From the IMG/VR virus record IMGVR_UViG_3300046694_000136, positions 62,001 through 126,000 of that record: 64,000 bases of DNA; one strand, given 5' to 3'. A program made the position numbers and the translations under genes. A model generated the notes under the pieces. That model worked only from the letters and a program-made list of their open reading frames with translations. It ran no database searches and was not told where the DNA came from. This document shows, piece after piece, positions 1 to 64,000 of the stretch. The first letter of the stretch is position 1, and each line of letters opens with the position of its first letter.

Positions 1-1
1 T

Positions 2-307
2 GACAACCGGGGTATCATTGGCGATAAGAACGTCTACATCGCTGTAAACCGTGCTATCGGAGCTCAGCTGAAATATCTGGTACGTGGGTTGGGCGGTACT
101 GCTGCTAACAAAGGCAACGGTATCGTCATTACACTGCCGGAAACCATCCCTTACTTCAAGACCCGTGAACAGGAACGTCCGGTTAATGAGGTGAATGCTC
201 TGTTCGTTAAGTCGATCAAGTATCTGTGGGAAGAGAAGTCTACCTGCATTGAGATTGACTCTTCGGAACACTTGTACGTTACCGATGACTTCATGGTGAC
301 CCACAAC
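2..307 (+). mobile_element. C-terminal part of an intein with LAGLIDADG-type endonuclease remnant
   Basis: Block H-like LKYLVRGLGG; blocks F/G STCIEIDSSEHLYVTDDFMVTHN followed by Thr (+1 nucleophile, nt 308-310). Confidence 0.9.
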
Positions 308-2092
308 ACGGTGTCGGTTCAGGTCATTAACTTCTGGCTGACCTACATCATGGGTCGAGGGTATACATCTCACCTCATTACCCTGAAGAGTGATAACCGG
401 GCTCAGTTCGTCAACGCCATTAAGACGATCCGTAGCAGTATTCCTAAGTTCTTGGTTAACTCGACCTATAAGGACAAGGACGCTGGTACATCGTTAACGT
501 ATAAAGCGTTTGGTGAGGATCAGGTTAATACCCTGTACATCAACGTTCCGCAACAAGGGGCTGACGCAGCAGGCGACTTGGCACGTGGTCTGACAGTAGG
601 TTCTGGTTGGTACGACGAATCAGCGTACATCAAGTACATCGACTTGATCATCGACGGTTCTGGTCCTTCCATGCTAACCGAGATGGCTGTATGTCGTTCT
701 AAAGGCCTGCCACACGGGATCAGTCACATCACAACACCGAACACAACGCTGCACCCAAGTGGTCAGTTCATGTTCAAACGTTTGATGGACTCTACCGAAT
801 GGCGAGAGAAGTTCTTTGACTGCTTCAGCGAGTCCGATCTGCATGACAAGCTGATTAAAGCGTCTCCAGTCGAAACCACGTCTCCTAAACTGGCGATGGT
901 GTATAACTACCTCCAGCTGGGTAAAGACAAGGACTGGGTGAAGTGGGTTATCGACGACCTTAACTTGAGTAAAGCTAAGGCCAAGATCGACTTGCTGTTG
1001 ATGTGGGTGGAAGACGGGGAGAACCGGTTGTTTGATGACCAGACCCGTGAAGCCATTAACAACATGAAGCGGGACGTAGTGTGGAGCAAAGAGTACAAGG
1101 ACTTTAACCTTTACATGGACTTCTTTGTTACACAGAACGAACTGGCTGAAATGTGCGCGAAGTCTTACAACGACTTCTTCTTGATCGGTTGCGATACTTC
1201 CTCCGCTATCAACAAGGACGCCTGCACCATCGTAATCCGCAGTATGAAGACTGGTAAGGTCGTTGGGGTAGGTCGATACGCTCTTACCTATCTGGACCAC
1301 GTAGCGAGCATCTTGGTGGACTTGCTGGAATGCATTCAGAACAGTATCCTGATCCCTGAACGCAACTATGCTCACCACATGATCGATACGCTCCTGATCA
1401 CGCTGCCTGCTAAGGGTATGGATCCATTCACCCGGATCTACAACACGGTCTACAACGACACGGTTGGTCACGAGAAGGAGTACGAAGAAGTTAGACGTAC
1501 TGGGTTCGCTACTCGTAGCAAGAACTTCTACCTGAAGTTCAAGCAGCACTTTGGGTTCCTCACCACAGGTACTTCTCGTAAGACACTTTACGGGTTGATC
1601 ATCGAAGCGGTAGGGAACACGGGTTATGGGTTGGCGTACAGCAAGCTTGCGGATGAACTGATTAACCTGCGGCTTAAGGCAGACCGGATTGACCACGACT
1701 CTAAGCAACACGATGACTTGGTTATTTCGTGGCTGTTGAGTTACTGGTTCATTAAGCTGGGGATGAACAAATCGCTATACGGGATTCCTCCTGGACTGGC
1801 ATTGACTGAAACCCGTAACTTGATGAACGAAGCAGCAGGTGTGAAGACTCCAGAAACGGAACCTCACATTATCCACTTGCTCCAGAAAGTCAGAGCGAAG
1901 ATCACTACACTTACGGATGAGTTGTTGTCTACGAACGATAACCTGCTGGCCTTGCGTCTGGAAGCAGAGATTCGGAAGCTGACGAAGTACCTCCCACCTG
2001 AACAAGCACGTTCGATGACGATCGACAAAGTTATCGACGACGCTCGTTTGGATCGGAACAAGCGCATTATGGATCAGCGCAGAGTTGCATAA
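2..2092 (+). CDS. terL: Large terminase subunit (phiKZ gp25-like), 5'-truncated, intein-containing
   Basis: Frame open from nt 2. After the intein: TVSVQV (residue following Walker A GK), Walker B-like GWYDES, coupling motif ITTPN, RNase H nuclease motifs IGCDTS, KDAC, IPERN and HDDLV. Confidence 0.85.
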   Translation, partial: DNRGIIGDKNVYIAVNRAIGAQLKYLVRGLGGTAANKGNGIVITLPETIPYFKTREQERPVNEVNALFVKSIKYLWEEKSTCIEIDSSEHLYVTDDFMVTHNTVSVQVINFWLTYIMGRGYTSHLITLKSDNRAQFVNAIKTIRSSIPKFLVNSTYKDKDAGTSLTYKAFGEDQVNTLYINVPQQGADAAGDLARGLTVGSGWYDESAYIKYIDLIIDGSGPSMLTEMAVCRSKGLPHGISHITTPNTTLHPSGQFMFKRLMDSTEWREKFFDCFSESDLHDKLIKASPVETTSPKLAMVYNYLQLGKDKDWVKWVIDDLNLSKAKAKIDLLLMWVEDGENRLFDDQTREAINNMKRDVVWSKEYKDFNLYMDFFVTQNELAEMCAKSYNDFFLIGCDTSSAINKDACTIVIRSMKTGKVVGVGRYALTYLDHVASILVDLLECIQNSILIPERNYAHHMIDTLLITLPAKGMDPFTRIYNTVYNDTVGHEKEYEEVRRTGFATRSKNFYLKFKQHFGFLTTGTSRKTLYGLIIEAVGNTGYGLAYSKLADELINLRLKADRIDHDSKQHDDLVISWLLSYWFIKLGMNKSLYGIPPGLALTETRNLMNEAAGVKTPETEPHIIHLLQKVRAKITTLTDELLSTNDNLLALRLEAEIRKLTKYLPPEQARSMTIDKVIDDARLDRNKRIMDQRRVA

Positions 2093-2097
2093 ATAAC

Positions 2098-2135
2098 CCT
2101 ACCCTCCAGAGCCCTTGACGGGGCTCTGGAGGTAT
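2098..2135. terminator. Bidirectional intrinsic terminator between convergent genes
   Basis: CCTCCAGAGCCC-TTGACG-GGGCTCTGGAGG inverted repeat. Confidence 0.8.
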
Positions 2136-2148
2136 AGGTGTTTATTTG

Positions 2149-2955
2149 TTACTTGGTGTTGATGTTCAGATACTGAATCATCTCTTCGTACGAACGACCG
2201 GTCAGGCTGGCCAGAGGCTTGGTACCAGCAACACGTTCGTTGAAGGTATAACCCGCCACACTTTCGGAACGGAAGTACTCAGCGTTGATCAGAGCAGCAC
2301 GATCTTTGAGCTGCAAGAGAGTACCGGAGATTGGAGCGGAGTCAAGCTTAGCCACCACGTGGATCAGATGGAGCTTCTTGTTCACCAGCACTTCGGCGAG
2401 ACCCATCATCACGTAACCACCGCCCTCAGCTTTAGAAGCTTCGCTGCGGATGATTGGGATCAGGCCGTCTTCAACATGACCTACTTGATCACGATCTTCG
2501 AAATGATCGACGGTGCAGTTGTAGGACTTCGCGAAGAAAGTCTTCTTCAGGTTGTCGAACTCCATCTCACCGGTCACCAGACGCTTGGCACAGTACTCGG
2601 CCATCTCGCGACTGAGGAAGTAGACCTCACCACCGGAACGGGTAATCTGCGAAGGGATGTTGAGGTCTACCGAGAAGCTGCCACTGAGAGACGTTTTGTG
2701 GATCAAGACCGCAATGGCTGGCCGGCCACCATGACTGTCCAGATAGAAACCGTCCATGATGTAGAAATCGCCGTATTCGGCAGGGGCTTGGTTCTTCAGG
2801 TAGAACAGGCTGACAGTAGGGTTATCAGCTGGACCAAATTCGAACTTACCGGTCATCTTGAGATCGTCGAGAGCTTTAGTGAGACTTTCTTCATTCCCAG
2901 CAGTCGTACCTTTCTTCAGTTCGTTAGCAGAAGAAGTGCGTTGGGCCATGTTCAT
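2149..2955 (-). CDS. Hypothetical protein (possible virion protein)
   Basis: 268 aa ORF, last gene of a reverse-strand operon, AAGGA upstream; AGNE near the N-terminus resembles head processing sites. Confidence 0.7.
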   Translation of the reverse strand: MNMAQRTSSANELKKGTTAGNEESLTKALDDLKMTGKFEFGPADNPTVSLFYLKNQAPAEYGDFYIMDGFYLDSHGGRPAIAVLIHKTSLSGSFSVDLNIPSQITRSGGEVYFLSREMAEYCAKRLVTGEMEFDNLKKTFFAKSYNCTVDHFEDRDQVGHVEDGLIPIIRSEASKAEGGGYVMMGLAEVLVNKKLHLIHVVAKLDSAPISGTLLQLKDRAALINAEYFRSESVAGYTFNERVAGTKPLASLTGRSYEEMIQYLNINTK

Positions 2956-2965
2956 GTTTCTTTCC

Positions 2966-3478
2966 TTACTTGCTTTGAGTCAGTGGAGTGGTAATTGGGA
3001 AAACAGGAAATTCACTGTGTTCCACTTTTTCGAATTGCTTAAAATAATCAATCATCTCTTGCGCTGTACGACAACCGAATTCATTATCGGTCACCGCGGT
3101 AACCAGCACGCCCTTGGCTTGACACGCCAGTACACAGTTGATGGTATCTGCCAGCGACGTGAAGTAGCGCTCGCCCTCGCCACGATGGAGCGTGATACTG
3201 TGCATCCCCTCAATAGGGTAACGGACCTTCATGTTCTCTTTAGGAGTCAGCATGAAGGCTTTGAAACGATGCGGAAATTGACCCGGGTAGGCGGTTTTGT
3301 AAGTCGCCATGGTGAACAGGTACTGATCAAAGTTTACTTCGAGGCCAGGTGGGATAAACACCCGTGGATCACCCGCCAGCGCTTTGGGTACGTTGAACTC
3401 AATATCGAACGAGTCGTAAGGTTGGTAACCCTTAACGATCTCATCGAAAATTTCTGCCATCGGGCTTTGTTGTTCCAT
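2966..3478 (-). CDS. Hypothetical protein
   Basis: 170 aa ORF tightly packed in the reverse operon. Confidence 0.7.
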   Translation of the reverse strand: MEQQSPMAEIFDEIVKGYQPYDSFDIEFNVPKALAGDPRVFIPPGLEVNFDQYLFTMATYKTAYPGQFPHRFKAFMLTPKENMKVRYPIEGMHSITLHRGEGERYFTSLADTINCVLACQAKGVLVTAVTDNEFGCRTAQEMIDYFKQFEKVEHSEFPVFPITTPLTQSK

Positions 3479-3495
3479 GGGTGTTTACTCGAAGA

Positions 3496-4203
3496 TTATC
3501 TGAGTTCTTGTGCAATACGGATACCAGTAACCGTCGCTTTCCCTACCGAGTTAACAAGCCCACGGAGATCGTTGAGAAGAGCGCCGGTGAAAACGTCATC
3601 GAGTTCTTCAACAGGGATCACGTTACCGGTAACAATGTTCCGCAAAGCAGTGAGCTTACCGGCCAGGCATTTCGTGATGAGGGAGCAGCGCTGACGATCA
3701 AACGAGGCAACGACCGAAACGCTAAGCAGTGGGTCGTAACCAAGGGCTTTGAATCCGGCGAAGACTTCTTCACCAATGTTCTTCCCGCACCAGGTCTCGG
3801 TATTAAGACCGCTCACCTTGAGCATTCTCATATCCAACAAGACACTGCTGCCTTCTGGCGCCTTGATGAAGGCGGAGGTTGGCATCGCGGTGGTAGCAAC
3901 GTGAGCGTGGTAAATCTTCCCTTCCACCTCAAAGGAAACCATCAGGGCATTTACCCGCATCGCGCTTACGTCGAGCTCGTCCATTACTCCCCACGGACGC
4001 TGGCCAGGAACTTGGCAAAGCGCGAAGTAGTTAGGAATGTCGACAGGTACCGTCAGAAACTGGCTATGGTGACCTTTACGACCGAAAGGATCGCCTTTCG
4101 AGTACTCGACCGCTAACGGCGCAGCCAGAACCGGGGAAACAAAGAACTTTGCAGTGTCGGTATTTTCTTCGTAAACTGGATACGCGCGGGTAATGAATTC
4201 CAT
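3496..4203 (-). CDS. Stand-alone paralog of the central domain of the phiKZ-type major capsid protein
   Basis: Start moved to ATG 4203 (AGGAAAG RBS directly after the upstream stop). Motifs YPVY..KFFVSP, FALCQ, GVMDELD, TTAMPTSAF and VTGIRI resemble the gp120-family middle region as recalled. Confidence 0.55.
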   Translation of the reverse strand: MEFITRAYPVYEENTDTAKFFVSPVLAAPLAVEYSKGDPFGRKGHHSQFLTVPVDIPNYFALCQVPGQRPWGVMDELDVSAMRVNALMVSFEVEGKIYHAHVATTAMPTSAFIKAPEGSSVLLDMRMLKVSGLNTETWCGKNIGEEVFAGFKALGYDPLLSVSVVASFDRQRCSLITKCLAGKLTALRNIVTGNVIPVEELDDVFTGALLNDLRGLVNSVGKATVTGIRIAQELR

Positions 4204-4211
4204 GATCTTTC

Positions 4212-5681
4212 CTATTCGAATAGTTCTTTCGTGATCACACGAATCACCATGTACAGTGACAGAGCAGTCCGTGTGGTTAGGACCCATTGCGGGGTCTTAC
4301 GCCCAGTGATGTCAATTACGATCTTGTCACCCAACTCTCGGATGATTTTAACCTGGTCGTTGTTACTGCGAGAAGCCCCGTACGCACCACGCATCTTAAT
4401 CAATACGTCGTACACGTTACTCCGCTTAATACCATTGGCATGCAAGTATTCAAACATGTGCAAAACAATGGTTTCAGCAAACGTTTTGTAATCGGGGTAC
4501 TTCGGGTTGTTGTACCGCTTAGCAAACTCCTGGATCGAATACTGGAGCATCTCCATACGGACGTTATCCAACACACCCGCAGCGTACTCCATCAGTTCCT
4601 CTTTGAAGAACGAACTCTCTTCAGTAAGGATCCGGTCCAGATAAAGAACATGGGCGGTTACATCTTTCGCCACGCTCTTGATACTTAATTCGTCCTTCAG
4701 TTGAACTTTAGCGGACTCAACTTTTACGATGTTGGTTTTGTTCTTCACATCGTGGAAGACTTTGTTGATGTCGTTAATAGCCCGACGCAACCGGTTCTGG
4801 ATATCACCCACCATGTAGACAATCTTCTTGTCGTTGTCCATCTTGGACCACGCTTCGTAGTGAATTCCCGTCTTAGGGTTGATGATGTACTCAGCACGAG
4901 CCTCGATGAGGGCCTTCCAGCTACCGTAGCGCTTGATGTCGTACTTCAGGCTCAAGCGGTTATAGGTCTCGTATACGACTTCCTTACGAGCTTGGAACGG
5001 ATAGTCATTATGTACGATGCTGGTCAGGCACTTGTAGTGATACATGGAAACCACGTCCACCATAGCCCGGTGTTTCTCATCCGCTTTCAACGTACTCTTG
5101 TTGATACGGAACAAGAGGTAAGGGACGGTCATGTTGAACGCGTCGCCTACGACCGCCCACTCGCTCTTGATCGCGGCGCAAGCGTGCAGGTTTTCCCGCA
5201 GCTCATCTTCATCGCAGTCAAAGATCTCGTTGAACCACTCGTTACGGTCAGCCGTGGTGAAGGTGATCTTCTCCAGACCAAGGTAAGGTGCGCCGAAGAA
5301 CGCCATGTGGTCGTGCATCCCAACTTTACGAGTGATGAAGTTGTAGACGTACTTCTTAAGGGTAAGGGCCCACTTAGAGTTAACCTCCAAGTACTGACCC
5401 ATCTTTTCGAAGACTTGCAGGATGGCGTTGGTGCTTTCGAAGTTTACCCCTTGCAGGAGCGCTTCCATCCCTGCTACATCACTCAGTTCATACTGAGGAG
5501 GTGAAGGCTTGGCGAACTCGTGAGGGTGTCTGTCTTGAAAGAGACCGAGGTATTGATCAGGTACAAAGATCGAGGGTTGCTTGTTCCAGTACTCGTTCTC
5601 AGCTTCCTCAGCCGCTCGATCCGAACTGAGGTCTTCTGGGTTGTACTGAACCGGTACTCGGCTGAAATCTAATTCTGACAT
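4212..5681 (-). CDS. Conserved virion structural protein (phiKZ gp32-like)
   Basis: Start moved to ATG 5681 (TAAGGAGG RBS); acidic N-terminus with a VAGME site; HMAFFG..LG..I.F...DR..WF signature; position near terminase. Confidence 0.6.
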   Translation of the reverse strand: MSELDFSRVPVQYNPEDLSSDRAAEEAENEYWNKQPSIFVPDQYLGLFQDRHPHEFAKPSPPQYELSDVAGMEALLQGVNFESTNAILQVFEKMGQYLEVNSKWALTLKKYVYNFITRKVGMHDHMAFFGAPYLGLEKITFTTADRNEWFNEIFDCDEDELRENLHACAAIKSEWAVVGDAFNMTVPYLLFRINKSTLKADEKHRAMVDVVSMYHYKCLTSIVHNDYPFQARKEVVYETYNRLSLKYDIKRYGSWKALIEARAEYIINPKTGIHYEAWSKMDNDKKIVYMVGDIQNRLRRAINDINKVFHDVKNKTNIVKVESAKVQLKDELSIKSVAKDVTAHVLYLDRILTEESSFFKEELMEYAAGVLDNVRMEMLQYSIQEFAKRYNNPKYPDYKTFAETIVLHMFEYLHANGIKRSNVYDVLIKMRGAYGASRSNNDQVKIIRELGDKIVIDITGRKTPQWVLTTRTALSLYMVIRVITKELFE

Positions 5682-5691
5682 GGGGTCCTCC

Positions 5692-6540
5692 TTATGTTCT
5701 GCGAGCAATGCCCATGCGTTGAGCGTCGTGTACGTTCTGCTTGTCGCTCCAAGTCATGCAAGGAGTCCAAACCTTCAGGAAGTATTCCTTGTAGTTAGTC
5801 CACGCATCCTTGTACTCAGCGATATCGTCTTTGATATCCGAGAGCGCAACACCCATCTTGACAGCGGCTTCGTTAACCGGGCTTTTCAGTTTACGGTACA
5901 AGTACGCTTTAACACCCAGCTCTACCAGCTCAGCGAACTGCAAGTAGTGGTGAGCGTGGATGCTGCTCATCGCTTCGTCGTATTCCATGATGACCTTGGC
6001 ACTCATGTTAAAAGTACCCATGTTGATACCGAAGATCACAAAGACGTTGTTACCCGTCATCTGGCAATCGGTATAGGTCTGCGGCATGGACTTGTTACCG
6101 GCCATGTTGTTAATCATGGAACCCATCATTTCGTTCACAACACCAGAACCACACTCAGCGTCGTTACCCACACCGATGCCCAGCTGACCGATAGCCGAGT
6201 TCATGGAACCGAGGTAGCACTCAGTCACCGAAACAATCTTGGCACCTCGAGTGGTCATCTCAGGAACCTTAACTTCTAGGCAGCCGTTACCGATACTGCG
6301 CATCTCTGAACCACCGAGGTCCAGGTACTCTGTCTTACCACCACCGACCTTACAGTCAGGCAGGATCAACTGGTGGATAATCTTTTCACGGATACCTTGT
6401 TCAATGGTGGTCTCGTTGACCATGTTGTACCAGTTACCGAGTACGTTGGCGTTCTTGTTAGCAAAAGCCAATTCAAAAAGGTACTCACTGATGTCGGAGT
6501 TCAAAACCCGACTGATAGCAAAATCTACTGGGTTACCCAT
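5692..6540 (-). CDS. Conserved phiKZ-like protein, probably virion-associated
   Basis: 282 aa, AAGGA RBS, late-type motif upstream, first gene of the reverse operon. Confidence 0.6.
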   Translation of the reverse strand: MGNPVDFAISRVLNSDISEYLFELAFANKNANVLGNWYNMVNETTIEQGIREKIIHQLILPDCKVGGGKTEYLDLGGSEMRSIGNGCLEVKVPEMTTRGAKIVSVTECYLGSMNSAIGQLGIGVGNDAECGSGVVNEMMGSMINNMAGNKSMPQTYTDCQMTGNNVFVIFGINMGTFNMSAKVIMEYDEAMSSIHAHHYLQFAELVELGVKAYLYRKLKSPVNEAAVKMGVALSDIKDDIAEYKDAWTNYKEYFLKVWTPCMTWSDKQNVHDAQRMGIARRT

Positions 6541-6571
6541 AATCTAATGTCCTTTGATTGGTCAGGCTAAA

Positions 6572-6580
6572 CATAACATT
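6572..6580 (-). promoter_or_regulatory. Candidate late promoter (AATGTTATG)
   Basis: Matches the RATGCTATR motif recurring upstream of virion genes; phiKZ late promoters have TATG at the start site. Confidence 0.45.
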
Positions 6581-6655
6581 TCCTTTGATTGTTTTCTTAG
6601 GAGTATTTCATTGTATGTCTTACCTATACTTTTTGATTTTTGAAGAGTGGGGGTA

Positions 6656-6780
6656 AGAGTAAGACTTATGGAGTGGAGTAGCCCGAAGGGATACGGAACG
6701 GAATAAGGATTACTCTGGGGGAGTTGGTTGGGTTGGTTAGGTTCCGGATCATGCCCTACTGCCCTAAGGCCGCAGGCCTT
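6656..6780 (+). other. Purine-mismatch hairpin, G-rich tract and GCA-triloop hairpin (structured non-coding element)
   Basis: Nested complementarity 6656-6716 with symmetric GA/GA and GGA/GGA mismatches and a C-GAA-G loop; AAGGCC-GCA-GGCCTT at 6766-6780. Confidence 0.6.
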
Positions 6781-6896
6781 TAAAGAAAAGTATTTTATTA
6801 CTGTAATTATTATAAAGCTAATTTAAACAATTTAAATAACTCTATTCCTGTTAAGGGAGTAGGGTAAGGGTCTACTATGCAAAAAGATAATAAACC

Positions 6897-6904
6897 TACA
6901 TTAC
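6897..6904 (+). promoter_or_regulatory. Early (virion RNAP) promoter TACATTAC
   Basis: Variant of the phiKZ early motif TATATTAC, upstream of the 7023 operon. Confidence 0.65.
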
Positions 6905-7022
6905 TAGAGTGAATAAACACTTGATAATCTATTTTAAGCAATCAAGATGACTGGGTAAGGGGTTAGTTGGGATAAATCATCCTTAGTAACCCTTTGAGTC
7001 GATAACTGTAAGGAAGAAGAAA

Positions 7023-7703
7023 ATGACCATTGTTTGTTATGACGGTAAGAAGATGATCGCTGATAGTCTGGCTGCTACAGGGGATATGAAGCTCCCCGGA
7101 GCTTTTCAGAAGATCTATCATCCGCTGGATGATGAGTACTGGGAGATCAACAAAACAAAGGTTATTGCGTTTGGTTTTTCTGGTGCCTTGCCGGCGATTC
7201 CTTATATTCGGGAATTATTGAGTCAAGGGGTTACTTACCGGACGATCATTAAGCCGGATATCGACGTGGTCTTCGAAGCACTGTGCGTACTGGAAACGGG
7301 CGACGCGTACGTACTCAGCACTGAACCAACTCGGGCTAAAGGTCCAAGTGCTCACGAGTTCGTTATGGTTCCGGTACCAGTTCCGGTAGCGGTAGGTAGC
7401 GGTGGTGTGTTTGCCTACGCGGCTATGGGGCCTAAAGATAAGAACCAAGCCGAGAAGGGCGTAGAGGCGGCTAAACGGCTTTGTCCTTTCTGTGGCGGGG
7501 ATAACGTGGTCTGGGAGCTCCCACCTCCTCCAGAAGTCCCGAGCAAGCGTCCAGTATCGGTTCTGCCTGAGCTGGTAAACATTGAAGAGACCTATCCGAT
7601 CAATGGGCTCAACATGGGACAGCTTAAGCACGTGGTTAGTGGGATCGTATCTGATCTGATGAAGAAAGCTGATGAACCAGTGACGGAGGTGAAGAATGGA
7701 TAA
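7023..7703 (+). CDS. Proteasome beta/HslV-like Ntn hydrolase, copy 1
   Basis: M-T1-IVCYDG..ADS, QKI, VGSGG, CPFCGG; Pro-rich linker and C-terminal extension. Confidence 0.75.
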   Translation: MTIVCYDGKKMIADSLAATGDMKLPGAFQKIYHPLDDEYWEINKTKVIAFGFSGALPAIPYIRELLSQGVTYRTIIKPDIDVVFEALCVLETGDAYVLSTEPTRAKGPSAHEFVMVPVPVPVAVGSGGVFAYAAMGPKDKNQAEKGVEAAKRLCPFCGGDNVVWELPPPPEVPSKRPVSVLPELVNIEETYPINGLNMGQLKHVVSGIVSDLMKKADEPVTEVKNG

Positions 7704-7941
7704 TCCGGAAACTATCACGATTACTTTGCCTAAAGGTAAGCTGGATTCCATTGAATCAATTACTACTCGGCCTATCGAGGGATATCCTGGGGTATCTGAA
7801 GTACTGATCAATGGGGAACCCGGTCGTCTGCTGGTCGACCTTTCTCAATTCGAAAACAATGAAAATGATCTGCGACGTCTGTACACCGGTGTCGGGGAAG
7901 GTTTTATCAAGCACCATGTGCGAAAAAATAACAGGAGCTAG
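7696..7941 (+). CDS. Small hypothetical protein within the Ntn cluster
   Basis: 81 aa, GGAGG RBS, overlaps the upstream stop. Confidence 0.7.
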   Translation: MDNPETITITLPKGKLDSIESITTRPIEGYPGVSEVLINGEPGRLLVDLSQFENNENDLRRLYTGVGEGFIKHHVRKNNRS

Positions 7942-7942
7942 T

Positions 7943-8458
7943 ATGACTACTGTAGCTTGGGATGGTAAATTGTTGGTAGCTGACTCACAGTCCACTGTTA
8001 ACGGGCTGGCTACACTTAGTGTCTCTACAAAGATCTTCCTTCCCCCTGAAGGGGTTCTTACTAAATGGACGATCCAAGGAGAGTCGGTCGCGGCAATTGG
8101 TCTAGCGGGTTGTGCCATGGCACAATATACCTTTACGGACATGCTTGCGGAGGGGCTTACCCACCGTAGTCCAGTCCCTAAAGAATCCAGCTCCTTTGCC
8201 GCGTTGGTCATTACCCATACCGGTAAATGCTTCCGGTTTAACTATCGGAAGAAAGATGGCGAGGGTCCAAGCGTCCAATTGAGTTTTTCAAACGGCAAGG
8301 ACGCAATCGGTAGTGGGGGTAGTTTTGCCAATGCTGTGATGAGTATCAATATCGACGCTGGTTTGGCAGTACAGGCGGCTATCAATGTTGATCCTAGCAG
8401 CGGTGGTTCGCTTCAAATCTGGAACTCTGCTGAGCCAGGTGTTATTTCCATTCGTTGA
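7943..8458 (+). CDS. Proteasome beta/HslV-like Ntn hydrolase, copy 2
   Basis: Probable start ATG 7943 (AGGAG RBS): MTTVAWDG..ADS, TKI, IGSGG, DPSSGG. Confidence 0.8.
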   Translation: MTTVAWDGKLLVADSQSTVNGLATLSVSTKIFLPPEGVLTKWTIQGESVAAIGLAGCAMAQYTFTDMLAEGLTHRSPVPKESSSFAALVITHTGKCFRFNYRKKDGEGPSVQLSFSNGKDAIGSGGSFANAVMSINIDAGLAVQAAINVDPSSGGSLQIWNSAEPGVISIR

Positions 8459-8472
8459 GGTTAAGGGTAATT

Positions 8473-9066
8473 ATGACAACAGTAGCGTGGGACGGTAATA
8501 CCTTAGCAGCAGATACTCTTTACGTGGCCGGTACTCGTAAGCTGGGAGGGGATTATGAAAAGATCCTGCTTCCGGAAGATACTCCATGGACAGTTAACGG
8601 TAAACCCATTCTGGCAGTTGGCTTCAGTGGGTCGATTGCGACTATCCCATGCATCAAGAAAGTTCTGGAAGCTGACGCAGTACCCGGGGTTGATCCAGCA
8701 TGTGGAGATTACAGCTTCACGATCTTGTTGGTAACCGATAAGAAAGAAGTTTACTACTGGAACTACGGCTCCACTGCTAAAGGCGAAGTGATTAACGAGC
8801 TCTTCGCTGTGGAAGGTAATCACGCTATTGGTAGCGGCGGGATTTACGGTCTAGGGGTCATGGCCATTAAAGGCGATGCAATCAACGCAGTGAAAGCCGG
8901 TATCAAAATCGATGTCAACAGCGGCGGTTACATTGACGTGTGGTCTTTCGAGACTCCTCGTCTGCTGACACGGATTAACCCCAAGGGCGGTGAAATCATC
9001 TCTGCCAAACAAAACACACCTGCTCCCGAAAAGAGCAAAGCTATCTTATGCGCCGTGAACGGCTGA
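8473..9066 (+). CDS. Proteasome beta/HslV-like Ntn hydrolase, copy 3
   Basis: Probable start ATG 8473: MTTVAWDG..AADT, EKI, IGSGG, DVNSGG. Confidence 0.8.
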   Translation: MTTVAWDGNTLAADTLYVAGTRKLGGDYEKILLPEDTPWTVNGKPILAVGFSGSIATIPCIKKVLEADAVPGVDPACGDYSFTILLVTDKKEVYYWNYGSTAKGEVINELFAVEGNHAIGSGGIYGLGVMAIKGDAINAVKAGIKIDVNSGGYIDVWSFETPRLLTRINPKGGEIISAKQNTPAPEKSKAILCAVNG

Positions 9067-9175
9067 GTTAGCCATCGCTCCATCGAGATCGTGGTGGGTT
9101 ATGGGAGGTTAGACACCACACCCCCTCTTTACAGACTATTCTCTATCTGGTCTGTGAGGGTTGCCTACAAAACTT

Positions 9176-9230
9176 CCCCCCTCTCCCCCTACTCCTTCGG
9201 GGGTGGGGGTTAGGGGGTTATATTTTTATT
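9176..9230 (+). terminator. Intrinsic terminator
   Basis: C-rich/G-rich stem around a TTCG loop, followed by a T-rich tract. Confidence 0.75.
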
Positions 9231-9260
9231 TCATTTTTTGTAACTGGGACCAGATACTAT

Positions 9261-9397
9261 GTCCCCAGTACTGATTAGTGTGTCATGGCTCTCGTCAGTG
9301 CAAGGGGTGTTGCAAACCAATGTGATCTCCCCACACTCCATTTTGGAGGCCTGGCGATGCCCTATGTGGCGTAGGCATTGCCGGGTAACTTTTTTAT
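9261..9397 (+). ncRNA. Candidate structured small RNA
   Basis: Lies between a terminator and its own terminator (9350-9395), preceded by GATACTATG; several helices and a possible pseudoknot. Confidence 0.4.
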
Positions 9398-9426
9398 TTG
9401 CAATTTGGGCTGAAATATTTCGGCTC

Positions 9427-9434
9427 TATATTAC
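9427..9434 (+). promoter_or_regulatory. Early promoter TATATTAC
   Basis: Exact phiKZ early motif with upstream TTT, 70 nt before phuZ. Confidence 0.75.
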
Positions 9435-9503
9435 TAGGTTGTAGAGCAAATAGAGAATGCTTTATAACCTATTTTTGTAACGTCAACTCAAGAGTGATTA
9501 ATA

Positions 9504-10469
9504 ATGTCTGATTCTACCGATCTGAAAATCTGGGCTTGCGGTGGTACTGGTATCAACGTTTCGGCCGAAGCCAAAGCCAAGCCTCTGACTCAAGCAATCA
9601 AAGATGCACACGTGATCGGCCTGGACAGCTCTGACGCCAACGACAGCTCTGACCTGTTCGAAATCCACCGCATCGCAGGTCTGCAAGGCGCCGGCAAAGA
9701 CGCCAACAAAATCATGGACAAAGTCCGTCCGTTCGTGAAGGCTCTCGTTGCCAGCGAAAAACCTGGTAACCACAACATCGTCGTCGTGAACATCTCCGGT
9801 GGTACCGGTCGTGGTATGGCGTTCCAACTGGTGCGCGAACTGATCGAGAAAGAAGCGATCGTTATCCTGGCAATGATCTCGGACTTCACCTCGGTCACCG
9901 AGAAAGAAAACTCGGTCAAACAGCGCACTGCTCTGGTGAACATGATCAACCAGCTCGGCAAGCCGATCTGCTTCATGGAGTTCACCGAAGACGCTGACAA
10001 AACTCGCGGTGAAGTGAACGCGGAAGTTATCCAAGGCATTGCTCTGGCCTCGGTGTTCCTGAGCAAGTACAAGTCGGAAATGGAAGTCTCCGACCTGACC
10101 AACCTGTTCAACTACTCCTACGACAACAAGGTTCCGCCGGCGCTGAGTCGTATCCAGTTCTACGACGAAGTCACTTCCAAGGAATACAACGGCCCGACTC
10201 CTGTAGCGGTTGGTAGTTTGTTCATCGACAACGCTTCGGTTCGCCAAGTGTTCCCTGGAACGGTTTACCGTAGTACCGGTATTCTGAACAAGAAGAACAA
10301 CCCGCCTGGCGATCTGAAAGAACTGCACCTGACTCTCGACCACGGTGAAGCGTACGCTGCACTGCAAGAAGAGATCAAGGCGCTGGCCGACGACAAAGCC
10401 CAACTGGCTGCCCGCTTCGTGTCCCAGAAAGACATGAGTGCCGGTGCTGCTGATGACGGCTTCTGCTAA
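9504..10469 (+). CDS. phuZ: Phage tubulin PhuZ
   Basis: ACGGTGIN, GAGKD, tubulin-like SGGTGRG, acidic C-terminal tail ADDGFC; 321 aa. Confidence 0.92.
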   Translation: MSDSTDLKIWACGGTGINVSAEAKAKPLTQAIKDAHVIGLDSSDANDSSDLFEIHRIAGLQGAGKDANKIMDKVRPFVKALVASEKPGNHNIVVVNISGGTGRGMAFQLVRELIEKEAIVILAMISDFTSVTEKENSVKQRTALVNMINQLGKPICFMEFTEDADKTRGEVNAEVIQGIALASVFLSKYKSEMEVSDLTNLFNYSYDNKVPPALSRIQFYDEVTSKEYNGPTPVAVGSLFIDNASVRQVFPGTVYRSTGILNKKNNPPGDLKELHLTLDHGEAYAALQEEIKALADDKAQLAARFVSQKDMSAGAADDGFC

Positions 10470-10486
10470 GTAGCAGACGGTAAATA

Positions 10487-10522
10487 CCTTAGTTAGGAGC
10501 GCGCGCTCCTAACTAAGGGTTT
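10487..10522 (+). terminator. Intrinsic terminator
   Basis: Perfect palindrome CCTTAGTTAGGAGCGCGCGCTCCTAACTAAGG followed by GTTT. Confidence 0.85.
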
Positions 10523-10551
10523 ATTATGCAAAACTGTATTTTTACTGGGCT

Positions 10552-10559
10552 TACATTAC
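10552..10559 (+). promoter_or_regulatory. Early promoter TACATTAC
   Basis: Motif variant upstream of the small-gene operon. Confidence 0.65.
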
Positions 10560-10596
10560 TATAGTGGGTTGTGTATTTGAAAATGAGGGCTTAAAC

Positions 10597-10890
10597 GTGT
10601 CTAAGAGCTTCTGTATTGATTTGAATCACTATCAGTTGACCCGGACCATAGGTAACGGAGGAAAGACGCTTAGAACGGCTGTAGATCGATCCGATCTCAT
10701 TAACTGTTTAGAAGGCCTCGGTTACAATAGACTTGCTGAAGTGTCTTTCGGCAATGGTCGGTTTGGTTCTATCCCTGATTTTGAAGATGTGTTGCTTAAG
10801 CAGACATTAGGTATTCCTACCTCTGCTAACGTGGAAGTTAACCGAATAGGGACAGCGGGTAACATCTATTATCTTTCCTTCACTTATTGA
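10597..10890 (+). CDS. Small hypothetical early protein
   Basis: GTG start with GAGGG RBS; first of a tightly packed operon. Confidence 0.65.
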   Translation: MSKSFCIDLNHYQLTRTIGNGGKTLRTAVDRSDLINCLEGLGYNRLAEVSFGNGRFGSIPDFEDVLLKQTLGIPTSANVEVNRIGTAGNIYYLSFTY

Positions 10891-10899
10891 GACAACCTG

Positions 10900-11475
10900 A
10901 TGATTCTTTTTAACGTGTTTGAATTGGCCAAAGATCTTTTCTTCGAAGAGAAGGTCGAAGCTTCAGTACGACAGGTACTGGCTAAGGATATGGTTGACTC
11001 AGCCGTAGAGATCTTTAATTACCCCCATCTCGAGAATGCCGAGATCTGCAAGTTCCTGGAAGAATGGGAATCTGCTTACGGGGTGATGAACATCGAAAAG
11101 GTTATGGTTGGGTTAGTCAACACCATCCGTAAAAATGTCAGAAGATCTGGTTGGGATCGCCGTTGCTTAGCTAAAGTGGAATATCAAGGTGACGGTCGTG
11201 GGTTCTTAATGGCTCGTGTGGTAATGGACTTGGATGAAACCATGGCCAAGATGCTAGCGAGTATCCCTGCTGTGGATAACTCTGAACCAGTCGCAGAAGC
11301 GGTATCTGACCATCCTGATCCGGATATGTTAAATGAACTCAACAAAACGGCTGAAAAACAGACCCGCCGGAATCTACAGGTACTATCAGGTAGTGTTGCT
11401 CCCAACCTACGATCAGATTCGCCAAAAGGTTGGCGGAGTGTGCAACGGGGAGATACGGGGAACTGGGGCGTATAA
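10900..11475 (+). CDS. Hypothetical early protein
   Basis: 191 aa ORF in operon. Confidence 0.7.
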   Translation: MILFNVFELAKDLFFEEKVEASVRQVLAKDMVDSAVEIFNYPHLENAEICKFLEEWESAYGVMNIEKVMVGLVNTIRKNVRRSGWDRRCLAKVEYQGDGRGFLMARVVMDLDETMAKMLASIPAVDNSEPVAEAVSDHPDPDMLNELNKTAEKQTRRNLQVLSGSVAPNLRSDSPKGWRSVQRGDTGNWGV

Positions 11476-11749
11476 CGAAGTAGCTCAAGGAGTCTTCCAG
11501 ATTGCTCTTGACCGGTTTGCGATGGTTAATAGAGGACTGGACATGGAGAGCTTAGCGTTCGGCACCGGCAGAGCGCGTTACCACATCAAGGATGAGGATC
11601 TGGAGAATCTGGTTGAGGATGCCTATTACCAAATAGGGGTACCGATCTTTAACTTGTTGGCGAACACGTCGTTTAAGAAACCGTTCATGTTTTGGTTGTT
11701 CCCCAACTTCCATTTGGTAGTAGCAATTAACGCGCAGGATTTCCGATGA
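11333..11749 (+). CDS. Small hypothetical early protein (true start probably near 11438)
   Basis: Fills the gap to the next gene with an ATGA overlap. Confidence 0.6.
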   Translation: MNSTKRLKNRPAGIYRYYQVVLLPTYDQIRQKVGGVCNGEIRGTGAYNEVAQGVFQIALDRFAMVNRGLDMESLAFGTGRARYHIKDEDLENLVEDAYYQIGVPIFNLLANTSFKKPFMFWLFPNFHLVVAINAQDFR

Positions 11750-12078
11750 GTCAAGTCATCACGATTACGACTACTAACGTCCATAGAGCCTTTCAGAACA
11801 AAGGTTATACGGACGAAAAGATTTGCTCTATTTTAACTGGACTAGTAAGTATTTGGAGGGTTAACGAAAATATTGAAGATATCACTAACAATGTGGTGAT
11901 GTCTGAGCTTGAAGATGATGATCTGATGGCCGCGTTTTTGTGGAACTCGGTTAGCAAAGAGTTAATCGAGACCGGGCGGTATGTACGGGAACTTTCTTTG
12001 AAGCACATGTTGGTACGTTGGTCGGTTGTTCCTTTCGCAATTATGTTGGAGTTTGAAGATGGACCCAAAACCACTTAA
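11746..12078 (+). CDS. Small hypothetical early protein
   Basis: 110 aa, ATGA coupling. Confidence 0.7.
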   Translation: MSQVITITTTNVHRAFQNKGYTDEKICSILTGLVSIWRVNENIEDITNNVVMSELEDDDLMAAFLWNSVSKELIETGRYVRELSLKHMLVRWSVVPFAIMLEFEDGPKTT

Positions 12079-12370
12079 GACGGTTAGTCATTTGGTAACC
12101 CTTGGTTATTTGGCGGATGTACAGTACTGTTTGAACTTGTATGCGGCACTGTTCACTGGTATGGGTATCACTAACACCATTCTCCAAGTCCCCGCTGCTG
12201 GTCCTGCGCATCCTATCGAAACTGAAGCTACAAGGATCAACGCAGCATTCTTTAGAGACATGCAAACCTTTAAACAACTCACGATCAGTAAAGTCAACGT
12301 CCACGTTGTCAGTGCCACGGTCAACGGTTTCAATCTTCATTTCATGATCGGGTATAACGAACCCTACTAA
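12059..12370 (+). CDS. Small hypothetical early protein
   Basis: ATG 12059 with GGAG RBS. Confidence 0.65.
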   Translation: MDPKPLKTVSHLVTLGYLADVQYCLNLYAALFTGMGITNTILQVPAAGPAHPIETEATRINAAFFRDMQTFKQLTISKVNVHVVSATVNGFNLHFMIGYNEPY

Positions 12371-12381
12371 GGTCCTTTTCC

Positions 12382-12747
12382 ATGACGCAACGGATCCTAA
12401 AGATAAACTACACCCAAGTAGCAGCTCATTTGGGTGAACGGCTAGCTCGCTCGCAGGATCCAGACACCCCTCCGCACAACCTCACTTTTGGGTGTGTTCA
12501 TGGAATCCTAACCAGCTTGTTCAACGATTACGAGGGAGAACTTAACTACCCCTTTGGGAAGGAACATCTTACTGAGGTCCCATACGGCACCATAGGTACC
12601 GAAGCTCAAGCCCTTACTGAAATCCTTTTTGCGGATCTTGGTTCGGACAGTTTCGACGACGTGGTGATTAGTAACACGCCTGGGGTTGTAACGTGGTATA
12701 AGGAGAATCCCATCATGTTCCCCTTGGTACTCATCAAAGTAAGTTGA
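12382..12747 (+). CDS. Small hypothetical early protein
   Basis: 121 aa, AAGG RBS. Confidence 0.7.
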   Translation: MTQRILKINYTQVAAHLGERLARSQDPDTPPHNLTFGCVHGILTSLFNDYEGELNYPFGKEHLTEVPYGTIGTEAQALTEILFADLGSDSFDDVVISNTPGVVTWYKENPIMFPLVLIKVS

Positions 12748-12758
12748 AGGGGGTAGTA

Positions 12759-13172
12759 ATGATCAAACCATTAATGAACGACATCGTTGATTTCAAGTAC
12801 GTGCAGTCTGGGATCATTGGCGACGAAGAACGGGGCTGCGTGATCATCGGTCCCGAGCTGAACTTCCAGGCTGCGCGCTTGATTGCTCCAGAAATTGTGG
12901 TCAAGCACGCCAACATGTTCCCGTACTTCGGGGATAAGGTTAACCAGAACAACGACCCAGGCGCTTACAACTACTTCCTGATTCGTCGTCCTAATGACTC
13001 GGTTGAAGTCATCGGCTACCCTTGGGTGAACGAAGATACGTTCAAGACTGTCTCTGGTCGAGTGCGGATCTACAACCTCAGCAACTTCAGCGAGAAGATG
13101 GCGGGTCCTATCGCTAAGCTGTTTGCTGACTTGGGAATCTCCTACACTCAGAACGATGTCGACACCCAGTGA
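12759..13172 (+). CDS. Conserved core protein (phiKZ gp49-like, SH3-like fold)
   Basis: H.N..PY..DP..Y.Y..IG.PWV signature; immediately upstream of the polymerase as in phiKZ. Confidence 0.6.
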   Translation: MIKPLMNDIVDFKYVQSGIIGDEERGCVIIGPELNFQAARLIAPEIVVKHANMFPYFGDKVNQNNDPGAYNYFLIRRPNDSVEVIGYPWVNEDTFKTVSGRVRIYNLSNFSEKMAGPIAKLFADLGISYTQNDVDTQ

Positions 13173-13184
13173 AAGTTTTCAAAA

Positions 13185-13226
13185 ACCACACCTCCTATTA
13201 GTTAGGGGGTGTGGGTAACTTTTTTA
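13185..13226 (+). terminator. Intrinsic terminator
   Basis: CCACACCTCCT...AGGGGGTGTGG stem followed by a T-run. Confidence 0.8.
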
Positions 13227-13279
13227 TTTGCCTCTTTATTTTTTCTTTAATCACTTAACACGCACGAGAGCATTGGACC

Positions 13280-15385
13280 ATGGGTGTACCTGCTAAAGTA
13301 GACGGTGGTGTAACCATCGCTGTATCACCCTTCATGGACAAGAATTACGAAACCAACCGAAATTTCCTGAAACCTTACCACTATCAAGCCGCTAACTTCC
13401 TGTCGATCGTTTACAACTACGATTACGACCATTTGCTAGAACTGATGCGGGTAGTGTTCGTACCTGCTGAGAATGGCTTTAAAGAAGCTAAGTTCAAGAT
13501 CTTCAAGAAGAACAAACACGGTGACCGGGTCGTAGAAGTTGTATACACCCGTGAGTTCTTCAATTACGTTAGACAAAAGAATTACCACTTATCTCCGTCG
13601 CTGGTAGCGTATACCCATACCGACGAAGAACAGTCCGTTAACTCGATCGCAACTGAAACCTTCATTGACTTCCGTCGTTTCTACAAAGGTAAGTTACACG
13701 AAGCCAAAGAAGTAGGTGATTCCGAAGCGGCCAAAGCGTTCCACGAGATCCAGAACGCCTTGAAGATCTTCAACAACGCCCAGTCGGGTGCAATGTCGTC
13801 TTCGGGTACTCCGCTATTCAACCACTCTGGTCATACCACTCTGACCAGTATCTGCCGTTCCCTGACTTCGACTGCAAACTTGATTAACGAACGACTGATT
13901 ACCGGTAACCGGTTACTGTTGTCGTACAACAAGACCATTGAAGGCTTCTTGGCTCAGTTGCAGTTCTCTGACCATCACCTCATTGAGGAAGTGATTAAAG
14001 AACACGGTATGAAGTACGCGACTGTTGACCAAGTCATGGACATGGTTCGTCGTTGCGCTAACTACTACTTCAGCAGCAAGTCTAAGCTGGCGAAAATTCA
14101 TCGTTTCGTTGAGTTGTTGACGGGTCTGGAACGTACCATCCTGCTGTGCGTGATGGACATTCGTGGTCTGTACACGACTAACCCGAAAGTCATGACCCAG
14201 TTCTTTGCTGAGTGGTGTGCGGTTCCTGAGATTCCAGAAGGCGCTGAGCCTGACGACTTCCTCAAGCCAACCAACGGGGACTACAAGATCCTCTGCTTGA
14301 CCAAGCTGGGCCGTGACCCAAGCAAGTTGGCAATGAACCACCTGAACCAGTACCACGTGAGTTTGGAAGCCAAGTGGTCCAAGTTCATCATGGCATTCTT
14401 CCGTTCTCGTATCCCACCGACTGGGATTTACGATGTAAAAGAGATCGTTCGTGAAAGCGTAATGACCTCCGACACTGACTCCGTGATCTACAGTGTTGAC
14501 ATGGTAATTGAGAACTTCGCTAAGGACGAAGAAACCGAGATTCGTTTCAATGGCGTATTGACGTACTTCATCCGTTGCATTGCTGTAGACCAACACGCCA
14601 AGCTCAGCGTTAACATGAACGTGGCGAAGAAGTTCCAGCATCGTCTGCACATGAAGAATGAGTTCCTGTATACAGCCTACTTCACAACCAACATGTCTAA
14701 GCACTACTTCATGCTGGAGCTGATGTGTGAAGGGGTAATGTACGAAGCGGCTAAGCTGGAGAAGAAAGGGGTTCACTTGAAGGGCGTGAAGATCGCGGAA
14801 CTGGTCCGTAACTTTACGGGTAAAGTGATGAGACAAGCACTTGATACGCTGTACAACAAAGAGAAGTTGTGCGCAGCGACCCTGCTTAAAGAAGTGGCTG
14901 ACATTGAACGAGCGTTGATCGACAATATCAGTAATGGCGGATGGTTGTGGTTGCGGAAGGATAACATCAAGCATGAATCGGTGTACGCCAATCCGGACTC
15001 GAGTATCTACTACTACCACAAGATGTGGAAAAACCTACTGGAGCCTAAATACGGCGAAGCTCCACAACTGCCGTACAAAGCTTATAAAGTAAACTTGGCT
15101 CTCGATGGCAAGAAGAAGATGGCAACCTTCATTGACAGTATCGAGGATGAGAACTTTAAAGCGATGGCTCAGTCCTTCTTTAAAGATCGTGATGGTCTGA
15201 CGTCTCTGTACGTCCCAACAGACATGATCGAAGGCATTGGGGGGATTCCTAAAGAGTTCTTGCCGTTTGTAGACATTCGGCAGGTTATCCAACAGAACCT
15301 GAAGTCGGTGTACGCAATCTTGGAATCGTTCGGTCTATACATTCTGAACGCCAAGACAACCCGACTGGTATCGGACGAACATTAA
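13280..15385 (+). CDS. Split family-B DNA polymerase, polymerase part (phiKZ gp50-like)
   Basis: Motif B LKIFNNAQSGA, motif C SDTDS, KHY and KGV motifs; 701 aa. Confidence 0.88.
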   Translation: MGVPAKVDGGVTIAVSPFMDKNYETNRNFLKPYHYQAANFLSIVYNYDYDHLLELMRVVFVPAENGFKEAKFKIFKKNKHGDRVVEVVYTREFFNYVRQKNYHLSPSLVAYTHTDEEQSVNSIATETFIDFRRFYKGKLHEAKEVGDSEAAKAFHEIQNALKIFNNAQSGAMSSSGTPLFNHSGHTTLTSICRSLTSTANLINERLITGNRLLLSYNKTIEGFLAQLQFSDHHLIEEVIKEHGMKYATVDQVMDMVRRCANYYFSSKSKLAKIHRFVELLTGLERTILLCVMDIRGLYTTNPKVMTQFFAEWCAVPEIPEGAEPDDFLKPTNGDYKILCLTKLGRDPSKLAMNHLNQYHVSLEAKWSKFIMAFFRSRIPPTGIYDVKEIVRESVMTSDTDSVIYSVDMVIENFAKDEETEIRFNGVLTYFIRCIAVDQHAKLSVNMNVAKKFQHRLHMKNEFLYTAYFTTNMSKHYFMLELMCEGVMYEAAKLEKKGVHLKGVKIAELVRNFTGKVMRQALDTLYNKEKLCAATLLKEVADIERALIDNISNGGWLWLRKDNIKHESVYANPDSSIYYYHKMWKNLLEPKYGEAPQLPYKAYKVNLALDGKKKMATFIDSIEDENFKAMAQSFFKDRDGLTSLYVPTDMIEGIGGIPKEFLPFVDIRQVIQQNLKSVYAILESFGLYILNAKTTRLVSDEH

Positions 15386-15714
15386 TGGATGCACTTAAAG
15401 AGCTCCTTGCTAAAACCATCCAGGCCGAGGAAATCCTCATTCACGAACCAACCGGTCTGAAGATTGCTTGCTTTGGTGACGACCCCACACCGGCAAATTG
15501 TAAGCATTCAAGGGGTCACCCTCCTATTGAAGTTCTGGAACACATTTACGTAGGAGTGTGTGTCTACGACAACGTCACTGACCTCCGGGTAGAGCGTTTT
15601 GAAGACATTCAGAAACTGCTGGAGATTTCCATGGAAGGTCGCGGTGGACCGCCTATGGTGGTTATATCCCCGCAGCTCCTAGAGGTCATGACAGGAGGTA
15701 TTAATGACAAATAA
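15385..15714 (+). CDS. Hypothetical protein (paralog of the next gene)
   Basis: Shares HEPTGL and VERxED with 15704. Confidence 0.7.
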   Translation: MDALKELLAKTIQAEEILIHEPTGLKIACFGDDPTPANCKHSRGHPPIEVLEHIYVGVCVYDNVTDLRVERFEDIQKLLEISMEGRGGPPMVVISPQLLEVMTGGINDK

Positions 15715-16090
15715 AACCTTAGGAATGCTTGAGGGTGCATCCATGACTGAGTTCAATAAAGATGAGACATTCACGTTAGAAATCAGCGATGACTTGGATC
15801 ACTACCATAACGCTATTTACTTCCATGAACCTACTGGGTTGCGGGTAGGAACGACCTACGACCTCTGTGTAATACCCGCCAGGACTAAAGTACCCAGACC
15901 GGCAACCATGCAAGCATTCAAGCATGTGTGGGTTACCGTTGACGATTGTGGAGAGGCTAGTCCTCTTTATGTAGAGCGATTGGAAGACGCGCCTCGACTT
16001 ATCTCGGTGCTTGAAGAAATCCACCATAAGGGCAAGATAAGTATCGTGATCTCTGAAGAGTTCTTGAAGAAGTCGATACTTAACCTTTAG
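15704..16090 (+). CDS. Hypothetical protein (paralog of the previous gene)
   Basis: AGGAGG RBS; HEPTGL, VERLED. Confidence 0.72.
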   Translation: MTNKTLGMLEGASMTEFNKDETFTLEISDDLDHYHNAIYFHEPTGLRVGTTYDLCVIPARTKVPRPATMQAFKHVWVTVDDCGEASPLYVERLEDAPRLISVLEEIHHKGKISIVISEEFLKKSILNL

Positions 16091-16103
16091 CCTTTATCAG
16101 ACC

Positions 16104-16111
16104 TATATCAC
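16104..16111 (+). promoter_or_regulatory. Early promoter TATATCAC
   Basis: CCTATATCACTAG matches the CCTATATTACTAG family. Confidence 0.65.
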
Positions 16112-16155
16112 TAGGGTAACTAAGACTTATCATCTCGTTATCCTTGGAGGTTGTT

Positions 16156-16476
16156 ATGGGTACTGTTCATTTCTTGCGTTCCAGTGATCGTAGTCATGTG
16201 TCTAGTGACTTGCTTGCTAAGCATCAAGCGATCATCGATGAAGTCAGAGAACTCCACCAGAAAGCAGGAGGATTGATAGACGAAGCCAATGCACTTCTGG
16301 ATGCTGATCTGGTGGCCATCGGGACTGACCCAAATTATAAGTACGATAATGGGGTCCGGGAAAAGTTGGCTGAGCTGCGGGGTGAGCGAGAAGCTCTTAC
16401 TCAGCGCAGTGAGCTCTTACTCAAAAGAGCGGCTGAGTATCTCGAATGGCATGACGAGCTTTTTAAAGATGAGTAA
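16156..16476 (+). CDS. Small helical/coiled-coil early protein
   Basis: GGAGG RBS, own promoter and terminator. Confidence 0.7.
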   Translation: MGTVHFLRSSDRSHVSSDLLAKHQAIIDEVRELHQKAGGLIDEANALLDADLVAIGTDPNYKYDNGVREKLAELRGEREALTQRSELLLKRAAEYLEWHDELFKDE

Positions 16477-16480
16477 TAAT

Positions 16481-16508
16481 GGGAGAGTGGGCTCGCGCCC
16501 ACTCTCCC
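16481..16508. terminator. Bidirectional terminator
   Basis: GGGAGAGTGGGC-TCGC-GCCCACTCTCCC between convergent genes. Confidence 0.82.
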
Positions 16509-16521
16509 TTATCTATGCTCT

Positions 16522-17631
16522 TTATTTTTTGCCCAAGTTTTCTTCGTTCAGCTTGTTCACCAACATTGCCAACTCGTAGAACCAGCCTTTGAAGTAGGCT
16601 TCTGGAACACGGGCCAAGTTCTGGATACGCAAGTGGTGTGTCTTGGCAATCATGGTGTTGACATCACCAGCTTTATACCCACCTTCATTACAGTAGGTCA
16701 GGTAGATAGCCAGCAGCTTCAAGATAGCCGGTTCCCAAATCCACATGGTCTGGGAGAAAATAGCGTTGTTACCTGCCCGGATGTAGTTGAAGTACGGTTC
16801 CGAGTAGATGCTGACAATGGCTTTGATGAAGTGATCGAAGTTAACCAGACGACGATTCTTGTAGTAGCCTACCAAGTGACGGATCAGCTCGCCGTAGAAC
16901 CGCTGGTCGTTAGCAAGGGTGAACCGTACCTTATCCGTCGTAATTAATTCTTCACAGGAGACACCATTTATAACGTGCTCATACAACACGTTGATGACAC
17001 TCAGCTGGTTATGCATCAGCTGGGCATAGACGAAAGGATACTGAGCGATGTAGGCTCCAGGTCCTGTGTCGCGTTCCCGATTAAGTTTTTGGTAACCCCA
17101 CCATCCTACTGCCAGCTCTACGAGATCCACACCCATGACTGCCAAGTCGCCAACAGACGACAAGAGGTAGTTAACCGGTTTGGTCACGTTGTGCTTGTAG
17201 CCGTTGGAGGTAATAGTGGAACACAGAGGGACCACAGGTCTCAACTGGTCCAAGTCCAAGGTCGCTTCATCGTAAACCTTGGTGTTGTCAATCAAGCACC
17301 AGTGCTCTCGAGTGTTGTTTCTGTAGAACCCGTCACTGATTGCTTGACCCACTCTGTTCGGAGAAGTAATCTTGAACTGAGTGCATAATGAATATGCTCG
17401 TAGCCGAGTGTAATCAACAACGTACTTCAAGCTCCAGTCTTTATCGATGCTGAGCTGTTGCAGAATCCCTACCAAGATGTGTTCGTTCTCAACGTTAAAA
17501 GGTTGATCAGCGGTCCACTCAAGGAAGGCGTTTCTGTTGAAGTCTGTTTGTCGACGCATATTGTCGACTTCTGGGAATCGGAGTATTGGGTAGCGTGTTC
17601 TGGACGATGCAGGAAACGATAAGGTTCTCAT
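16522..17631 (-). CDS. Conserved core protein (phiKZ gp52-like)
   Basis: 369 aa, reverse gene between polymerase and chimallin as in phiKZ-like genomes. Confidence 0.6.
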   Translation of the reverse strand: MRTLSFPASSRTRYPILRFPEVDNMRRQTDFNRNAFLEWTADQPFNVENEHILVGILQQLSIDKDWSLKYVVDYTRLRAYSLCTQFKITSPNRVGQAISDGFYRNNTREHWCLIDNTKVYDEATLDLDQLRPVVPLCSTITSNGYKHNVTKPVNYLLSSVGDLAVMGVDLVELAVGWWGYQKLNRERDTGPGAYIAQYPFVYAQLMHNQLSVINVLYEHVINGVSCEELITTDKVRFTLANDQRFYGELIRHLVGYYKNRRLVNFDHFIKAIVSIYSEPYFNYIRAGNNAIFSQTMWIWEPAILKLLAIYLTYCNEGGYKAGDVNTMIAKTHHLRIQNLARVPEAYFKGWFYELAMLVNKLNEENLGKK

Positions 17632-17742
17632 AACTAGTTATTTCCGTTTGTCGTTCTATTCTATACACACACTAATATTCCGGGCGAGATCCCGGAAAGT
17701 CCAGAGTGCGTTTAGTAAATTTGGGCTAATGATTTAAAGCTG

Positions 17743-17752
17743 CTATAGCATT
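17743..17752 (-). promoter_or_regulatory. Candidate late promoter (AATGCTATAG)
   Basis: Recurring RATGCTATR motif. Confidence 0.45.
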
Positions 17753-17799
17753 CCCGTCGGTTGGAGTGGAAAGTTACAGTAGCTAAATAATTTGAGGCC

Positions 17800-17807
17800 T
17801 ATATTAC
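17800..17807 (+). promoter_or_regulatory. Early promoter TATATTAC for chimallin
   Basis: AATTTGAGGCCTATATTACTAG. Confidence 0.78.
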
Positions 17808-17900
17808 TAGTACGAATCGAAGATATAAATGTGTGTAGGCATACACTGTGCGATTCTGCTAACAGTCACCCTTTCTTAAGAAAAGATGGAGTTATACCTT

Positions 17901-19886
17901 ATGGCCGTTCAACAAAACCGCAAAGGCGCGGGCAGCAATTCCTGGGATGGTAAAAATGGCAACGCCGCAGAGTTCTCCGCTCTGTCGGAACTCTTCCATA
18001 CCCCTTCCATGTCGTCCGACAACCGCCAGTTGCCGGAAGTTGATGAGGTGATCGAGATCCTCAAGAAGGGCTACACTGCGATGAGTGAATCCACCATCCA
18101 GCCTGCCCAACGCGCAATCATCCCGACTGTCGACAAAGTGTCGCCTGTCATCAGCTCCACCCTGCCGGGTCTGGTAATGCACCGCCTGGTCGGCCAGAGC
18201 GTCTGGGTCATGCTGGTACTGTTCTCCAACAAGGACAACGCCATCGCGACCGAAACCGTTCAAGTGCTTCAGCCTATGGGCATGCCGCACAAGACCTCGG
18301 TCCTGCTGACCCCGACCAACTACTTCACCCACGAGCTGGTCGACAACCTGAAGAAGCACTTCAAGGGCGTCCTGGAAAACGAAGGCCTGAAAGGCGAAGT
18401 CGAGATCATCAACCTGATGACCGAAGACTTGGAAATGCTGCAACACTCCCAGGCCGGTGAGCCGAAAGAGCGTCCACAGCGCATCGCCAACTACCTGAAA
18501 GGCGAGTGGGAAACCGCGGTGTTCTGCAAACTGTCCTCGGAGTATCCGAAGCACAAGCAGACTCTGCCTTCGCCGTTCAAAGATCCTGATGCACCGTACG
18601 GCAAAGACGGCTGGGCCGAAGCACGCGTTACCGCAATCGACGGCAAGGTCTCCCGCGCCGGCACGCTGATGCCGTCCAACATGGAACTGGTGATTTCGAC
18701 CACCAACAACCCGAACAGCAGCAACAACAACCAGAACAACCCGAACTCGAAAGGGATCGTGCGCGCTCTGGCTACTGTTCAGTTGTCGGCCATCAGTTAC
18801 CAAATGCACATGCAGAACATCGCGGCCATCTCGCAGGCCGGCGGTCAAGCCGATGCTATCCAGGCGTTCCTGGGCATCAACGGCGGCATGTACATGAACG
18901 GCTACCGTCCGCTGCACCCGGTCATCACTCTCGACCACGCCAACGCGGAAGAGATGATGAACTACAACAACGGCCTGTTCCCGCACTACTACGCGCTGTT
19001 CGCGCTGATGTGCACCAACACCGACTACATCTTCACTGAACCACTGCGTCGCGCCAACGTCGGCTCCCGGGGCAACCTGAGCTCCTTCGAACCGCGCATC
19101 GAACAGCTGGTTGCTCAGGCGTTCACCGGTGTTCGTCCAGTAATGGACGACAAGACCATCCTGGACACCGAAGCAGTCAACAAGTGGATCCACCAGAACA
19201 TCTCGCCGAACGCTCTGTTCCGCAGCAACGTGATCCTGGGCGGCCTGTCGTCCCCGGTGAACAAGCACCTGGAAGTTCTGTCGGATCCGGTCCTGGCCAA
19301 CCGTCAGTCGGCGGTACAAACCATGATCGCGGTAATGGACGCAATCTCCAAAGGTCGTTTCTCGCAGATCGTTGCGGAAAACGTCAAGTCTGGCAAAGGC
19401 TGGAAGCCAGGCGATGTTGCGCTGCACCGCACGAAGATGATCGCGGTGAACGGTCTCGCGAAGAACCCACAAGGTCGCGAGCTGAACACCCTGGAAGTCG
19501 ACGAAATGTACCTCGGTACTCACAAAGGTAAGGCTGGGCTGCAACAGTCCATGAACTACCTGAGCGTGCTGTACGGCACCAACAACGAAGAAGTTCGTTC
19601 GCGTTGCCAGAAGCTGCGTATCGAAATGACCACCGGTCTGTTCGATGGTCACGTGCACATCAACAACTTCGGTTACTCCTGCGTCTGGGATCCGCATCTG
19701 ATGGCTGTTATCGGTGCCGCTCTGTCGGAAATCGGTACGCTGAACGTTGCGAACACCTACAGCTCGATGCGTCCGAACAACATGGCGTTCATGCCAATGG
19801 CTGGTCTGCAAACCGTTACGTCGGTCGGCAACAGCAACAACATGAACCTCCTGGGTGGTTTCGGTAACGGCGGGATCTGGGGCTAA
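17901..19886 (+). CDS. chmA: Chimallin, major nuclear shell protein (phiKZ gp54/PhuN)
   Basis: About 660 aa, very strong codon bias, early promoter, immediately upstream of nvRNAP beta'-N, low-complexity termini; start set by GGAG RBS. Confidence 0.85.
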   Translation: MAVQQNRKGAGSNSWDGKNGNAAEFSALSELFHTPSMSSDNRQLPEVDEVIEILKKGYTAMSESTIQPAQRAIIPTVDKVSPVISSTLPGLVMHRLVGQSVWVMLVLFSNKDNAIATETVQVLQPMGMPHKTSVLLTPTNYFTHELVDNLKKHFKGVLENEGLKGEVEIINLMTEDLEMLQHSQAGEPKERPQRIANYLKGEWETAVFCKLSSEYPKHKQTLPSPFKDPDAPYGKDGWAEARVTAIDGKVSRAGTLMPSNMELVISTTNNPNSSNNNQNNPNSKGIVRALATVQLSAISYQMHMQNIAAISQAGGQADAIQAFLGINGGMYMNGYRPLHPVITLDHANAEEMMNYNNGLFPHYYALFALMCTNTDYIFTEPLRRANVGSRGNLSSFEPRIEQLVAQAFTGVRPVMDDKTILDTEAVNKWIHQNISPNALFRSNVILGGLSSPVNKHLEVLSDPVLANRQSAVQTMIAVMDAISKGRFSQIVAENVKSGKGWKPGDVALHRTKMIAVNGLAKNPQGRELNTLEVDEMYLGTHKGKAGLQQSMNYLSVLYGTNNEEVRSRCQKLRIEMTTGLFDGHVHINNFGYSCVWDPHLMAVIGAALSEIGTLNVANTYSSMRPNNMAFMPMAGLQTVTSVGNSNNMNLLGGFGNGGIWG

Positions 19887-19908
19887 GCAGTACTGCTGTA
19901 ATTGAGTA

Positions 19909-19952
19909 GTGGGTTAGGGGGCTTCGGTCCCCTAACCCCTATTCTTCTTTTT
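19909..19952 (+). terminator. Intrinsic terminator
   Basis: GGGTTAGGGG-GCTTCGGT-CCCCTAACCC followed by a T-run. Confidence 0.85.
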
Positions 19953-19973
19953 TAAATTTCAGGAGTTAGCTTT

Positions 19974-21629
19974 ATGTTTGTACCCAACTTAACTCCCAGT
20001 AATGAACTAGCGATCAAGATGCTGACGCGGTTCAGTGAAGAGAACCTGGATCCCATGCCATGGTTCGCGCGGTTCGCCAGTAACTTGACCTCGTCGCTGG
20101 AAGATGATCCGCAATTCTCTAAACCGTTGTATCCGGATTTCCCTGACTATAACCACATGCACGATACCAGCCGGTTGAAGCATGTGTACCTGAACGAATT
20201 CGACTTCAACTTGGAAGAAGATCGTGAACGGTTGGCACGGATTACCCGGATGGAGTTCGAAGAGAACTCTTTTGAAACAGTCGCGAAGTGTCAGTACGGT
20301 TGTACGAAAGGTAACTACCTGCTTAATAGTGGACGGGTCTGTAAGAAGTGTGGTACTCCGGTAGAGATCTTCCTGAACGAGGGTGAAGACACTCGCGTAT
20401 GGTTGAAATGTCCGGAGGGAGTGGAGAAGTTTATCAACATCGGCTTCTTTACTACGTTCTTCAACAACATTTTGATTGCTAACCCCAGTCCTTCTATTTC
20501 GGTACCTCGGTTCTTTGTTGATCCGGTTTACCGCGCCGAGCAAAAGAAGAAACGTAACGGTTCCAACATTGCGTTGAACCAACTGCTGCAAGATCTAAAG
20601 ATTACCCAGATTAACCTGAACACGTTTTACCAGAACTGCGATGCGATCATGGAATACATTCTGGTCGGCAAGGGGGCGCGTTACTCCAAGCTGAAGAAGG
20701 ATGGTCCTGAAGCGCTGGCCATGTACTACAAGTTCAAAGATATTGCGTTCTGCGATTACATCAAGGTTCCAGCTCGTTACTGTGTGGTACTGGAGAAGAC
20801 CGGGAAAGAAGTACTGAGCTACAAGCACCACCCGGAGACAGCTAAGCTCTACCACGCCATTGCAGATACCGCGAAAAGTAACTCATTGGTGAAGTTGGGT
20901 CAGAAAGACCTGTTGAAGAACATTGATATCACCGGTAAGAACTTGGTAGCGCTGAGCGACCAATATCGTGAGACCAATAACCCTAAAGGTATCTTCAACA
21001 AGCCAGGGATCAACCGTAAGCACGTTTGTGCGGGTCCAGTCCCTGTAACCGGCAGATCGGTTATTACGTCTCAAACAGGCATCATCAACGCTGATGAGAT
21101 CATGGTGCCTTGGAAGCTCATGAATCAGATGTACGAAACACCGATCCTGAGTTTCCTGTATCGCAAAGGCTACAGCCCAGTTAAAGCAAAACTGCTTCAC
21201 CGCAGAGCGTCGTATGAGATTGTACCGGAGATCGATGAGTTCTTCCGTGATGCGGAAGAGGGTCGCAAGATGGTTATGCTTGCGGGTCGTAACCCTTCGA
21301 TTGAATATTTGAGTCGTAAAGCGTTCTTCCCACGTGTTAACCGAGACCTGACAGATGAAAGCGTCAAGATCCCGATTACTGGTACACGGGAATTTAACGC
21401 TGACTTTGACGGGGATCAGATGTATTTGATCGGGCTCATTGATAACGAGTCCAAGGCGAAGGCATACGGAGCGTGGGGTCACCATCAGGTACTCGATCGA
21501 AACGTGCCTTTTAAAGTCAGTCGTTATGCTGGACAAACGGTTACAACACAGATGAACCTTAACACTATGTTGATGCAAACACCGTTGATGACCAGTCTGC
21601 CGGAGGGTCAGAACTTTGAACAGCGCTGA
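19974..21629 (+). CDS. Non-virion RNA polymerase beta' N-terminal/catalytic subunit (phiKZ gp55-like)
   Basis: Zn ribbon CQYGC..CKKC, GRSVIT, RNPS, catalytic FNADFDGD. Confidence 0.93.
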   Translation: MFVPNLTPSNELAIKMLTRFSEENLDPMPWFARFASNLTSSLEDDPQFSKPLYPDFPDYNHMHDTSRLKHVYLNEFDFNLEEDRERLARITRMEFEENSFETVAKCQYGCTKGNYLLNSGRVCKKCGTPVEIFLNEGEDTRVWLKCPEGVEKFINIGFFTTFFNNILIANPSPSISVPRFFVDPVYRAEQKKKRNGSNIALNQLLQDLKITQINLNTFYQNCDAIMEYILVGKGARYSKLKKDGPEALAMYYKFKDIAFCDYIKVPARYCVVLEKTGKEVLSYKHHPETAKLYHAIADTAKSNSLVKLGQKDLLKNIDITGKNLVALSDQYRETNNPKGIFNKPGINRKHVCAGPVPVTGRSVITSQTGIINADEIMVPWKLMNQMYETPILSFLYRKGYSPVKAKLLHRRASYEIVPEIDEFFRDAEEGRKMVMLAGRNPSIEYLSRKAFFPRVNRDLTDESVKIPITGTREFNADFDGDQMYLIGLIDNESKAKAYGAWGHHQVLDRNVPFKVSRYAGQTVTTQMNLNTMLMQTPLMTSLPEGQNFEQR

Positions 21630-22254
21630 TGCTTTTAGCTTCTCCATCTCGGGTAGTCATACCGAGAGCTCGATTAACCGTTACGCGGACTATCTGAACC
21701 GCGCCAACAGCGCGTTGAATCGGTTCGGTGGTTGGTTAGGTGATCAAGCAGCGAAGAACATGGAGTCGTTTGATAACTTCCTCAGCTCCCGTGCTTGGGA
21801 AATGGGTAAGCGGCTCCTGAACAAAGAAGATGGTGAGTTTGTTGGTCGTTATTCGATCGGTTACTTGGGTAGCATGAATGCCCAGCAACAGGCAGACGGC
21901 TACATGCGTGACGTGATCATGGCTAACCCTATTATCCAGCAGTTGTACATGGATGGTGAGGTTGATGGTTACGGCGGTGAGTTCAGTCACTTCGCTCGTG
22001 GCATCGGTGAGGAAAACTTGATCTGGCGTCGGATGTTCGACGGCGTGGTTAACTTGACCAAGCAGGATGAAGTGAATCACTTGAGTCGCGTGTCGTACAA
22101 CGACTCGGCAGTTGGTAAGTACAGCTACCGGGATAAAGTTTACGCTCACAAGACGCACGCGGCAAGTAATCACCACATCGCTACAACTCAGTTCGACATC
22201 ACGTCGAGCAATGGTAACAAGCGAACGTCGTTCTTGGATCTGGTTGACGAGTAA
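21616..22254 (+). CDS. Conserved core protein (phiKZ gp59/Imp3-like by synteny)
   Basis: TTG start with GGAGG; QQA..M...IMANP..Y..GY..GE..RR..DG signature. Confidence 0.5.
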   Translation: MNSADAFSFSISGSHTESSINRYADYLNRANSALNRFGGWLGDQAAKNMESFDNFLSSRAWEMGKRLLNKEDGEFVGRYSIGYLGSMNAQQQADGYMRDVIMANPIIQQLYMDGEVDGYGGEFSHFARGIGEENLIWRRMFDGVVNLTKQDEVNHLSRVSYNDSAVGKYSYRDKVYAHKTHAASNHHIATTQFDITSSNGNKRTSFLDLVDE

Positions 22255-22267
22255 CTCCTAAAAATAC

Positions 22268-22310
22268 AGGTGAGGGGTAACGCCCTCACTTGTTTACTCC
22301 CTTTTCTTTT
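22268..22310 (+). terminator. Probable intrinsic terminator
   Basis: GTGAGGG-GTAACG-CCCTCAC followed by a T-rich tract. Confidence 0.6.
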
Positions 22311-22350
22311 TTCTCTTCTTATAGAGGGTTATTTTTATTGGGAGTTATTT

Positions 22351-22761
22351 ATGGGCCGGTATTGCATTGCGACAATGGACACCCGTAGCGGCGGCTGGGA
22401 GACTGAATCACCAACTAACGCTATCTCTCTCCATACCACTTATTTCTTTGCAGCTCGAGAGAATCAGGACAAGCTACTGGGCAACGTCCCTAACTTCTAC
22501 GGACTCTGGCAGAAGTACGGAGAGACGCCAGAACGGTTGATGGAGAATCTTAAGTCCATCTTTACCGACTACATGAAAGAACAGTTCGATGAAGTTCTTA
22601 TTGGAGTCGTTAAACAAAATATCACTGGGCAGGCAAATAACTACAGGCTAATATTGACCGGGAAGATTGTGGTCGATGGAGCTGTCTACGACTTGGCTGA
22701 AACCATCCTGGTTACCGGCGAGTTTTACAAAGTCCTAACTAACGAGAGACTGAAACAATGA
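22351..22761 (+). CDS. Conserved core hypothetical protein
   Basis: ATG 22351 with GGAG RBS; ATGA overlap with the next gene. Confidence 0.7.
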   Translation: MGRYCIATMDTRSGGWETESPTNAISLHTTYFFAARENQDKLLGNVPNFYGLWQKYGETPERLMENLKSIFTDYMKEQFDEVLIGVVKQNITGQANNYRLILTGKIVVDGAVYDLAETILVTGEFYKVLTNERLKQ

Positions 22762-23636
22762 ACCAGATGGAACGCGATCAAATCATCGAGAACGACTTGG
22801 GCTGGGCAAGAAGCATCAAAGTCAGCGAGATCGATGGCAAGCTCATGATGGGCAACAACGGGGCTCCTCTCCCGTTTAACGTCTCTCACGTTATGAAAGA
22901 AGAAGAGTTCGTCAAGAAGTGGATGCTGGCCTTTGCGGTGGGTAACCGTCTGGGTGTCAACTACTTCAACCAAGGCGAATGGTTCAGTTTCTCCTACGGT
23001 GGTACTCGGGCAGTCCTGATCGTCGGCCTGAACCCTGCTACGGGCGTCTACGACCCCATCTTCATCGTTCCCCCACTCACCACAGTCAACTTGACCAAAG
23101 AAGACCGTGAGAAGCTCCGTCTGGCCGCTGGTGTGATGTACGCCAACAGCGAAGATGCTTCGAAGAAGAACGATATCAACGCCAACCTCTCTGTTGCCAA
23201 CACTCTGGCTGACGAGCGCATCGGTCTGGAAGCACAGCCGATGGAAATGAGCGATCTGGTACGGGCTGACTTCTTCGCCAAGTACAACATCGTTCCTGAA
23301 GTTGAGCGTGGTGTTTACTTCGTTCGTGACGTGGTCCGTGGTGCCGAAGTCAAAGACGACAACGGTCGTGTTATCCGTCCGGGTCTGGAAACCTCCCTCG
23401 CAGACCTCGATAAGACCCGCAGCATCCTGCACCGTGAACACTTCGGTAAGCAGGTAACCAAAGAAGAGTACAAGTTCCTCAACGAACTCAGTCTCGGTTG
23501 GTTCGACATCAGCAACAAAGTAGGCGTGGATTACATTACCGACGGCGGCGACAATTTGGACACTCCTGTGAATAAAGAAACACAGCAGGTCCAATCTACT
23601 ACACCGGCAGTACCAGATTCACCATTTGAGTGTTAA
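22758..23636 (+). CDS. Conserved hypothetical protein
   Basis: 292 aa with phage-typical codon bias. Confidence 0.75.
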   Translation: MNQMERDQIIENDLGWARSIKVSEIDGKLMMGNNGAPLPFNVSHVMKEEEFVKKWMLAFAVGNRLGVNYFNQGEWFSFSYGGTRAVLIVGLNPATGVYDPIFIVPPLTTVNLTKEDREKLRLAAGVMYANSEDASKKNDINANLSVANTLADERIGLEAQPMEMSDLVRADFFAKYNIVPEVERGVYFVRDVVRGAEVKDDNGRVIRPGLETSLADLDKTRSILHREHFGKQVTKEEYKFLNELSLGWFDISNKVGVDYITDGGDNLDTPVNKETQQVQSTTPAVPDSPFEC

Positions 23637-23660
23637 GTTTTTAGGGTAAGGGGATTACCA

Positions 23661-24776
23661 ATGCGGGCTCTGGCATGTTCCGATCAACACACGCTGCACC
23701 CAACCACTCCAACGCATCATGTGCTGGGGAACATGTCACAGTTCTTCTACAAAGATAACGATCTCAACAACATTGACATTGTGTTCTTTGGCGGGGACAT
23801 GATGGATCGTCTGGTGGACGCTCCTAATGCTGACTTGTTAAAGGTTAAGGAATGGTTTAAAGGGTTCGGCGATCGATGTACTGCAAGTAAGACAAAAGTT
23901 CTGTTGTTGGAGGGGACCTTTTTCCATGAATGGGGTCAACCAAAGCACTTAGTGACTGTGGTACCAACAGGCTTTGACTTGCGTTATGTCGACAAGATTG
24001 AAGTTGTACGTTACACAGATCTCGATGATTTAACAGTTTTGTGCATTCCAGATAACCTTCAGGCTATGACTCCTGATGAGATTTGGGAAGCAGCTTTAAA
24101 TGTTCTGAAGCAAAACAATCTGGACAAAGTGGACATGGTGTTATTCCACCAAGCGTTCACTGACCAGCTACCGACCAAGATGAGACACGTCACTCACGAT
24201 CAGGCGCGATGGGAATCCATTTGCACCTACTTTATCTTGTCGGGTCATATTCACACCCCGTCAGTTGTTGGTAAACGTTACACGATGGGGTCGTTCGATC
24301 GGATCAGTCATGGTGAGGAACATCCAAAGGGTGGTTACCTCATTGATCTGGATAAGAAGAAAGAAACATTCAACATCCAGTTCTGGGAGAATAAGCGAGC
24401 GCTCCCTTATGTGACGTTGACGGTTAAGGAAGATATCTCAACAGAAGTATTGGTTAAGAAACTTCGCGAATTCATCCGCGATAAGAATTTACCCCCTTTC
24501 TCTCAAGTCAGGATTAAGGGCGGACCGGCAGACATTGTTACTCCGGTCATCAAGATCTTTGAGAAGGAGTTTACTCAGTACGGGTTCAAGGCCAAAAACA
24601 TCAAGGCTGAAGAAGAGCTTGTAGAAGAGGAAATCTATTCAGACAGTACCTACAGTGGAGTATCCGTCACTAAAGACAATATCTCCACATTACTAGCCAA
24701 AGAAGCCACGAGCGAATTTGCTGATAAACAAATCGACATGGCTGAGGCGTTGGCAGTGTTGGAGGAATTCAAATGA
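23661..24776 (+). CDS. sbcD: Mre11/SbcD-like metallophosphoesterase nuclease (phiKZ gp65-like)
   Basis: SDQH, GGDMMD, EGTFFHE, FHQ, SGHIH, GSFDR..HGEE..KG. Confidence 0.85.
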   Translation: MRALACSDQHTLHPTTPTHHVLGNMSQFFYKDNDLNNIDIVFFGGDMMDRLVDAPNADLLKVKEWFKGFGDRCTASKTKVLLLEGTFFHEWGQPKHLVTVVPTGFDLRYVDKIEVVRYTDLDDLTVLCIPDNLQAMTPDEIWEAALNVLKQNNLDKVDMVLFHQAFTDQLPTKMRHVTHDQARWESICTYFILSGHIHTPSVVGKRYTMGSFDRISHGEEHPKGGYLIDLDKKKETFNIQFWENKRALPYVTLTVKEDISTEVLVKKLREFIRDKNLPPFSQVRIKGGPADIVTPVIKIFEKEFTQYGFKAKNIKAEEELVEEEIYSDSTYSGVSVTKDNISTLLAKEATSEFADKQIDMAEALAVLEEFK

Positions 24777-25567
24777 GAAGTCTAGGTGCGTTGGGGATGA
24801 GCATCGGCACGTCCCTTGCCATCGAGCAACCGGAGGCAGCTGCACAGATTCGAGGTTCTGACGTTATACTCTTTAATTTGCTTACTTTGATCCGTAACGC
24901 TCACGATGCGTACGAGAGCAAAGAAGACAAGGCTGACCTTAAGCCTGAACAACTTATGGAAGACGTTGTAAACGACCTCAAGATGCTCAGCAGGTGGTTA
25001 GAGGAGGTTCGCAAGACTAAACCGCTCCAGTTGATCGTTTATTATCCGTCGTATTTCTCGATGAAGTTCAGATTCCCTTTGGCTGACTTAGCAAAGCGTG
25101 AAACGGACAACCAGAAGAAGTTCGACAAGCTATCGGATAAAACCGCTGACCTTATTTATGACAAGTACAAGAAACTGATTGAACGTACTGATATTGGAAT
25201 GCCGTCATTTAAAGGTAAAGGGATTGTAATGACTCACCGTGTGGTTGACCTAGCTGTGCATGATCATGTACTCAGGTTAACTTTGATGGAATCCTACACG
25301 GGGAAGCTTAAACCCTACACGCAGTGGTACACGAAGCTCACCGGTGGGAAAGAGCTTTACTACCTGCCGTTTAACAAGCTCACCATTCAAATCTTCGGTG
25401 ACAAGTCAACAGACTTTGCCTCTTCTTCCAAAGCCATTAAGGATCTGGTCAAGAAGCTGGCTCAGGATTCCAGCTGGACCCCTGCCACTACGGTAAGCAG
25501 GTGCCGTCTCAACATCAACATGTTAAACGATGGTATTGATAAAGCAGCGTTACTGAAAATGCTTTAA
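24773..25567 (+). CDS. Conserved core protein (phiKZ gp66-like)
   Basis: SIGTSLA.E, NLLTLIRN, L.ESYTG.LK..WYTKL signature; synteny. Confidence 0.6.
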   Translation: MRSLGALGMSIGTSLAIEQPEAAAQIRGSDVILFNLLTLIRNAHDAYESKEDKADLKPEQLMEDVVNDLKMLSRWLEEVRKTKPLQLIVYYPSYFSMKFRFPLADLAKRETDNQKKFDKLSDKTADLIYDKYKKLIERTDIGMPSFKGKGIVMTHRVVDLAVHDHVLRLTLMESYTGKLKPYTQWYTKLTGGKELYYLPFNKLTIQIFGDKSTDFASSSKAIKDLVKKLAQDSSWTPATTVSRCRLNINMLNDGIDKAALLKML

Positions 25568-25615
25568 TAATACTGTCGACACCATATTCTTGTACCGAAT
25601 TAAGGAATTTTTCGC

Positions 25616-26305
25616 ATGGCACAGCCAAACAACAACGCCCGCCGCAAGACCATCTTCGACGACTGGAAACAGCCTCAAGCCGCTACCATTGATCCGGTAC
25701 AAGGCGGTAAGTATCCGGCGACCTGGATTATCCAGCAGAAGTCGAACGGCAAGATCGTCATGAAGATCAACGACGGTATCTACGATCCGAACTCCAAGTC
25801 GAACGTCCACAAAGAAGTGGAGATGAACTGGTCGGACCGTAACGCCCTGATGGAAGGCATCAAGGAGGCCTGCGCGGATCCATCGTTCGAAACCAGCCAG
25901 CTGGTCGTTCGTAAGAAAGACTTCATCAAGTCCGGTGGCCAGAGCAAGATCTCTGACAACCCGATCGTTAAGGCGATGTTCACCATCGACCGCGACAAGA
26001 ACTCCGGCGTGATCAGCGTGACCTACCGTAAAGGTGAGTACAACGCCAAGATCGTCTTCCGCGGTGCCAACGACACCGTGCTGTACCGTAAAGACTCCAC
26101 CGGTAACAAAGTTGAAGACCATGGCACCCTGTCCCGTTGGGCGGCCAAGGCCTGGGTTAAGTGGCACCAGGATCCAGTGAACCAAATGGAACGTGAGATG
26201 TACGAGCCGCCTGCTCCTAAAGAAGGCGCATTCCCTGCCAAGAATGACAAGCCTCGTAACGATAGCGACTTCGATTCGTCCTATGACGACGACGCCGACT
26301 TCTAA
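25616..26305 (+). CDS. phiKZ gp67-like protein with SSB-like acidic tail
   Basis: Beta-rich basic body, ends DSDFDSSYDDDADF; synteny. Confidence 0.55.
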   Translation: MAQPNNNARRKTIFDDWKQPQAATIDPVQGGKYPATWIIQQKSNGKIVMKINDGIYDPNSKSNVHKEVEMNWSDRNALMEGIKEACADPSFETSQLVVRKKDFIKSGGQSKISDNPIVKAMFTIDRDKNSGVISVTYRKGEYNAKIVFRGANDTVLYRKDSTGNKVEDHGTLSRWAAKAWVKWHQDPVNQMEREMYEPPAPKEGAFPAKNDKPRNDSDFDSSYDDDADF

Positions 26306-26320
26306 GGACTAGTGAGATAA

Positions 26321-26354
26321 AGAGAGGGAGGGAAACCTCCCTCTCCCCTCTTTT
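26321..26354 (+). terminator. Intrinsic terminator
   Basis: GAGAGGGAGG-GAAA-CCTCCCTCTC followed by a pyrimidine/T tract. Confidence 0.78.
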
Positions 26355-26379
26355 CCCTATAGGTGGAATTTTTAAAACC

Positions 26380-26387
26380 TATATTAC
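26380..26387 (+). promoter_or_regulatory. Early promoter TATATTAC
   Basis: TTTTTAAAACCTATATTAC. Confidence 0.78.
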
Positions 26388-26417
26388 CAGTGTGTTAGGT
26401 AGCCTCTGGAGTTGCTG

Positions 26418-27977
26418 ATGTTAACGATTGAAGTTATTCGAAAATCCATGAAGGGAATGAAGGCTATGGTTGTAGCCCTCAATGAACACTCCCTCAGGTT
26501 TAACGGCGACAACTCTATTAAACTGGAGAAGTCCAACAAGGGTAATATTAAGTCACAGGAAGGTAAACTGTTTGATGCGTTTAACGATTATGTTGAACGT
26601 TACTTTGATTCTGAAGAACGGCTAGCGTTATACAAGCTGTACGAGAAAGCTCACCGGATCTGCGAGAACCCGACTTACCGTGGGTACAAAGTAGAACTGC
26701 CTGAGATCAAACCGATCATCAACCAGATCTTGGATTTCATCCAGCCAGCTCGGTTCATGGACTTCGTCGGTAACTCTCGGCATCTGGTGATTCCTCCAGA
26801 GTTGAATGTGGCAGCCAGCAAAGGGTACTACCCTGCTGAAACCACGATCACCGAAGAACATTACGTTCACTTGGTGAAGATGACTCTGCTGGTTCGCAAC
26901 ATCTATCCGATTATCTTCTCGCTGACGTATCGTTATGCTGGGTTCATGAACATGAGCTTTGCAGAATTCGTTTGCGGTGACTTGATCAAGGACAACCCTC
27001 ACATCATCAATACCGAGGGCTGGCGTAAGCTGTTGCTGTATGTGGATTATTCATTCAAGAAGCGTGGGGAACCGTTAAAGGTCGACGGTGTGGGAAGCAT
27101 GGAGTATTTCGTGGAGCATGTGCTCTACAATACTGTCTTCACACGTTTGTGCTGTGCCATTATTCCGGAAACGGAAGAAGGCAAGAACTTGGCAACTGCG
27201 ATCAACGCTGCTGTACGGCAGCATGAGTCCAGTGGCGCTAAGTGGCGTCGTAAGGACGACGGTTATGAAGGGGAAGAAGAGAAGCGTTCGCTGTATGAGC
27301 GTTATCAAGCGAAAGAGGACGTTAAGTCTACCGACGAAGAAGTTGAAGCTGAATTCTTCTCGATGGGTTTGATGGACGAGTGCGACAATGAACGTCACAC
27401 GGATCGCTTTGCCATCCCATGCATGTCACTGGGCATCAAGCAGCCAGATCTTGTAGAGAAGATCTTCGACAACATCCCACCCAACTGGGAGTTCGAGCTT
27501 GCACCTCACAACCTTAAATTACTGCAAATGGTATTTAAGGGTGACATTTCTATCATGATTTACTGGGCGGCTAACTATACCCAACTGATGGCAGCCATTG
27601 CGCTGGCTCAGGTTCGGTTAGCTGAATGGGGTTACGAGTACCTCCCGACTATTGTTGGGGCTATTCATGATCCAAACGGCATGCGGTCTATTGCCGATAT
27701 TCTGAAGTTGACCTCGACGGATAAAGATTATCTGGAGAGTATCTGTGACGTCCAAAGTAGAAACGATGAGGGTCGATCCTTCAACGAAGCTATTGAAGAC
27801 GCTACCGACTTCTTGGAAGGTCTTGCAGCGGGTCAGTGGAAATCCAACTTGGAGTATGGTGTTCTTAACGAACTCGAGATTTACGATCGAGTCGAACGCG
27901 GTGCCTTGTTTGAGATCGAGATTGAACCCAAGATACGTGAAGAGTTTATGCGTTTGGTTAGGCAAATCAGCGAATAA
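26418..27977 (+). CDS. nvRNAP promoter-specificity (sigma-like) subunit, phiKZ gp68-like
   Basis: About 520 aa helical protein, early promoter, position between gp67-like and gp69-like genes. Confidence 0.65.
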   Translation: MLTIEVIRKSMKGMKAMVVALNEHSLRFNGDNSIKLEKSNKGNIKSQEGKLFDAFNDYVERYFDSEERLALYKLYEKAHRICENPTYRGYKVELPEIKPIINQILDFIQPARFMDFVGNSRHLVIPPELNVAASKGYYPAETTITEEHYVHLVKMTLLVRNIYPIIFSLTYRYAGFMNMSFAEFVCGDLIKDNPHIINTEGWRKLLLYVDYSFKKRGEPLKVDGVGSMEYFVEHVLYNTVFTRLCCAIIPETEEGKNLATAINAAVRQHESSGAKWRRKDDGYEGEEEKRSLYERYQAKEDVKSTDEEVEAEFFSMGLMDECDNERHTDRFAIPCMSLGIKQPDLVEKIFDNIPPNWEFELAPHNLKLLQMVFKGDISIMIYWAANYTQLMAAIALAQVRLAEWGYEYLPTIVGAIHDPNGMRSIADILKLTSTDKDYLESICDVQSRNDEGRSFNEAIEDATDFLEGLAAGQWKSNLEYGVLNELEIYDRVERGALFEIEIEPKIREEFMRLVRQISE

Positions 27978-28004
27978 ACGAATTAAGATAGATGGAGAAC
28001 AGCG

Positions 28005-29450
28005 ATGGCTGAAATTACTACTGTACTGCAACGCGCTTATTTTGGTATCGGCACGACTCAACACGACCACGTGCACCGGCATAGCACGTTGCATCTGGAG
28101 AACGTCGAGATCGACCGACTCCGTCACGAACAAGAGAAGGGCGGGATTCTTCCCAAGACTCTCCACGACGTCGCAATGAACTCCGGTCAGCTCTGCTCGC
28201 AGCCTCAAGGCTATGTCTCGGTTGAAGAAGGTATGAACATGCGTCGTGGCATCTGCCTCCTCCAGTTCGAGATCTATTCGAACGCGGCAGAAGCGTCCAA
28301 CATGTCCGTCGTCTGCTACTTGGTCGGCGGTAACAGCTCAGCCGAGAATGGCCTGGATCCTACTACTCGGATTCAACCGGTTCGTTGCTGGAGCACGCTG
28401 ACCTCGCAGACCAACGATGCCCAAGGCTATCCAACTGTTCGCCAAGTCGTCGACACTACACACCAGTTCCTGCTGGGGGATCCGTACGGCGCTAAAGAAA
28501 TGGCGGCAGTGCGTCCGTATGACGTGGCCAGTGCTGCATTGGGCTTTGCTGTCAGTGATGGTGACGGCTCCGCTCAGAACTATTGCGGTGTAGCCAACTC
28601 CGACCTGACCAATCAGTTGCTGATGTCGAAGACTCAGAACCTGAACCCAACTCACTACGCGAAAGAGCTGTTGAAGTTGGCGGTACAGACTGGCGATGAA
28701 GTCAGTCAGAACGGTCAAGACATGGCGTGGGCTATTGGTGACTACATGACCACCAGCAGCCTGAACGAGATCTCTCCGCACGATAACCCATTCATGCAGA
28801 CCATGATGAGTGTGCTGAGCGTTCACAGTCTGGCAAGCTTCCGTGGTTGGTCGATCGATGAAATGGTTGAAGTATGGCCAAACTTCCTCGACGTACTGAA
28901 CCTGGACAACATGGACGTAACCAAGTTCGCTGCCGATGATACTACGTTGGTCACCAGCGACTACGGTCGTGTGAACCAGCACGAGATCATCGCATCCGAA
29001 GCGGCCATGATGTGTGTACACCAACTGCTGGCGTGCGGTCTGATGTCGTATCAGTTCAGCGCGACCAACAACCCGACGGCTTTCGACGGGATCGGTGGTG
29101 ACGAAGGTGGCGGTGTATCGTTCTCTCCAGGCAAGGCAATGTCGGTTCTGGATAACGACACCAACATGGAAGGTCGTACCGAAACGTTCAACCGTCAGTT
29201 CACTGATGCGTTCTTCGCCAAGTACACTGGTCCGTACGCTCACCTGCGAACGCTCATCAACCTGAACATGGAGTGTCATATGTTCGGTGAGACCCGCGTG
29301 ACCATCTCGTTCGGTAACGAGTACCACAACGGTAAAACGTTCAGCAACGCAACCTATTACATTAACCATTCCAGTTCTTCCATCTCTGGTACCGAGAACG
29401 GTCTTTCAGAGTCCCGGAACTACTTGAGCAACATCAAGGAATACTTCTAA
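28005..29450 (+). CDS. picA: Nuclear protein import factor PicA/Imp1 (phiKZ gp69-like)
   Basis: 481 aa directly after the gp68-like gene; RPYDV motif; assignment mainly by synteny. Confidence 0.6.
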   Translation: MAEITTVLQRAYFGIGTTQHDHVHRHSTLHLENVEIDRLRHEQEKGGILPKTLHDVAMNSGQLCSQPQGYVSVEEGMNMRRGICLLQFEIYSNAAEASNMSVVCYLVGGNSSAENGLDPTTRIQPVRCWSTLTSQTNDAQGYPTVRQVVDTTHQFLLGDPYGAKEMAAVRPYDVASAALGFAVSDGDGSAQNYCGVANSDLTNQLLMSKTQNLNPTHYAKELLKLAVQTGDEVSQNGQDMAWAIGDYMTTSSLNEISPHDNPFMQTMMSVLSVHSLASFRGWSIDEMVEVWPNFLDVLNLDNMDVTKFAADDTTLVTSDYGRVNQHEIIASEAAMMCVHQLLACGLMSYQFSATNNPTAFDGIGGDEGGGVSFSPGKAMSVLDNDTNMEGRTETFNRQFTDAFFAKYTGPYAHLRTLINLNMECHMFGETRVTISFGNEYHNGKTFSNATYYINHSSSSISGTENGLSESRNYLSNIKEYF

Positions 29451-29461
29451 GGTGACCCGCC

Positions 29462-30976
29462 ATGAATGAACTCAATAAGCTGTACAAGGACATGCTGTTG
29501 TCCTGGAACACCCAAGTCAAAACTGATGGGCGTATCCTGCTGGACTTGGACGGCGATGAGTATCCCATCACCATCGACGGGATGAACCTCTACCTGCCGA
29601 CTACTGACGTCCTCGACGAAGTAGCAGTGGGCAAGGTCTTCTTCCACCCAGCGTGTGAAGATATCACCTCGAAGGAAACCGAAGTCTTCAAGGTGTTGCG
29701 TAAGGTTACTTCCTTGCGTCTCCTGAGCGCCTTCCGTTCGGTCCCTCCGGTGTTGCTACCGCTTGCAGGTCCTAAGCCTAAGAGTTCGTGGAACCAACGC
29801 GTGCTGGACCTCCTGGAGCCTCTCAAGAGCGCTAAAGGCGCCGTGGTTAAAGAACTGACGGATCTGTTCGGTCGTCTGCATGTGGAAGTTGAAGAGAACG
29901 GTCTGGATAACCGCTTCGTCCACTTCAAGACCACCAAGTCCAGCGGTAAGTTGTCGAAGGCTACCGGCGAGAAGGTTTACTACACCACCAAGCCGGAGTT
30001 CCCGTTCTACAACGAACTGGTTCGCCGTCTGGCTCGTACCGAAGGCAAGACCGACAACCAGCAGATCGAAATCAACAACCACAGCGTGTCTCGTGCTGCG
30101 GTGAAGTTGGCTATCCATCTGTTCCAGCACATCGTTCCAGCAGTGCTGTCGCCAGACGATCACGTCCACGAAGCGAATACTCCGATTGCAGCACGTATGG
30201 TTTCGTACCTGGGCTGTTACGCAGATATCGCCGAGCAGATCAACAAGGTCCAAGGTACCTTCCGGGCAGAGTTTGCCAAGGCCGGTATCTACCCGATCAA
30301 CTTGAGCTGGACCGAAGATCTGGAAAACCTGCCTGAGTGGTATAAGCAGGTTCCGAAGATGGACTACAACACCCACAACACCCACGAAGAAACCGTCCAT
30401 CAAGCAGCAGGACGTCAAGACTTCGCCGGGCTGATGTCGGTAAGTAGCAACATCAACCAAACGCCGGTCCAACAAACCCCGGGTAGCCAAGTGCAACAAG
30501 CGGGTGCAGGTATTGACCCAATGACTGGCTTCGTGATCACTCCACCACCTCAAGTGCTGGCGTCTGACCGCCTGACCCGTTACGAGTGCAACTTCGGTAC
30601 TGGTCGGGTGACTCACTACGGTGTTGACACTCTGACCAACCTGCCGGTCATGTACATCTGTACTCGTCAGGGTTCGTTCTTGGAGCGTCAAACTCCAAAC
30701 CCTAATGCCGGCATGATGAACATGTTGGGTGGTTTCAACATGGGCATGGGTGGCATGGGTGGTATGAACGGCATGGGTGGTATGGGTAACATGAACCTGA
30801 TGGCCCAGCCACAACTGCTTCCGAATGGCATGATCCAATTGCCAAACGGTCAGATCATTCACCCGGCTCAGCTTCAACAGCAACAGCAACCTGTGATGCC
30901 AACCGGTTCTCCAAGCGTAACCAACTTGGATAACAACAGCGGTAGCGGCTTCAGCAATAGCCCGGCCTGGGGTTAA
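29462..30976 (+). CDS. phiKZ gp70-like core protein with long Q/G/M/N low-complexity tail
   Basis: LYLPT..FFHP.CE...KE signature; synteny; GGM repeats and poly-Q in the tail. Confidence 0.62.
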   Translation: MNELNKLYKDMLLSWNTQVKTDGRILLDLDGDEYPITIDGMNLYLPTTDVLDEVAVGKVFFHPACEDITSKETEVFKVLRKVTSLRLLSAFRSVPPVLLPLAGPKPKSSWNQRVLDLLEPLKSAKGAVVKELTDLFGRLHVEVEENGLDNRFVHFKTTKSSGKLSKATGEKVYYTTKPEFPFYNELVRRLARTEGKTDNQQIEINNHSVSRAAVKLAIHLFQHIVPAVLSPDDHVHEANTPIAARMVSYLGCYADIAEQINKVQGTFRAEFAKAGIYPINLSWTEDLENLPEWYKQVPKMDYNTHNTHEETVHQAAGRQDFAGLMSVSSNINQTPVQQTPGSQVQQAGAGIDPMTGFVITPPPQVLASDRLTRYECNFGTGRVTHYGVDTLTNLPVMYICTRQGSFLERQTPNPNAGMMNMLGGFNMGMGGMGGMNGMGGMGNMNLMAQPQLLPNGMIQLPNGQIIHPAQLQQQQQPVMPTGSPSVTNLDNNSGSGFSNSPAWG

Positions 30977-30984
30977 CAGGTAGC

Positions 30985-31027
30985 AATAATAACCAGCAGG
31001 GTCACCCCCTGCTGGTTATTATTTTTT
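30985..31027. terminator. Bidirectional terminator
   Basis: AATAATAACCAGCAGGG..CCCTGCTGGTTATTATT. Confidence 0.85.
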
Positions 31028-31044
31028 GTCTTAAAAAACTATTT

Positions 31045-31374
31045 TTATGCTCTGGCTGTATTATTACGTGCAATGCGTGTGTTTAATGCGCTTTCATTGA
31101 TCCGATAGATCACCGTCAGCTTGGTGATGTCCTGATGAGGATCAGTGATTCCGTTGATGTACGCAGTCGTCCACCAGAGGTAAGAAGGAATACCCATTAC
31201 CCGTAGAAAACGATAGAAGTCATTTTTGTAAGCCTGTTGGATAGCGGGAACTACCTGCTGGAAGACAGTCGCCTCCTTACGGATGAGTTCTAATTCAGAC
31301 CTAACTAACGTTTTGTACCGCTCCGTATAGAAGACATCTTTACCATTGCTGAAATCGTTATTGGGAAGTGGCAT
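31045..31374 (-). CDS. Small conserved protein, possibly LysM/T4 gp53-like
   Basis: 109 aa, GAAGG RBS; the LWW...YINGI.DP pattern resembles LysM-type wedge proteins (weak). Confidence 0.55.
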   Translation of the reverse strand: MPLPNNDFSNGKDVFYTERYKTLVRSELELIRKEATVFQQVVPAIQQAYKNDFYRFLRVMGIPSYLWWTTAYINGITDPHQDITKLTVIYRINESALNTRIARNNTARA

Positions 31375-31409
31375 AAGTAACCTTCAGGTGGAGTCAATAA
31401 ATTTAGAAC

Positions 31410-31419
31410 CTATATTATC
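31410..31419. promoter_or_regulatory. Early promoter TATATTAT (+) overlapping a late-type motif GATAATATAG (-)
   Basis: AATTTAGAACCTATATTATC in an 85-nt divergent gap. Confidence 0.55.
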
Positions 31420-31459
31420 TTCCTGAACCTATATACCCTGATGTCGAAGAGGTCACTTG

Positions 31460-33700
31460 ATGAATGAGTTCGAATTTAACTTAACAGGTATAACGGATGC
31501 AGTCCGTTATAAATACGGGTGTGGTGAAAACCAACTTCATCCAGCGCTGATTGGTGTTAGCAGTAACTTAATTGTTTTCCCTATGTGTTCCTCTGCCGGT
31601 CGTATGTACATGGCCGGTAACATGATTCCCAAATCTGTTCCTACTGAAGGTGCAGGTGTTCGTTGGCTCATGAGTGGTAACGAACGTAAATACGGTAAGA
31701 CTTCTCGTAAAGTAGAAGCGCCGAGCAACATGATCGTGGAAGAAGTGTTCAGTATCCAAAGTTTGGACCTGAGCAAGAACACAGACGCATGGCAGCCGAC
31801 TCATATCGTTTATAAGAACGACGAGAAGAACGCCTACGACCTGATGGATCTTCCGGCTTACCACACTCAGAACACCAGTGTGGGTTGGGAGTACGTTTAC
31901 GACAAAGATGTACTGCGTAAACTGAAACCCGGTGCATGGTTACCGAAGGGTACGGTCTTTGCACAAAGTCCTCGTATTGACGAAGACGGCATCTGGCGAT
32001 TCTCGATGCCGACTAAAGTGGCCGCCTATTCGGACCACCGGACTGAAGAGGACGGTATCGTCATCACCGAGTCGTTTGCTGAACGTTGCGCGTGTATGTT
32101 CAAACATATCCGCGGGTTCAACTGGAACGAGGATGAATACATTCCGTTGATGCTGTACGGGACTGAAGAGAATCCTTCTCCATTCCCTCAACCGGGTGAA
32201 CCTATCCGTGAAGACGGTCTCGTGATGGGCTTCCGTAAACGTATTAAAGAGAATGCCTTGGTGAGTCTGACCAAGAAAGCTCTGCGTGAACCGGACCCAA
32301 CTTACGACCACCTGCTTTATGCTCCGCGTGACTGTGAAGTTACAGCGGTCCATGTTGAATCGGATCGTAGCAAGAACAAAGCCAACAACCGCAACACGAC
32401 GTACATCCCGCAACGCCATAACCAAATGCTGGATCGTTATGAGCGTAAGCGTAATGAGATGTGGGTGGCCGTGCTGAACTGGTACGAAGGCAAAGTTCGT
32501 ATGAGTCGTAATGGCAAGATCGCTATGACTCACCGCCTGAACACTTTTATCCGTGATGCTTACGGTAACTACACTGACCGTACTGGCCGTCCTAATCCAC
32601 TGTTCCGTTCCATTAAGCGGGAGAAGTACAAGGATTGGAACGTTACCATTGAACTTAAGCAACGCATGACTGGTCGTGTGAAGTGGAAGTTGTCTGGTTT
32701 GAACGGTGACAAAGGTGTTGTGATCAGCATCATCCCCGATGACCATGCGCCGATGTATGCGGACGGTACTCGGGCAGAAGTGATCCTCAACAACATTCCG
32801 GCTTTCCGCCGGCAGATCTACGCGTTGTTGTTGGAGTTGAGTATCAACTTCTTGACCATGCACATCCATCGTGAAGTGCAGCACCTCCGTAAAGAAGGTG
32901 ATTACCGTGGTGCCCACCGGATCCTGATGGAGTACTTCGAGCAGGGCTTCCCTGAGTTCGCTGAGATGTTCAAACTGGCGACCGAAGAAGAGTCCGATCT
33001 GATCGAGTACATTGATAACGTGAGCAAGAAGAACATCTCTATTCACATTATCAGTAACTCCAAGCTGTTCGGGGTTAACTTGATCAACAAGCTGCGGGAG
33101 CGTTATAAGTACCAGCCGCAGAAAGCAACCTGGGTCAACTCGTTGGGTGAGAAGCAAGAGACTGCGAACCCGATCATGATCAGTATCCAAGACTTGATCC
33201 TTCTGGACAAGTTCGGTAGTGACATGAGTGCTCAGTGCATGCCCAAGTCTAACTTGTTCGGCATGCCAGCGAAGATGAGTGACAGTGACCGTTACAGCTT
33301 GCCAATGAACGATAAGGGTAACAAGAACACTGCTGAGACTGAAGGTCGTTGGGTAACCAGCCAGTCAGGTGGTCAAGAGGTTGTGAAGTTGTTTTCTTTG
33401 GCATACTCACCCGAGAACCGCATCAGCGCAGTTCGTCGTTGGGTGCGCGCTAACGATACTCACAACATTCCTCAGATCATTAAGCCTGAAGAGTACGTGA
33501 ATAACCGTGCGTTGAACATGTCCGTCAGCATGATGAAAGACTCTGGGTTGGCTCTGCGTAATGAGTTGCCTAGTGACATCGTCAGCAACGAACACTTGCA
33601 AGGTTACAACGAAACCCGTTTGGGTGGATTCTTGGCTGAACTTAACGAGAAAGAAGCGGCACTCAAAAGCCAACAACAGGGTGGGCAAGTATCCTCATGA
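31460..33700 (+). CDS. Non-virion RNA polymerase beta C-terminal subunit (phiKZ gp71-73-like)
   Basis: SSAGR.YM, EEDGIVITESFA, KLSGLNGDKGVV, ETEGR. Confidence 0.9.
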   Translation: MNEFEFNLTGITDAVRYKYGCGENQLHPALIGVSSNLIVFPMCSSAGRMYMAGNMIPKSVPTEGAGVRWLMSGNERKYGKTSRKVEAPSNMIVEEVFSIQSLDLSKNTDAWQPTHIVYKNDEKNAYDLMDLPAYHTQNTSVGWEYVYDKDVLRKLKPGAWLPKGTVFAQSPRIDEDGIWRFSMPTKVAAYSDHRTEEDGIVITESFAERCACMFKHIRGFNWNEDEYIPLMLYGTEENPSPFPQPGEPIREDGLVMGFRKRIKENALVSLTKKALREPDPTYDHLLYAPRDCEVTAVHVESDRSKNKANNRNTTYIPQRHNQMLDRYERKRNEMWVAVLNWYEGKVRMSRNGKIAMTHRLNTFIRDAYGNYTDRTGRPNPLFRSIKREKYKDWNVTIELKQRMTGRVKWKLSGLNGDKGVVISIIPDDHAPMYADGTRAEVILNNIPAFRRQIYALLLELSINFLTMHIHREVQHLRKEGDYRGAHRILMEYFEQGFPEFAEMFKLATEEESDLIEYIDNVSKKNISIHIISNSKLFGVNLINKLRERYKYQPQKATWVNSLGEKQETANPIMISIQDLILLDKFGSDMSAQCMPKSNLFGMPAKMSDSDRYSLPMNDKGNKNTAETEGRWVTSQSGGQEVVKLFSLAYSPENRISAVRRWVRANDTHNIPQIIKPEEYVNNRALNMSVSMMKDSGLALRNELPSDIVSNEHLQGYNETRLGGFLAELNEKEAALKSQQQGGQVSS

Positions 33701-35712
33701 TGCAGTTTAGTCTTCGAGAGTTTGCGAACATTCCAGAAGAGATGATGTTGCGCTGGCGAGGTTATCGATGTCCGGTAACCGTAGTCGACGACGAAGGTGA
33801 GTCTGTTGAGTCTGACACCTATGTGCTGATGTTGACGTGGTTGGGGTTGATTATCCATCGACACTACAACCACATCCCTTATTCGATTAAGGAGTTGATC
33901 CCCTCGAATAAGGTGGCTGGTAATACAGACAAGATGATCACCTACGACGACGACGTCCAGACCGTCCCCATTAACTACATGCTCGCCAAGCTGCTCCCAA
34001 CTATTAAAAGCTTGGCAGAAATTGATGACATCAAGCGGATGATCCACATCTGGCAGAACAAGCTCCATAACTTATCCGTAGTGATGGGTGAAGGTTCTTC
34101 GCTGTCAGCCTCTGCTGAGTCCGTGGGTGATCTCATGGCCGATGATGGGGTAATGGAGATCCGTGATCAGATCCTCGAGAAGAAGATCTCGATCGATGAA
34201 GGTGAAGATAAGTTCAACCACCACATCAAGTCAGCAGAAACCTTGGACCGTAACGTCATGGCCATGCTGGCTCGGACTGGCGGTGTAAGTGTGAACCAGG
34301 CGTATCAACTGTCCGTGATGCGGGGTGGGGTGTTCAGCTTGAACAACACCATTCACCCCAATGCGGTCTCTGTACCGTACGCTCACGGCATTACTAACTT
34401 GGCGGATTCGCTGGGTGAGAAGAATGCGTCTGGTAAAGCTCTAACCAACAACGGTAAAGCGTTGAAGGACTCGGAGCTGTTTCACCGTAAGACCCACATC
34501 CTGACTGCTGTTGTGCGTGGCATGAGCTTCGGTTGGGATTGTGGTACTCGGATCGCTGTTCCTGTCAAGATTGCCAGCATGAACGTTGCCATGGGGCTGC
34601 GCGGCAAGTGGCAACAAATGCCTGCCGGCAATCTCCAGCTTATTGACAACGATAATGTCTGGGACATCAAGGTTGGGGAAACGGTCTACATTCGTTCGGT
34701 TGCGTTCTGTAATAGTCGCGACGCTGGTGTTCCGTGTGGAACATGTTACGGGATGATGGCGACGTCAATCCCGTTTAACCAGATGATGGACAAGATTGCT
34801 AACGTGGGCATGTGGTCAGCAACCTCTATCTGTAACCCGATGGGTCAGGGGATGCTTTCTACTAAACACTTTATCCGAAATGCAATTACACGGCAGTTCG
34901 TCCCGCACAAGCGCGACACGAATATCATTTCCAGTAATGGCGATGAGATCTTCTTGAATCCTGAGGTCATTGAACCTGGCTGTGACATGGTCTTGGGAGC
35001 AGATATTGTTAACGTCCTTTCGGACATCCGAAGCTTGGGTGACCTTAACGCCGTTAGTCTGGAGAAACTGCCGTATTTCGCTGAAGTGACTTTCCGTTAT
35101 GCAGTTGAAGATATCATGATGGGCGGTAAAACGATTCAGCAACACGCTGCCCATACATCGATCTCCTCTCGTAAAGCGCGGTTCTCGTTGGAATTCCTCC
35201 GTTATGTGTTGGACTACGGTTGGGAGACTCTCGGGAAGAAGCATGTCAAGATCGACCTGAGCCATTGGAATGTAATGGAGCCTGTGTTTAGTCTGCCATT
35301 CATCCGGGAAGACTTGGATGCTCACCGTGCTCGTGTTGAGAGCTTCATCACCTTTAGCAAGCGTAACTCTACGTGGAAAAATCAGGTAGTCACTCCGAAG
35401 ATCTTTGGTGAGGTGCTAACTGAGTACTGGACACTCATTGCTCAGGAAATTAAAGGTATTAACGTCGTACACCCAGAGTTGATGCTGTACAGCTGTCTGA
35501 CAGCGACTCCAGGGGGTATTGACGCATCGATCCCAATGGGCGATGTGCCTAAGTACTTCTCCAGTTTCGAAGAGGCTGTAATCGGTCGAGGTATTGGCCA
35601 CCTGATGATCTACGAGCGACAGCAGAACGTACTGAACAAGATGAAAACTTTCCGGATGGTCAACCGTCAAGGTAGTCCGTTGGAGGCTTTCTTCGCACTG
35701 GGTGTTGGTTAA
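33697..35712 (+). CDS. Non-virion RNA polymerase beta' C-terminal subunit (phiKZ gp74-like)
   Basis: DCGT, RS..FC, CGTCYG, trigger-loop-like NVG..SAT....GQ.MLSTKH. Confidence 0.9.
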   Translation: MMQFSLREFANIPEEMMLRWRGYRCPVTVVDDEGESVESDTYVLMLTWLGLIIHRHYNHIPYSIKELIPSNKVAGNTDKMITYDDDVQTVPINYMLAKLLPTIKSLAEIDDIKRMIHIWQNKLHNLSVVMGEGSSLSASAESVGDLMADDGVMEIRDQILEKKISIDEGEDKFNHHIKSAETLDRNVMAMLARTGGVSVNQAYQLSVMRGGVFSLNNTIHPNAVSVPYAHGITNLADSLGEKNASGKALTNNGKALKDSELFHRKTHILTAVVRGMSFGWDCGTRIAVPVKIASMNVAMGLRGKWQQMPAGNLQLIDNDNVWDIKVGETVYIRSVAFCNSRDAGVPCGTCYGMMATSIPFNQMMDKIANVGMWSATSICNPMGQGMLSTKHFIRNAITRQFVPHKRDTNIISSNGDEIFLNPEVIEPGCDMVLGADIVNVLSDIRSLGDLNAVSLEKLPYFAEVTFRYAVEDIMMGGKTIQQHAAHTSISSRKARFSLEFLRYVLDYGWETLGKKHVKIDLSHWNVMEPVFSLPFIREDLDAHRARVESFITFSKRNSTWKNQVVTPKIFGEVLTEYWTLIAQEIKGINVVHPELMLYSCLTATPGGIDASIPMGDVPKYFSSFEEAVIGRGIGHLMIYERQQNVLNKMKTFRMVNRQGSPLEAFFALGVG

Positions 35713-35786
35713 CCCTTTAGTTTAGCGGCTGCTTAACCGGACGGGGGTCCCGAAAGGGCCCCCTCCTACCGACTTAAGAGGTCGTT

Positions 35787-37313
35787 ATGCGTACAACAGT
35801 CACGATCAGTAAGGCGTATCATTACTTAAGGATATTTGATTACCACCCGGATTTCGTTAATAACGTTATAAAACCGTTTTGCCGTATGCACATGTACCAG
35901 ATGGGGATGAAGCCTAACGCCCAAACCCGTCAGATGGAACGCGTGCTGGATCACGTATTTGCGAGATCTAACCACGACAAGACAGAGTATCGTTTCTCAG
36001 TTAACTTACTGCAACAGTTCTTGGACTTTGCAGTGTACCGCGGTTACGATCGTTCTCGGATTACAATCATCGACGAACCGATCATTGAACCTGTCAGGGT
36101 AGACTTTACCTTTCAGGAAGGATACGAAACACCACGACCGGGTCAGGTGGAATGGACTGACTACATGTTGAGCGAAGGTTACCTTAAGGTAAACAACGAC
36201 AACACAGGTGGTGGTAAAGGTTACATGTCCATCTATGCGATGGCTAAGCGGGGGATGCGAACTGTCATCACCATGCAGCCGCGCTACATTCCGATCTGGA
36301 AAGGGGAGCTACACAAGTTCCTTAAACTGGATCCTGGTGATTTGCTTGTTTGGGAACACCCATTACCGAAGTTAGTAGAAGCTTTTAATAACGGTACGGT
36401 TAATCCTAAGATTGTTATCTTGCCAATGTCCCGGATCGAACCCTTCTTAAGGAAGAAAGAGATTCCAGACCCTGTAGACCTTGATGATGTATTCAAGGCT
36501 ATCAGGCCGGGGACGCGCATTATTGAAGAAGGGCACGAGGCTATTCACCAAGTGTTCTCCTCTTTGATGTACGGCAACCTGTTGATGACGTATGTACTGT
36601 CAGCAACGTTGAAGTCCGATGATGCGTTTGTTAACCGTGTCTATGAGTGGCTGTTCCCTGTCTCTGAGCGTCTGAGAGAAGCGAACGACCAGAACTACAT
36701 CGATACCGTTGCTCTCTTGTACAAAATCAACCTGCGCAAGCACAAGGTCAAGTATGAGAGGTATGGGGCCTACGATGACAAGGTATTTGAAGAAAGTATC
36801 TTGGCGTCTAAGGAGATGACGGACTTCTTCTTCGAGCTATGGGATAAAGCGTTCCAAGAGTGGTACATACCGTTCAGAGAGGAGGGAACGAAAGCCTTGT
36901 TCTTCTTCTCCCGGAAGCAGATGTGTAAAGAGATGCGCAAACGTTTCCTAAAGAAATATCCAGGATGGGATATGGAGACGTTCTTGGCTAGTGAAGAGAA
37001 GGACAAAGAGAAGTACAAGAAGCATGAAATACTCTTCACGACGCAGGGTAGCTGCGGTACCGGTAAAGATATTCCGGGACTGATCCGTGTATTCTGTAGC
37101 CATACCGTGTTTTCTACACAAACCAACCGTCAGATGATCGGTCGTCTACGCGAAATCTTCAGGATGTTCGGCGGGCTCATTACCCCTATGTTCATCTTTG
37201 GTGTCTGCGTTGACATCGATAAACATCTGTCGTGTATGGATAAACGTAAAACTGCTTTCGCGGCTAAGTCCAAGTCGTTCAAGCGGATGAACCTGGATTG
37301 CGCTCTGGAGTAA
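35787..37313 (+). CDS. SF2 (RAD25/UvsW-like) helicase, phiKZ gp75-like
   Basis: TGGGKG, IIEEGHE, SAT, TGKDIPGL, QMIGRLR. Confidence 0.82.
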   Translation: MRTTVTISKAYHYLRIFDYHPDFVNNVIKPFCRMHMYQMGMKPNAQTRQMERVLDHVFARSNHDKTEYRFSVNLLQQFLDFAVYRGYDRSRITIIDEPIIEPVRVDFTFQEGYETPRPGQVEWTDYMLSEGYLKVNNDNTGGGKGYMSIYAMAKRGMRTVITMQPRYIPIWKGELHKFLKLDPGDLLVWEHPLPKLVEAFNNGTVNPKIVILPMSRIEPFLRKKEIPDPVDLDDVFKAIRPGTRIIEEGHEAIHQVFSSLMYGNLLMTYVLSATLKSDDAFVNRVYEWLFPVSERLREANDQNYIDTVALLYKINLRKHKVKYERYGAYDDKVFEESILASKEMTDFFFELWDKAFQEWYIPFREEGTKALFFFSRKQMCKEMRKRFLKKYPGWDMETFLASEEKDKEKYKKHEILFTTQGSCGTGKDIPGLIRVFCSHTVFSTQTNRQMIGRLREIFRMFGGLITPMFIFGVCVDIDKHLSCMDKRKTAFAAKSKSFKRMNLDCALE

Positions 37314-37349
37314 GTTCAGAGCGTGTCCTTCCTTTTGTGGGTGATCAAC

Positions 37350-37805
37350 ATGCTACCTCACTTAACCAGCCAAACACTGGTACTGTTAAAAACCGGCTGC
37401 AACGGGGTAAATTCAGTCCTCGGTGAAATCGGTGTTATTAAGTGCCTAGAGGATTACCTCAAGTACACCCGAACTGGTAATGCTGTTTGTGCCATTGCGG
37501 GCGAAGAGTTGGTGTGGAAAGATCCGGAGTTCGTTGAAGATTTTGTCGACAGTCATCTCTTTGATAAAGACGGTGTACCGCTGTTGTCGACATGCGGAGA
37601 GGAATTTCACGCTGCATTAAACGATCCAACCAATGCCAAGATCGGTTACGAGATGGAGATCTTTGATTCAGTCGAAGGACTCTTCATCAGCAATCAATCC
37701 GTGTTGGGGGATCTCGCCACTAATTATTGCATCGAGAACTGGGAAGTTGTTCGTCAACTCCCGGGACTAATGGTTCTGTCTGTTAAGGGAGCTAAAGTCA
37801 AATAG
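37350..37805 (+). CDS. Hypothetical protein
   Basis: ORF in the operon after the helicase; ATG 37350 preferred. Confidence 0.68.
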   Translation: MLPHLTSQTLVLLKTGCNGVNSVLGEIGVIKCLEDYLKYTRTGNAVCAIAGEELVWKDPEFVEDFVDSHLFDKDGVPLLSTCGEEFHAALNDPTNAKIGYEMEIFDSVEGLFISNQSVLGDLATNYCIENWEVVRQLPGLMVLSVKGAKVK

Positions 37806-37834
37806 ACAACAATAGGTACGTCACTAACCAGCCG

Positions 37835-38644
37835 GTGTTTCTGGAATACAGAAGCAATATTGAATGGGACTCTGTTATCCAAGAGATTATGGAAGAGATC
37901 CTTGACAATGCATTTCGTTATGGCGATGGATTTGGAGGCTTTAGTCTATTCGGGGGTACTCCTAGTTGGGCTAACCCTGTTTGGATAGAAGACCGAGTTC
38001 GTGGCCTGTTGTTTGACGAAGACGGTTGGCCTCGCCGGAGTGTCGATGATGGTGAGTATTGGGAGTTCCTTAGGGCTCCTAAGACTGTGGTGAATAGGTA
38101 CACCGCAATCATCACCGATATCACGGAGAGACTTATTGTCGACAATGCGCTTCTGCTTAATTCCCTGTATTCACGCTATCTAGTAGAGAGCACAGAATAC
38201 ACCAGAACCGTTCGAAACCACATCATAATCAAGCTCACTGGGTGGGACAAAATGGCTAAGCAATCTTTTGCACCAGTTCCGAAGAACGTGAAATCCGTTA
38301 TCATCAGACTCCCGAGCTCGCCGACGGACAATGTTGACAAACAGTTCATGTTACGACTGCTGGTGGTCGAGCGCATTCGTGCGTACATCGACGTGCTGGA
38401 TTTTAAAGCACTCCAGGAGGAACTCCTCCAAAAACGTATCACCATTCCGGTGTACTACGAAACGGACGAACAAAAGAAAGACTACTTCGAGTCGGAGGCG
38501 ATGGAGATCAGAAGTCTCTACGACCGTATCGAGCTGGATCCTTTGTTCAAAGAAGACTTCATGTCCCTCAAACCCTACCAAGGCCACAAGTGGGACCTCA
38601 AGTCCACCACTGAACACGCCATCCTCCTGTCTATCGAGGTTTAA
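37835..38644 (+). CDS. Hypothetical protein, apparently two modules
   Basis: 269 aa; start uncertain (frame open from 37796). Confidence 0.65.
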   Translation: MFLEYRSNIEWDSVIQEIMEEILDNAFRYGDGFGGFSLFGGTPSWANPVWIEDRVRGLLFDEDGWPRRSVDDGEYWEFLRAPKTVVNRYTAIITDITERLIVDNALLLNSLYSRYLVESTEYTRTVRNHIIIKLTGWDKMAKQSFAPVPKNVKSVIIRLPSSPTDNVDKQFMLRLLVVERIRAYIDVLDFKALQEELLQKRITIPVYYETDEQKKDYFESEAMEIRSLYDRIELDPLFKEDFMSLKPYQGHKWDLKSTTEHAILLSIEV

Positions 38645-38645
38645 T

Positions 38646-39209
38646 GTGGAATTCCTTATTGTCAAGCTGGACCCGGATACTCGTGATGAACTGTATTCGG
38701 ACATCAACCCCAATCTCGTTGACTTCGTTCTGCTGGAAGCCATCACCCTCGCCGGTAAAGAGATGATCAACAACCCTGATGCCATGATCGAAGCCTCAGG
38801 TGATGAAGTCTATCACCTGAACGATCCTGACATCGACATGGAAGACAGTATCCGCGCAATCCTCGACGTGATGGTGGAAACCGACAAACTCGCCGGCGTC
38901 GACACCACTGCTGAAGGTTACGACATCGAAGAGAAGTACCCGTTCATTTCGGACAAACTGGTACTGGCGCTGTCGTCGATCACCTTTGCTAACAAAGTTG
39001 GCGAAGTGATCATGTTCCACAACGTTATCTCTAATCCGAAGTTTGCCCAAGGCGTACACGTCAAAGGCACTCACCTGGGTAACGTCGCTACACTGTCGTT
39101 GACACCACTGGCTGAAGCTGCTCAAGCGGCGGTTGCGGTATCGAAAGCGGTAGAGATGGTCAAAGAGCAACTCATCAATGACCTGAACTCCCACATCAAG
39201 AAAGGCTGA
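38646..39209 (+). CDS. Acidic hypothetical protein
   Basis: GTG 38646 with GAGGT RBS; the longer ORF call is overlap. Confidence 0.72.
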   Translation: MEFLIVKLDPDTRDELYSDINPNLVDFVLLEAITLAGKEMINNPDAMIEASGDEVYHLNDPDIDMEDSIRAILDVMVETDKLAGVDTTAEGYDIEEKYPFISDKLVLALSSITFANKVGEVIMFHNVISNPKFAQGVHVKGTHLGNVATLSLTPLAEAAQAAVAVSKAVEMVKEQLINDLNSHIKKG

Positions 39210-39223
39210 CACCCCCACTTAAT

Positions 39224-39258
39224 ACCCTCCTAGCCCTTGACGGGGCTAGGAGGGGTTA
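39224..39258. terminator. Bidirectional terminator
   Basis: CCCTCCTAGCCC-TTGACG-GGGCTAGGAGGG; same loop as the 2098 hairpin. Confidence 0.82.
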
Positions 39259-39276
39259 GGACCTTTCTTTTTTTTT

Positions 39277-40581
39277 CTATTTCAATGCGATATCAAGGTC
39301 AAGGATTGACGTCTTGCTACCAGCGGTGTGAGCGGCCTTCATACGTTGCAACATCATTCGGGTAGGGATCAACACGATCTCGGAGCTAAGACGTTCTCCG
39401 TAAGCTCCTAGGCCTATCCCGCAGCAGATCTGGCAATACTCACCATCAACCAAGATACAACGGTTGGTAACACGGACTTGAGTAGGCTTACCTACCAGAC
39501 TGTCCACGTTCTCCTTGGTAATCAGGGTAGTTGCTTTGTTGATAGACGCATAAACACCAATCCAGTACTTCTTGTTGGACTTGGCGATCAACACTGTCTC
39601 AGTAGAAGGACTACCGCAATCAGGAGTGGTCATGGAAACCACTGCACGACCGATCAGGCGCAGAGTTTCCTTAACCTGACTACCACCTTCACCTGTTGCC
39701 ATGGAACGGCTGTACGAGCCTGCTACGGCGGTGTTGATGTACGCAGCCAGATGAGTAACGTCCCAGCCTTCATCCAGAGACTGAGTAAGCGCAACCCATC
39801 CATCCCCAGTGTCATTCGGCTCAATACCGAATGCAATGAACATCCGCTTCCGGCTGTTATCGATGAACTTCTTGTTAATGAAGAATTTCTTACTGGGTCC
39901 TTCCAGCATCTTCTTCATGTCCAGTGCTACAACCTGGTCCACGATGGTGGTGAAGACAACCGGGTCATTCAGTTCGTGAGCATGCTCTTTGAAGAGACGA
40001 TCACGAAGCGCAATAACTTCAGGGTCTACTGTCAGGGCATCCAGACCGCCCGGCTTGATGTAGTGGGTCCCCAAGCCTTCGAGGAAGTTACAGTTGTGGG
40101 TGAACATGAGACATTCATCCACAGAGGCTTTGCCCTGAGGGACTGTTTCACCCTGTTTAGGGTTGTCAACCATGATCTCCCGGAAGAGGTCTTCAAAGAA
40201 CCCTTTGGTAAATTCACGGTTAACGTATTCAACAGTACCCTTGAACGGTTCCCAGATCAGGATGATGTTGAAGATGAACAACCCGAAGGTGGTCTTAACC
40301 GGTTTACCTTTCAGGATAGGGTGGAAGTCACCCGGCAGTTCCAGCAACTCATCCATGTAGAAGAGAGGTTCATTGACGTTACCCCCTTCAACCCGAACAG
40401 GCATGCCATCGATAAGGGTCCAGTGATAACCTTTCTCGATATAGACCGCATGAGGTTCCAGTTTGAACAGTTCAGACGAATCAGGGTCTTCGAACTGAAT
40501 AGTGATCAGGGACTGGATACTGCCCTTGCTGTCGTAACCGTCATTGGTAATAAAGTGCTTGAGGTATTCGAGCTTATTCAC
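39277..40581 (-). CDS. Virion RNA polymerase beta' middle subunit (phiKZ gp80-like)
   Basis: SLDEGW, GSYSR...T..GG..VK (bridge helix), DCGS, CQICCG, MKAAH. Confidence 0.85.
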   Translation of the reverse strand: MNKLEYLKHFITNDGYDSKGSIQSLITIQFEDPDSSELFKLEPHAVYIEKGYHWTLIDGMPVRVEGGNVNEPLFYMDELLELPGDFHPILKGKPVKTTFGLFIFNIILIWEPFKGTVEYVNREFTKGFFEDLFREIMVDNPKQGETVPQGKASVDECLMFTHNCNFLEGLGTHYIKPGGLDALTVDPEVIALRDRLFKEHAHELNDPVVFTTIVDQVVALDMKKMLEGPSKKFFINKKFIDNSRKRMFIAFGIEPNDTGDGWVALTQSLDEGWDVTHLAAYINTAVAGSYSRSMATGEGGSQVKETLRLIGRAVVSMTTPDCGSPSTETVLIAKSNKKYWIGVYASINKATTLITKENVDSLVGKPTQVRVTNRCILVDGEYCQICCGIGLGAYGERLSSEIVLIPTRMMLQRMKAAHTAGSKTSILDLDIALK

Positions 40582-41476
40582 TGATGATTACCCCTTCAAT
40601 CATTTCTTCTATTCTGGTGATCGAGGTAATGTCTTCAATCACACTGTACAGATACTGAGAGACCTTCTCTTTCAGCCAATGGTCGTTGATCTCGGAGATA
40701 AGGTAGAAACACAACACTTCCTTGGCGTACGCAAGGTTAGCTTCCACGGTATTAACCGCTAGGAGCTCCTCTAGGTAGTCTTTAAAGAAGTTTAGGTACG
40801 TTGGCATAGTGCCACCAGCCTGACCGTTGTTAATCAAGTGGTCGTACGCCTTAGTGCCTTCCAGAAACGCTTTGTTAGCTATCACCCGGTTAACAATGTT
40901 ATCTGGAGTGTTGGCCATCTCCTCGGGACTGAAGAGAGTATCCTTAATAGCTTTCAACGTTACTTCGGAAATGTCTTCGATCATGCACTCGTATTCCGAC
41001 AGATCCTCATCTTCACCCCATAACTTCTGCATAGCCTGAAGGAGACGATTGACCGGCGGAATGTCCATGCATTCTAAAAGGGACTTCAGTCCGATGAGAT
41101 CTTGATAGTCTTGGAGACTCAAGAAGAAGTCCAGCAGTTTGCTCAACTCCTTGAGCTTGTCCTCACCAACCACGTCTTGATTGAGGGTAACTCCCATTTC
41201 AGTCAGCAGATTAATTGTATTGACTGTCAACATTACAAAGACAGCCTGCTTCTTGACCGGCATGTCCAGGTCAGTGTTAGCAAGCACGTCAGCAATCTGG
41301 CTAGGGAGAACCGAGTTCTCATCCGACAGCATAATTAAATTAAACGCGTTATCCAATATTTTAGCCTGTAGAGGCGGGATAGCACTGCGGAACGTAAACC
41401 ACATCCCACCGACCATAGTGTCGGCGAGGTTACCTTCCTCGTTCAAGTCTACTGATTCTTCGACATCGATAAGCAT
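40574..41476 (-). CDS. Hypothetical helical protein co-transcribed with the vRNAP subunit
   Basis: 300 aa, GAGGG RBS, overlaps the next start. Confidence 0.72.
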   Translation of the reverse strand: MLIDVEESVDLNEEGNLADTMVGGMWFTFRSAIPPLQAKILDNAFNLIMLSDENSVLPSQIADVLANTDLDMPVKKQAVFVMLTVNTINLLTEMGVTLNQDVVGEDKLKELSKLLDFFLSLQDYQDLIGLKSLLECMDIPPVNRLLQAMQKLWGEDEDLSEYECMIEDISEVTLKAIKDTLFSPEEMANTPDNIVNRVIANKAFLEGTKAYDHLINNGQAGGTMPTYLNFFKDYLEELLAVNTVEANLAYAKEVLCFYLISEINDHWLKEKVSQYLYSVIEDITSITRIEEMIEGVIISE

Positions 41477-41505
41477 CGATTAACCCTCTGTTTAATTCAA
41501 GGAAG

Positions 41506-41515
41506 CTATAGCATC
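41506..41515 (-). promoter_or_regulatory. Candidate late promoter (GATGCTATAG)
   Basis: Recurring motif 30 nt upstream of 41476. Confidence 0.45.
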
Positions 41516-42367
41516 ATGGCAACTAAAAAACAAAGCATGAAAGCCAAAAAAGACACTCGCAAGAAGACGAAAGCGAAGGTTCGGGTTAAATCATCGCAGA
41601 GCAGTGTCTTCGGTCAACGTAGCGCCGGTGGCTTCCACGACAAACGCGTCAGCATCTACGACCTGATCAACGACGTCAAAAGCGGCGCCACTCACATCAA
41701 GTCCAAACTGGCCAAAGGCGAGATTCCTGAAGTAGGGATCGATCGTCTGGACTTCCTGAAAGGTATTCAGGAAACCATGGGCCAAGTGATCAAGATGCAC
41801 GGCGGTATCGCGGTGTACATGCTGCTGGCTGAGAACGAAAGCCGCTTCCAGATCACTCCTGAGAACGCCGAGCGTATCGAGGGCTACGAGCGTTCCGTTG
41901 TTCGCTTTGTAGAAAACGTTGATGCCGTGGTTCTGCTGGACCAAGCCAAGAAACTGCCAGAAGATTACATCGAACTGGTTATCGACATGGCCGACGTACT
42001 GCGTGACCTGATGGTTATCCAGCACATTCCTACTTACGAGATGCTCAAGCGTAAGGAACAGGAAATCAACCGCTACATCACCGAACACCTGCCAACCGGT
42101 ATGGACGTCTTCGAATACACCCGTGGTCTCCACGAAGAGCGTATCAAGCAGGTCGGTCCTCTGTACGTGACCACTGAAGGCGTCAGCGCCAAAGAGATCG
42201 CCGACATGGTCCTGATGACTCAGGATCTCATGAACGAGAATGGTGAAGACGTTGTTGTCTCCGTTGACACCAGCAACATCAAGCCGGACGAGCATCCTGA
42301 CGTCGAGCCGGTTAAAGATATCCCGCAAGACCCTATTACCGAACAACGTATCAAGGACGCTCAATAA
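41516..42367 (+). CDS. Hypothetical protein with Lys-rich N-terminus and acidic C-terminus
   Basis: 283 aa, AAGGA RBS. Confidence 0.75.
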   Translation: MATKKQSMKAKKDTRKKTKAKVRVKSSQSSVFGQRSAGGFHDKRVSIYDLINDVKSGATHIKSKLAKGEIPEVGIDRLDFLKGIQETMGQVIKMHGGIAVYMLLAENESRFQITPENAERIEGYERSVVRFVENVDAVVLLDQAKKLPEDYIELVIDMADVLRDLMVIQHIPTYEMLKRKEQEINRYITEHLPTGMDVFEYTRGLHEERIKQVGPLYVTTEGVSAKEIADMVLMTQDLMNENGEDVVVSVDTSNIKPDEHPDVEPVKDIPQDPITEQRIKDAQ

Positions 42368-44082
42368 TGGCTGACGAAAACAAACCGACCGAACCCACGG
42401 AACAGTCCGCTCTGGCCAGCGCTGTAGCAAGCGCCATTCCTCCGGCACCCAAGGTCTTCAGTTACGGCGATACCCACACCCCCGAGAACACCCCACTGAA
42501 GGTTCCGGTAAACTCTCTGCCTGAATCGGTAGGTAAGCTGGAAGACAGCGACGTCACTCGTGGTCAGGGCTTCACCACGGTGTACATCGGTAACAGTAAG
42601 GAAGACTACACTGCTGTTCAGGAACTGGTTTCCATCTGGTTCTCGATCAGCAGCATCCGTAACGCTTCCAAAGGCAACCGTATCAACCAGAGCATGCTCA
42701 ACGCTGCCATGGCTGAATGGAAACAGTACTGTGATGACAACTTCCCGGGCGTTACTTACGACGAGATGGAAGCGCGTGCGGCGGATATGTACCGCTACCT
42801 CCAGAACACGTCGGACCCGATCATGGTCAAGACCCGCATGATGCTGGAAGATGTTTCCAACGTCTACAAGGCCTCTGACACCATCGTGGTGGGTGATATC
42901 ACCGGCATGATCCCGAGTGCTACGGCTAAACCCAACAGCCTGTCTGAAGAGATGGAGCGTGGCGCTTCCCGCGGTAACTCCAGTCCGTACCTGTACTCGG
43001 TAGGTCTGCGTAACAGCTTCTGTAAGTTCCAGTTCTCCCGTGGTCACAAGACCGATGCGGCGATCATGATCAACGAGATCAACGCGACCATTCGTGGTTA
43101 CGTTCGTACCGTCGGCGGTAATTCTCTGGTGTTGTCGACCATTGCCGGTTACCGTGCTGTCTGGAACTGGCTGGTTCCTTATATCACCAGCTCCAGTGTT
43201 GACGGCGTTGCTGACTTCAACGATCTGGCTCGGGTTATCCGTTTCCGTGACATGGAAGTTATCCTGGCTGCGCTGCTGGCGTCCTTCGAAGACGATGAAG
43301 CCAACATGGACCTGCGTTGCTTCAACATGGGCTGTGACTGGAGCTCGTACGAGAAGATCAACCCTGCGCTGCTGGTTCGCGCTCGTCCGGTAGCTCATAC
43401 CGAACAAGAGCTGGCTGTTCTGGGTAACATCTTCAACGGTACTGCCCGCTACAACATCCGTCAGGTTCTGGACTTGATCGACAATGCCACCTACGGCATC
43501 GAAGATAACTACCTGTACAACGAGAAGCAGACCATCCGCTTGACTATGGGTTCGACTTCGTTGGCTGAGGCCTTCGCTGCGCTGGACTACATGGTTACTC
43601 AGGTGGATCCGCAGATCGCCAGTGCACGTAGCACCCTGACCGACCAGGCTGCTCTGGAAGCTCAGATCGGTATCATCCTGAGCGGTGTTGGTGGTTGCGA
43701 GTTCCTGCATTGGGTTAAAGAGTTCGCTCTGCTGCCTGAACCGGGTACCGAAGGCGAGCCGAAGATCTTCAAGCGTCGTGACTCTGACCAGCTCGAGTTC
43801 AACAAAGGCCTGCGTGGCGTGTTGAAGGTAGACCCTTACCTCGACAACCAAGTTACCCGGTTCGCGTACACCGTTGGTCCGTACATGACCAAGACCTTTA
43901 TTGGTCTGCGTAACTGCAAGTGCCCGAAATGTGGCAAGGGTGCTGAAGAAGTGAACGGTCAAGCTCGCAACTTGGGCTACACCCCGATCGATGTGTTCAT
44001 GACTTTTTTTACCCATACCCAGTTCATGTTGGTGCGTCAAGCGGAAGCGAAACAGCGAGTCGAGCTCGCAGCCCGCTCTTAA
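42367..44082 (+). CDS. Conserved Zn-ribbon protein (phiKZ gp77-like), putative tail/baseplate assembly chaperone
   Basis: 571 aa; CFNMGC and CPKC pairs; ends with FF encoded on a T7 slippery run. Confidence 0.6.
   Translation: MADENKPTEPTEQSALASAVASAIPPAPKVFSYGDTHTPENTPLKVPVNSLPESVGKLEDSDVTRGQGFTTVYIGNSKEDYTAVQELVSIWFSISSIRNASKGNRINQSMLNAAMAEWKQYCDDNFPGVTYDEMEARAADMYRYLQNTSDPIMVKTRMMLEDVSNVYKASDTIVVGDITGMIPSATAKPNSLSEEMERGASRGNSSPYLYSVGLRNSFCKFQFSRGHKTDAAIMINEINATIRGYVRTVGGNSLVLSTIAGYRAVWNWLVPYITSSSVDGVADFNDLARVIRFRDMEVILAALLASFEDDEANMDLRCFNMGCDWSSYEKINPALLVRARPVAHTEQELAVLGNIFNGTARYNIRQVLDLIDNATYGIEDNYLYNEKQTIRLTMGSTSLAEAFAALDYMVTQVDPQIASARSTLTDQAALEAQIGIILSGVGGCEFLHWVKEFALLPEPGTEGEPKIFKRRDSDQLEFNKGLRGVLKVDPYLDNQVTRFAYTVGPYMTKTFIGLRNCKCPKCGKGAEEVNGQARNLGYTPIDVFMTFFTHTQFMLVRQAEAKQRVELAARS
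44004..44010 (+). other. Predicted programmed -1 ribosomal frameshift site (T TTT TTT)
   Basis: In-frame X XXY YYZ heptamer; the -1 frame is open 43947-44579. Confidence 0.65.
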
Positions 44083-44579
44083 TCACGGGGCAGGCTTTCC
44101 ATAACGATCAGTACAGGCAAGCGTTCGCTAACTTAGCGGACATCGATCAGTCTATCTTCACGACTGAACAGCTTGCCTTGAACAAAGATCTGTTATACGA
44201 CATGAATATGGGTTATATCGACGTCAAGCGAATTCGACCCGGTCATGGTGCTCTCTATTACGAGGCCGAGAATGAGTACAATCATCCTTGGTCAATGGAA
44301 TACGTGATGGAACAGTATCATTTCCATAAGCTGCACGAGTTCATGACGTTGACGGAATACCTGAACACACCTGCCTTTATGGTTAAGCGAATCCTTAAAG
44401 GCAGTGCTAAAGGCAAAGCTGATCGCGCTAAATGGGATGAGGAGAAAAGGAAGGAAGCTGAGCGGCTCAAGAAGGGTCAGTTCAAGGACACTTCCAATCC
44501 CAACATGCCTATTGAAGATGAGCAACTTGCTGAAGCATGGAAACTTGCCAATACAGAAATGGGAGGCAAGAACCAATAA
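44010..44579 (+). CDS. -1 frame extension of the upstream gene (ORF track 44178..44579)
   Basis: No RBS or convincing start of its own; the frame reaches back across the slippery site. Confidence 0.62.
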   Translation, partial: YPYPVHVGASSGSETASRARSPLLITGQAFHNDQYRQAFANLADIDQSIFTTEQLALNKDLLYDMNMGYIDVKRIRPGHGALYYEAENEYNHPWSMEYVMEQYHFHKLHEFMTLTEYLNTPAFMVKRILKGSAKGKADRAKWDEEKRKEAERLKKGQFKDTSNPNMPIEDEQLAEAWKLANTEMGGKNQ

Positions 44580-44590
44580 GCTTATATCTC

Positions 44591-44620
44591 AGGCCTCCCC
44601 AAAGGGAGGCCTGGGTATTT
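44591..44620 (+). terminator. Probable terminator
   Basis: AGGCCTCCC-AAA-GGGAGGCCT hairpin followed by TATTTT. Confidence 0.65.
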
Positions 44621-44674
44621 TATGGTGTACACCCATGTAGCACTTTATTTTCTATTCAGGAAGGGGCCCCTTTC

Positions 44675-45286
44675 ATGAGCAAACGCGAAGATTACGTTGC
44701 ACCGGTAGTTGAGAAACTATCCGGCGAGCAACTGCCTGCTGTGGAGGTTGTTGAAACCGCCCCAGTAGTTAAAGCGGAGACTGCACGTCTTCCGGGTATT
44801 GTTATCCCCACACAGATCGGTGTTGGTAAGCTGCTGAACGCCAAGGCGACCGCAGTGACCGACATCCTGATCAGCCGTGTTGAAAAGCACCTCGGTCACA
44901 CCATCGGCGAAGTTGGCTTTGTCGATAAAGAAGATCGGGCTAACGAGCAGGGCGGTTTCATCAATACCGTTCTGGGTAGCTTGGAGCTGGACTTCGACAA
45001 GTATGTGGTCTTCACTGACTACCTGCTGACCCAGCTGCGTGAAAACGCTGCCTCGATCAACACGGGTAAACTGCTTCGTCATATGGCCGGCTTGCCCGAG
45101 TCGTACGACAAAGACAAGGTTCGCAAGTACACCACGTACATGTCGTTCCTGACCCGCATTGCGTTGAACTGGAACATCCGCTACAAACTGAACACCCTGA
45201 TCGACGTTAACTTGTTCGTCTCGGGTTTCAGCGAGAAAGGCTCGGAAAACATCACCACTTATTTCAACCAGCTTCAGAACGTTTAA
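44675..45286 (+). CDS. Probable virion structural protein
   Basis: ATG 44675 after AGGAAGG; first gene of a head-protein operon. Confidence 0.65.
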   Translation: MSKREDYVAPVVEKLSGEQLPAVEVVETAPVVKAETARLPGIVIPTQIGVGKLLNAKATAVTDILISRVEKHLGHTIGEVGFVDKEDRANEQGGFINTVLGSLELDFDKYVVFTDYLLTQLRENAASINTGKLLRHMAGLPESYDKDKVRKYTTYMSFLTRIALNWNIRYKLNTLIDVNLFVSGFSEKGSENITTYFNQLQNV

Positions 45287-45296
45287 GGATTCCATC

Positions 45297-46307
45297 ATGA
45301 GTCAGGAAAACGCAATGCAAGACGATATCGTTATCGACGAGAACGAAGAGTTCGTCGCACCTGAATCCAGCCACATCGAGCTGGTCTTCCAAGCCCTCGG
45401 TGACACTGTCAATGCCGTTGCTGGTACCGAAGGTCTGACCACCGCTCAACTGTACTTCCACGGCGTTCTGAACGCGTCTGGCCAGCTGAGCTACACCGAC
45501 TCGGTCTCCGGTGCTGAAGGCTTCTTCGCCAACGTGAAAGAAGGTGCTTCCAAAGCCATCGCTTACATCAAGAAGATGGTCAAGGAAATCTGGGGCTTCT
45601 TCTTCAAGAAGCAAGGTCCGGAAGAAGCCAAGGCTGTTAAGGAAGCTGTTGCTGGTACCGCTGCCGACCTCGCCAACGTCGAGAAAGTCAAATCCGGCCT
45701 GAAGAGCGCCGCTGGTTCCGACTCGAAAGAGCTGGTTGAACACATCAGTAAGGCGAGCACCATCGCTGAACTGAACACCGTGTCGAAAGACGTGGCGAAG
45801 AAGAACACCAAGGCTCAGCAAGGTCTGGTCGTCAAGATCAACCAACTGGTTGAATCGCTGGAAGCCGAAGTCAAGCTGGCTGAAGAAGTCGAAACCGAAG
45901 CCAAGAAGTCCGGCGAAGCAGGTTACACCGCTTGGGCATCGGGCGTGAAAGGCGGCGTGTCGGGTACTCAGTCCCTGATCACCACCCTGAAAGGTATTCG
46001 CGATCTGGCTGACCTGAAGGCTGCTGAAGACACCCTCGGTGCACTGAAGTCTCACGTCGAGATCATCAGCCGCGCTCTGGAAGCCTCCGGCGGTACCGAA
46101 TCCCGCGTTCAGGGCATGATCGACACCCTGTCCACCCTGGATGGCAACAACTCCGCCAGCGACGAACAGAAGAAGCAAGGCGACGACAACCTGAAAGCTC
46201 TCCAGCTTTTCGTTAAGTCGGCTGCTCGCTACTCTGCTCTCCTGAAGCGCACCCTTTCCCATATGAAATCTGTCAACACTGCCACCGGCAAAGTGTTCGG
46301 CGTTTAA
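45297..46307 (+). CDS. Internal head protein, processed (paralog A)
   Basis: Acidic propeptide with VAGTE and VSGAE sites, YIKKM...W.FFFK helix. Confidence 0.72.
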   Translation: MSQENAMQDDIVIDENEEFVAPESSHIELVFQALGDTVNAVAGTEGLTTAQLYFHGVLNASGQLSYTDSVSGAEGFFANVKEGASKAIAYIKKMVKEIWGFFFKKQGPEEAKAVKEAVAGTAADLANVEKVKSGLKSAAGSDSKELVEHISKASTIAELNTVSKDVAKKNTKAQQGLVVKINQLVESLEAEVKLAEEVETEAKKSGEAGYTAWASGVKGGVSGTQSLITTLKGIRDLADLKAAEDTLGALKSHVEIISRALEASGGTESRVQGMIDTLSTLDGNNSASDEQKKQGDDNLKALQLFVKSAARYSALLKRTLSHMKSVNTATGKVFGV

Positions 46308-46317
46308 GGAGTCCTCG

Positions 46318-47361
46318 ATGGACGAAGTAATGAGCGAAGACGAACTGAGCATGGAAGTGGCTATCCCTGCTCCGGAACACATCGAAACCATCCTCGACGG
46401 CGTCAGCGACTCCCTCGACCAGGTGGCGGGTACCGAAAGCTTGACCAACGCACAGGTTTACCTGGGTTCGGTTCTGGCTGCCAACGGTTACATCCGCAAG
46501 AACCAGGTTGGTCAGGAAGGCTTCTTGGCGAAAGCCGGTGAAGGTTTCAAAGCCGCTGTTGCCTACGTCAAGAAGATGTTCACCAACCTCTGGGACTTCT
46601 TCTTCAAGCGTGACGCACCGAAGCTGGTAGCTGAGGCCAAGGAAGAGGTCAAGGCTGCTGAAGACGCCCTCAAGGTCATCGAGTCCGGCGGTAGCAACGA
46701 GAAAGAAACCACTGAAGCGCTGACCAACATGCGCAAAGTGATTCTGGCTCTGAGCCACGAACCTGACACCAACAAGTCTGCTCTGGATCAGATCCTGAAA
46801 GAAGCGGACGAAGCGATGAAGGGCGATCAAGCCAAGAAGAAAGCTGCCGTTCTCATGATCGGTCGTGAACTTCCGAAGCTGAACAAGCGCTCGACTACCG
46901 CCATGAAGAAACGTGTCGACGACATGGTTCGTGTCCTGGTTGCGACCGAGAAGGCTGTCGACGCTGTTATCGACAAAGGCGAAGGTGTCAACGCTGCTTC
47001 GATCGAAAGGGTCTACGGCGCCAAGCTGAAGTCTGAGAAAGGTGAAATCGCTGGTGTCCTTGCCAAGTTCCAAAAGGCCAGTAGCGAAACCACTCCGGCT
47101 AACCTGAAGGACTGCTACACGTACACCTCGCAATCCATTGAAGCGGCAAGCCGTGCGCACACATCGCTGAAAGAGGGCGAGACCTCCATCAAGGCTGAAA
47201 TCGCCAAGCTGGAAGCCGGTGAGGAGTCTACTCTCAAGAGTAGTGTTCAAGACCTCAAACGTCTGCTGAGTTCGGTTACCTCTTTGGCCCAAGTGACCAA
47301 GGAACTGCTGGGCTCCAGCCGTCAGTTGCTGAAAACCGGTAACAAGGCTTTCGGCTACTAA
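46318..47361 (+). CDS. Internal head protein, processed (paralog B)
   Basis: VAGTE, VGQE, YVKKM...W.FFFK; N-terminus aligns with paralog A. Confidence 0.72.
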   Translation: MDEVMSEDELSMEVAIPAPEHIETILDGVSDSLDQVAGTESLTNAQVYLGSVLAANGYIRKNQVGQEGFLAKAGEGFKAAVAYVKKMFTNLWDFFFKRDAPKLVAEAKEEVKAAEDALKVIESGGSNEKETTEALTNMRKVILALSHEPDTNKSALDQILKEADEAMKGDQAKKKAAVLMIGRELPKLNKRSTTAMKKRVDDMVRVLVATEKAVDAVIDKGEGVNAASIERVYGAKLKSEKGEIAGVLAKFQKASSETTPANLKDCYTYTSQSIEAASRAHTSLKEGETSIKAEIAKLEAGEESTLKSSVQDLKRLLSSVTSLAQVTKELLGSSRQLLKTGNKAFGY

Positions 47362-47373
47362 GTTGCAAACCTG

Positions 47374-47410
47374 TACCCCTACCCCGAGCCTTCCGGCCGG
47401 GGTAGGGGTT
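47374..47410. terminator. Bidirectional terminator
   Basis: ACCCCTACCCCG...CGGGGTAGGGGT. Confidence 0.82.
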
Positions 47411-47418
47411 ATGGCTGC

Positions 47419-49239
47419 TTATGCTGCTTCGTTGAAGAACTCTTGGTTAGTGAACTTCTTGCGAGGTTTCTTACCGGCTTTGATATCTACCAGCAATTCT
47501 TCCTTGCCTTGTTCTTTCATGATGCGTTCAAACACTTCTTGAATCTTGTCAGCTTCTGGGAACCCGAACAATGAGTTACACAGACCAATAGCGTTAGCCT
47601 CAGCACTACTTGCAAAGTTAACACCGATCTCACGGAACTTGTTAGCATCCGCCCCTTGAATAACCACAGTCTCAACTTGAGTCGTACGGTTACTCACGTT
47701 ACCTGCCAAACCACCGTGAGGATAAGCGCCCTCAACGTCGATGTCATCGTTCATCCGACGACCCTGACTGATAACGTCCAGAAGCCCCTCAAAGATCGCA
47801 TAACCAACGCTAGCGTTCTTCTCAGTGTCGAGGAGGGCAATCCAGTTCTTAAGCGTAGGAAGCTGTTCTGTGAAGCTTGTGTCACGTTTGCTCGGAGTAC
47901 TGCCCCACACAAAGCCATTATCCCGAGCTACGAAGCTAATCGTGTCAGAAATAACCTTAGGCTGAGATGAGTAGTTAAAGAACTCAGAGTACTTGAGCAA
48001 CATCCCCAACGACAGTGTCAAGTCATTTGTCTTATCGTTGATGTATTCAATAACCCAGTTGTCGCAGATGCAATAACTGGAGTACAGATACGGATACTTC
48101 TTCTGCATGTAACGGTGCCACTGAGGAGAGCCCGGCAACAAGTGAGCGCCTTCTTCGGTGTACAGCTTACCACTCACCCCTACAGCTTTGGCACAACCTT
48201 CCAGTGACGTATCAGGCTGCTTGCCATCCACAGGCTGACGTTTGATACAGAAGAAGGACATGTAGTCGACCCACTTCCACTTCGCCATGCAGCGAACCGT
48301 TGGCCACTTCTCTTGAGGGTCCAGCGGACTACTACTACCGTCTTCCTTGATCTTGTGAGTCCGACCCAAGTCCAGTTTGTAGAAACGGAACTCTTGAGGG
48401 ATAGATGGATCGCAGTAAGCATCATCGAGGTTATAACCCTCGTTAGCCAACGCACGTTCCATTGCCTTCATGTCGTATTCAGCGTTCCAGCTAGTGATCC
48501 AGTCAGGACCCCACTCGTGGAACTTGTCCAGCATCGCTTTAGCTACTTGACCCGGAGTGTCAAAGAGCTCATAAACGATTTCAGCAACCTTACGTTCGAT
48601 CTTGTGTTTCGCTAAATACTTGTCTTCGGATTCTCGTAACCGTGCAATGATTTCTTCATCACTAGGTTGTCGTCCATCCGCTTCCTTGTAGAACCCACGA
48701 ACCCCTGCGAAGTACACCCGATGCTTCATGGTCAAAGCGGCCATGATCATAGGACGAGTGGCATCGTCTTCCCACTCCATATCTGCTTCAACGTCGAATG
48801 ACGCAACAGAGTAAGGTTCCTTCTCTTGGTATTCCCCGTACTTCTTAAAGAACGCATATTTAACGTGAACAGGTGGGGTCTGGTCCAAACCAAATACAAA
48901 CTGGTTGTTCGACACATCACGAATGTTTGCTTTGTAATCCAAAGCCCCGTAGATCTGTTTCTTAACCATCGATGCGATCTGGCAACGAGGAAGTCTGTAC
49001 TCCCGAACCGCACTCTGTTCGATGTAATCTTTATGTTGCTCGAACTTCCGACGCTCTGGTTTTACGATCCACACCGGCTGCTTGTAATTCTTGATTGCAA
49101 TGAAAGAATCGCTACGAGTCTGATCTTCGTGAATGTTGGTAATCTTGACACAGGTCAGGTCGTCTCTAGACACCTTACTTACTGAGTAAGTGGCGTTTTT
49201 ACAAACCTTGGCGATGATTGGTGAAGTGTTCTCGGTCAT
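47419..49239 (-). CDS. Split family-B DNA polymerase, 3'-5' exonuclease plus motif A part (phiKZ gp82-like)
   Basis: ExoI FDVE, ExoII WNAEYD, ExoIII YCICD, motif A DIDVEGAYPH. Confidence 0.87.
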   Translation of the reverse strand: MTENTSPIIAKVCKNATYSVSKVSRDDLTCVKITNIHEDQTRSDSFIAIKNYKQPVWIVKPERRKFEQHKDYIEQSAVREYRLPRCQIASMVKKQIYGALDYKANIRDVSNNQFVFGLDQTPPVHVKYAFFKKYGEYQEKEPYSVASFDVEADMEWEDDATRPMIMAALTMKHRVYFAGVRGFYKEADGRQPSDEEIIARLRESEDKYLAKHKIERKVAEIVYELFDTPGQVAKAMLDKFHEWGPDWITSWNAEYDMKAMERALANEGYNLDDAYCDPSIPQEFRFYKLDLGRTHKIKEDGSSSPLDPQEKWPTVRCMAKWKWVDYMSFFCIKRQPVDGKQPDTSLEGCAKAVGVSGKLYTEEGAHLLPGSPQWHRYMQKKYPYLYSSYCICDNWVIEYINDKTNDLTLSLGMLLKYSEFFNYSSQPKVISDTISFVARDNGFVWGSTPSKRDTSFTEQLPTLKNWIALLDTEKNASVGYAIFEGLLDVISQGRRMNDDIDVEGAYPHGGLAGNVSNRTTQVETVVIQGADANKFREIGVNFASSAEANAIGLCNSLFGFPEADKIQEVFERIMKEQGKEELLVDIKAGKKPRKKFTNQEFFNEAA

Positions 49240-49319
49240 TTCCTAGTTCCGCATTTTATGCCTACTTGGACGCTATAATGATAGCCATCTGAGTCACTTT
49301 TTACTCTGGAGCATCTTTC

Positions 49320-50693
49320 ATGATCGACATGGATTTTCTTGTTCGCAAAGAACAAGTGGCTGGTCTGGAGTTTATGAACTTCCAGAACGATTCGTTTTAC
49401 GTAACATTGGTAAGCATCCTTAAAGAGCACCTCAGCTACGCAACCAAGGTCCCGGTGCTCCAGAAGACTGTACAGGAACCCCTGCTTAAAGTTCTGAAAG
49501 ACTATACTGGTTTCGAGAACATCAACGTCAAGTTCATGGAGGATAACAACCTCTACATGGACACCGGTTACTTCTCCCCTGGTCACGTTATCAACATCAA
49601 AGGTGTTGAGTACTGGCTGGACAGCACCGATACCACTATCTACCGTTGGTTCACCCAGAACAAGGACAAGATCTTTAAAGGGTCTGTGGACTACAAGACG
49701 GGCAAGGTAGCAGGTTCGTTCTGCACCATTCCTCTGGAGCTGGGGATCAACGTTAACGTCAGTGAATACTTCGGGGTTAAAGAAACCGAGAAGTGGAAAG
49801 TAACCACTGAAGATTTGTTGGCTGGTGGTATTGTACATGAAATGGGTCATGCGTTCAGCGGGTGCATGATGATGGCAACAGCGTTCAGTGACAACATCGT
49901 TGCTCAAGCCTCCATTGCTGCGTACCGTAACTGCAAGCGTGACGAGGACCGTGTGGTAGTGCTGAAAGATTCGGCTACACTGCTGGGTCTCAAGACACCT
50001 AAAGCTGATGAGCTGATCGAGTTCGCTAAACAGGCTAACGACGAATCCTTCTTGATGTACTACACCAAGATGACCGCTCAGCGTAACAACCAGCGTGCCC
50101 TCTCGGTAGGTGTAGCTGAGATGACCTCAGAGGTCGCTGCTGACATGTACGCCATCCGTATGGGTTGCAGCAAGGGTATCGTGGCGGCTGTCGGTGTTCT
50201 CACTTCCCGTGGTGTTATCGCGTCGTTCATGAGCAACTTACTCATGAGTACCATGGCAGGGATCTGGTTAGCTTATGCTGCTGCATTGCCACCACTTCTG
50301 TTGGGCGGGGTTGTAAGCGCACCTGTTCTGATTGGTGCAATGGCCATTGGCTTCACGCTCAGTTTCACGTTGAACTACTTTGCTCCTTCTTATTCTGGTG
50401 TGTACAACTCGGATGCTCGTCGTCTGGAAGACGCTGTCCGTCAGTTGATCGCCAAGCTGAAGGAATGCAAGGGCATGCCAGCTCCTGAAAAGAGCAAGCT
50501 GTCCGCTGAGATCGGTCAACTGCTGAAGGTTCTTGAACAGAACCGTACTTGGTTCGACAACACTGTTATTTACCGTGCTATGGGCTGGGTGTTCTCAGGG
50601 AGTGACTTTAAGCTCCGTGAAATCGAACACTACACTCAAGCGCTCAACAACAATGAAATGACTGTTCTGGCTGAACGTCTGAAAGGAGTTTGA
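49320..50693 (+). CDS. Virion protein with zincin HExxH motif and hydrophobic segments
   Basis: VAGLE processing-type site, HEMGH, EVAADMYA, long apolar stretch at about aa 305-355. Confidence 0.68.
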   Translation: MIDMDFLVRKEQVAGLEFMNFQNDSFYVTLVSILKEHLSYATKVPVLQKTVQEPLLKVLKDYTGFENINVKFMEDNNLYMDTGYFSPGHVINIKGVEYWLDSTDTTIYRWFTQNKDKIFKGSVDYKTGKVAGSFCTIPLELGINVNVSEYFGVKETEKWKVTTEDLLAGGIVHEMGHAFSGCMMMATAFSDNIVAQASIAAYRNCKRDEDRVVVLKDSATLLGLKTPKADELIEFAKQANDESFLMYYTKMTAQRNNQRALSVGVAEMTSEVAADMYAIRMGCSKGIVAAVGVLTSRGVIASFMSNLLMSTMAGIWLAYAAALPPLLLGGVVSAPVLIGAMAIGFTLSFTLNYFAPSYSGVYNSDARRLEDAVRQLIAKLKECKGMPAPEKSKLSAEIGQLLKVLEQNRTWFDNTVIYRAMGWVFSGSDFKLREIEHYTQALNNNEMTVLAERLKGV

Positions 50694-50696
50694 CCC

Positions 50697-51140
50697 ATGT
50701 CTCATCTTAAACGAGTTATCGCTTTCCGTGGTTATCTGGTCGACCACGGCATCACCTGCAACAAGAATCAGACCAAGGCGACCGAAGAAGCGTTCATCCG
50801 TGCACTGATCCAGTACAACTGCAAGATGAACAACACCTTCCATTTCGGTAACAACGCCGAAGAAACCATCTGGGAACAGATGGATACCTGGAACTCGGTG
50901 TTCCCAATCAACGCCCGCTTCATCCTCGAGTCGGCCAAGAACCGTCTGGCGGAGATGCACAAGGAACTGTGCCGTACCGGTACCTTGGCGTCGAGTAACT
51001 TGTACGAAGTCGTGTTCGACGTTGAAACCCACAACGCTGAAGGCAACGTGGTTCCTTCCAAGTTCGTAGCGACCGACAACGATCTGTTCACCGATCTGGT
51101 TGGCTATCTCTACAAAGAACTGGTAGGTCACCATGAATAA
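50697..51140 (+). CDS. Probable virion protein
   Basis: 147 aa, AAGGAG RBS, structural operon. Confidence 0.68.
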   Translation: MSHLKRVIAFRGYLVDHGITCNKNQTKATEEAFIRALIQYNCKMNNTFHFGNNAEETIWEQMDTWNSVFPINARFILESAKNRLAEMHKELCRTGTLASSNLYEVVFDVETHNAEGNVVPSKFVATDNDLFTDLVGYLYKELVGHHE

Positions 51141-52653
51141 CAGTCCTCTGAACGCGTACCTGCAAAAGAGCGACCCGGTCGATCAGTGGAAACCAGGTGA
51201 AGGTGGACAGCTGGTCGATCTGGATGAGTTCTACGCCGAAACGGATCAAGATAAAGCAGACTTCATGGTTCAGGGTACCGAGTCGTTCTCCCTGAACCGT
51301 CTGGACCGTAAGCTGGCCAGCATCTTGGGTATCGAGTCGTATACCCAGATGGACTCTCACGCTTCTGAGCGTAATGCACTCTTGGGTGCTGAGGGTTTCT
51401 TCTCGGTGTTGTATGAAGGCTTCCAAAGCTTCATCGAAAATATCATCAAGTACATCCGTATGGCCATCGACTGGGTGGCCAACACTGTTAAGGGGATCTT
51501 CGGTTTCCGTAAGAGTGAGCGGATCGAAAAGGCGATCGACAGTAAGCTGGGTAACCTGAAGACTGAGTTCGAGCAAACCTTGAACGGTCTGGGCTTCCCG
51601 GGTGGTAACTACACTCTGGAGAAGTTCATAGGTACTCTGCCTAACGGTATTGACCGAGTGGGTCAGTTGACGGTCATGAAGACCAAGTTCGAATCCGACA
51701 AGGAAGCGATCGAAGGCCTGGGTGCGTCGATACCGCTGTTCCAGCAGACCATTGCTGAGCTGACCAAAAGCTCGAACAAAGCGGTCAAGTCTTTCAATGA
51801 CTTCAAACGCATGATTCAAGAAGAGTACCAAAAGACTCGTGTACGTCGGGTCAAAGGTGAGGGTGTTGACTTCGCTCAGTCTCCTGAAGTAGCCCGTATC
51901 CTGAAAGGCTGCGCTGAAACCACTCTGGCTGTCTCCAGCGCCACTGTGGTCCCACTTGTGGCTGAACTGCTGGGCTCGCTGTACAAGGTGACCTTCAGCA
52001 ACGATGAGCTGACCAACGGCTTTGCTGACGTTCGTAAGCGCTTGGACCAAATGGTTCAATTGGAATCGGTGAAACTCAGCCAAGGTAACGCGACTCAGCT
52101 GATGACCACTATCCAAGGTCTGAACGCTCACTACGCCAATGTTGCGGATAACTCCATCGACATGTCAGGTATCAACCTGAGGCAGTTGGGTACCGCCATT
52201 GACAAGAGCGATGCTGACAAGATCAAGGCCATGGGTGATTACTACAATGCACCTATGATCGTGGCTGAATACCAAGCGGTAGCGCTGGCTGTACGTAACT
52301 ACACCCAGTTCTGTCAGTTGGTGACTCGTCAGCTGTCGATGGTCGGCCGTCAGATCGACAACCTGGTCCGTTGGCATGCCCGGGGTTACCTGTGGTTCTA
52401 CCACGCTCTGCTGGATGACCTTCAGAAGCTGCGTGAACTGAACCTCGAAGCCAAGCAGCAAGGTCACAACCCGATGATGGGTCCTGACGGTACACCGGCT
52501 GTCAAGTTCGAGTTCATTGACGAGGCGGACGCCAAGACCTTCATGGAGAAGTTCGGGGGTACCTCCCAGGAGATTATCGATAAGGATATCGGGAACCTCA
52601 AAACTATTTACAACAACCTTGTTAAAGAAACTGGGATGGGAAGAACGATATGA
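51133..52653 (+). CDS. Internal head protein, processed
   Basis: QGTE, LGIE and LGAE sites in an acidic N-terminus, followed by an amphipathic helix. Confidence 0.7.
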   Translation: MNNSPLNAYLQKSDPVDQWKPGEGGQLVDLDEFYAETDQDKADFMVQGTESFSLNRLDRKLASILGIESYTQMDSHASERNALLGAEGFFSVLYEGFQSFIENIIKYIRMAIDWVANTVKGIFGFRKSERIEKAIDSKLGNLKTEFEQTLNGLGFPGGNYTLEKFIGTLPNGIDRVGQLTVMKTKFESDKEAIEGLGASIPLFQQTIAELTKSSNKAVKSFNDFKRMIQEEYQKTRVRRVKGEGVDFAQSPEVARILKGCAETTLAVSSATVVPLVAELLGSLYKVTFSNDELTNGFADVRKRLDQMVQLESVKLSQGNATQLMTTIQGLNAHYANVADNSIDMSGINLRQLGTAIDKSDADKIKAMGDYYNAPMIVAEYQAVALAVRNYTQFCQLVTRQLSMVGRQIDNLVRWHARGYLWFYHALLDDLQKLRELNLEAKQQGHNPMMGPDGTPAVKFEFIDEADAKTFMEKFGGTSQEIIDKDIGNLKTIYNNLVKETGMGRTI

Positions 52654-53357
52654 GTCCTGAACTGCGTGAATTTAAAGCCAATGCAATGGCTGAACTGGTA
52701 AGCCTCAAGGAGATCGGTGTAGCGGTCACCAAGAAGCTGGAAGGTCCTGTTGAGATCACCGAGGCTTACAGCATCGTTGATAAGCTGTGGTTGCCTGCTG
52801 AAGCCAACCGCCTCAAGACCGAGCTGTCCGGTGAGTTCCCTGATCGTAACGGCAGTGTCATCCTGAACTCGCCTTTGACCGGTGAAACGTCTCTGTTGCT
52901 GGAAGTGCCTAAGACTCTCGAGTTCATGGCCAAAGCCTTCCCGGAGATCATCCTCAAGGTCAACGAGATCTACGCTCAGATCAACAACCTGGGTATCAAC
53001 AACCAGGAAGCGATCGACAAGTACAACAGTTTCCGTAAGGAGCCGGCTAAGTTCGCTGACTTCGTGCAGGACCTGTGGTATCCGGACAGCGACTCGTTGC
53101 AGAACGGTACCGTCAAGACATGGAAGGACATCGGTCGTGACAGCTATCGCGTCGAGAACGGCGACTACCTGCTGATGGTAGATTACGGTGAAGTTATCCG
53201 TAAGTCTCAGGACCATTTGAAAGAATGTCTCCTGGACACCCTCGTCTCTCAGGACATGCGTCTGGGTGATGTGGACTACCGTGCAGAGCAACTGATCGGG
53301 ATGATTGAAATGATCGGTCTGTTCTCTGATTACCTCAGCGAAGTAGATCTGGGCTAA
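52650..53357 (+). CDS. Hypothetical protein (structural operon)
   Basis: 235 aa, ATGA coupling. Confidence 0.7.
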   Translation: MSPELREFKANAMAELVSLKEIGVAVTKKLEGPVEITEAYSIVDKLWLPAEANRLKTELSGEFPDRNGSVILNSPLTGETSLLLEVPKTLEFMAKAFPEIILKVNEIYAQINNLGINNQEAIDKYNSFRKEPAKFADFVQDLWYPDSDSLQNGTVKTWKDIGRDSYRVENGDYLLMVDYGEVIRKSQDHLKECLLDTLVSQDMRLGDVDYRAEQLIGMIEMIGLFSDYLSEVDLG

Positions 53358-53368
53358 CACCTTAAACA

Positions 53369-53405
53369 GCTACCCTACCCAGCCCGTAAGGCTGGGTAGG
53401 GTAGT
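53369..53405. terminator. Bidirectional terminator
   Basis: CTACCCTACCCAGCC-CGTAA-GGCTGGGTAGGGTAG. Confidence 0.85.
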
Positions 53406-53417
53406 ATGTGTGTTACA

Positions 53418-56348
53418 TCAAACGATCGAACGCATCCGGATGTCGTGTGGTTGGAAGATGGTATCAACCGACTCCTTAACCCCCAGCAGTCCATCACTGG
53501 TCAACTCCAGACGTTTACGGATACTGAAGCCTGTGAGGTTATCCAGGTTACTGATAACGTCCACAGTACTGTCACCCGCCATAGCGCTCAACTTAACCGC
53601 CACCACTTCCTCACTGATGTTTACCGAGCTGACTTGAGCTTGGAGCGCTTCAGTGGAGATAGTAGTCTTGTTGTACAGCCCCAAGTTCAACTGCTTAGGA
53701 TCACTGGCGGCCAATGTAGCTTTAAGTGCAGCGTTACGCATCCCCGACTCAGTCAAGTAGTAAGTGACCACAAAGGACAGATCCTGACGGAGTACCCCTT
53801 CATAGTTACTGTTGATCACCACTTGCTGATAACCCAGCTTACTTCTCGGCTGGAAGAACAGGTTGGTCTGGTTGATCGTCTCAGACGACAGACGCTCCAT
53901 GTCACCGATGATGGTGTTAGTGAAGTAACGTTTGGTATCCGCTGCAAACTGGATATCGTATTCGTCCTTACTGAAGAAGTAGTTCCCATCGAAGGCTACG
54001 AAGTCCCAATGGTATTTCTTCTTCCGAGGCTCCAGCTCTACCGGCAAGCCGTTCTCGTACACCACGTCAATACCCGCCCGGTACTTCAGTGTAGGGGTAA
54101 TGCCATCAGCCCCATACATGATATCGCCTTTGCGGTACTCAACGATTGGATCACCCGCGTCATCGAACTGCAACTGACCATTAACCCGAACGTACTTGGT
54201 TTCCTCGTAAGTAGCAGGAACATCCACCGAGTAACGCTTGTACTGAGCTTCACCGACCAATGGACGGATGCGGCTGTACATGTTCTTCAGGTGTTTGCCG
54301 AAGGTTACGTTGTACGTGGTCTCGAGGATACCCACCATCTCTTCAGGGAAGATGGAACCATCGATCTTCGGATCCAGCAGCGAGCGAGTGAGGTCTTGGT
54401 CACCCTCAACGCAGAAGATGAATGTCATGTCTGTTGCCAGAGCACTACGCACCTTGTCCTGCTGAGAACCGAACTGGTTAAAGTTGTTGAAGTACAACAG
54501 ATCATTCAAATCCACATCGAAACGACTGTCGAGGTAGAACTCCCAGTTACGCTCCCCGCTGCTGTTAACCGAAATCAACTTACCTGCCAAGTTAGCGGTC
54601 TGACTGGTTTCAGGAGGAGAGATAGATAACTGGATGCCCAACTGCTCGTTGATCAACTGCTTGTATGCATTGTCCGACTTGGTAGTCAGGTAAATGGTGT
54701 AGCCGTCTTCTCGGTGAGCAATAGACAAGCTACCAACACCAACGCCCAGACCCAATGCAGGGTTATCCCGTACGTAGGTTTGGTAGTTGATCAGTGGAGT
54801 GTCCAAGTTGTAGGTACGCAGAGACACCTGATCGTCCGTAACGTCCAAGACGTAATAGAACGGGGTGTAGACCAGCGTCTTGTTAGCCAGCAGGTCAACC
54901 TTACGCTCGGAGGAGAGGTTCAGGTAACCTTCCTTGGTGTAGTTATTAACCAGCACCGAAGTCGGCTGAGAGATGTCGAACAGGACGTTGTGAGGGACAG
55001 TAACACGATCCCCGTTGTCCTTAGCCACACCACTACCCAACAGGTCTTCAATCGACGCCAAGTAACTACCAACGTAGCAACTCATTGGAGCCAAGAAGTC
55101 TTTGTTCGACTGATACGGTAACTCACCGCTCAATGCAAACTGACGACCGGTCACGTAGTCGATTACCAGTACCGAACTGTAGCCGTTGTTCAGGGCCACA
55201 CCTTCCACGTTCTTCTCGGTGATAGGCAGTGTACGGATCTGCCGACCGTCGATAACCCGCTGCTTCATTTCAACGAACGACGTTGGACTACGACCACCCT
55301 TGACGTTATCCACCGCTTGCCATACCACGTTACTGGCATTACGGAAAGGAGCAGAGTACTCGTTCAGATTACCGAGACCATAACGATAATCCTGATAGTT
55401 CGGAACGATGCTCGATGGAGACACGTCCTTCAGGTCTTTAACCAGAGCGCCCTTGGTGGTGTAGGTGTAGATACGAACCGTACCAACACCCAGACCGTTG
55501 GAGATGTAAACGTCAGGGATCTCAAAGCTCACCCGCTTGTTAACAGTGTCCAGCTCACAAGCCAGAGTAACCGTCAACGGATCAAAGACCGCTTGGTCAA
55601 ACGCCACCACGATCTCTGTCATCCCGGTACTGTTTACCAAGAAGGCACGGATACCGTACAAGTGGTCGGTGTAGTTGTAAGTACCCGAGCAACCCGACGC
55701 GCTGTTGGCAGTGATGTTCTCAATGCCTTTGCAGCTCATCTGAAGTACAGGAACGTACATCATCAAATACTGCACGTCGTTTTGGAGTTTGAACATCGGC
55801 TCGATAAGGTTGCTACTGATCGGACTCAGCGGGTTGTTGGTATCCGAATCGAAGATGATGTTCCAACCACTTCGCTCGTTGTACAGGATACGGATCCCGT
55901 TCATGATGGAGAAGTCATACCCGTTGATAGGGATGATCGTGTCCTTCGGAACCAGCAGCTCTTTATACGTAACCGACAGTTGACCCTGCTGCTCAGTACG
56001 GTCACGGGCCAGACCCATAAACGTTTCCACCGACAGAGCCAGCATGAGGGTGCTGGTAGCGGCGTCAGCGAACAGGCCGTAGGTTTCCTGGCTACTCATG
56101 TTGCGACTGAGCTGAGAGATGTTGCGGGCGTGCTTAGCGTGCAGTTCACTGGTCGCATCAGCGATACGGTTAAAGAACCCGCTCGCTGTACCGAGGATCA
56201 GGGTGTACGCCAGAACTGCCGGGTGAGCTTTACTGTTGATTTGCTTGAGACCATTGAAGTAGCCGTCTTCAATCCCGTTAACCACTAGGTTAATACCCCG
56301 CATGGGGTTAGCGGCCAGCAGTTCGAGTTCTTCTTGACTCAGATTCAT
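53418..56348 (-). CDS. Large baseplate wedge-like structural protein (phiKZ gp87-like)
   Basis: 976 aa beta-rich; IYTYTTKG, GG...E...R..IT pattern typical of wedge/J-like proteins; synteny. Confidence 0.62.
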   Translation of the reverse strand: MNLSQEELELLAANPMRGINLVVNGIEDGYFNGLKQINSKAHPAVLAYTLILGTASGFFNRIADATSELHAKHARNISQLSRNMSSQETYGLFADAATSTLMLALSVETFMGLARDRTEQQGQLSVTYKELLVPKDTIIPINGYDFSIMNGIRILYNERSGWNIIFDSDTNNPLSPISSNLIEPMFKLQNDVQYLMMYVPVLQMSCKGIENITANSASGCSGTYNYTDHLYGIRAFLVNSTGMTEIVVAFDQAVFDPLTVTLACELDTVNKRVSFEIPDVYISNGLGVGTVRIYTYTTKGALVKDLKDVSPSSIVPNYQDYRYGLGNLNEYSAPFRNASNVVWQAVDNVKGGRSPTSFVEMKQRVIDGRQIRTLPITEKNVEGVALNNGYSSVLVIDYVTGRQFALSGELPYQSNKDFLAPMSCYVGSYLASIEDLLGSGVAKDNGDRVTVPHNVLFDISQPTSVLVNNYTKEGYLNLSSERKVDLLANKTLVYTPFYYVLDVTDDQVSLRTYNLDTPLINYQTYVRDNPALGLGVGVGSLSIAHREDGYTIYLTTKSDNAYKQLINEQLGIQLSISPPETSQTANLAGKLISVNSSGERNWEFYLDSRFDVDLNDLLYFNNFNQFGSQQDKVRSALATDMTFIFCVEGDQDLTRSLLDPKIDGSIFPEEMVGILETTYNVTFGKHLKNMYSRIRPLVGEAQYKRYSVDVPATYEETKYVRVNGQLQFDDAGDPIVEYRKGDIMYGADGITPTLKYRAGIDVVYENGLPVELEPRKKKYHWDFVAFDGNYFFSKDEYDIQFAADTKRYFTNTIIGDMERLSSETINQTNLFFQPRSKLGYQQVVINSNYEGVLRQDLSFVVTYYLTESGMRNAALKATLAASDPKQLNLGLYNKTTISTEALQAQVSSVNISEEVVAVKLSAMAGDSTVDVISNLDNLTGFSIRKRLELTSDGLLGVKESVDTIFQPHDIRMRSIV

Positions 56349-57418
56349 AGAGCACCCCAGTATTCCATTTCCATGTTCTGTAAGTTAATCCAAGGGTACA
56401 TGCCGTATTGGCCAGCCATGTATTCCCGGAACGAATATTTCTTGTAGTACCGACCTCTAACCGACGGGTGCATGTTGGGGTTACGGTACAAGGTGTTGTC
56501 GTTAAAGGCTTTAGCAATCGAGATGTTGTTAAAGCGGAAACCCTGACAAGTATAAGTCACTTCGAACTCATCTTGCCCCTGGCCACGCAGAGTGTTCTGT
56601 GTCCGGTCAATGGTACTGTAAGCACCAGACGGGAACGTGGTAGGCCAGCCCCCGCCACAGCAGAAGATCCACTCGATGTTGCGCATGTTCTTGTTCATAA
56701 TCAAGTGGTAAATACGTGTGGTGTAATCTTTGTAGTTACCGGCCAACGGTTTCCAGTACGGTTCCATGCCTTCGTCACCGAGGGTCACTGCTTCAATGTA
56801 GTGAACCCAAGTGTTGAACAGAGCAGGGATAATGCCCGGCTTGACGTTGTGGAAACTCTGGTGAATCTCGAAGTCGTAGTTGACTTTCAGGATTCCGTCG
56901 ACATACGCATAAACCTCTCCCCTGAACCCAGCAGTACTTTTACCAGTACCCAAACTCAAGTCAGGGAACCCCGAACTTACTTTCAAATAGTTCGTTAAAA
57001 CTGGGATCCAAGGGCACAGCGGATCGTAGACTTGGTTAAGTCCACTGTTAGCAGCACCCCACTTAGGGTCGAGTATTCCTTTGATATAAGCAGCAGGACT
57101 ATTCGGTCTAGGACTGACCAAGTTGGCCAGTTGACTGTGTAGCTGAACATTCGAGTCCGACAGGTTTAAAGACGGTCGAGTGCAGAACATTAATCCTATG
57201 GTGTCGTCGGGGATAGCAGCCATTGCATGGCCAGGTCCTAAGACTCTAATGCCCCGCAAACTGTTTATTAGAGCGGAGTCGAACCCAGGTCCACCGTTTT
57301 CGGAATAGACTGTATTGAGCCACTCGCGGTAGTTACTGTTGTTCAGTTGCTCCCCAGGAGAATTTACCCCGGGTGTCTTGTTGAAGAAATCCTGGGAGTC
57401 ATTCGTTTCATCAGCCAT
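56345..57418 (-). CDS. Tail-tube-related baseplate protein (phiKZ gp88-like)
   Basis: F.TRP.LNLS, GFPD, DYTTRIY, WPT..P..; synteny. Confidence 0.6.
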   Translation of the reverse strand: MADETNDSQDFFNKTPGVNSPGEQLNNSNYREWLNTVYSENGGPGFDSALINSLRGIRVLGPGHAMAAIPDDTIGLMFCTRPSLNLSDSNVQLHSQLANLVSPRPNSPAAYIKGILDPKWGAANSGLNQVYDPLCPWIPVLTNYLKVSSGFPDLSLGTGKSTAGFRGEVYAYVDGILKVNYDFEIHQSFHNVKPGIIPALFNTWVHYIEAVTLGDEGMEPYWKPLAGNYKDYTTRIYHLIMNKNMRNIEWIFCCGGGWPTTFPSGAYSTIDRTQNTLRGQGQDEFEVTYTCQGFRFNNISIAKAFNDNTLYRNPNMHPSVRGRYYKKYSFREYMAGQYGMYPWINLQNMEMEYWGAL

Positions 57419-57449
57419 TTCAATACCCAATGATTAAAGGTGAAAATAC

Positions 57450-58568
57450 ATGAACACGCAAAACCACATGGTTGGAGATATCCTGAACGTCGGTTCTTTC
57501 TTTCTGGATATCATGAAAAAGCTGTATCCGGATAATAAGGACATCGCTGGAGCCACCAACGTTGCTGACGTGATGCGACAGACATACGATGTGGTCTCGA
57601 CTACCTCGATTGGCCAGAACGCCCGGCGTACTCTGCTCTCCCCAATGGTCGTGATCCAAGGCGACCTGCTGCATCAGGATTACATGCCGGATCTGATCAC
57701 AGTGATCAACATCCGTGACATCGTTGCTACCCTGTCGCACTTCGCTATCCGTAACGCTGAACAGATCGGTGTGAACATCTCCACCTACCTGGGCCGTGTT
57801 AACCCAAACCGTGCGGGTCTCCAGTCGCTGATCGCCGGCATCGAGTCCTTTGCTGCGGGTAACATTGACCCGAACCGTCCAAAGCCGGGTGAAGGTTCTT
57901 TCACTGTTAACGGCAAGACCATCCAGGAACTGCAAGAATACGTTCCACTGTCGATCGGTCGTGTTGTGAACGCTACTGTCTTCGGTAAAGACGGTACGTC
58001 GGTTGACCTGCCACTAACCTTCCGCCAGATCATTGTTCCGGCTTCGACTGAGTCTCTGGAAAACACTTTCGGTGTTGCCAAGATCGAAGACGGGTTCAAG
58101 ATGCGCTGGATCATGAAGAACAACGGCGAGATCACCAACCCGGAATGGTTCGACGGTGAAGACATCATCCGTGAACGTTTCAAAGCGCTACGTAACGATG
58201 ACACCAAGTACTACACCGAGTCTCAGGCTCGTGACGTACGTAACAAAGTTGAAGCCGTGCGTACTGGCGTTATCAGTCTGAACACCATGGCAAACACTTT
58301 CATCATCACTGAAGATGAAAAGCAACAAATCGAGATGCAGATTGGCAAGAACTTCTCTAACCCGAAGTCGCGTCAAGACATCTTCAAGGTTGTTAAAGCC
58401 AACACCATCGTCGTAGTTGATGAAGGCCGCGGCTCGTTCACCTTTTACACCAACGGTCAGATGATGCCTGAAATCTACACGCGTCGTGACTTGGCAATCA
58501 AATCCAAGAAAGAGCCGGCTGTTAGCAGCCTGGAAGGTCTGGTCAAACTGCTCAACGGGGGCATCTGA
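57450..58568 (+). CDS. Head/inner-body protein (phiKZ gp89-like)
   Basis: NPNR...IAGIE site, LSIGRV.N; divergent from gp88-like as in phiKZ. Confidence 0.62.
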   Translation: MNTQNHMVGDILNVGSFFLDIMKKLYPDNKDIAGATNVADVMRQTYDVVSTTSIGQNARRTLLSPMVVIQGDLLHQDYMPDLITVINIRDIVATLSHFAIRNAEQIGVNISTYLGRVNPNRAGLQSLIAGIESFAAGNIDPNRPKPGEGSFTVNGKTIQELQEYVPLSIGRVVNATVFGKDGTSVDLPLTFRQIIVPASTESLENTFGVAKIEDGFKMRWIMKNNGEITNPEWFDGEDIIRERFKALRNDDTKYYTESQARDVRNKVEAVRTGVISLNTMANTFIITEDEKQQIEMQIGKNFSNPKSRQDIFKVVKANTIVVVDEGRGSFTFYTNGQMMPEIYTRRDLAIKSKKEPAVSSLEGLVKLLNGGI

Positions 58569-59458
58569 TGAAAATCACGGATTACGTCAGCAACGTACAA
58601 ACGTTCAAGAAAAGCGAACTGAGCCAACTGGTTACGGTTCTTCAGGTTACCGCTTCTGATCTCCTGGGTAACCTGGAGCGGATGCGCGCTAACAAGATCA
58701 ACCTCGATACTCAGATCGGTCAATGGGCGATCACCAAGAGCATCGTGACCGGTCTGAACAACAACGGCTACCGCGGTATCAGTTTCGACAAGGCTGTTGA
58801 AGCGGCTCTGAATACTGTTGTCGATCTGTCTGCTGCGCTGGACAAGTTGATCAGCAAAGACAAGGACAACGTCTGGGACGGTAAGTTGATCAACCTGCGT
58901 CAGGCCAACATCCTGATGTCGATCGAGCAAATCGATCAGTGGCTGAAATACACCACCTTGGTCTACAACGTTCTGATCAGCCTGAACAACAAGGCCAACC
59001 AGCACGTCGACAGCACTGCCAGTAAGCTCGACCTGCGTTTCCTGACCCAGACTCTCGAGTACTACAAAGGAACCCTCCTGTGGCTCCTGAAGGGCTCCAA
59101 GGCTATCACCGCCGATTTGAACAACATCGCTGAAGTAGAAATCAGTGAAGCGTCGATGGGCGTAATGGAAGGCAGCGGTATGAAAACCCTGCTAGCCAGT
59201 CAATCGCTCGGTATCCACAACTTCAACCCGAAATACTGGTGGAAGTTGAATCGCATGAAGAACCACGTTGAGGAGATCGAACAGATCCGCCTGAACAACG
59301 AGCACTTCGCGATGAAGATCAGCCAAGCGGTCAACCTGAAGAACGGCACCAACGATGCTGCTCTGGAAGATCGGATCGAAGACTACCAGGACCGTATCCT
59401 GAAAGGGACTGCGCGCATCGCTGAGATCGACAACATGTACCGGAGCGCCAATGGCTAA
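58568..59458 (+). CDS. Head/inner-body protein (phiKZ gp90-like)
   Basis: 296 aa helical, FNP.YW motif then coiled coil; synteny. Confidence 0.58.
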   Translation: MKITDYVSNVQTFKKSELSQLVTVLQVTASDLLGNLERMRANKINLDTQIGQWAITKSIVTGLNNNGYRGISFDKAVEAALNTVVDLSAALDKLISKDKDNVWDGKLINLRQANILMSIEQIDQWLKYTTLVYNVLISLNNKANQHVDSTASKLDLRFLTQTLEYYKGTLLWLLKGSKAITADLNNIAEVEISEASMGVMEGSGMKTLLASQSLGIHNFNPKYWWKLNRMKNHVEEIEQIRLNNEHFAMKISQAVNLKNGTNDAALEDRIEDYQDRILKGTARIAEIDNMYRSANG

Positions 59459-59966
59459 TTATCGTTCATTCGGCAATGGCTTCGTTAACGACGCACTCTC
59501 CGATACTGAACTGGATAACATCTTCAAGAACTTCGCTCTGATGCGTCAGGACGGTATCTTGGATTTCAATCTGGTCATCAACGGTGATCTGTCGATCGAA
59601 ACCATGCGTGAAGCAAAGCGACTGATGGGTGGTAGTTTCAGACAATTTATGGAAGCCAACTACAACGGCGGCTCGGGTCCTTTGGCAACGTTGGTTAAAG
59701 ACGTTGTCCATTTCATCAACGGCAAGATGTCTCCTACACCGTTGATTACCGTGATCAACTTCGAAGAGAACAAAGCCAAGGCGGTGGTTAAGACCCGTTT
59801 GGCTGCGTACAGTCCTTCGAAGCGTACGTCGGGTAACCTGGCCCTGCTGGAAGACGGCTATGTGGTTCACGACTCGGACTTCTTCCACCTGATGGCGGGT
59901 ATTGGTCCGGCTCACGTTATTCGATTCCTTCAACTTATCGGCGGTGGTAGCTACTATGGACAATGA
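59451..59966 (+). CDS. Virion protein (phiKZ gp91-like)
   Basis: 171 aa, coupled in the structural operon. Confidence 0.55.
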   Translation: MANYRSFGNGFVNDALSDTELDNIFKNFALMRQDGILDFNLVINGDLSIETMREAKRLMGGSFRQFMEANYNGGSGPLATLVKDVVHFINGKMSPTPLITVINFEENKAKAVVKTRLAAYSPSKRTSGNLALLEDGYVVHDSDFFHLMAGIGPAHVIRFLQLIGGGSYYGQ

Positions 59967-61260
59967 TCAAGATACACTGTCGGCTCAGATGGCGGCAGTT
60001 AACACAGCAAAGTCCGTCGAGTTGTTCGGCGCGCTCCGTAACACCATTACACTGAACGAAGTCCAGACCACCCTCGACAATTCCGCAGATCGTGTTCTGG
60101 AAGCCCAAAAGCTCCTGGAAGCAGTAGAGCCCTTCGAAGTCAGTCCTGCGCTGGTAGAACTGGTCGATGAGCGTCTTGCTCGTGCCGGTGTTGATATCCC
60201 TCTGGAAACCGGCTTTGCCGAAGTACAGGGTGCTGAGGCACTGGGCCACACTCTGCTGCCAAAGAACTTCCTGTTCACTCGTCTGACTGGCTGCGAGAAC
60301 TTCCTGACTCAGTTCTTCAAGGACTCCCGGGAAGTGGCGATCCAGATCGGTGCTTCGTTCCGCGACACTTGGGTTATCTTCACTCAGTCCGAAGAAGACC
60401 TGAACAAGGCGCTGGATCTGCTGGAAACTCAGATCAACAGTCAGCCTGACTTCATCAGCACCAACTCCTTCATTCTGGAGTTCCGTCTGTTCAACCTGTT
60501 CAAGGTGAATGGCAAGGTGAATGGCGACTGGACGGGTAACCTGAGCAAGCTGAGTTCCACCATCTCGGCGTTGAGCTCTGGTTACTACCTGAACAACAAG
60601 CAAACCCTGAATGCTCTGATGAGTTACTTCGGTGGGTTCACTTCGTTGACTCAGGAAGGCGCAATGGAGCGTTTGCAGATCCTGCCGATCAGCATCCCGG
60701 ACATCCCGTTCAAAGAGTGCAGCTACCCGAACCGTGCTCACGAAAGCCTGCTGGTTACCAGTAAACAGTCGGTAGAGCTGATGGGCGGTGCGTACTTCTT
60801 CGACACTCGTCTGAAGAACCGTCCGAAGCGTTGCGAGACCATCGACTTGATCAGTGAGTTCATCGACCTCCACATCAAGAACGACCGTACTGGTTTCGAG
60901 AACAACGCCCCTCAGACCCACGACCAGGTCGGTACTGAAATCAAAGCGTTGTCCAGCCGTGAAATCAAAGCGATCGTCAAGTCGCTGCGTGCTCTGTTGA
61001 AGGACTGGTCGTCTATGTTCGAGAAGAGCGAGAAGTTCAAGGTCGGTGATGCTGACTTCAACGACATCATCAAAGGCATCGTTGATGCTGAGATCGATGA
61101 GACCACTCGGATGTACATCGCCAAGTGGTTCGGTGCGTTGATCCGTCATAACCAGATGGAGCTGTTGACCATCCGTGTTGGTGTGGCTAACTATCTGACT
61201 CTGATCGTTAACGGTCTGATCCAGATCTGCAACAATTCCATCAAGGTTAACGCCGAGTAA
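59956..61260 (+). CDS. Internal head protein, processed
   Basis: ATG 59956; VQGAE and LTGCE sites; ELMGG motif. Confidence 0.65.
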   Translation: MDNDQDTLSAQMAAVNTAKSVELFGALRNTITLNEVQTTLDNSADRVLEAQKLLEAVEPFEVSPALVELVDERLARAGVDIPLETGFAEVQGAEALGHTLLPKNFLFTRLTGCENFLTQFFKDSREVAIQIGASFRDTWVIFTQSEEDLNKALDLLETQINSQPDFISTNSFILEFRLFNLFKVNGKVNGDWTGNLSKLSSTISALSSGYYLNNKQTLNALMSYFGGFTSLTQEGAMERLQILPISIPDIPFKECSYPNRAHESLLVTSKQSVELMGGAYFFDTRLKNRPKRCETIDLISEFIDLHIKNDRTGFENNAPQTHDQVGTEIKALSSREIKAIVKSLRALLKDWSSMFEKSEKFKVGDADFNDIIKGIVDAEIDETTRMYIAKWFGALIRHNQMELLTIRVGVANYLTLIVNGLIQICNNSIKVNAE

Positions 61261-61272
61261 AGGGGAACAGTC

Positions 61273-62280
61273 ATGAGTTCAGGTAACAAGACTCAATTGG
61301 CTGTTTGCCTTGAACAGCATCTGGAACTGTCGCGGTCTAACGATGAGCTGGGCCGTATCGGTCGTAGTCTCATTGCGGTGGCCGGGACTGAAGACTTCCA
61401 GAACGTTAAGGACAATGCAGTCAGCGCGTTGAACGCTGTAGGACGCGGGCTGTTCGCTGCGGGTAAATGGGTAGGCGGTGGTACTCTCGACATCGCCTTG
61501 AAAGGGTTCACTGTTGCAGGTAACCAACTGAGTAAGTCTTTCTCGGAAAACGGTACGCTCATTAAGAACGTGCTGAAGGACGTTGCTAAGACGTCGGATA
61601 AAGACCTCAAGGTTCCTGCGGCTAAAGCGTCCCTGATCACAGTCTCGGGCGATGCCAGTCATATCCTTCAAGACATGGAGGTGTTGGCCAAGGCACTCGA
61701 GCTGTGGGTTGCGCACAACAAAGACGTAATGAACTTTCTGGATAAGGAACTCATTACTCTGAAGAAGCTGAAGTCTGCCAACAAGGCTGAACAGATCCAT
61801 GCGATCATCGATGAGTTCGAAGGGTTGAAGTACCCTGAGTTCAAGTTGGGGAACAACATGGGTAAAGCTGTTAAGTCGGACGTGCTTCCGGGTGGCCGTG
61901 TCTTTATCTTCTCTGATGAGGGCACCCCGAAGTACTCTATGGGTGGCGATGCTCCTTCTGGTGAGGCCAAAACCTTGATGATGTCGAAGAGTGAAATCTC
62001 CGATGTCATGAACAAATTGGATAAGGTTAACGAACTCCATTTGAAGGTTAAGGAATCCTATGACGGTTACACGGCTTTCATCAAGTCGTGGGCTGATATG
62101 GTCAAGGGTGTCGATGGCAACCTGAGCCAGTTGGACAAGGTCAGCAAAACGATCCTTGGTGAATGCGAGAAACTCATGAGCGGCAATCAAGGCGCACTCG
62201 CATTTTATAGCGGATTCACTCCACGTGTTGTCGGCTATGTCGACAAGTACATTCATGGTGTGCTTGGGGTCTTCGCTTAA
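61273..62280 (+). CDS. Internal head protein, processed
   Basis: VAGTE site; SDVLPGG motif typical of phiKZ inner-head paralogs. Confidence 0.68.
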   Translation: MSSGNKTQLAVCLEQHLELSRSNDELGRIGRSLIAVAGTEDFQNVKDNAVSALNAVGRGLFAAGKWVGGGTLDIALKGFTVAGNQLSKSFSENGTLIKNVLKDVAKTSDKDLKVPAAKASLITVSGDASHILQDMEVLAKALELWVAHNKDVMNFLDKELITLKKLKSANKAEQIHAIIDEFEGLKYPEFKLGNNMGKAVKSDVLPGGRVFIFSDEGTPKYSMGGDAPSGEAKTLMMSKSEISDVMNKLDKVNELHLKVKESYDGYTAFIKSWADMVKGVDGNLSQLDKVSKTILGECEKLMSGNQGALAFYSGFTPRVVGYVDKYIHGVLGVFA

Positions 62281-62327
62281 TTGTTTATAAACAACCCTCT
62301 CTTTCGTTAACGAAAAGGATACACGAA

Positions 62328-63662
62328 ATGTCGAAATCCCATCTTGACTACCTGATGATGGTATCTGGTACTGAAAGCCTGAACGGTGGCGACACTGGCG
62401 GCGAGAACATCGATACCGGCGCTGGCAACCTGGGCGGCGGTAACACCGACACCAGCAACATCGAAGCCGTCATCGAAGAAGCACGCGCCGATACCGCCGA
62501 AGCTCAGGTTGTTGTTGAGCAAGCGGCACAAGCAGCTGAAGCTGCTGCTGAAGTCCTGGAACAACACGAAGAAGTTCTGCAAGAACTGACCGAAGAAGTG
62601 GCCGGCGTTGAATCGATGCGCACTGGCGCTACCACCTTCAACGGCATCGCGTTCGCCGATCGCTACAACCGCTGCGTTAAGCTGAACGCCCAACTGGGTG
62701 GCCGCAACTTCAACCTGTGCGGCGCTGAATCCCTGAACGACCTGGCCACTGCCAAGCTGTTCGCTGTTGCTGGTGTCGAAGGCTTCATGGACACCATCAA
62801 GGCCGGCGCAAGCAAGGCGATCGAGTTCATCAAGGGCATCTTCAACTCCATGATCAACTTCTTCGTTGGTCTGAAGTCCACCGCCGACGGCCTGGAGCGT
62901 CAAGCCAAAACCCTCGCGACCACCATCGCCGAGAAAGCGCCGAAGTCGACCATTAAACTGGGCGCCTGGAACATCGGTTGCGACTACGCCAACGCTGGCC
63001 TGAAAGGCATCGACGGCATCCTGCACGCCGGTGTGTTCGACCTGATCTCCAGCTCCCTGCCAGCCTTCATGGACCTGAGCAAGAAACTGGACGGCATCGA
63101 CGTAGGTCAGTTCCGCACTGCCTACAAGAAAGTGACCGACGACATCAAGGAACTGGCCAAGGCTGCTGGTAAGCCAAACGTCAGCCAGACTGCCGACAAG
63201 ACTTCGGTCCTGATGGTTCACGCTGGCTTCCGCGTCTTCGCTGCTTTCAGCGAGAAGTTCGAAACCGAAGCTGAAGCTGTTTCCGCTGCTCGTTCGATCA
63301 AACTGACCTTCGGCAAAACCGACGACGCCGGCAAGTTCACCAAGGGCGAAACCGAGCTCAAGGCAAGCAAGGGTCAGCTGCAAAGCACTCTGAAAGGCGT
63401 GCACGATTACGTGGCCGAGCTGCGCGACAGCAAAGTTGCTGCCAAGTTCTCGAAAGCTGAACGTGACCGCGTCATCGGCACCCTGAACGTCCAGATCAAA
63501 GGCGACCACAGCGAAAGCGACGGCAAGCGTGATCAGGCGAAGAAAGCAATCGAGCTGTGCAAAGCGATCTACGTGTCGGCCTCCGGCCTGACTTCGTCCG
63601 TCGACCGCCTGTACATCTACCTGGCCAACCAGATCCTGGGCGCTGTTAAAGCTCACTTCTGA
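62328..63662 (+). CDS. Abundant internal head/inner-body protein (phiKZ gp93-97 family-like)
   Basis: Long acidic propeptide with VSGTE, VAGVE, CGAE and VAGVE; strong codon bias. Confidence 0.72.
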   Translation: MSKSHLDYLMMVSGTESLNGGDTGGENIDTGAGNLGGGNTDTSNIEAVIEEARADTAEAQVVVEQAAQAAEAAAEVLEQHEEVLQELTEEVAGVESMRTGATTFNGIAFADRYNRCVKLNAQLGGRNFNLCGAESLNDLATAKLFAVAGVEGFMDTIKAGASKAIEFIKGIFNSMINFFVGLKSTADGLERQAKTLATTIAEKAPKSTIKLGAWNIGCDYANAGLKGIDGILHAGVFDLISSSLPAFMDLSKKLDGIDVGQFRTAYKKVTDDIKELAKAAGKPNVSQTADKTSVLMVHAGFRVFAAFSEKFETEAEAVSAARSIKLTFGKTDDAGKFTKGETELKASKGQLQSTLKGVHDYVAELRDSKVAAKFSKAERDRVIGTLNVQIKGDHSESDGKRDQAKKAIELCKAIYVSASGLTSSVDRLYIYLANQILGAVKAHF

Positions 63663-63682
63663 TTGCCATCGGTGCGTTGAAC

Positions 63683-63730
63683 CTAACCCGCCTGCCCTAA
63701 CCGGCAGGCGGGTTAGTCTTCTTTCTATTT
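63683..63730 (+). terminator. Intrinsic terminator
   Basis: CTAACCCGCCTGCC-CTAACC-GGCAGGCGGGTTAG followed by a T-rich tract. Confidence 0.85.
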
Positions 63731-63737
63731 GCATTTT

Positions 63738-63746
63738 GATGCTATG
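63738..63746 (+). promoter_or_regulatory. Candidate late promoter (GATGCTATG)
   Basis: TATG-containing motif between a terminator and a head gene. Confidence 0.55.
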
Positions 63747-63778
63747 TGCTAATTATCCACTCGATAGGTAACTCACAC

Positions 63779-64000
63779 ATGAACGGACAAAGTGTGGCTC
63801 CTTTACGGTATATCGTTACCCCGACTCTGAAAGATATTTCTGATCAGGACCGGGAAGAATTCGAAGCCGCTGAAGCACAGCCGGTAATGGCAGAACTCTC
63901 TGCCGAGAACGATCAGGTAAGCGGTACTGAAAAGTACTACAACTACATCCTCCACTCGCAAGCTCTGGTTTCCGCTGAGCTGGGTAGTGTCACCGGTGCT
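63779..64000 (+). CDS. Internal head protein, 3'-truncated by the window edge
   Basis: MNGQSVAPLRY...DQVSGTE...VTGA, open to the end of the window; not in the ORF track. Confidence 0.65.
   Translation, partial: MNGQSVAPLRYIVTPTLKDISDQDREEFEAAEAQPVMAELSAENDQVSGTEKYYNYILHSQALVSAELGSVTGA

Follow-up and report, generated by a model that had tools for sequence, protein, structure and literature searches.

The C-terminal tail of a gp70-like protein resembles the docking arm of chimallin in a nucleus-forming jumbo phage

[quoted passage not shown] A stretch of 64,000 nucleotides from a nucleus-forming jumbo phage (IMG/VR record IMGVR_UViG_3300046694_000136, positions 62,001 to 126,000; hereafter the window, in whose numbering all coordinates are given) raises this question, since the gene next to picA encodes a protein whose last residues look like those of the shell protein chimallin (ChmA). 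This protein belongs to the family of phiKZ gp70 and PhiPA3 gp64, and the papers we searched, up to late 2026, give gp70 no function and do not mention a C-terminal motif. A sequence-only reading of the window had proposed that the likeness is mimicry that plugs the protein into the shell, tethering or opening the import site, or alternatively a shared nuclear-targeting signal. Here, we asked whether the likeness exceeds chance, whether it is maintained across relatives, and what could explain it.

Results

The genes and their products

The gene for ChmA, the major nuclear shell protein, lies at 17886 to 19886 on the plus strand (666 aa) and matches phrog_4795, “nuclear shell protein” (E 1.8e-101). 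Searches of solved structures by phmmer with single sequences found nothing for ChmA or the gp70-like protein, whereas a profile of ChmA homologs hit the PDB chimallins 8fne, 7sqq, and 7sqt. ChmA ends in NSNNMNLLGGFGNGGIWG. Its C-terminal arm (residues 625 to 666; nucleotides 19758 to 19883, plus strand) aligns with the C-terminal segments CTS1 and CTS2 of 201phi2-1 chimallin, with the last 12 residues, LLGGFGNGGIWG (19848 to 19883), corresponding to CTS2. In 201phi2-1, CTS2 is the last 10 residues of chimallin, and its deletion abolishes self-assembly (PMC9365700). In an AF2 model of the full-length protein, the core reached a pTM of 0.83, but residues 625 to 666 stayed below a pLDDT of 50 and were not docked in cis.

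The gp70-like gene is the last of a three-gene unit on the plus strand. The first gene, at 26412 to 27977, encodes a homolog of phiKZ gp68, a non-virion RNA polymerase factor (phrog_3209, E 9.4e-116), and is preceded by a terminator-like hairpin at 26322 to 26345. The second, at 28005 to 29450, encodes a PicA/Imp1 homolog of 481 aa (phrog_3141), linked by jackhmmer to phiKZ gp69 and PhiPA3 gp63; this is the short form without a C-terminal extension, ending in NIKEYF. The third, at 29462 to 30976, encodes the 504-aa gp70-like protein, and a strong intrinsic-terminator-like hairpin at 30985 to 31023 (plus strand; a 17-bp stem followed by a T run) ends the unit. Family membership of the gp70-like protein rests on phrog_3520 (E 1.9e-93, residues 1 to 464), on tblastn, which found it in 149 phage records (phage EL, 53.6% identity over 98% of the query), and on an HMM that also hit phiKZ gp70 and PhiPA3 gp64. 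Gene order agrees, as gp68-like, picA, gp70, and nvRNAP beta follow each other about 10 to 13 kb downstream of chmA here and in the same order in EL, Joad, FishSpeaker, PDCC-1, VP4B, Kc263, phiKZ, and PhiPA3.

An AF2 model of the gp70-like protein predicts a folded body (29462 to 30706, plus strand) in which residues 1 to 305 form an alpha/beta domain (pLDDT above 90), residues 309 to 350 are a disordered loop, and residues 365 to 415 form a small four-stranded beta domain. The predicted fold appears to be new: Foldseek against the PDB gave no hit with E below 0.001, VIA-align gave a best Z of 5.9, inside the noise range, and BFVD returned only uncharacterized jumbo-phage orthologs. Given that it hits phrog_3520 and not phrog_4795, and that its model has no relative among solved structures, chimallins included, the protein is a mimic of the arm only and not a chimallin paralog.

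The body is followed by a tail of about 85 residues, with pLDDT below 50 for residues 423 to 449 and 472 to 504. At its head (30713 to 30745, plus strand; residues 418 to 428), MMNMLGGFNMG opens a low-complexity stretch rich in Met, Gly, and Asn (residues about 418 to 449). Next comes a tandem LPNG motif, LLPNGMIQLPNGQIIHP (30815 to 30865, plus strand; residues 452 to 468), which is conserved across the EL-like clade and is the only part of the tail with intermediate pLDDT (about 61 to 64). A CTS1-like stretch, PVMPTGSPSVTNLD (30890 to 30931, plus strand; residues 477 to 490), aligns with FMPMAGLQTVTSVG of ChmA, and a related S-V-[YV]-x-D motif is seen in relatives. The CTS2-like end, SGFSNSPAWG (residues 495 to 504), occupies 30944 to 30976 (plus strand) together with the stop codon at 30974 to 30976, so that the protein ends in NNSGSGFSNSPAWG. 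We also considered whether the Met/Gly-rich stretch might be a cohesive domain like those of FG nucleoporins, but the tail has only two GF dipeptides, and the stretch is GM/MG-rich over about 30 residues and not conserved in sequence among close relatives, so the requirement for multiple regularly spaced repeats in a long disordered domain is not fulfilled.

The likeness of the two tails is not due to chance

The resemblance described in the sequence-only reading is real. In the phage's own genome (234.5 kb, 226 genes called with a codon-usage score, since calling by ORF length picked antisense shadow ORFs), we scored the C-terminus-anchored BLOSUM62 match of every other protein to the ChmA tail. 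The gp70-like protein ranked 1 of 225 at every length from 4 to 16 residues, with a score of 32 against 10 for the next protein at 9 residues (z 6.2), and only ChmA and the gp70-like protein end in WG. A gapped local alignment of the last 45 residues of the two proteins scored z 4.45 (p 0.004) against composition-preserving shuffles, and z 4.75 in a relative, locus L010. In this lineage, the likeness runs over about 30 to 40 residues and covers both the CTS1-like and the CTS2-like stretch; outside the window lineage, however, the extended alignment is not significant, so that the CTS1-like likeness is not a family-wide feature.

At the DNA level, the two 3′ ends differ at synonymous sites (27 of 51 nucleotides identical), indicating that the likeness is kept by selection on the protein and not by recent gene conversion. 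Within the lineage, the last 28 or so residues are conserved (GGFGNSPAWG in the nearest relative, locus L008, and SGFGNSPSWG in L010), while the Met/Gly stretch upstream is not. This bears on the internal copy, which the sequence-only reading had compared with NMNLLGGFGNG of ChmA. Although this copy is the second-best of 72,128 11-mers in the proteome against that reference (score 37; self 61; best outside gp70 26) and exceeds shuffles of gp70's own tail (p = 0.002), it lies in a fast-changing stretch and is kept only in L008, not in L010, L012, EL, or further out, suggesting that it is probably incidental low-complexity sequence.

The tail ends of gp70, ChmA, and PicA co-vary

Next, we asked whether the termini are correlated in relatives, a condition that had been set beforehand as a test of the mimicry idea. 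For this purpose, 84 loci were grouped into 31 clusters at 50% ChmA-core identity. Matched ChmA and gp70 tails are more alike than mismatched ones (z 4 to 5.6, p < 0.001) and beat within-tail shuffles (z about 5), whereas two control proteins of the same locus, gp68-like and gp66-like, give z about 0. One locus, L095, whose gp70 is cut by the locus end, was still included in the first permutation, the shuffle, and the control tests but was left out of later statistics. A stricter sister-clade swap test gave 12 against 3 (p 0.018) and 22 against 6 (p 0.002). This phylogeny-controlled signal is modest and depends on the length compared, being not significant at 4 residues, and part of the permutation signal is compositional, for example Arg-rich tails shared within deep clades. 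Nevertheless, independent clades repeat the pattern with other motifs, such as GNGFGHGAGF in ChmA and SFGAGHSRSGF in gp70 of clade L113, or Arg/Asp-rich tails in both proteins of clade L077.

The exact G-F-x-N-x-x-x-W-G register is specific to this lineage, and elsewhere only a short C-terminal hydrophobic or aromatic anchor is shared. Of the 84 gp70 tails, 82 carry a hydrophobic residue at position -1 or -2, against about 50% of phage proteins, and in the supergroup containing the window 33 of 34 carry an aromatic residue there, against 16%. In phiKZ-like phages, gp70 ends in LL/LI while ChmA ends in FY/WY.

Unexpectedly, the strongest partner of the gp70 tail across the family is the tail of PicA and not that of ChmA (z about 7 for gp70 and PicA, against 3 to 5 for either with ChmA). 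This could not be seen from the window alone, in which PicA has no tail, but in 27 of 31 clades PicA carries a C-terminal extension whose last 2 to 4 residues match those of the cognate gp70. Examples are PhiPA3, where gp63 ends in DLGLL and gp64 in GLGLL and where the PicA tail is the proteome-wide best match to the gp64 tail, and phiKZ, where gp69 ends in FQVL and gp70 in GRLL. The idea that gp70 resembles ChmA more where PicA lacks a tail was not borne out, as the mean scores are the same (6.0 against 5.5). Finally, a lineage-specific orphan protein of this phage, encoded outside the window, ends in GGFGGPGGPGTPIW. No homolog was found in PHROGs or the phage collection; the single distant homolog, 29% identical and located in the closest relative, ends in TRGVWG.

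Discussion

Taken together, the genes had been named correctly and the tail likeness and the correlated termini hold, but the interpretation offered from sequence alone is only partly supported. The sequence likeness, its significance within the proteome, its conservation, and the family-wide co-variation of the three tail ends come from our analysis, whereas localization to the shell is taken from the literature for one homolog, PhiPA3 gp64 (PMC10643120), as is the role of CTS2. That the tail of the present protein binds ChmA, that the ChmA groove is what reads the tails, that the tail is needed for incorporation into the shell, and that its purpose is tethering are inferences. A complex prediction of ChmA residues 45 to 652 with gp70 residues 477 to 504, made without controls, scored 0.02, which is evidence neither for nor against binding, and AF2 did not dock even ChmA's own CTS. 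The proposal that the protein opens the import site is pure speculation; phiKZ gp70 did not pull down with Imp1 (bioRxiv 10.1101/2024.03.27.586873).

Our preferred explanation, in which we have moderate confidence, is that the gp70 family combines a body of new predicted fold with a disordered linker and a C-terminal anchor peptide that docks in a co-evolving site, most likely the CTS grooves of ChmA. In this lineage, the last 30 or so residues imitate ChmA's arm, with a CTS1-like MPxG..SVT stretch, a shorter linker, and a CTS2-like GFxNxxxWG at the free carboxyl end. The anchor would insert into the grooves on ChmA protomers that normally receive a neighbor's CTS segments and would tether the gp70 body to the shell on a long leash, probably where grooves are left unfilled next to non-ChmA inserts such as the PicA import site. 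In phiKZ-like phages, where the gp70 and PicA tails end in aliphatic residues, the two may use a site other than the CTS2 pocket. Moreover, PHIKZ070 is absent from the top hits of an antisense knock-down screen that lists 065 to 069 (PMC12571901), and the protein may therefore be dispensable in the laboratory.

Alternatively, and as a possible though less likely reading, the tails could be a shared address label read by something other than the ChmA groove, such as an assembly chaperone, a shell-associated receptor, another member of the import complex, or the prohead protease that cuts phiKZ ChmA before CTS1. The likeness to CTS2 would then reflect a common reader and not lattice insertion. 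This would fit the better match of gp70 and PicA tails to each other than to ChmA, their LL/LI ends in phiKZ-like phages, and the presence of the clade's motif in further unrelated proteins, namely the orphan (in genomes G000, at positions 149049 to 150014 of that genome, and G001) and a 164-aa protein in genome G010. However, no candidate reader was identified, ChmA is the only protein known to bind C-terminal segments of this kind, ChmA-gp70 co-variation exists on its own, and the same order of CTS1-like and CTS2-like parts in the window lineage is hard to explain unless the ChmA grooves are the target.

It is unlikely that the tails have no specific function and are merely fast-evolving, disordered sequence whose composition follows the genome, with a convergent or accidental likeness. 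Their Gly/Asn/Ser/Met-rich or Arg/Asp-rich low complexity, the poor conservation of the internal copy, the compositional part of the permutation signal, and the gapped alignments, not significant in most clades, would agree with this view. Against it stand the large margin in the proteome, the position-specific signal, the flat controls, the positive sister swaps, the near-invariantly hydrophobic or aromatic end of otherwise hypervariable tails, and the terminal W(G) kept in an orphan that otherwise diverged to 29% identity. A recent copy of one 3′ end onto the other gene is very improbable, for although the genes lie 9.6 kb apart on the same strand and TGGGTGGTTTC is identical between the internal copy and chmA, shared amino acids of the terminal 51 nucleotides use different codons (GGT/GGC, AAC/AAT, GGC/GGT), and gp70 already ends in WG in the relative L012, where ChmA ends in FG, so that the W of ChmA appears later than that of gp70, which points to convergence on a common reader.

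It is tempting to speculate, if only tentatively, that chimalliviruses use a fast-evolving, clade-specific C-terminal “lattice-docking code,” in which non-chimallin shell components (gp70, PicA in most clades, and lineage-specific orphans such as the protein of this phage ending in GTPIW) carry tails that imitate the CTS arm and fill the grooves left empty around non-ChmA inserts. If this was the case, such tails would stitch the import site, and perhaps other portals, into the otherwise closed lattice, and matching tails would also act as a compatibility barrier between co-infecting nucleus-forming phages. In any case, the co-varying tail ends give a testable idea, in tractable phages, of how import factors are fastened to the phage nucleus, offer an explanation for the published finding that C-terminally tagged PicA cannot complement, and provide a sequence rule for finding further shell-associated proteins in any chimallivirus genome.

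Comparison with known systems

By analogy only, the tails recall short-linear-motif mimicry and C-terminal peptide docking, as in PDZ-type recognition of C-terminal hydrophobic residues or tail-swap lattices, where a few residues with a free carboxylate and a terminal hydrophobic or aromatic side chain carry the specificity and the motif evolves quickly together with its reader; no PDZ-like or other reader domain was identified here. With CTS1 and CTS2 of 201phi2-1 gp105 (residues 590 to 611 and 622 to 631; PDB 7SQQ/7SQR), the gp70-like tail shares an extreme C-terminal peptide on a flexible linker and, in this phage, the motif GF.N...WG preceded by MP.G..V[TS] in the same order, but it sits on a protein without a chimallin fold, the linker between the two elements is about 4 residues shorter, and its docking is inferred. 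PicA/Imp1 (phiKZ gp69), the selective protein importer at the phage nucleus, is encoded next door in the same transcription unit, and its C terminus is reported to be important for function (PMC11087766), yet the folds of the two proteins are unrelated. The closest relatives are phiKZ gp70, PhiPA3 gp64, and 201phi2-1 gp126, of a chimallivirus core family whose member PhiPA3 gp64 is found at the nuclear shell; they are homologous over the folded body, take the same position directly after picA and before the nvRNAP beta genes, and share the architecture of a body plus a long Met/Gln/Gly/Pro-rich disordered tail ending in a hydrophobic residue. What differs is the tail end, which here is aromatic-Gly (PAWG) and copies ChmA's CTS2, whereas in phiKZ-like phages it ends in GRLL, GLGLL, or GMGLI and copies the end of PicA instead.

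Genomic context of the gp70-like gene

The window derives from a nucleus-forming jumbo phage (a chimallivirus) of 234.5 kb, whose nearest named relative is Pseudomonas phage EL, with a gp70-like protein that is 53.6% identical. The chimallin gene chmA (17886-19886; 666 aa; phrog_4795, "nuclear shell protein") encodes a protein that ends in NSNNMNLLGGFGNGGIWG. About 9.6 kb downstream lies a tight three-gene unit composed of a phiKZ gp68-like gene (26412-27977), picA/imp1 (28005-29450; phrog_3141), and the gp70-like gene (29462-30976; phrog_3520), which is bracketed by terminator-like hairpins at 26322-26345 and 30985-31023. The gp70-like protein contains MMNMLGGFNMG, encoded at nucleotides 30713-30745, and ends in SGFSNSPAWG. 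Thus, the observation made in the sequence-only reading, that the gene next to picA carries copies of chimallin's C-terminal motif, holds, and everything described there is present in the sequence at the positions indicated. Between gp70 and the nvRNAP beta genes, a small gene of 109 aa (31045-31374) lies on the opposite strand. It occupies the same place in the same orientation in Joad (gp42), FishSpeaker, PDCC-1, VP4B, and Kc263, where it is annotated as "baseplate wedge protein," although on present evidence no function can be attached to it.

The ChmA and gp70 tails resemble each other more than expected by chance

To ask whether this likeness exceeds chance, we called 226 genes in the whole phage genome using a codon-usage score. 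Very long antisense "shadow" ORFs lie opposite real genes (for example, on the minus strand at 17892-19811, 29756-30889, and 31940-33190, and at many other places, including one of 639 aa opposite chmA). A gene call based on length picked some of them, and the codon-usage score removed them; they are an effect of codon bias and not genes. We then compared every C terminus with that of ChmA, anchored at the end and without gaps, using BLOSUM62. gp70 ranks first at every length from 4 to 16 residues, scoring 32 at 9 residues against 10 for the runner-up (z 6.2), and ChmA and gp70 are the only two proteins that end in WG. A gapped local alignment of the last 45 residues of both proteins, spanning FMPMAGLQTVTSVGNSNNMNLLGGFGNGGIWG in ChmA and VMPTGSPSVTNLDNNSGSGFSNSPAWG in gp70, scores z 4.45 (P = 0.004) against composition-preserving shuffles, while the relative L010 (locus numbers with the prefix L denote the syntenic regions collected here) gives z 4.75. 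According to an alignment to 201phi2-1 chimallin (PDB accession no. 7SQQ) and the published definitions of the C-terminal segments (CTS1, residues 590-611; CTS2, the last ten residues, 622-631; PMC9365700), the likeness covers a CTS1-like and a CTS2-like element in the same order. At the DNA level, however, only 27 of 51 nucleotides of the two ends are identical, and shared amino acids use different codons, indicating protein-level conservation and not a recent copy. The internal motif is the second-best 11-mer of 72,128 in the proteome (P = 0.002 against shuffles of the tail), but since it lies in a Met/Gly/Asn-rich stretch that is rearranged even in the 84%-identical relative L010, we regard it as probably incidental.

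Predicted structure of the gp70-like protein

AlphaFold2, run with a 54-sequence alignment, predicts a confident body (residues 1-305; pLDDT above 90), a disordered loop (residues 309-350), a small beta domain (residues 365-415), and a disordered tail (residues 420-504). Within the tail, only a tandem LPNG motif (LLPNGMIQLPNGQIIHP; residues 452-468, window 30815-30865) reaches intermediate confidence, as the only tail stretch with a pLDDT above 60. This motif is conserved across the EL-like clade (EL, L012, L022, and Joad) amid otherwise variable low-complexity sequence, and it may be a second binding element. Searches with the body found no relative among solved structures, and in BFVD it matches only uncharacterized jumbo-phage orthologs.

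Tail ends of ChmA and gp70 covary across clades

Next, we asked whether the two termini are correlated in relatives, the test that had been proposed for the mimicry reading. We collected the syntenic region from named phages, together with 123 IMG/VR loci retrieved using two conserved genes between chmA and gp70 as anchors. This yielded 84 distinct ChmA/gp70/PicA triples in 31 clusters at 50% ChmA-core identity. The record of Pseudomonas phage vB_PQ1 (L002; PQ516283.1) was left out of the statistics, since its chmA, picA, and gp70 are broken into many small ORFs with numerous "CRISPR" repeat features, and it looks like a frameshift-rich assembly. We also saw no support for the annotation "DNA ligase" carried by the gp70 homolog of Photobacterium phage PDCC-1 (L005, 15001-16416).

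The gp70 tails are hypervariable in length and composition, being Met/Gln/Gly/Pro-rich in most clades and Arg/Asp-rich in some. Even so, 82 of 84 have a hydrophobic residue at position -1 or -2, against about 50% of phage proteins, and in the supergroup that contains the window 33 of 34 have an aromatic residue there, against 16%. ChmA tails behave alike. One group of metagenomic chimalliviruses (L077, L102, L108, L111, L113, L122, L124, and L132) features strongly Arg/Asp- or Arg/Gly-rich tails on both ChmA and gp70, a composition very different from the Met/Gln/Gly-rich tails seen elsewhere.

When cognate ChmA and gp70 tails were compared with tails re-paired between clusters, the cognate pairs were more alike (z 4-5.6, P < 0.001), and they also exceeded shuffles within the gp70 tail (z about 5), whereas the same test with the gp68-like and gp66-like C termini as controls gave z about 0. 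In a stricter sister-clade swap, which compares each clade only with its nearest neighbor, 12 pairs were for and 3 against with 8 residues and 50% clusters (P = 0.018), and 22 were for and 6 against with 8 residues and 85% clusters (P = 0.002), while the swap with 4 residues was not significant. The signal is therefore real but moderate once relatedness is controlled, and part of it is compositional. Other clades show their own versions of the pattern, such as GNGFGHGAGF in ChmA with SFGAGHSRSGF in gp70 (L113), Arg/Asp-rich tails in both proteins (L077), or GLGRRNY with GRGRSY (L111). Within the window's own clade, gp70 already ends in WG in L012, where ChmA still ends in FG, so that ChmA seems to have moved toward the gp70 motif and not the reverse.

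PicA tails covary with gp70 tails more strongly

PicA was included as a further same-locus protein, run beside the controls, but it turned out to covary with gp70 more strongly than ChmA does, with a permutation z of about 7 in exact C-terminal register over the last 2-4 residues and sister swaps of 12 against 2 (P = 0.0065). These residues match in most clades, including PhiPA3 (L053/L057), phiKZ (L052/L054), 201phi2-1 (L059), L076, L079, L098, L107, L111, L114, L121, and others. For instance, PicA and gp70 end in ADLGLL and GGGLGLL in PhiPA3 (gp63 and gp64), ANLGLL and NGMGLI in 201phi2-1, PDDII and GGGDII in L076, GDTSL and GGTSL in L098, KRRSY and GRGRSY in L111, and TQFGF and GPNFGF in L114. 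In L121 all three proteins agree, with GRYNW in ChmA, PGYNW in PicA, and TGHRW in gp70. Likewise, in the 372-gene proteome of PhiPA3, PicA is the best match to the gp64 tail. In four clusters (EL-like, including this window; OBP-like; the Vibrio phages; and FishSpeaker), however, PicA is a short form without any extension, which is why the sequence-only reading could see only the likeness to ChmA.

Further proteins with similar endings

Outside the window, at 149049-150014 (plus strand) of the genome record G000 (L051:3050-4015), lies a 321-aa orphan with no PHROG match and no phage homolog, which ends in APGAGGFGGPGGPGTPIW; its terminus, GGFGGPGGPGTPIW, is CTS2-like. Its only homolog is 29% identical, lies in the closest complete relative (L134, minus strand, 1423-2406), and ends in HTRGVWG. 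There it is the best proteome-wide match to the ChmA tail, ahead of gp70. A terminal hydrophobic-W(G) has been kept while the rest of the protein diverged. This orphan is a candidate further shell-docked protein. Other proteins have tails resembling the motif of their phage, although these are weak leads that could be chance. In genome record G010, a 164-aa protein (223286-223780) ends in EPASRGF, beside GTSRGF in PicA and PTGRGY in gp70. In the phiKZ-like record G007, a 725-aa protein (12703-14880) ends in RNSWY, beside PGTWY in ChmA, while its PhiPA3 ortholog (G006, 2709-4937) ends in NSFSW, beside GSGFY in ChmA.

Possible roles of the tails

The simplest account is that these tails are anchor peptides read by one coevolving site. 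ChmA is the only component known to bind such C-terminal segments, namely CTS1 and CTS2 of its neighbors, and in this lineage gp70 imitates both segments in order. We therefore favor docking of the gp70 tail into the CTS grooves of ChmA, which would tether the body to the shell, plausibly where grooves stay unfilled beside non-ChmA inserts such as the import site. This fits the shell localization of PhiPA3 gp64 and its recovery with ChmB and PicA in pull-downs (PMC10643120). While the tail likeness, its conservation at the protein level, and the covariation of the tail ends are results of our sequence comparisons, the binding of the tail to ChmA, the identity of the groove as its reader, the presence of this gp70-like protein at the shell, and the tethering role are inferred: a single complex prediction returned no answer, with AlphaFold2 not docking even ChmA's own arm. 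The interpretation offered in the sequence-only reading, mimicry that plugs this protein into the shell, is partly supported.

Alternatively, the tails might be recognized by a different common reader. This main rival is favored by the fact that in phiKZ-like phages gp70 and PicA end in LL/LI while ChmA ends in FY/WY. Pure chance or composition, as well as gene conversion, are disfavored by the proteome-wide, covariation, and DNA-level comparisons. In the published data, phiKZ gp70 did not copurify with Imp1 and is not among the top antisense knock-down hits, so the protein may be an accessory tether and not a core part of the importer.

Relation to known systems

In the papers we could search, up to late 2026, we found no mention of a non-chimallin protein carrying a copy of the CTS arm, of family-wide covariation of the gp70, PicA, and ChmA tail ends, or of further orphan proteins with the same ending, and these three features therefore appear to be new. 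They have practical value, since they make shell attachment of the import machinery directly testable. In contrast, the gene family to which the gp70-like protein belongs and the principle of CTS docking are both known.

Follow-up and report, generated by a model that had tools for sequence, protein, structure and literature searches.

The tail assembly chaperones of phages lambda (G/GT) and P2 (E/E+E′) are made by −1 programmed ribosomal frameshifting. The slip occurs close to the 3′ end of the upstream open reading frame and gives two products with the same N-terminal body, the longer of which carries an extra domain that has no start of its own. The products are roughly 100-150 and 250-300 aa, the genes lie between the tail tube and tape-measure genes, and the site is conserved although the sequences diverge. 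P2 also slips on a T-run. In E. coli dnaX, a −1 slip on the homopolymeric heptamer A_AAA_AAG sets a fixed ratio of two forms of one protein, tau and gamma; this slip is helped by an upstream SD and a downstream hairpin and gives the shorter product. In gene 10A/10B of phages T7 and T3, a −1 slip near the end of the major capsid protein gene adds a short C-terminal extension to a minor fraction of the protein, with no separately conserved domain annotated as its own gene. The T4 proteins gp26 and gp51 represent a different case. Both belong to PF12322 (T4_baseplate), matching the profile at 1e-64 and 4e-52, and are listed as hub assembly chaperones; gp51 is needed for assembly but is absent from the particle (PMC3004832). 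T4 makes related long and short forms, as the gp26/gp51 paralogs and as gp26/gp26′ from an internal start, and no frameshift is annotated in the T4 genes.

A site that fits the −1 frameshift pattern is found in a core gene of nucleus-forming (phiKZ-like) jumbo phages. The stretch of DNA analysed, termed the window, comprises 64,000 nucleotides of IMG/VR record IMGVR_UViG_3300046694_000136 (positions 62,001 to 126,000). Gene A reads ACT TTT TTT ACC, with the slippery run of T's 24 codons before its TAA stop. After a −1 slip, reading continues YPYPVHVGASSGSETASR... for 189 codons, and 548 + 189 residues give a predicted fusion of 737 aa. The sequence-only reading had pointed to this slippery run, the open −1 frame and the fusion, and had proposed the junction peptide VFMTFF-YPYPVHVGASSGSETASR; what it observed is confirmed, and the peptide is correct. 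In phiKZ the predicted junction reads ...STFF-YFGGLEVKPDGVVNDLR. Chimallin is also present in the window. The features of the locus are collected below.

Features of the gene A/gene B region, in window coordinates
Position	Strand	Feature	Supporting observations
42367..44082	+	Gene A, 0-frame product of 571 aa; ortholog of phiKZ gp77, EL gp47 and Goslar gp081, i.e. chimallivirus core gene cg18; conserved core at about residues 190-550, containing Cys318, Cys323, Cys519 and Cys522	Open reading frame list; phrog_4585 at E 4e-91; tblastn orthologs; conserved synteny with vRNAP beta′ (gp80), gp79 and gp78; core-gene table; AF2 model with pLDDT 92.1; conserved Cys
43947..44579	+	−1 frame, stop-free up to the stop at 44577-79	Open-frame analysis
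44004..44010	+	Slippery heptamer T_TTT_TTT, an in-phase X_XXY_YYZ site with its first T at codon position 3 (ACT at 44002-4); P-site and A-site codons both UUU (Phe547, Phe548)	Sequence and phase check; T_TTT_TTT in 24 genomes, T_TTT_TTC in 11 and T_TTT_TTA in 1
44010..44082	+	Dual-coding overlap; 0 frame encodes the C-terminal helix of A (residues 549-571), −1 frame the start of the extension (YPYP...RSPL)	Translations; helix 543-570 in the model; Pro2, Pro4 and Leu23 of the −1 product invariant in 19 sequences while the overlapping 0-frame residues vary; near-invariant nucleotide block around the site
44010..44579	+	−1-frame extension (gene B), 189 codons plus the stop; can be translated only as a fusion to residues 1-548 of A	Open-frame analysis; phrog_19747 at E 2e-23; orthologs in the same frame and ending at the same stop in all loci
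44062..44097	+	Possible hairpin with the 0-frame stop codon (UAA, 44080-82) in its loop; not universal in the family	9 of 23 lineages below the 10th percentile of native-window controls, combined p ~1e-3; no consensus structure by RNAalifold
44083..44201	+	Apparent intergenic gap that is really the coding linker of the fusion in the −1 frame; predicted to be disordered	Variable columns by −1-frame codon position 12, 8 and 26 of about 42 each among 75-100% identical relatives; no conserved start or SD; pLDDT below 50 for extension residues 1-42
44178	+	TTG, start given by the mechanical open reading frame list	Reads CTG, TTT or TTA in 75-85% identical relatives; no SD-like motif
44202 and 44208	+	ATG codons within B	No SD-like motif
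44187..44460	+	Conserved small, mostly helical domain of the extension, motifs NMGY, HPWS and YLxxP; a Lys/Glu-rich tail follows, running to 44576	Alignment; PHROG match covers extension residues 58-160; low-confidence model has its best region at residues ~95-150; only its own orthologs found by fold search
44588..44615	+	Terminator-like hairpin (12-bp stem, 9 G-C pairs) with a T-rich tail, 9 nt after the stop of the extension	No such site between A and B, so both frames sit on one transcript; similar hairpins visible after the small gene in EL and RisingSun

Conservation of the T-run and of the overlap in orthologs, which had been set beforehand as a test of the recoding, was found in every lineage. 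An in-phase T_TTT_TTN is kept at the same position in 36 of 36 related genomes, 16-40 codons before the stop of A, even where the second codon has changed from Phe to Leu (the genome termed Kc263, T_TTT_TTA). In each, the −1 frame opens only 6-66 nt upstream of the heptamer and runs uninterrupted to the stop of the annotated small downstream gene. The genomes include EL, phiKZ (gp77/gp76.4), Goslar (gp081/082), SPN3US, OBP, RisingSun, Vibrio, Aeromonas and Ralstonia phages and metagenomic contigs, some as low as ~15-20% identity. A megablast search of the region against phage genomes found nothing, the closest named relative of the window being EL at about 41% protein identity, and a word-based homolog search for A returned only close relatives. 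One of two sequence patterns used to collect further loci covers the FF site, and those loci are somewhat biased towards having it; loci obtained by tblastn, profile search and exact look-up are not biased in this way.

The codon choice at the site goes against bias. TTT is used for only 1 of the 21 other Phe codons of gene A in the window, and for 0 of 25 in the related locus L024. The codon before the two Phe codons always ends in T, although its amino acid varies (T, S, N, A, L). The joint chance over 19 loci is about 1e-26, though the loci are not fully independent. Phe547 and Phe548 are at least 90% conserved in 139 homologs, and a profile search finds 991 cluster representatives, of which those listed mostly end 12-25 residues after the same FF motif.

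No conserved start codon or SD sequence was found for B. Of the genes in the window, 22 of 33 have an SD-like motif, including all five neighbouring genes. Annotators have placed the start of B 36-60 codons from the site. None of the 19 GenBank records examined marks slippage, and searches for a described frameshift in phiKZ-like phages, which did not extend to subscription journals, found neither a paper describing it nor protein-level evidence for the fusion.

A stimulatory RNA element was not found. No conserved or unusually stable structure lies 5-9 nt downstream of the heptamer, single-sequence z-scores are not significant, RNAalifold predicts no pairs, no stable or conserved structure was detected within 100 nt, no Rfam family matches and no SD-like motif is visible upstream. 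Such an element is not obligatory for phage slip sites. The hairpin around the 0-frame stop is enriched among lineages but is not claimed as part of the mechanism.

As with lambda G/GT and P2 E/E′, a −1 slip near the 3′ end would give two products sharing an N-terminal body, which for gene A is inferred from sequence only. The protein differs from these chaperones in that it is about five times larger than G or E, its body has a Cys4 site and the slip removes a 23-residue C-terminal helix. It is not a member of a Phage_TAC_* or Phage_P2_GpE profile family: Pfam gives no hit for A, for 88 distant homologs or for 19 extensions. There are only weak leads, a TAC_4 model that matches residues 165-301 of a neighbouring cluster's model at TM 0.55 by the TAC, and P2_GpE as a language-model neighbour of the extension at 0.80, a kind of neighbour that is often chance. 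Nor does the gene lie between tube and tape-measure genes; its neighbours in the window, EL, phiKZ and distant members are vRNAP beta′, a head protein, helicase and DNA polymerase. With respect to dnaX, the slip at this locus gives the longer product and no stimulators were found. The T7/T3 case likewise involves a −1 slip near the end of a phage structural-module gene, but a different protein family and function.

The fold of A is predicted with confidence, but sequence searches of the PDB, Foldseek against PDB and Swiss-Prot AFDB, and a wide VIA-align search gave nothing or only generic helical-hairpin matches, and there is no solved structure to compare with. The best fold and language-model match for the conserved core, about residues 200-550, is with predicted structures of the T4 gp26/gp51 family. 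Foldseek hits in BFVD to 'baseplate hub assembly protein, T4-like' and 'baseplate hub subunit' reach prob 0.94-1.0, with TM only ~0.45-0.52 by target; eight or more baseplate-hub models are matched in all. An AFDB 'Baseplate protein' matches residues 248-524 at prob 0.99, and an ESM Atlas PF12322 cluster gives TM 0.44/0.45. Of the 100 nearest language-model clusters, 46 carry PF12322, the best scoring 0.89 with 192/256 shared features. Both families have four conserved Cys including a CPxCG(K) motif, although the order of the two Cys pairs differs. A is more than twice as long, with a lineage-specific helical N-terminal part. No hit to the PF12322 profile was found at E ≤ 0.01 in A or in 88 homologs, and hhalign of A profiles against a T4 gp51 profile gives prob 58% and E 1e-4, but over the 12-column CPxC motif only. 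The phiKZ record gives gp77 no 'structural' note, unlike its neighbours gp79-81.

The extension yields less. Its AF2 model is poor (pLDDT 56). The idea that it corresponds to the gp51 C-terminal domain, or to P2 E′, found no support by hhalign against a gp51 profile that includes this domain. The 'ZipA-like cell division protein' label on some orthologs of A is judged spurious, as it has no support in any search performed.

The interpretation offered by the sequence-only reading is thus partly supported. Its core claim, a programmed −1 frameshift that fuses the 571-aa protein to the downstream frame, is strongly supported by the comparative evidence. The label of G/GT-type tail assembly chaperone is supported only in part, and the resemblance of the extension to E′ could not be reproduced. 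Zinc binding, which it also proposed, is plausible in that four Cys are invariant or nearly so across 139 homologs, but is inferred from sequence alone. A tail or baseplate assembly role remains a reasonable reading, reached by a different route, and is unproven.

The explanation considered more likely than not is that gene A and the 'gene' after it form one recoded unit. Most ribosomes would translate A to its stop, while a fraction slip back one base on U_UUU_UUU, where both Phe-tRNAs can re-pair perfectly, and continue in the −1 frame. In the longer form the last helix of A would be replaced by a disordered linker, a small conserved helical domain and a charged tail. The downstream domain would exist only as this fusion, in a fixed low ratio to A. 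The analysis demonstrates the site, its phase, the open frame, its conservation across the whole phiKZ-like family and coding constraint on the −1 frame; that the slip is ribosomal rather than transcriptional, and that it is a minority event, are inferences. Function is inferred from predicted fold, whereby A would be a large, probably zinc-binding relative of the T4 gp26/gp51 chaperones. The two forms would then act like lambda G and GT, a common body that holds an assembly substrate and a rarer form whose extra domain recruits a partner.

A core gene present in every nucleus-forming jumbo phage, and in a family of about 1000 cluster representatives at 50% identity, appears to be mis-annotated as two genes in all 19 GenBank records examined. 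The small 'gene' (phiKZ gp76.4, EL gp48, Goslar gp082, SPN3US gp40) would not be an independent protein. This changes how knock-outs, antisense knock-downs, Tn-seq and proteomics of these model phages should be designed and read, and gives a concrete, testable function, a hub or tail assembly chaperone of the T4 gp26/gp51 type, for a protein of unknown function. Conservation down to ~15-20% protein identity makes this an unusually ancient recoding site, and with no detectable RNA stimulator it is useful for studying how U-run heptamers work in bacteria. A more far-reaching hypothesis, which is tentative, is that phiKZ-like jumbo phages, and by extension T4-type myoviruses, solve the 'G/GT problem' with an unrelated, large zinc-binding chaperone family. 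Jumbo phages would make the short and long forms from one gene by an ancient −1 frameshift conserved throughout the family, and T4 would achieve the same two-form logic with the paralog pair gp26/gp51 (and gp26′). If so, this would identify the long-missing tail-assembly chaperone of these phages and show that frameshift-set stoichiometry evolved independently on a different protein scaffold.

Of the alternatives, the one that survives best, though it is only a possibility, is that the recoding is real but that A is not a tail or baseplate chaperone. It might instead be a zinc-binding factor of the virion-RNA-polymerase, head or replication module in which it is always embedded, for example a packaging or assembly factor for injected proteins. 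Synteny with the vRNAP beta′ subunit (phiKZ gp80), head protein gp79, helicase and nvRNAP subunits holds even in the most distant members, and no sequence-profile link to PF12322 or TAC families was found. On the other hand, every annotated fold neighbour with high probability is a baseplate-hub protein and language-model neighbours are dominated by PF12322. Chimallivirus core blocks mix structural and replication genes, so context is weak evidence.

Transcriptional slippage is unlikely. Here the phage or host RNA polymerase would stutter on the T6-T7 run and insert one extra U in a fraction of mRNAs, with standard translation yielding the same fusion. The site is a pure homopolymer run in all 36 genomes, no downstream stimulatory structure was found, and these phages use their own unusual multisubunit RNA polymerases. 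However, eleven lineages have only six T's followed by C, and one has T6 followed by A, while known bacterial slippage sites usually have runs of 8-9 or more. Every variant still fits the X_XXY_YYZ tRNA re-pairing rule, including the HIV-type U_UUU_UUA, and the run is never lengthened beyond 7, although a longer run would favour polymerase slippage.

Two ordinary genes, with B translated from the Met of the conserved NMGY motif or by re-initiation after the stop of A, and the T-run merely encoding a conserved Phe-Phe, are very unlikely. The 19 GenBank records do annotate two separate genes, an ATG is present at the NMGY column in 13 of 19 aligned sequences, and some genes in the window also lack an SD. 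But none of the 13 ATGs has an SD-like motif and no other start column is conserved. About 65 codons upstream of that Met are kept open in the same frame back to the heptamer, and only that far, in 36/36 genomes; this stretch shows third-position-biased substitution and invariant residues directly after the site, and the TTT TTT with a preceding T contradicts the local codon bias.

A homopolymer miscount, to which some sequencing platforms are prone, is effectively refuted, as the same arrangement occurs in 36 independent genomes from many laboratories and platforms with both T7 and T6C versions in the same phase, the 0-frame tail after the site is itself conserved (an EALS-type ending) and modelled as a confident helix, and two 100% identical independent metagenome contigs exist.

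Gene A contains a run of seven T's close to its 3′ end. In the frame of gene A this reads ACT TTT TTT ACC and forms an in-phase X_XXY_YYZ heptamer 24 codons before the TAA stop. After a −1 slip the reading continues YPYPVHVGASSGSETASR... for 189 codons, which gives a predicted product of 548 + 189 = 737 aa. The descriptive statements of the sequence-only reading concerning the T-run, the open −1 frame and the predicted fusion are all correct, and the observation is confirmed. Coordinates of the features are listed in the table.

Positions of gene A, the slip site and other features discussed
Feature	Position	Strand	Description
Gene A	42367-44082	+	571 aa
T_TTT_TTT heptamer	44004-44010		run of seven T's
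−1 open frame	43947-44579		free of stops
TTG of the small gene (B)	44178		start assigned mechanically
Hairpin at the stop of A	44062-44097		0-frame stop codon (UAA, 44080-82) in the loop
Terminator-like hairpin	44588-44615		12-bp stem, 9 G-C pairs, T-rich tail; 9 nt after the stop of the −1 extension
Chimallin	17886-19886		nuclear shell protein, phrog_4795, E 2e-101
Tandem paralogs	45297-46307 and 46318-47361		336 and 347 aa
T4 gp26 and gp51 (T4 record)	7803-8429 and 8480-9229	− and +	both PF12322

The genome encodes a chimallin, split multisubunit RNA polymerase subunits, with four RNAP beta-type subunits in the window, and two DNA polymerase genes, and it is therefore a nucleus-forming phiKZ-like phage. 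No close DNA relative was found among deposited phages. Gene A is 41% identical in amino acid sequence to gp47 of Pseudomonas phage EL, the closest named phage, to which the genome is only distantly related, and 75-100% identical to a few metagenomic contigs. The local gene order consists of virion RNAP beta′, a head protein, a ∼280-aa gene, gene A and then a small gene (B), and this order is the same in EL, RisingSun, FishSpeaker, Vibrio, Photobacterium, Klebsiella, Kosakonia, Aeromonas and Edwardsiella phages, OBP and phiKZ. The phiKZ ortholog is gp77, which is followed by gp76.4. gp77 is core gene cg18 of Chimalliviridae (Goslar gp081, RAY gp267) and is listed as a hypothetical protein (Prichard et al. 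2023, Table S3).

The end of gene A was examined in 36 distinct genomes: 19 deposited phages, 14 IMG/VR contigs and 3 contigs encoding very distant profile hits. Every one has an in-phase T_TTT_TTN 16-40 codons before the stop, at the homologous position just after the CPxC...TPID motif. Twenty-four display T_TTT_TTT, eleven T_TTT_TTC and one (Kc263) T_TTT_TTA. In Kc263 the second codon has become Leu, but the heptamer is still slippery. In every genome the −1 open reading frame opens only 6-66 nt upstream of the heptamer and runs without a stop into the annotated downstream small gene, in the same frame and to the same stop. One of the search patterns used to collect loci included the FF motif, which biases those loci; the loci obtained by tblastn, HMM profile search and exact look-up are free of that bias and behave identically. 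Very distant members of the family on metagenomic contigs (L040, L042/L043 and L044; profile E ∼1e-20) keep the heptamer, the −1 open reading frame and the synteny with RNAP subunits and a helicase. DUF1353 and macro-domain genes recur next to the pair, as also in Goslar gp083.

Conservation of the site exceeds what protein coding requires. Elsewhere in gene A, TTT is used for 1 of 21 Phe codons in the window and for 0 of 25 in the locus termed L024, and most genomes prefer TTC, yet the first Phe codon of the site is TTT in all genomes. The preceding codon always ends in T, although its amino acid varies (Thr, Ser, Asn, Ala, Leu). The product of the per-genome chance values over 19 loci is about 1e-26; the loci are not fully independent, but synonymous sites are saturated at these distances. 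Among sequences 41-100% identical in protein, about 35 nt around the site are almost invariant.

Several lines of sequence evidence support translation of the −1 frame from the site. Between the stop of A and NMGY, the first strongly conserved motif of the small gene, close relatives differ at 12, 8 and 26 of about 42 columns at −1-frame codon positions 1, 2 and 3, respectively, which is the signature of purifying selection on a protein. In a 19-sequence alignment of the −1 products, Pro2, Pro4 and Leu23 are invariant. These lie inside the overlap and across the stop of A, and the 0-frame residues encoded by the same nucleotides are not invariant. The TTG assigned mechanically as a start for B reads CTG, TTT or TTA in relatives 75-85% identical. 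The only start-type codon conserved in the alignment is the Met of NMGY, present in 13 of 19 sequences, and none of the 13 has an SD-like motif. In the window, 22 of 33 genes have an SD-like motif, including all five neighbouring genes, but none of the candidate starts of B does. The annotated start of the small gene varies between GenBank records from 36 to 60 codons after the site, and none of the 19 records examined marks a joined or slippage CDS. A strong terminator-like hairpin follows B and none separates A from B. EL and RisingSun have comparable hairpins after their small gene.

With respect to mechanism, U_UUU_UUN lets both the P-site and the A-site tRNAs re-pair after a −1 shift, and every variant seen obeys that rule. 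A stimulatory element was not found. The 100 nt downstream fold no better than shuffled sequences, RNAalifold shows no consensus pairs in 19 lineages and Rfam has no match. A hairpin that places the stop codon of A in its loop recurs with different sequences in roughly half of 23 lineages, and 9 of 23 fall below the 10th percentile of native-window controls (combined p ∼1e-3). However, it is not universal and is absent in EL, Miami, phiKZ and Wellington-like phages. Recoding is inferred from sequence with high confidence, and a ribosomal slip is its probable cause. Transcriptional slippage on the T-run would give the same protein and cannot be excluded from sequence, but the six-T variants and the strict heptamer rule make it the less likely option, and it is considered improbable.

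A profile of A finds 991 cluster representatives (E ≤ 1e-3) among 1.84 billion. Of the 150 listed, most end 12-25 residues after a conserved CPxC...IPxD...FF motif. In 139 sequences, Cys318, Cys323 and Cys519 are invariant and Cys522, Phe547 and Phe548 are at least 90% conserved. The distant members sit in the same RNAP/helicase synteny, and the family is therefore that of phiKZ-like phages in the broad sense. With this alignment AlphaFold2 gives a confident model of A (pLDDT 92.1, pTM 0.91). The slip site lies at the start of the last helix of the model (543-570), so the fusion form would lose that helix. The extension models poorly (pLDDT 56) and appears as a ∼45-residue disordered linker, a small helical domain carrying the HPWS and YLxxP motifs, and a charged tail. 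No recognisable relatives of the extension were found by fold search, by profile comparison with gp51 or in Pfam.

No relative of A was found among solved structures by sequence or by fold. Among predicted structures, the hits that follow the jumbo-phage orthologs are 'baseplate hub assembly protein, T4-like', 'baseplate hub subunit' and 'baseplate protein', with Foldseek probabilities of 0.94-1.0 and TM of ∼0.45-0.52 by target. An AFDB 'Baseplate protein' aligns to residues 248-524, and an ESM Atlas cluster with PF12322 members aligns at TM 0.44/0.45. Independently, 46 of the 100 nearest language-model clusters carry PF12322; the best scores 0.89 with 192 of 256 shared features, above the guide value of 170 features. 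PF12322 is the family of both T4 gp26 and gp51, which are thus paralogs. Both are listed as hub assembly chaperones, and gp51 is absent from the particle (PMC3004832). The gp51 family has four invariant Cys (CPxC at 85-88, CC at 185-186). Gene 26 also has an annotated internal product, 26′, so that T4 too makes related long and short hub-chaperone forms. Some orthologs of A are already labelled 'baseplate hub' or 'baseplate protein', whereas several others carry the label 'putative ZipA-like cell division protein', which no search performed here supports. On the other hand, A has no Pfam hit, and profile-profile comparison with gp51 aligns only the CPxC motif.

In its logic the pair would work like lambda G/GT and P2 E/E+E′, where a −1 slip near the end of a chaperone gene adds a recruiting domain to a minority of molecules. 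It is not a member of those families: there is no profile match, the size is very different and the gene does not lie between tube and tape-measure genes. The best-supported family link is to T4 gp26/gp51, at the level of predicted fold only. That A belongs to the PF12322 superfamily is considered somewhat more likely than not, and that A and the A-B fusion act in hub or tail assembly, a role inferred from these predictions, is about an even possibility. The frameshift interpretation of the sequence-only reading is strongly supported, but its proposal of a G/GT-type tail chaperone is supported only in part, and by a different route. Frameshift-made chaperone pairs are textbook examples. The present case sits in a different and much larger protein family, is conserved throughout the phiKZ-like phages down to ∼15-20% identity and is unannotated in the records examined. 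No description of it was found in the literature searched, although subscription journals were not covered and a prior description cannot be fully excluded.

Downstream of this locus, two adjacent genes encode proteins with clearly similar N-terminal regions and are therefore tandem paralogs. The first matches phrog_21850, a family of unknown function. EL has one such gene, and some relatives have none at this position.
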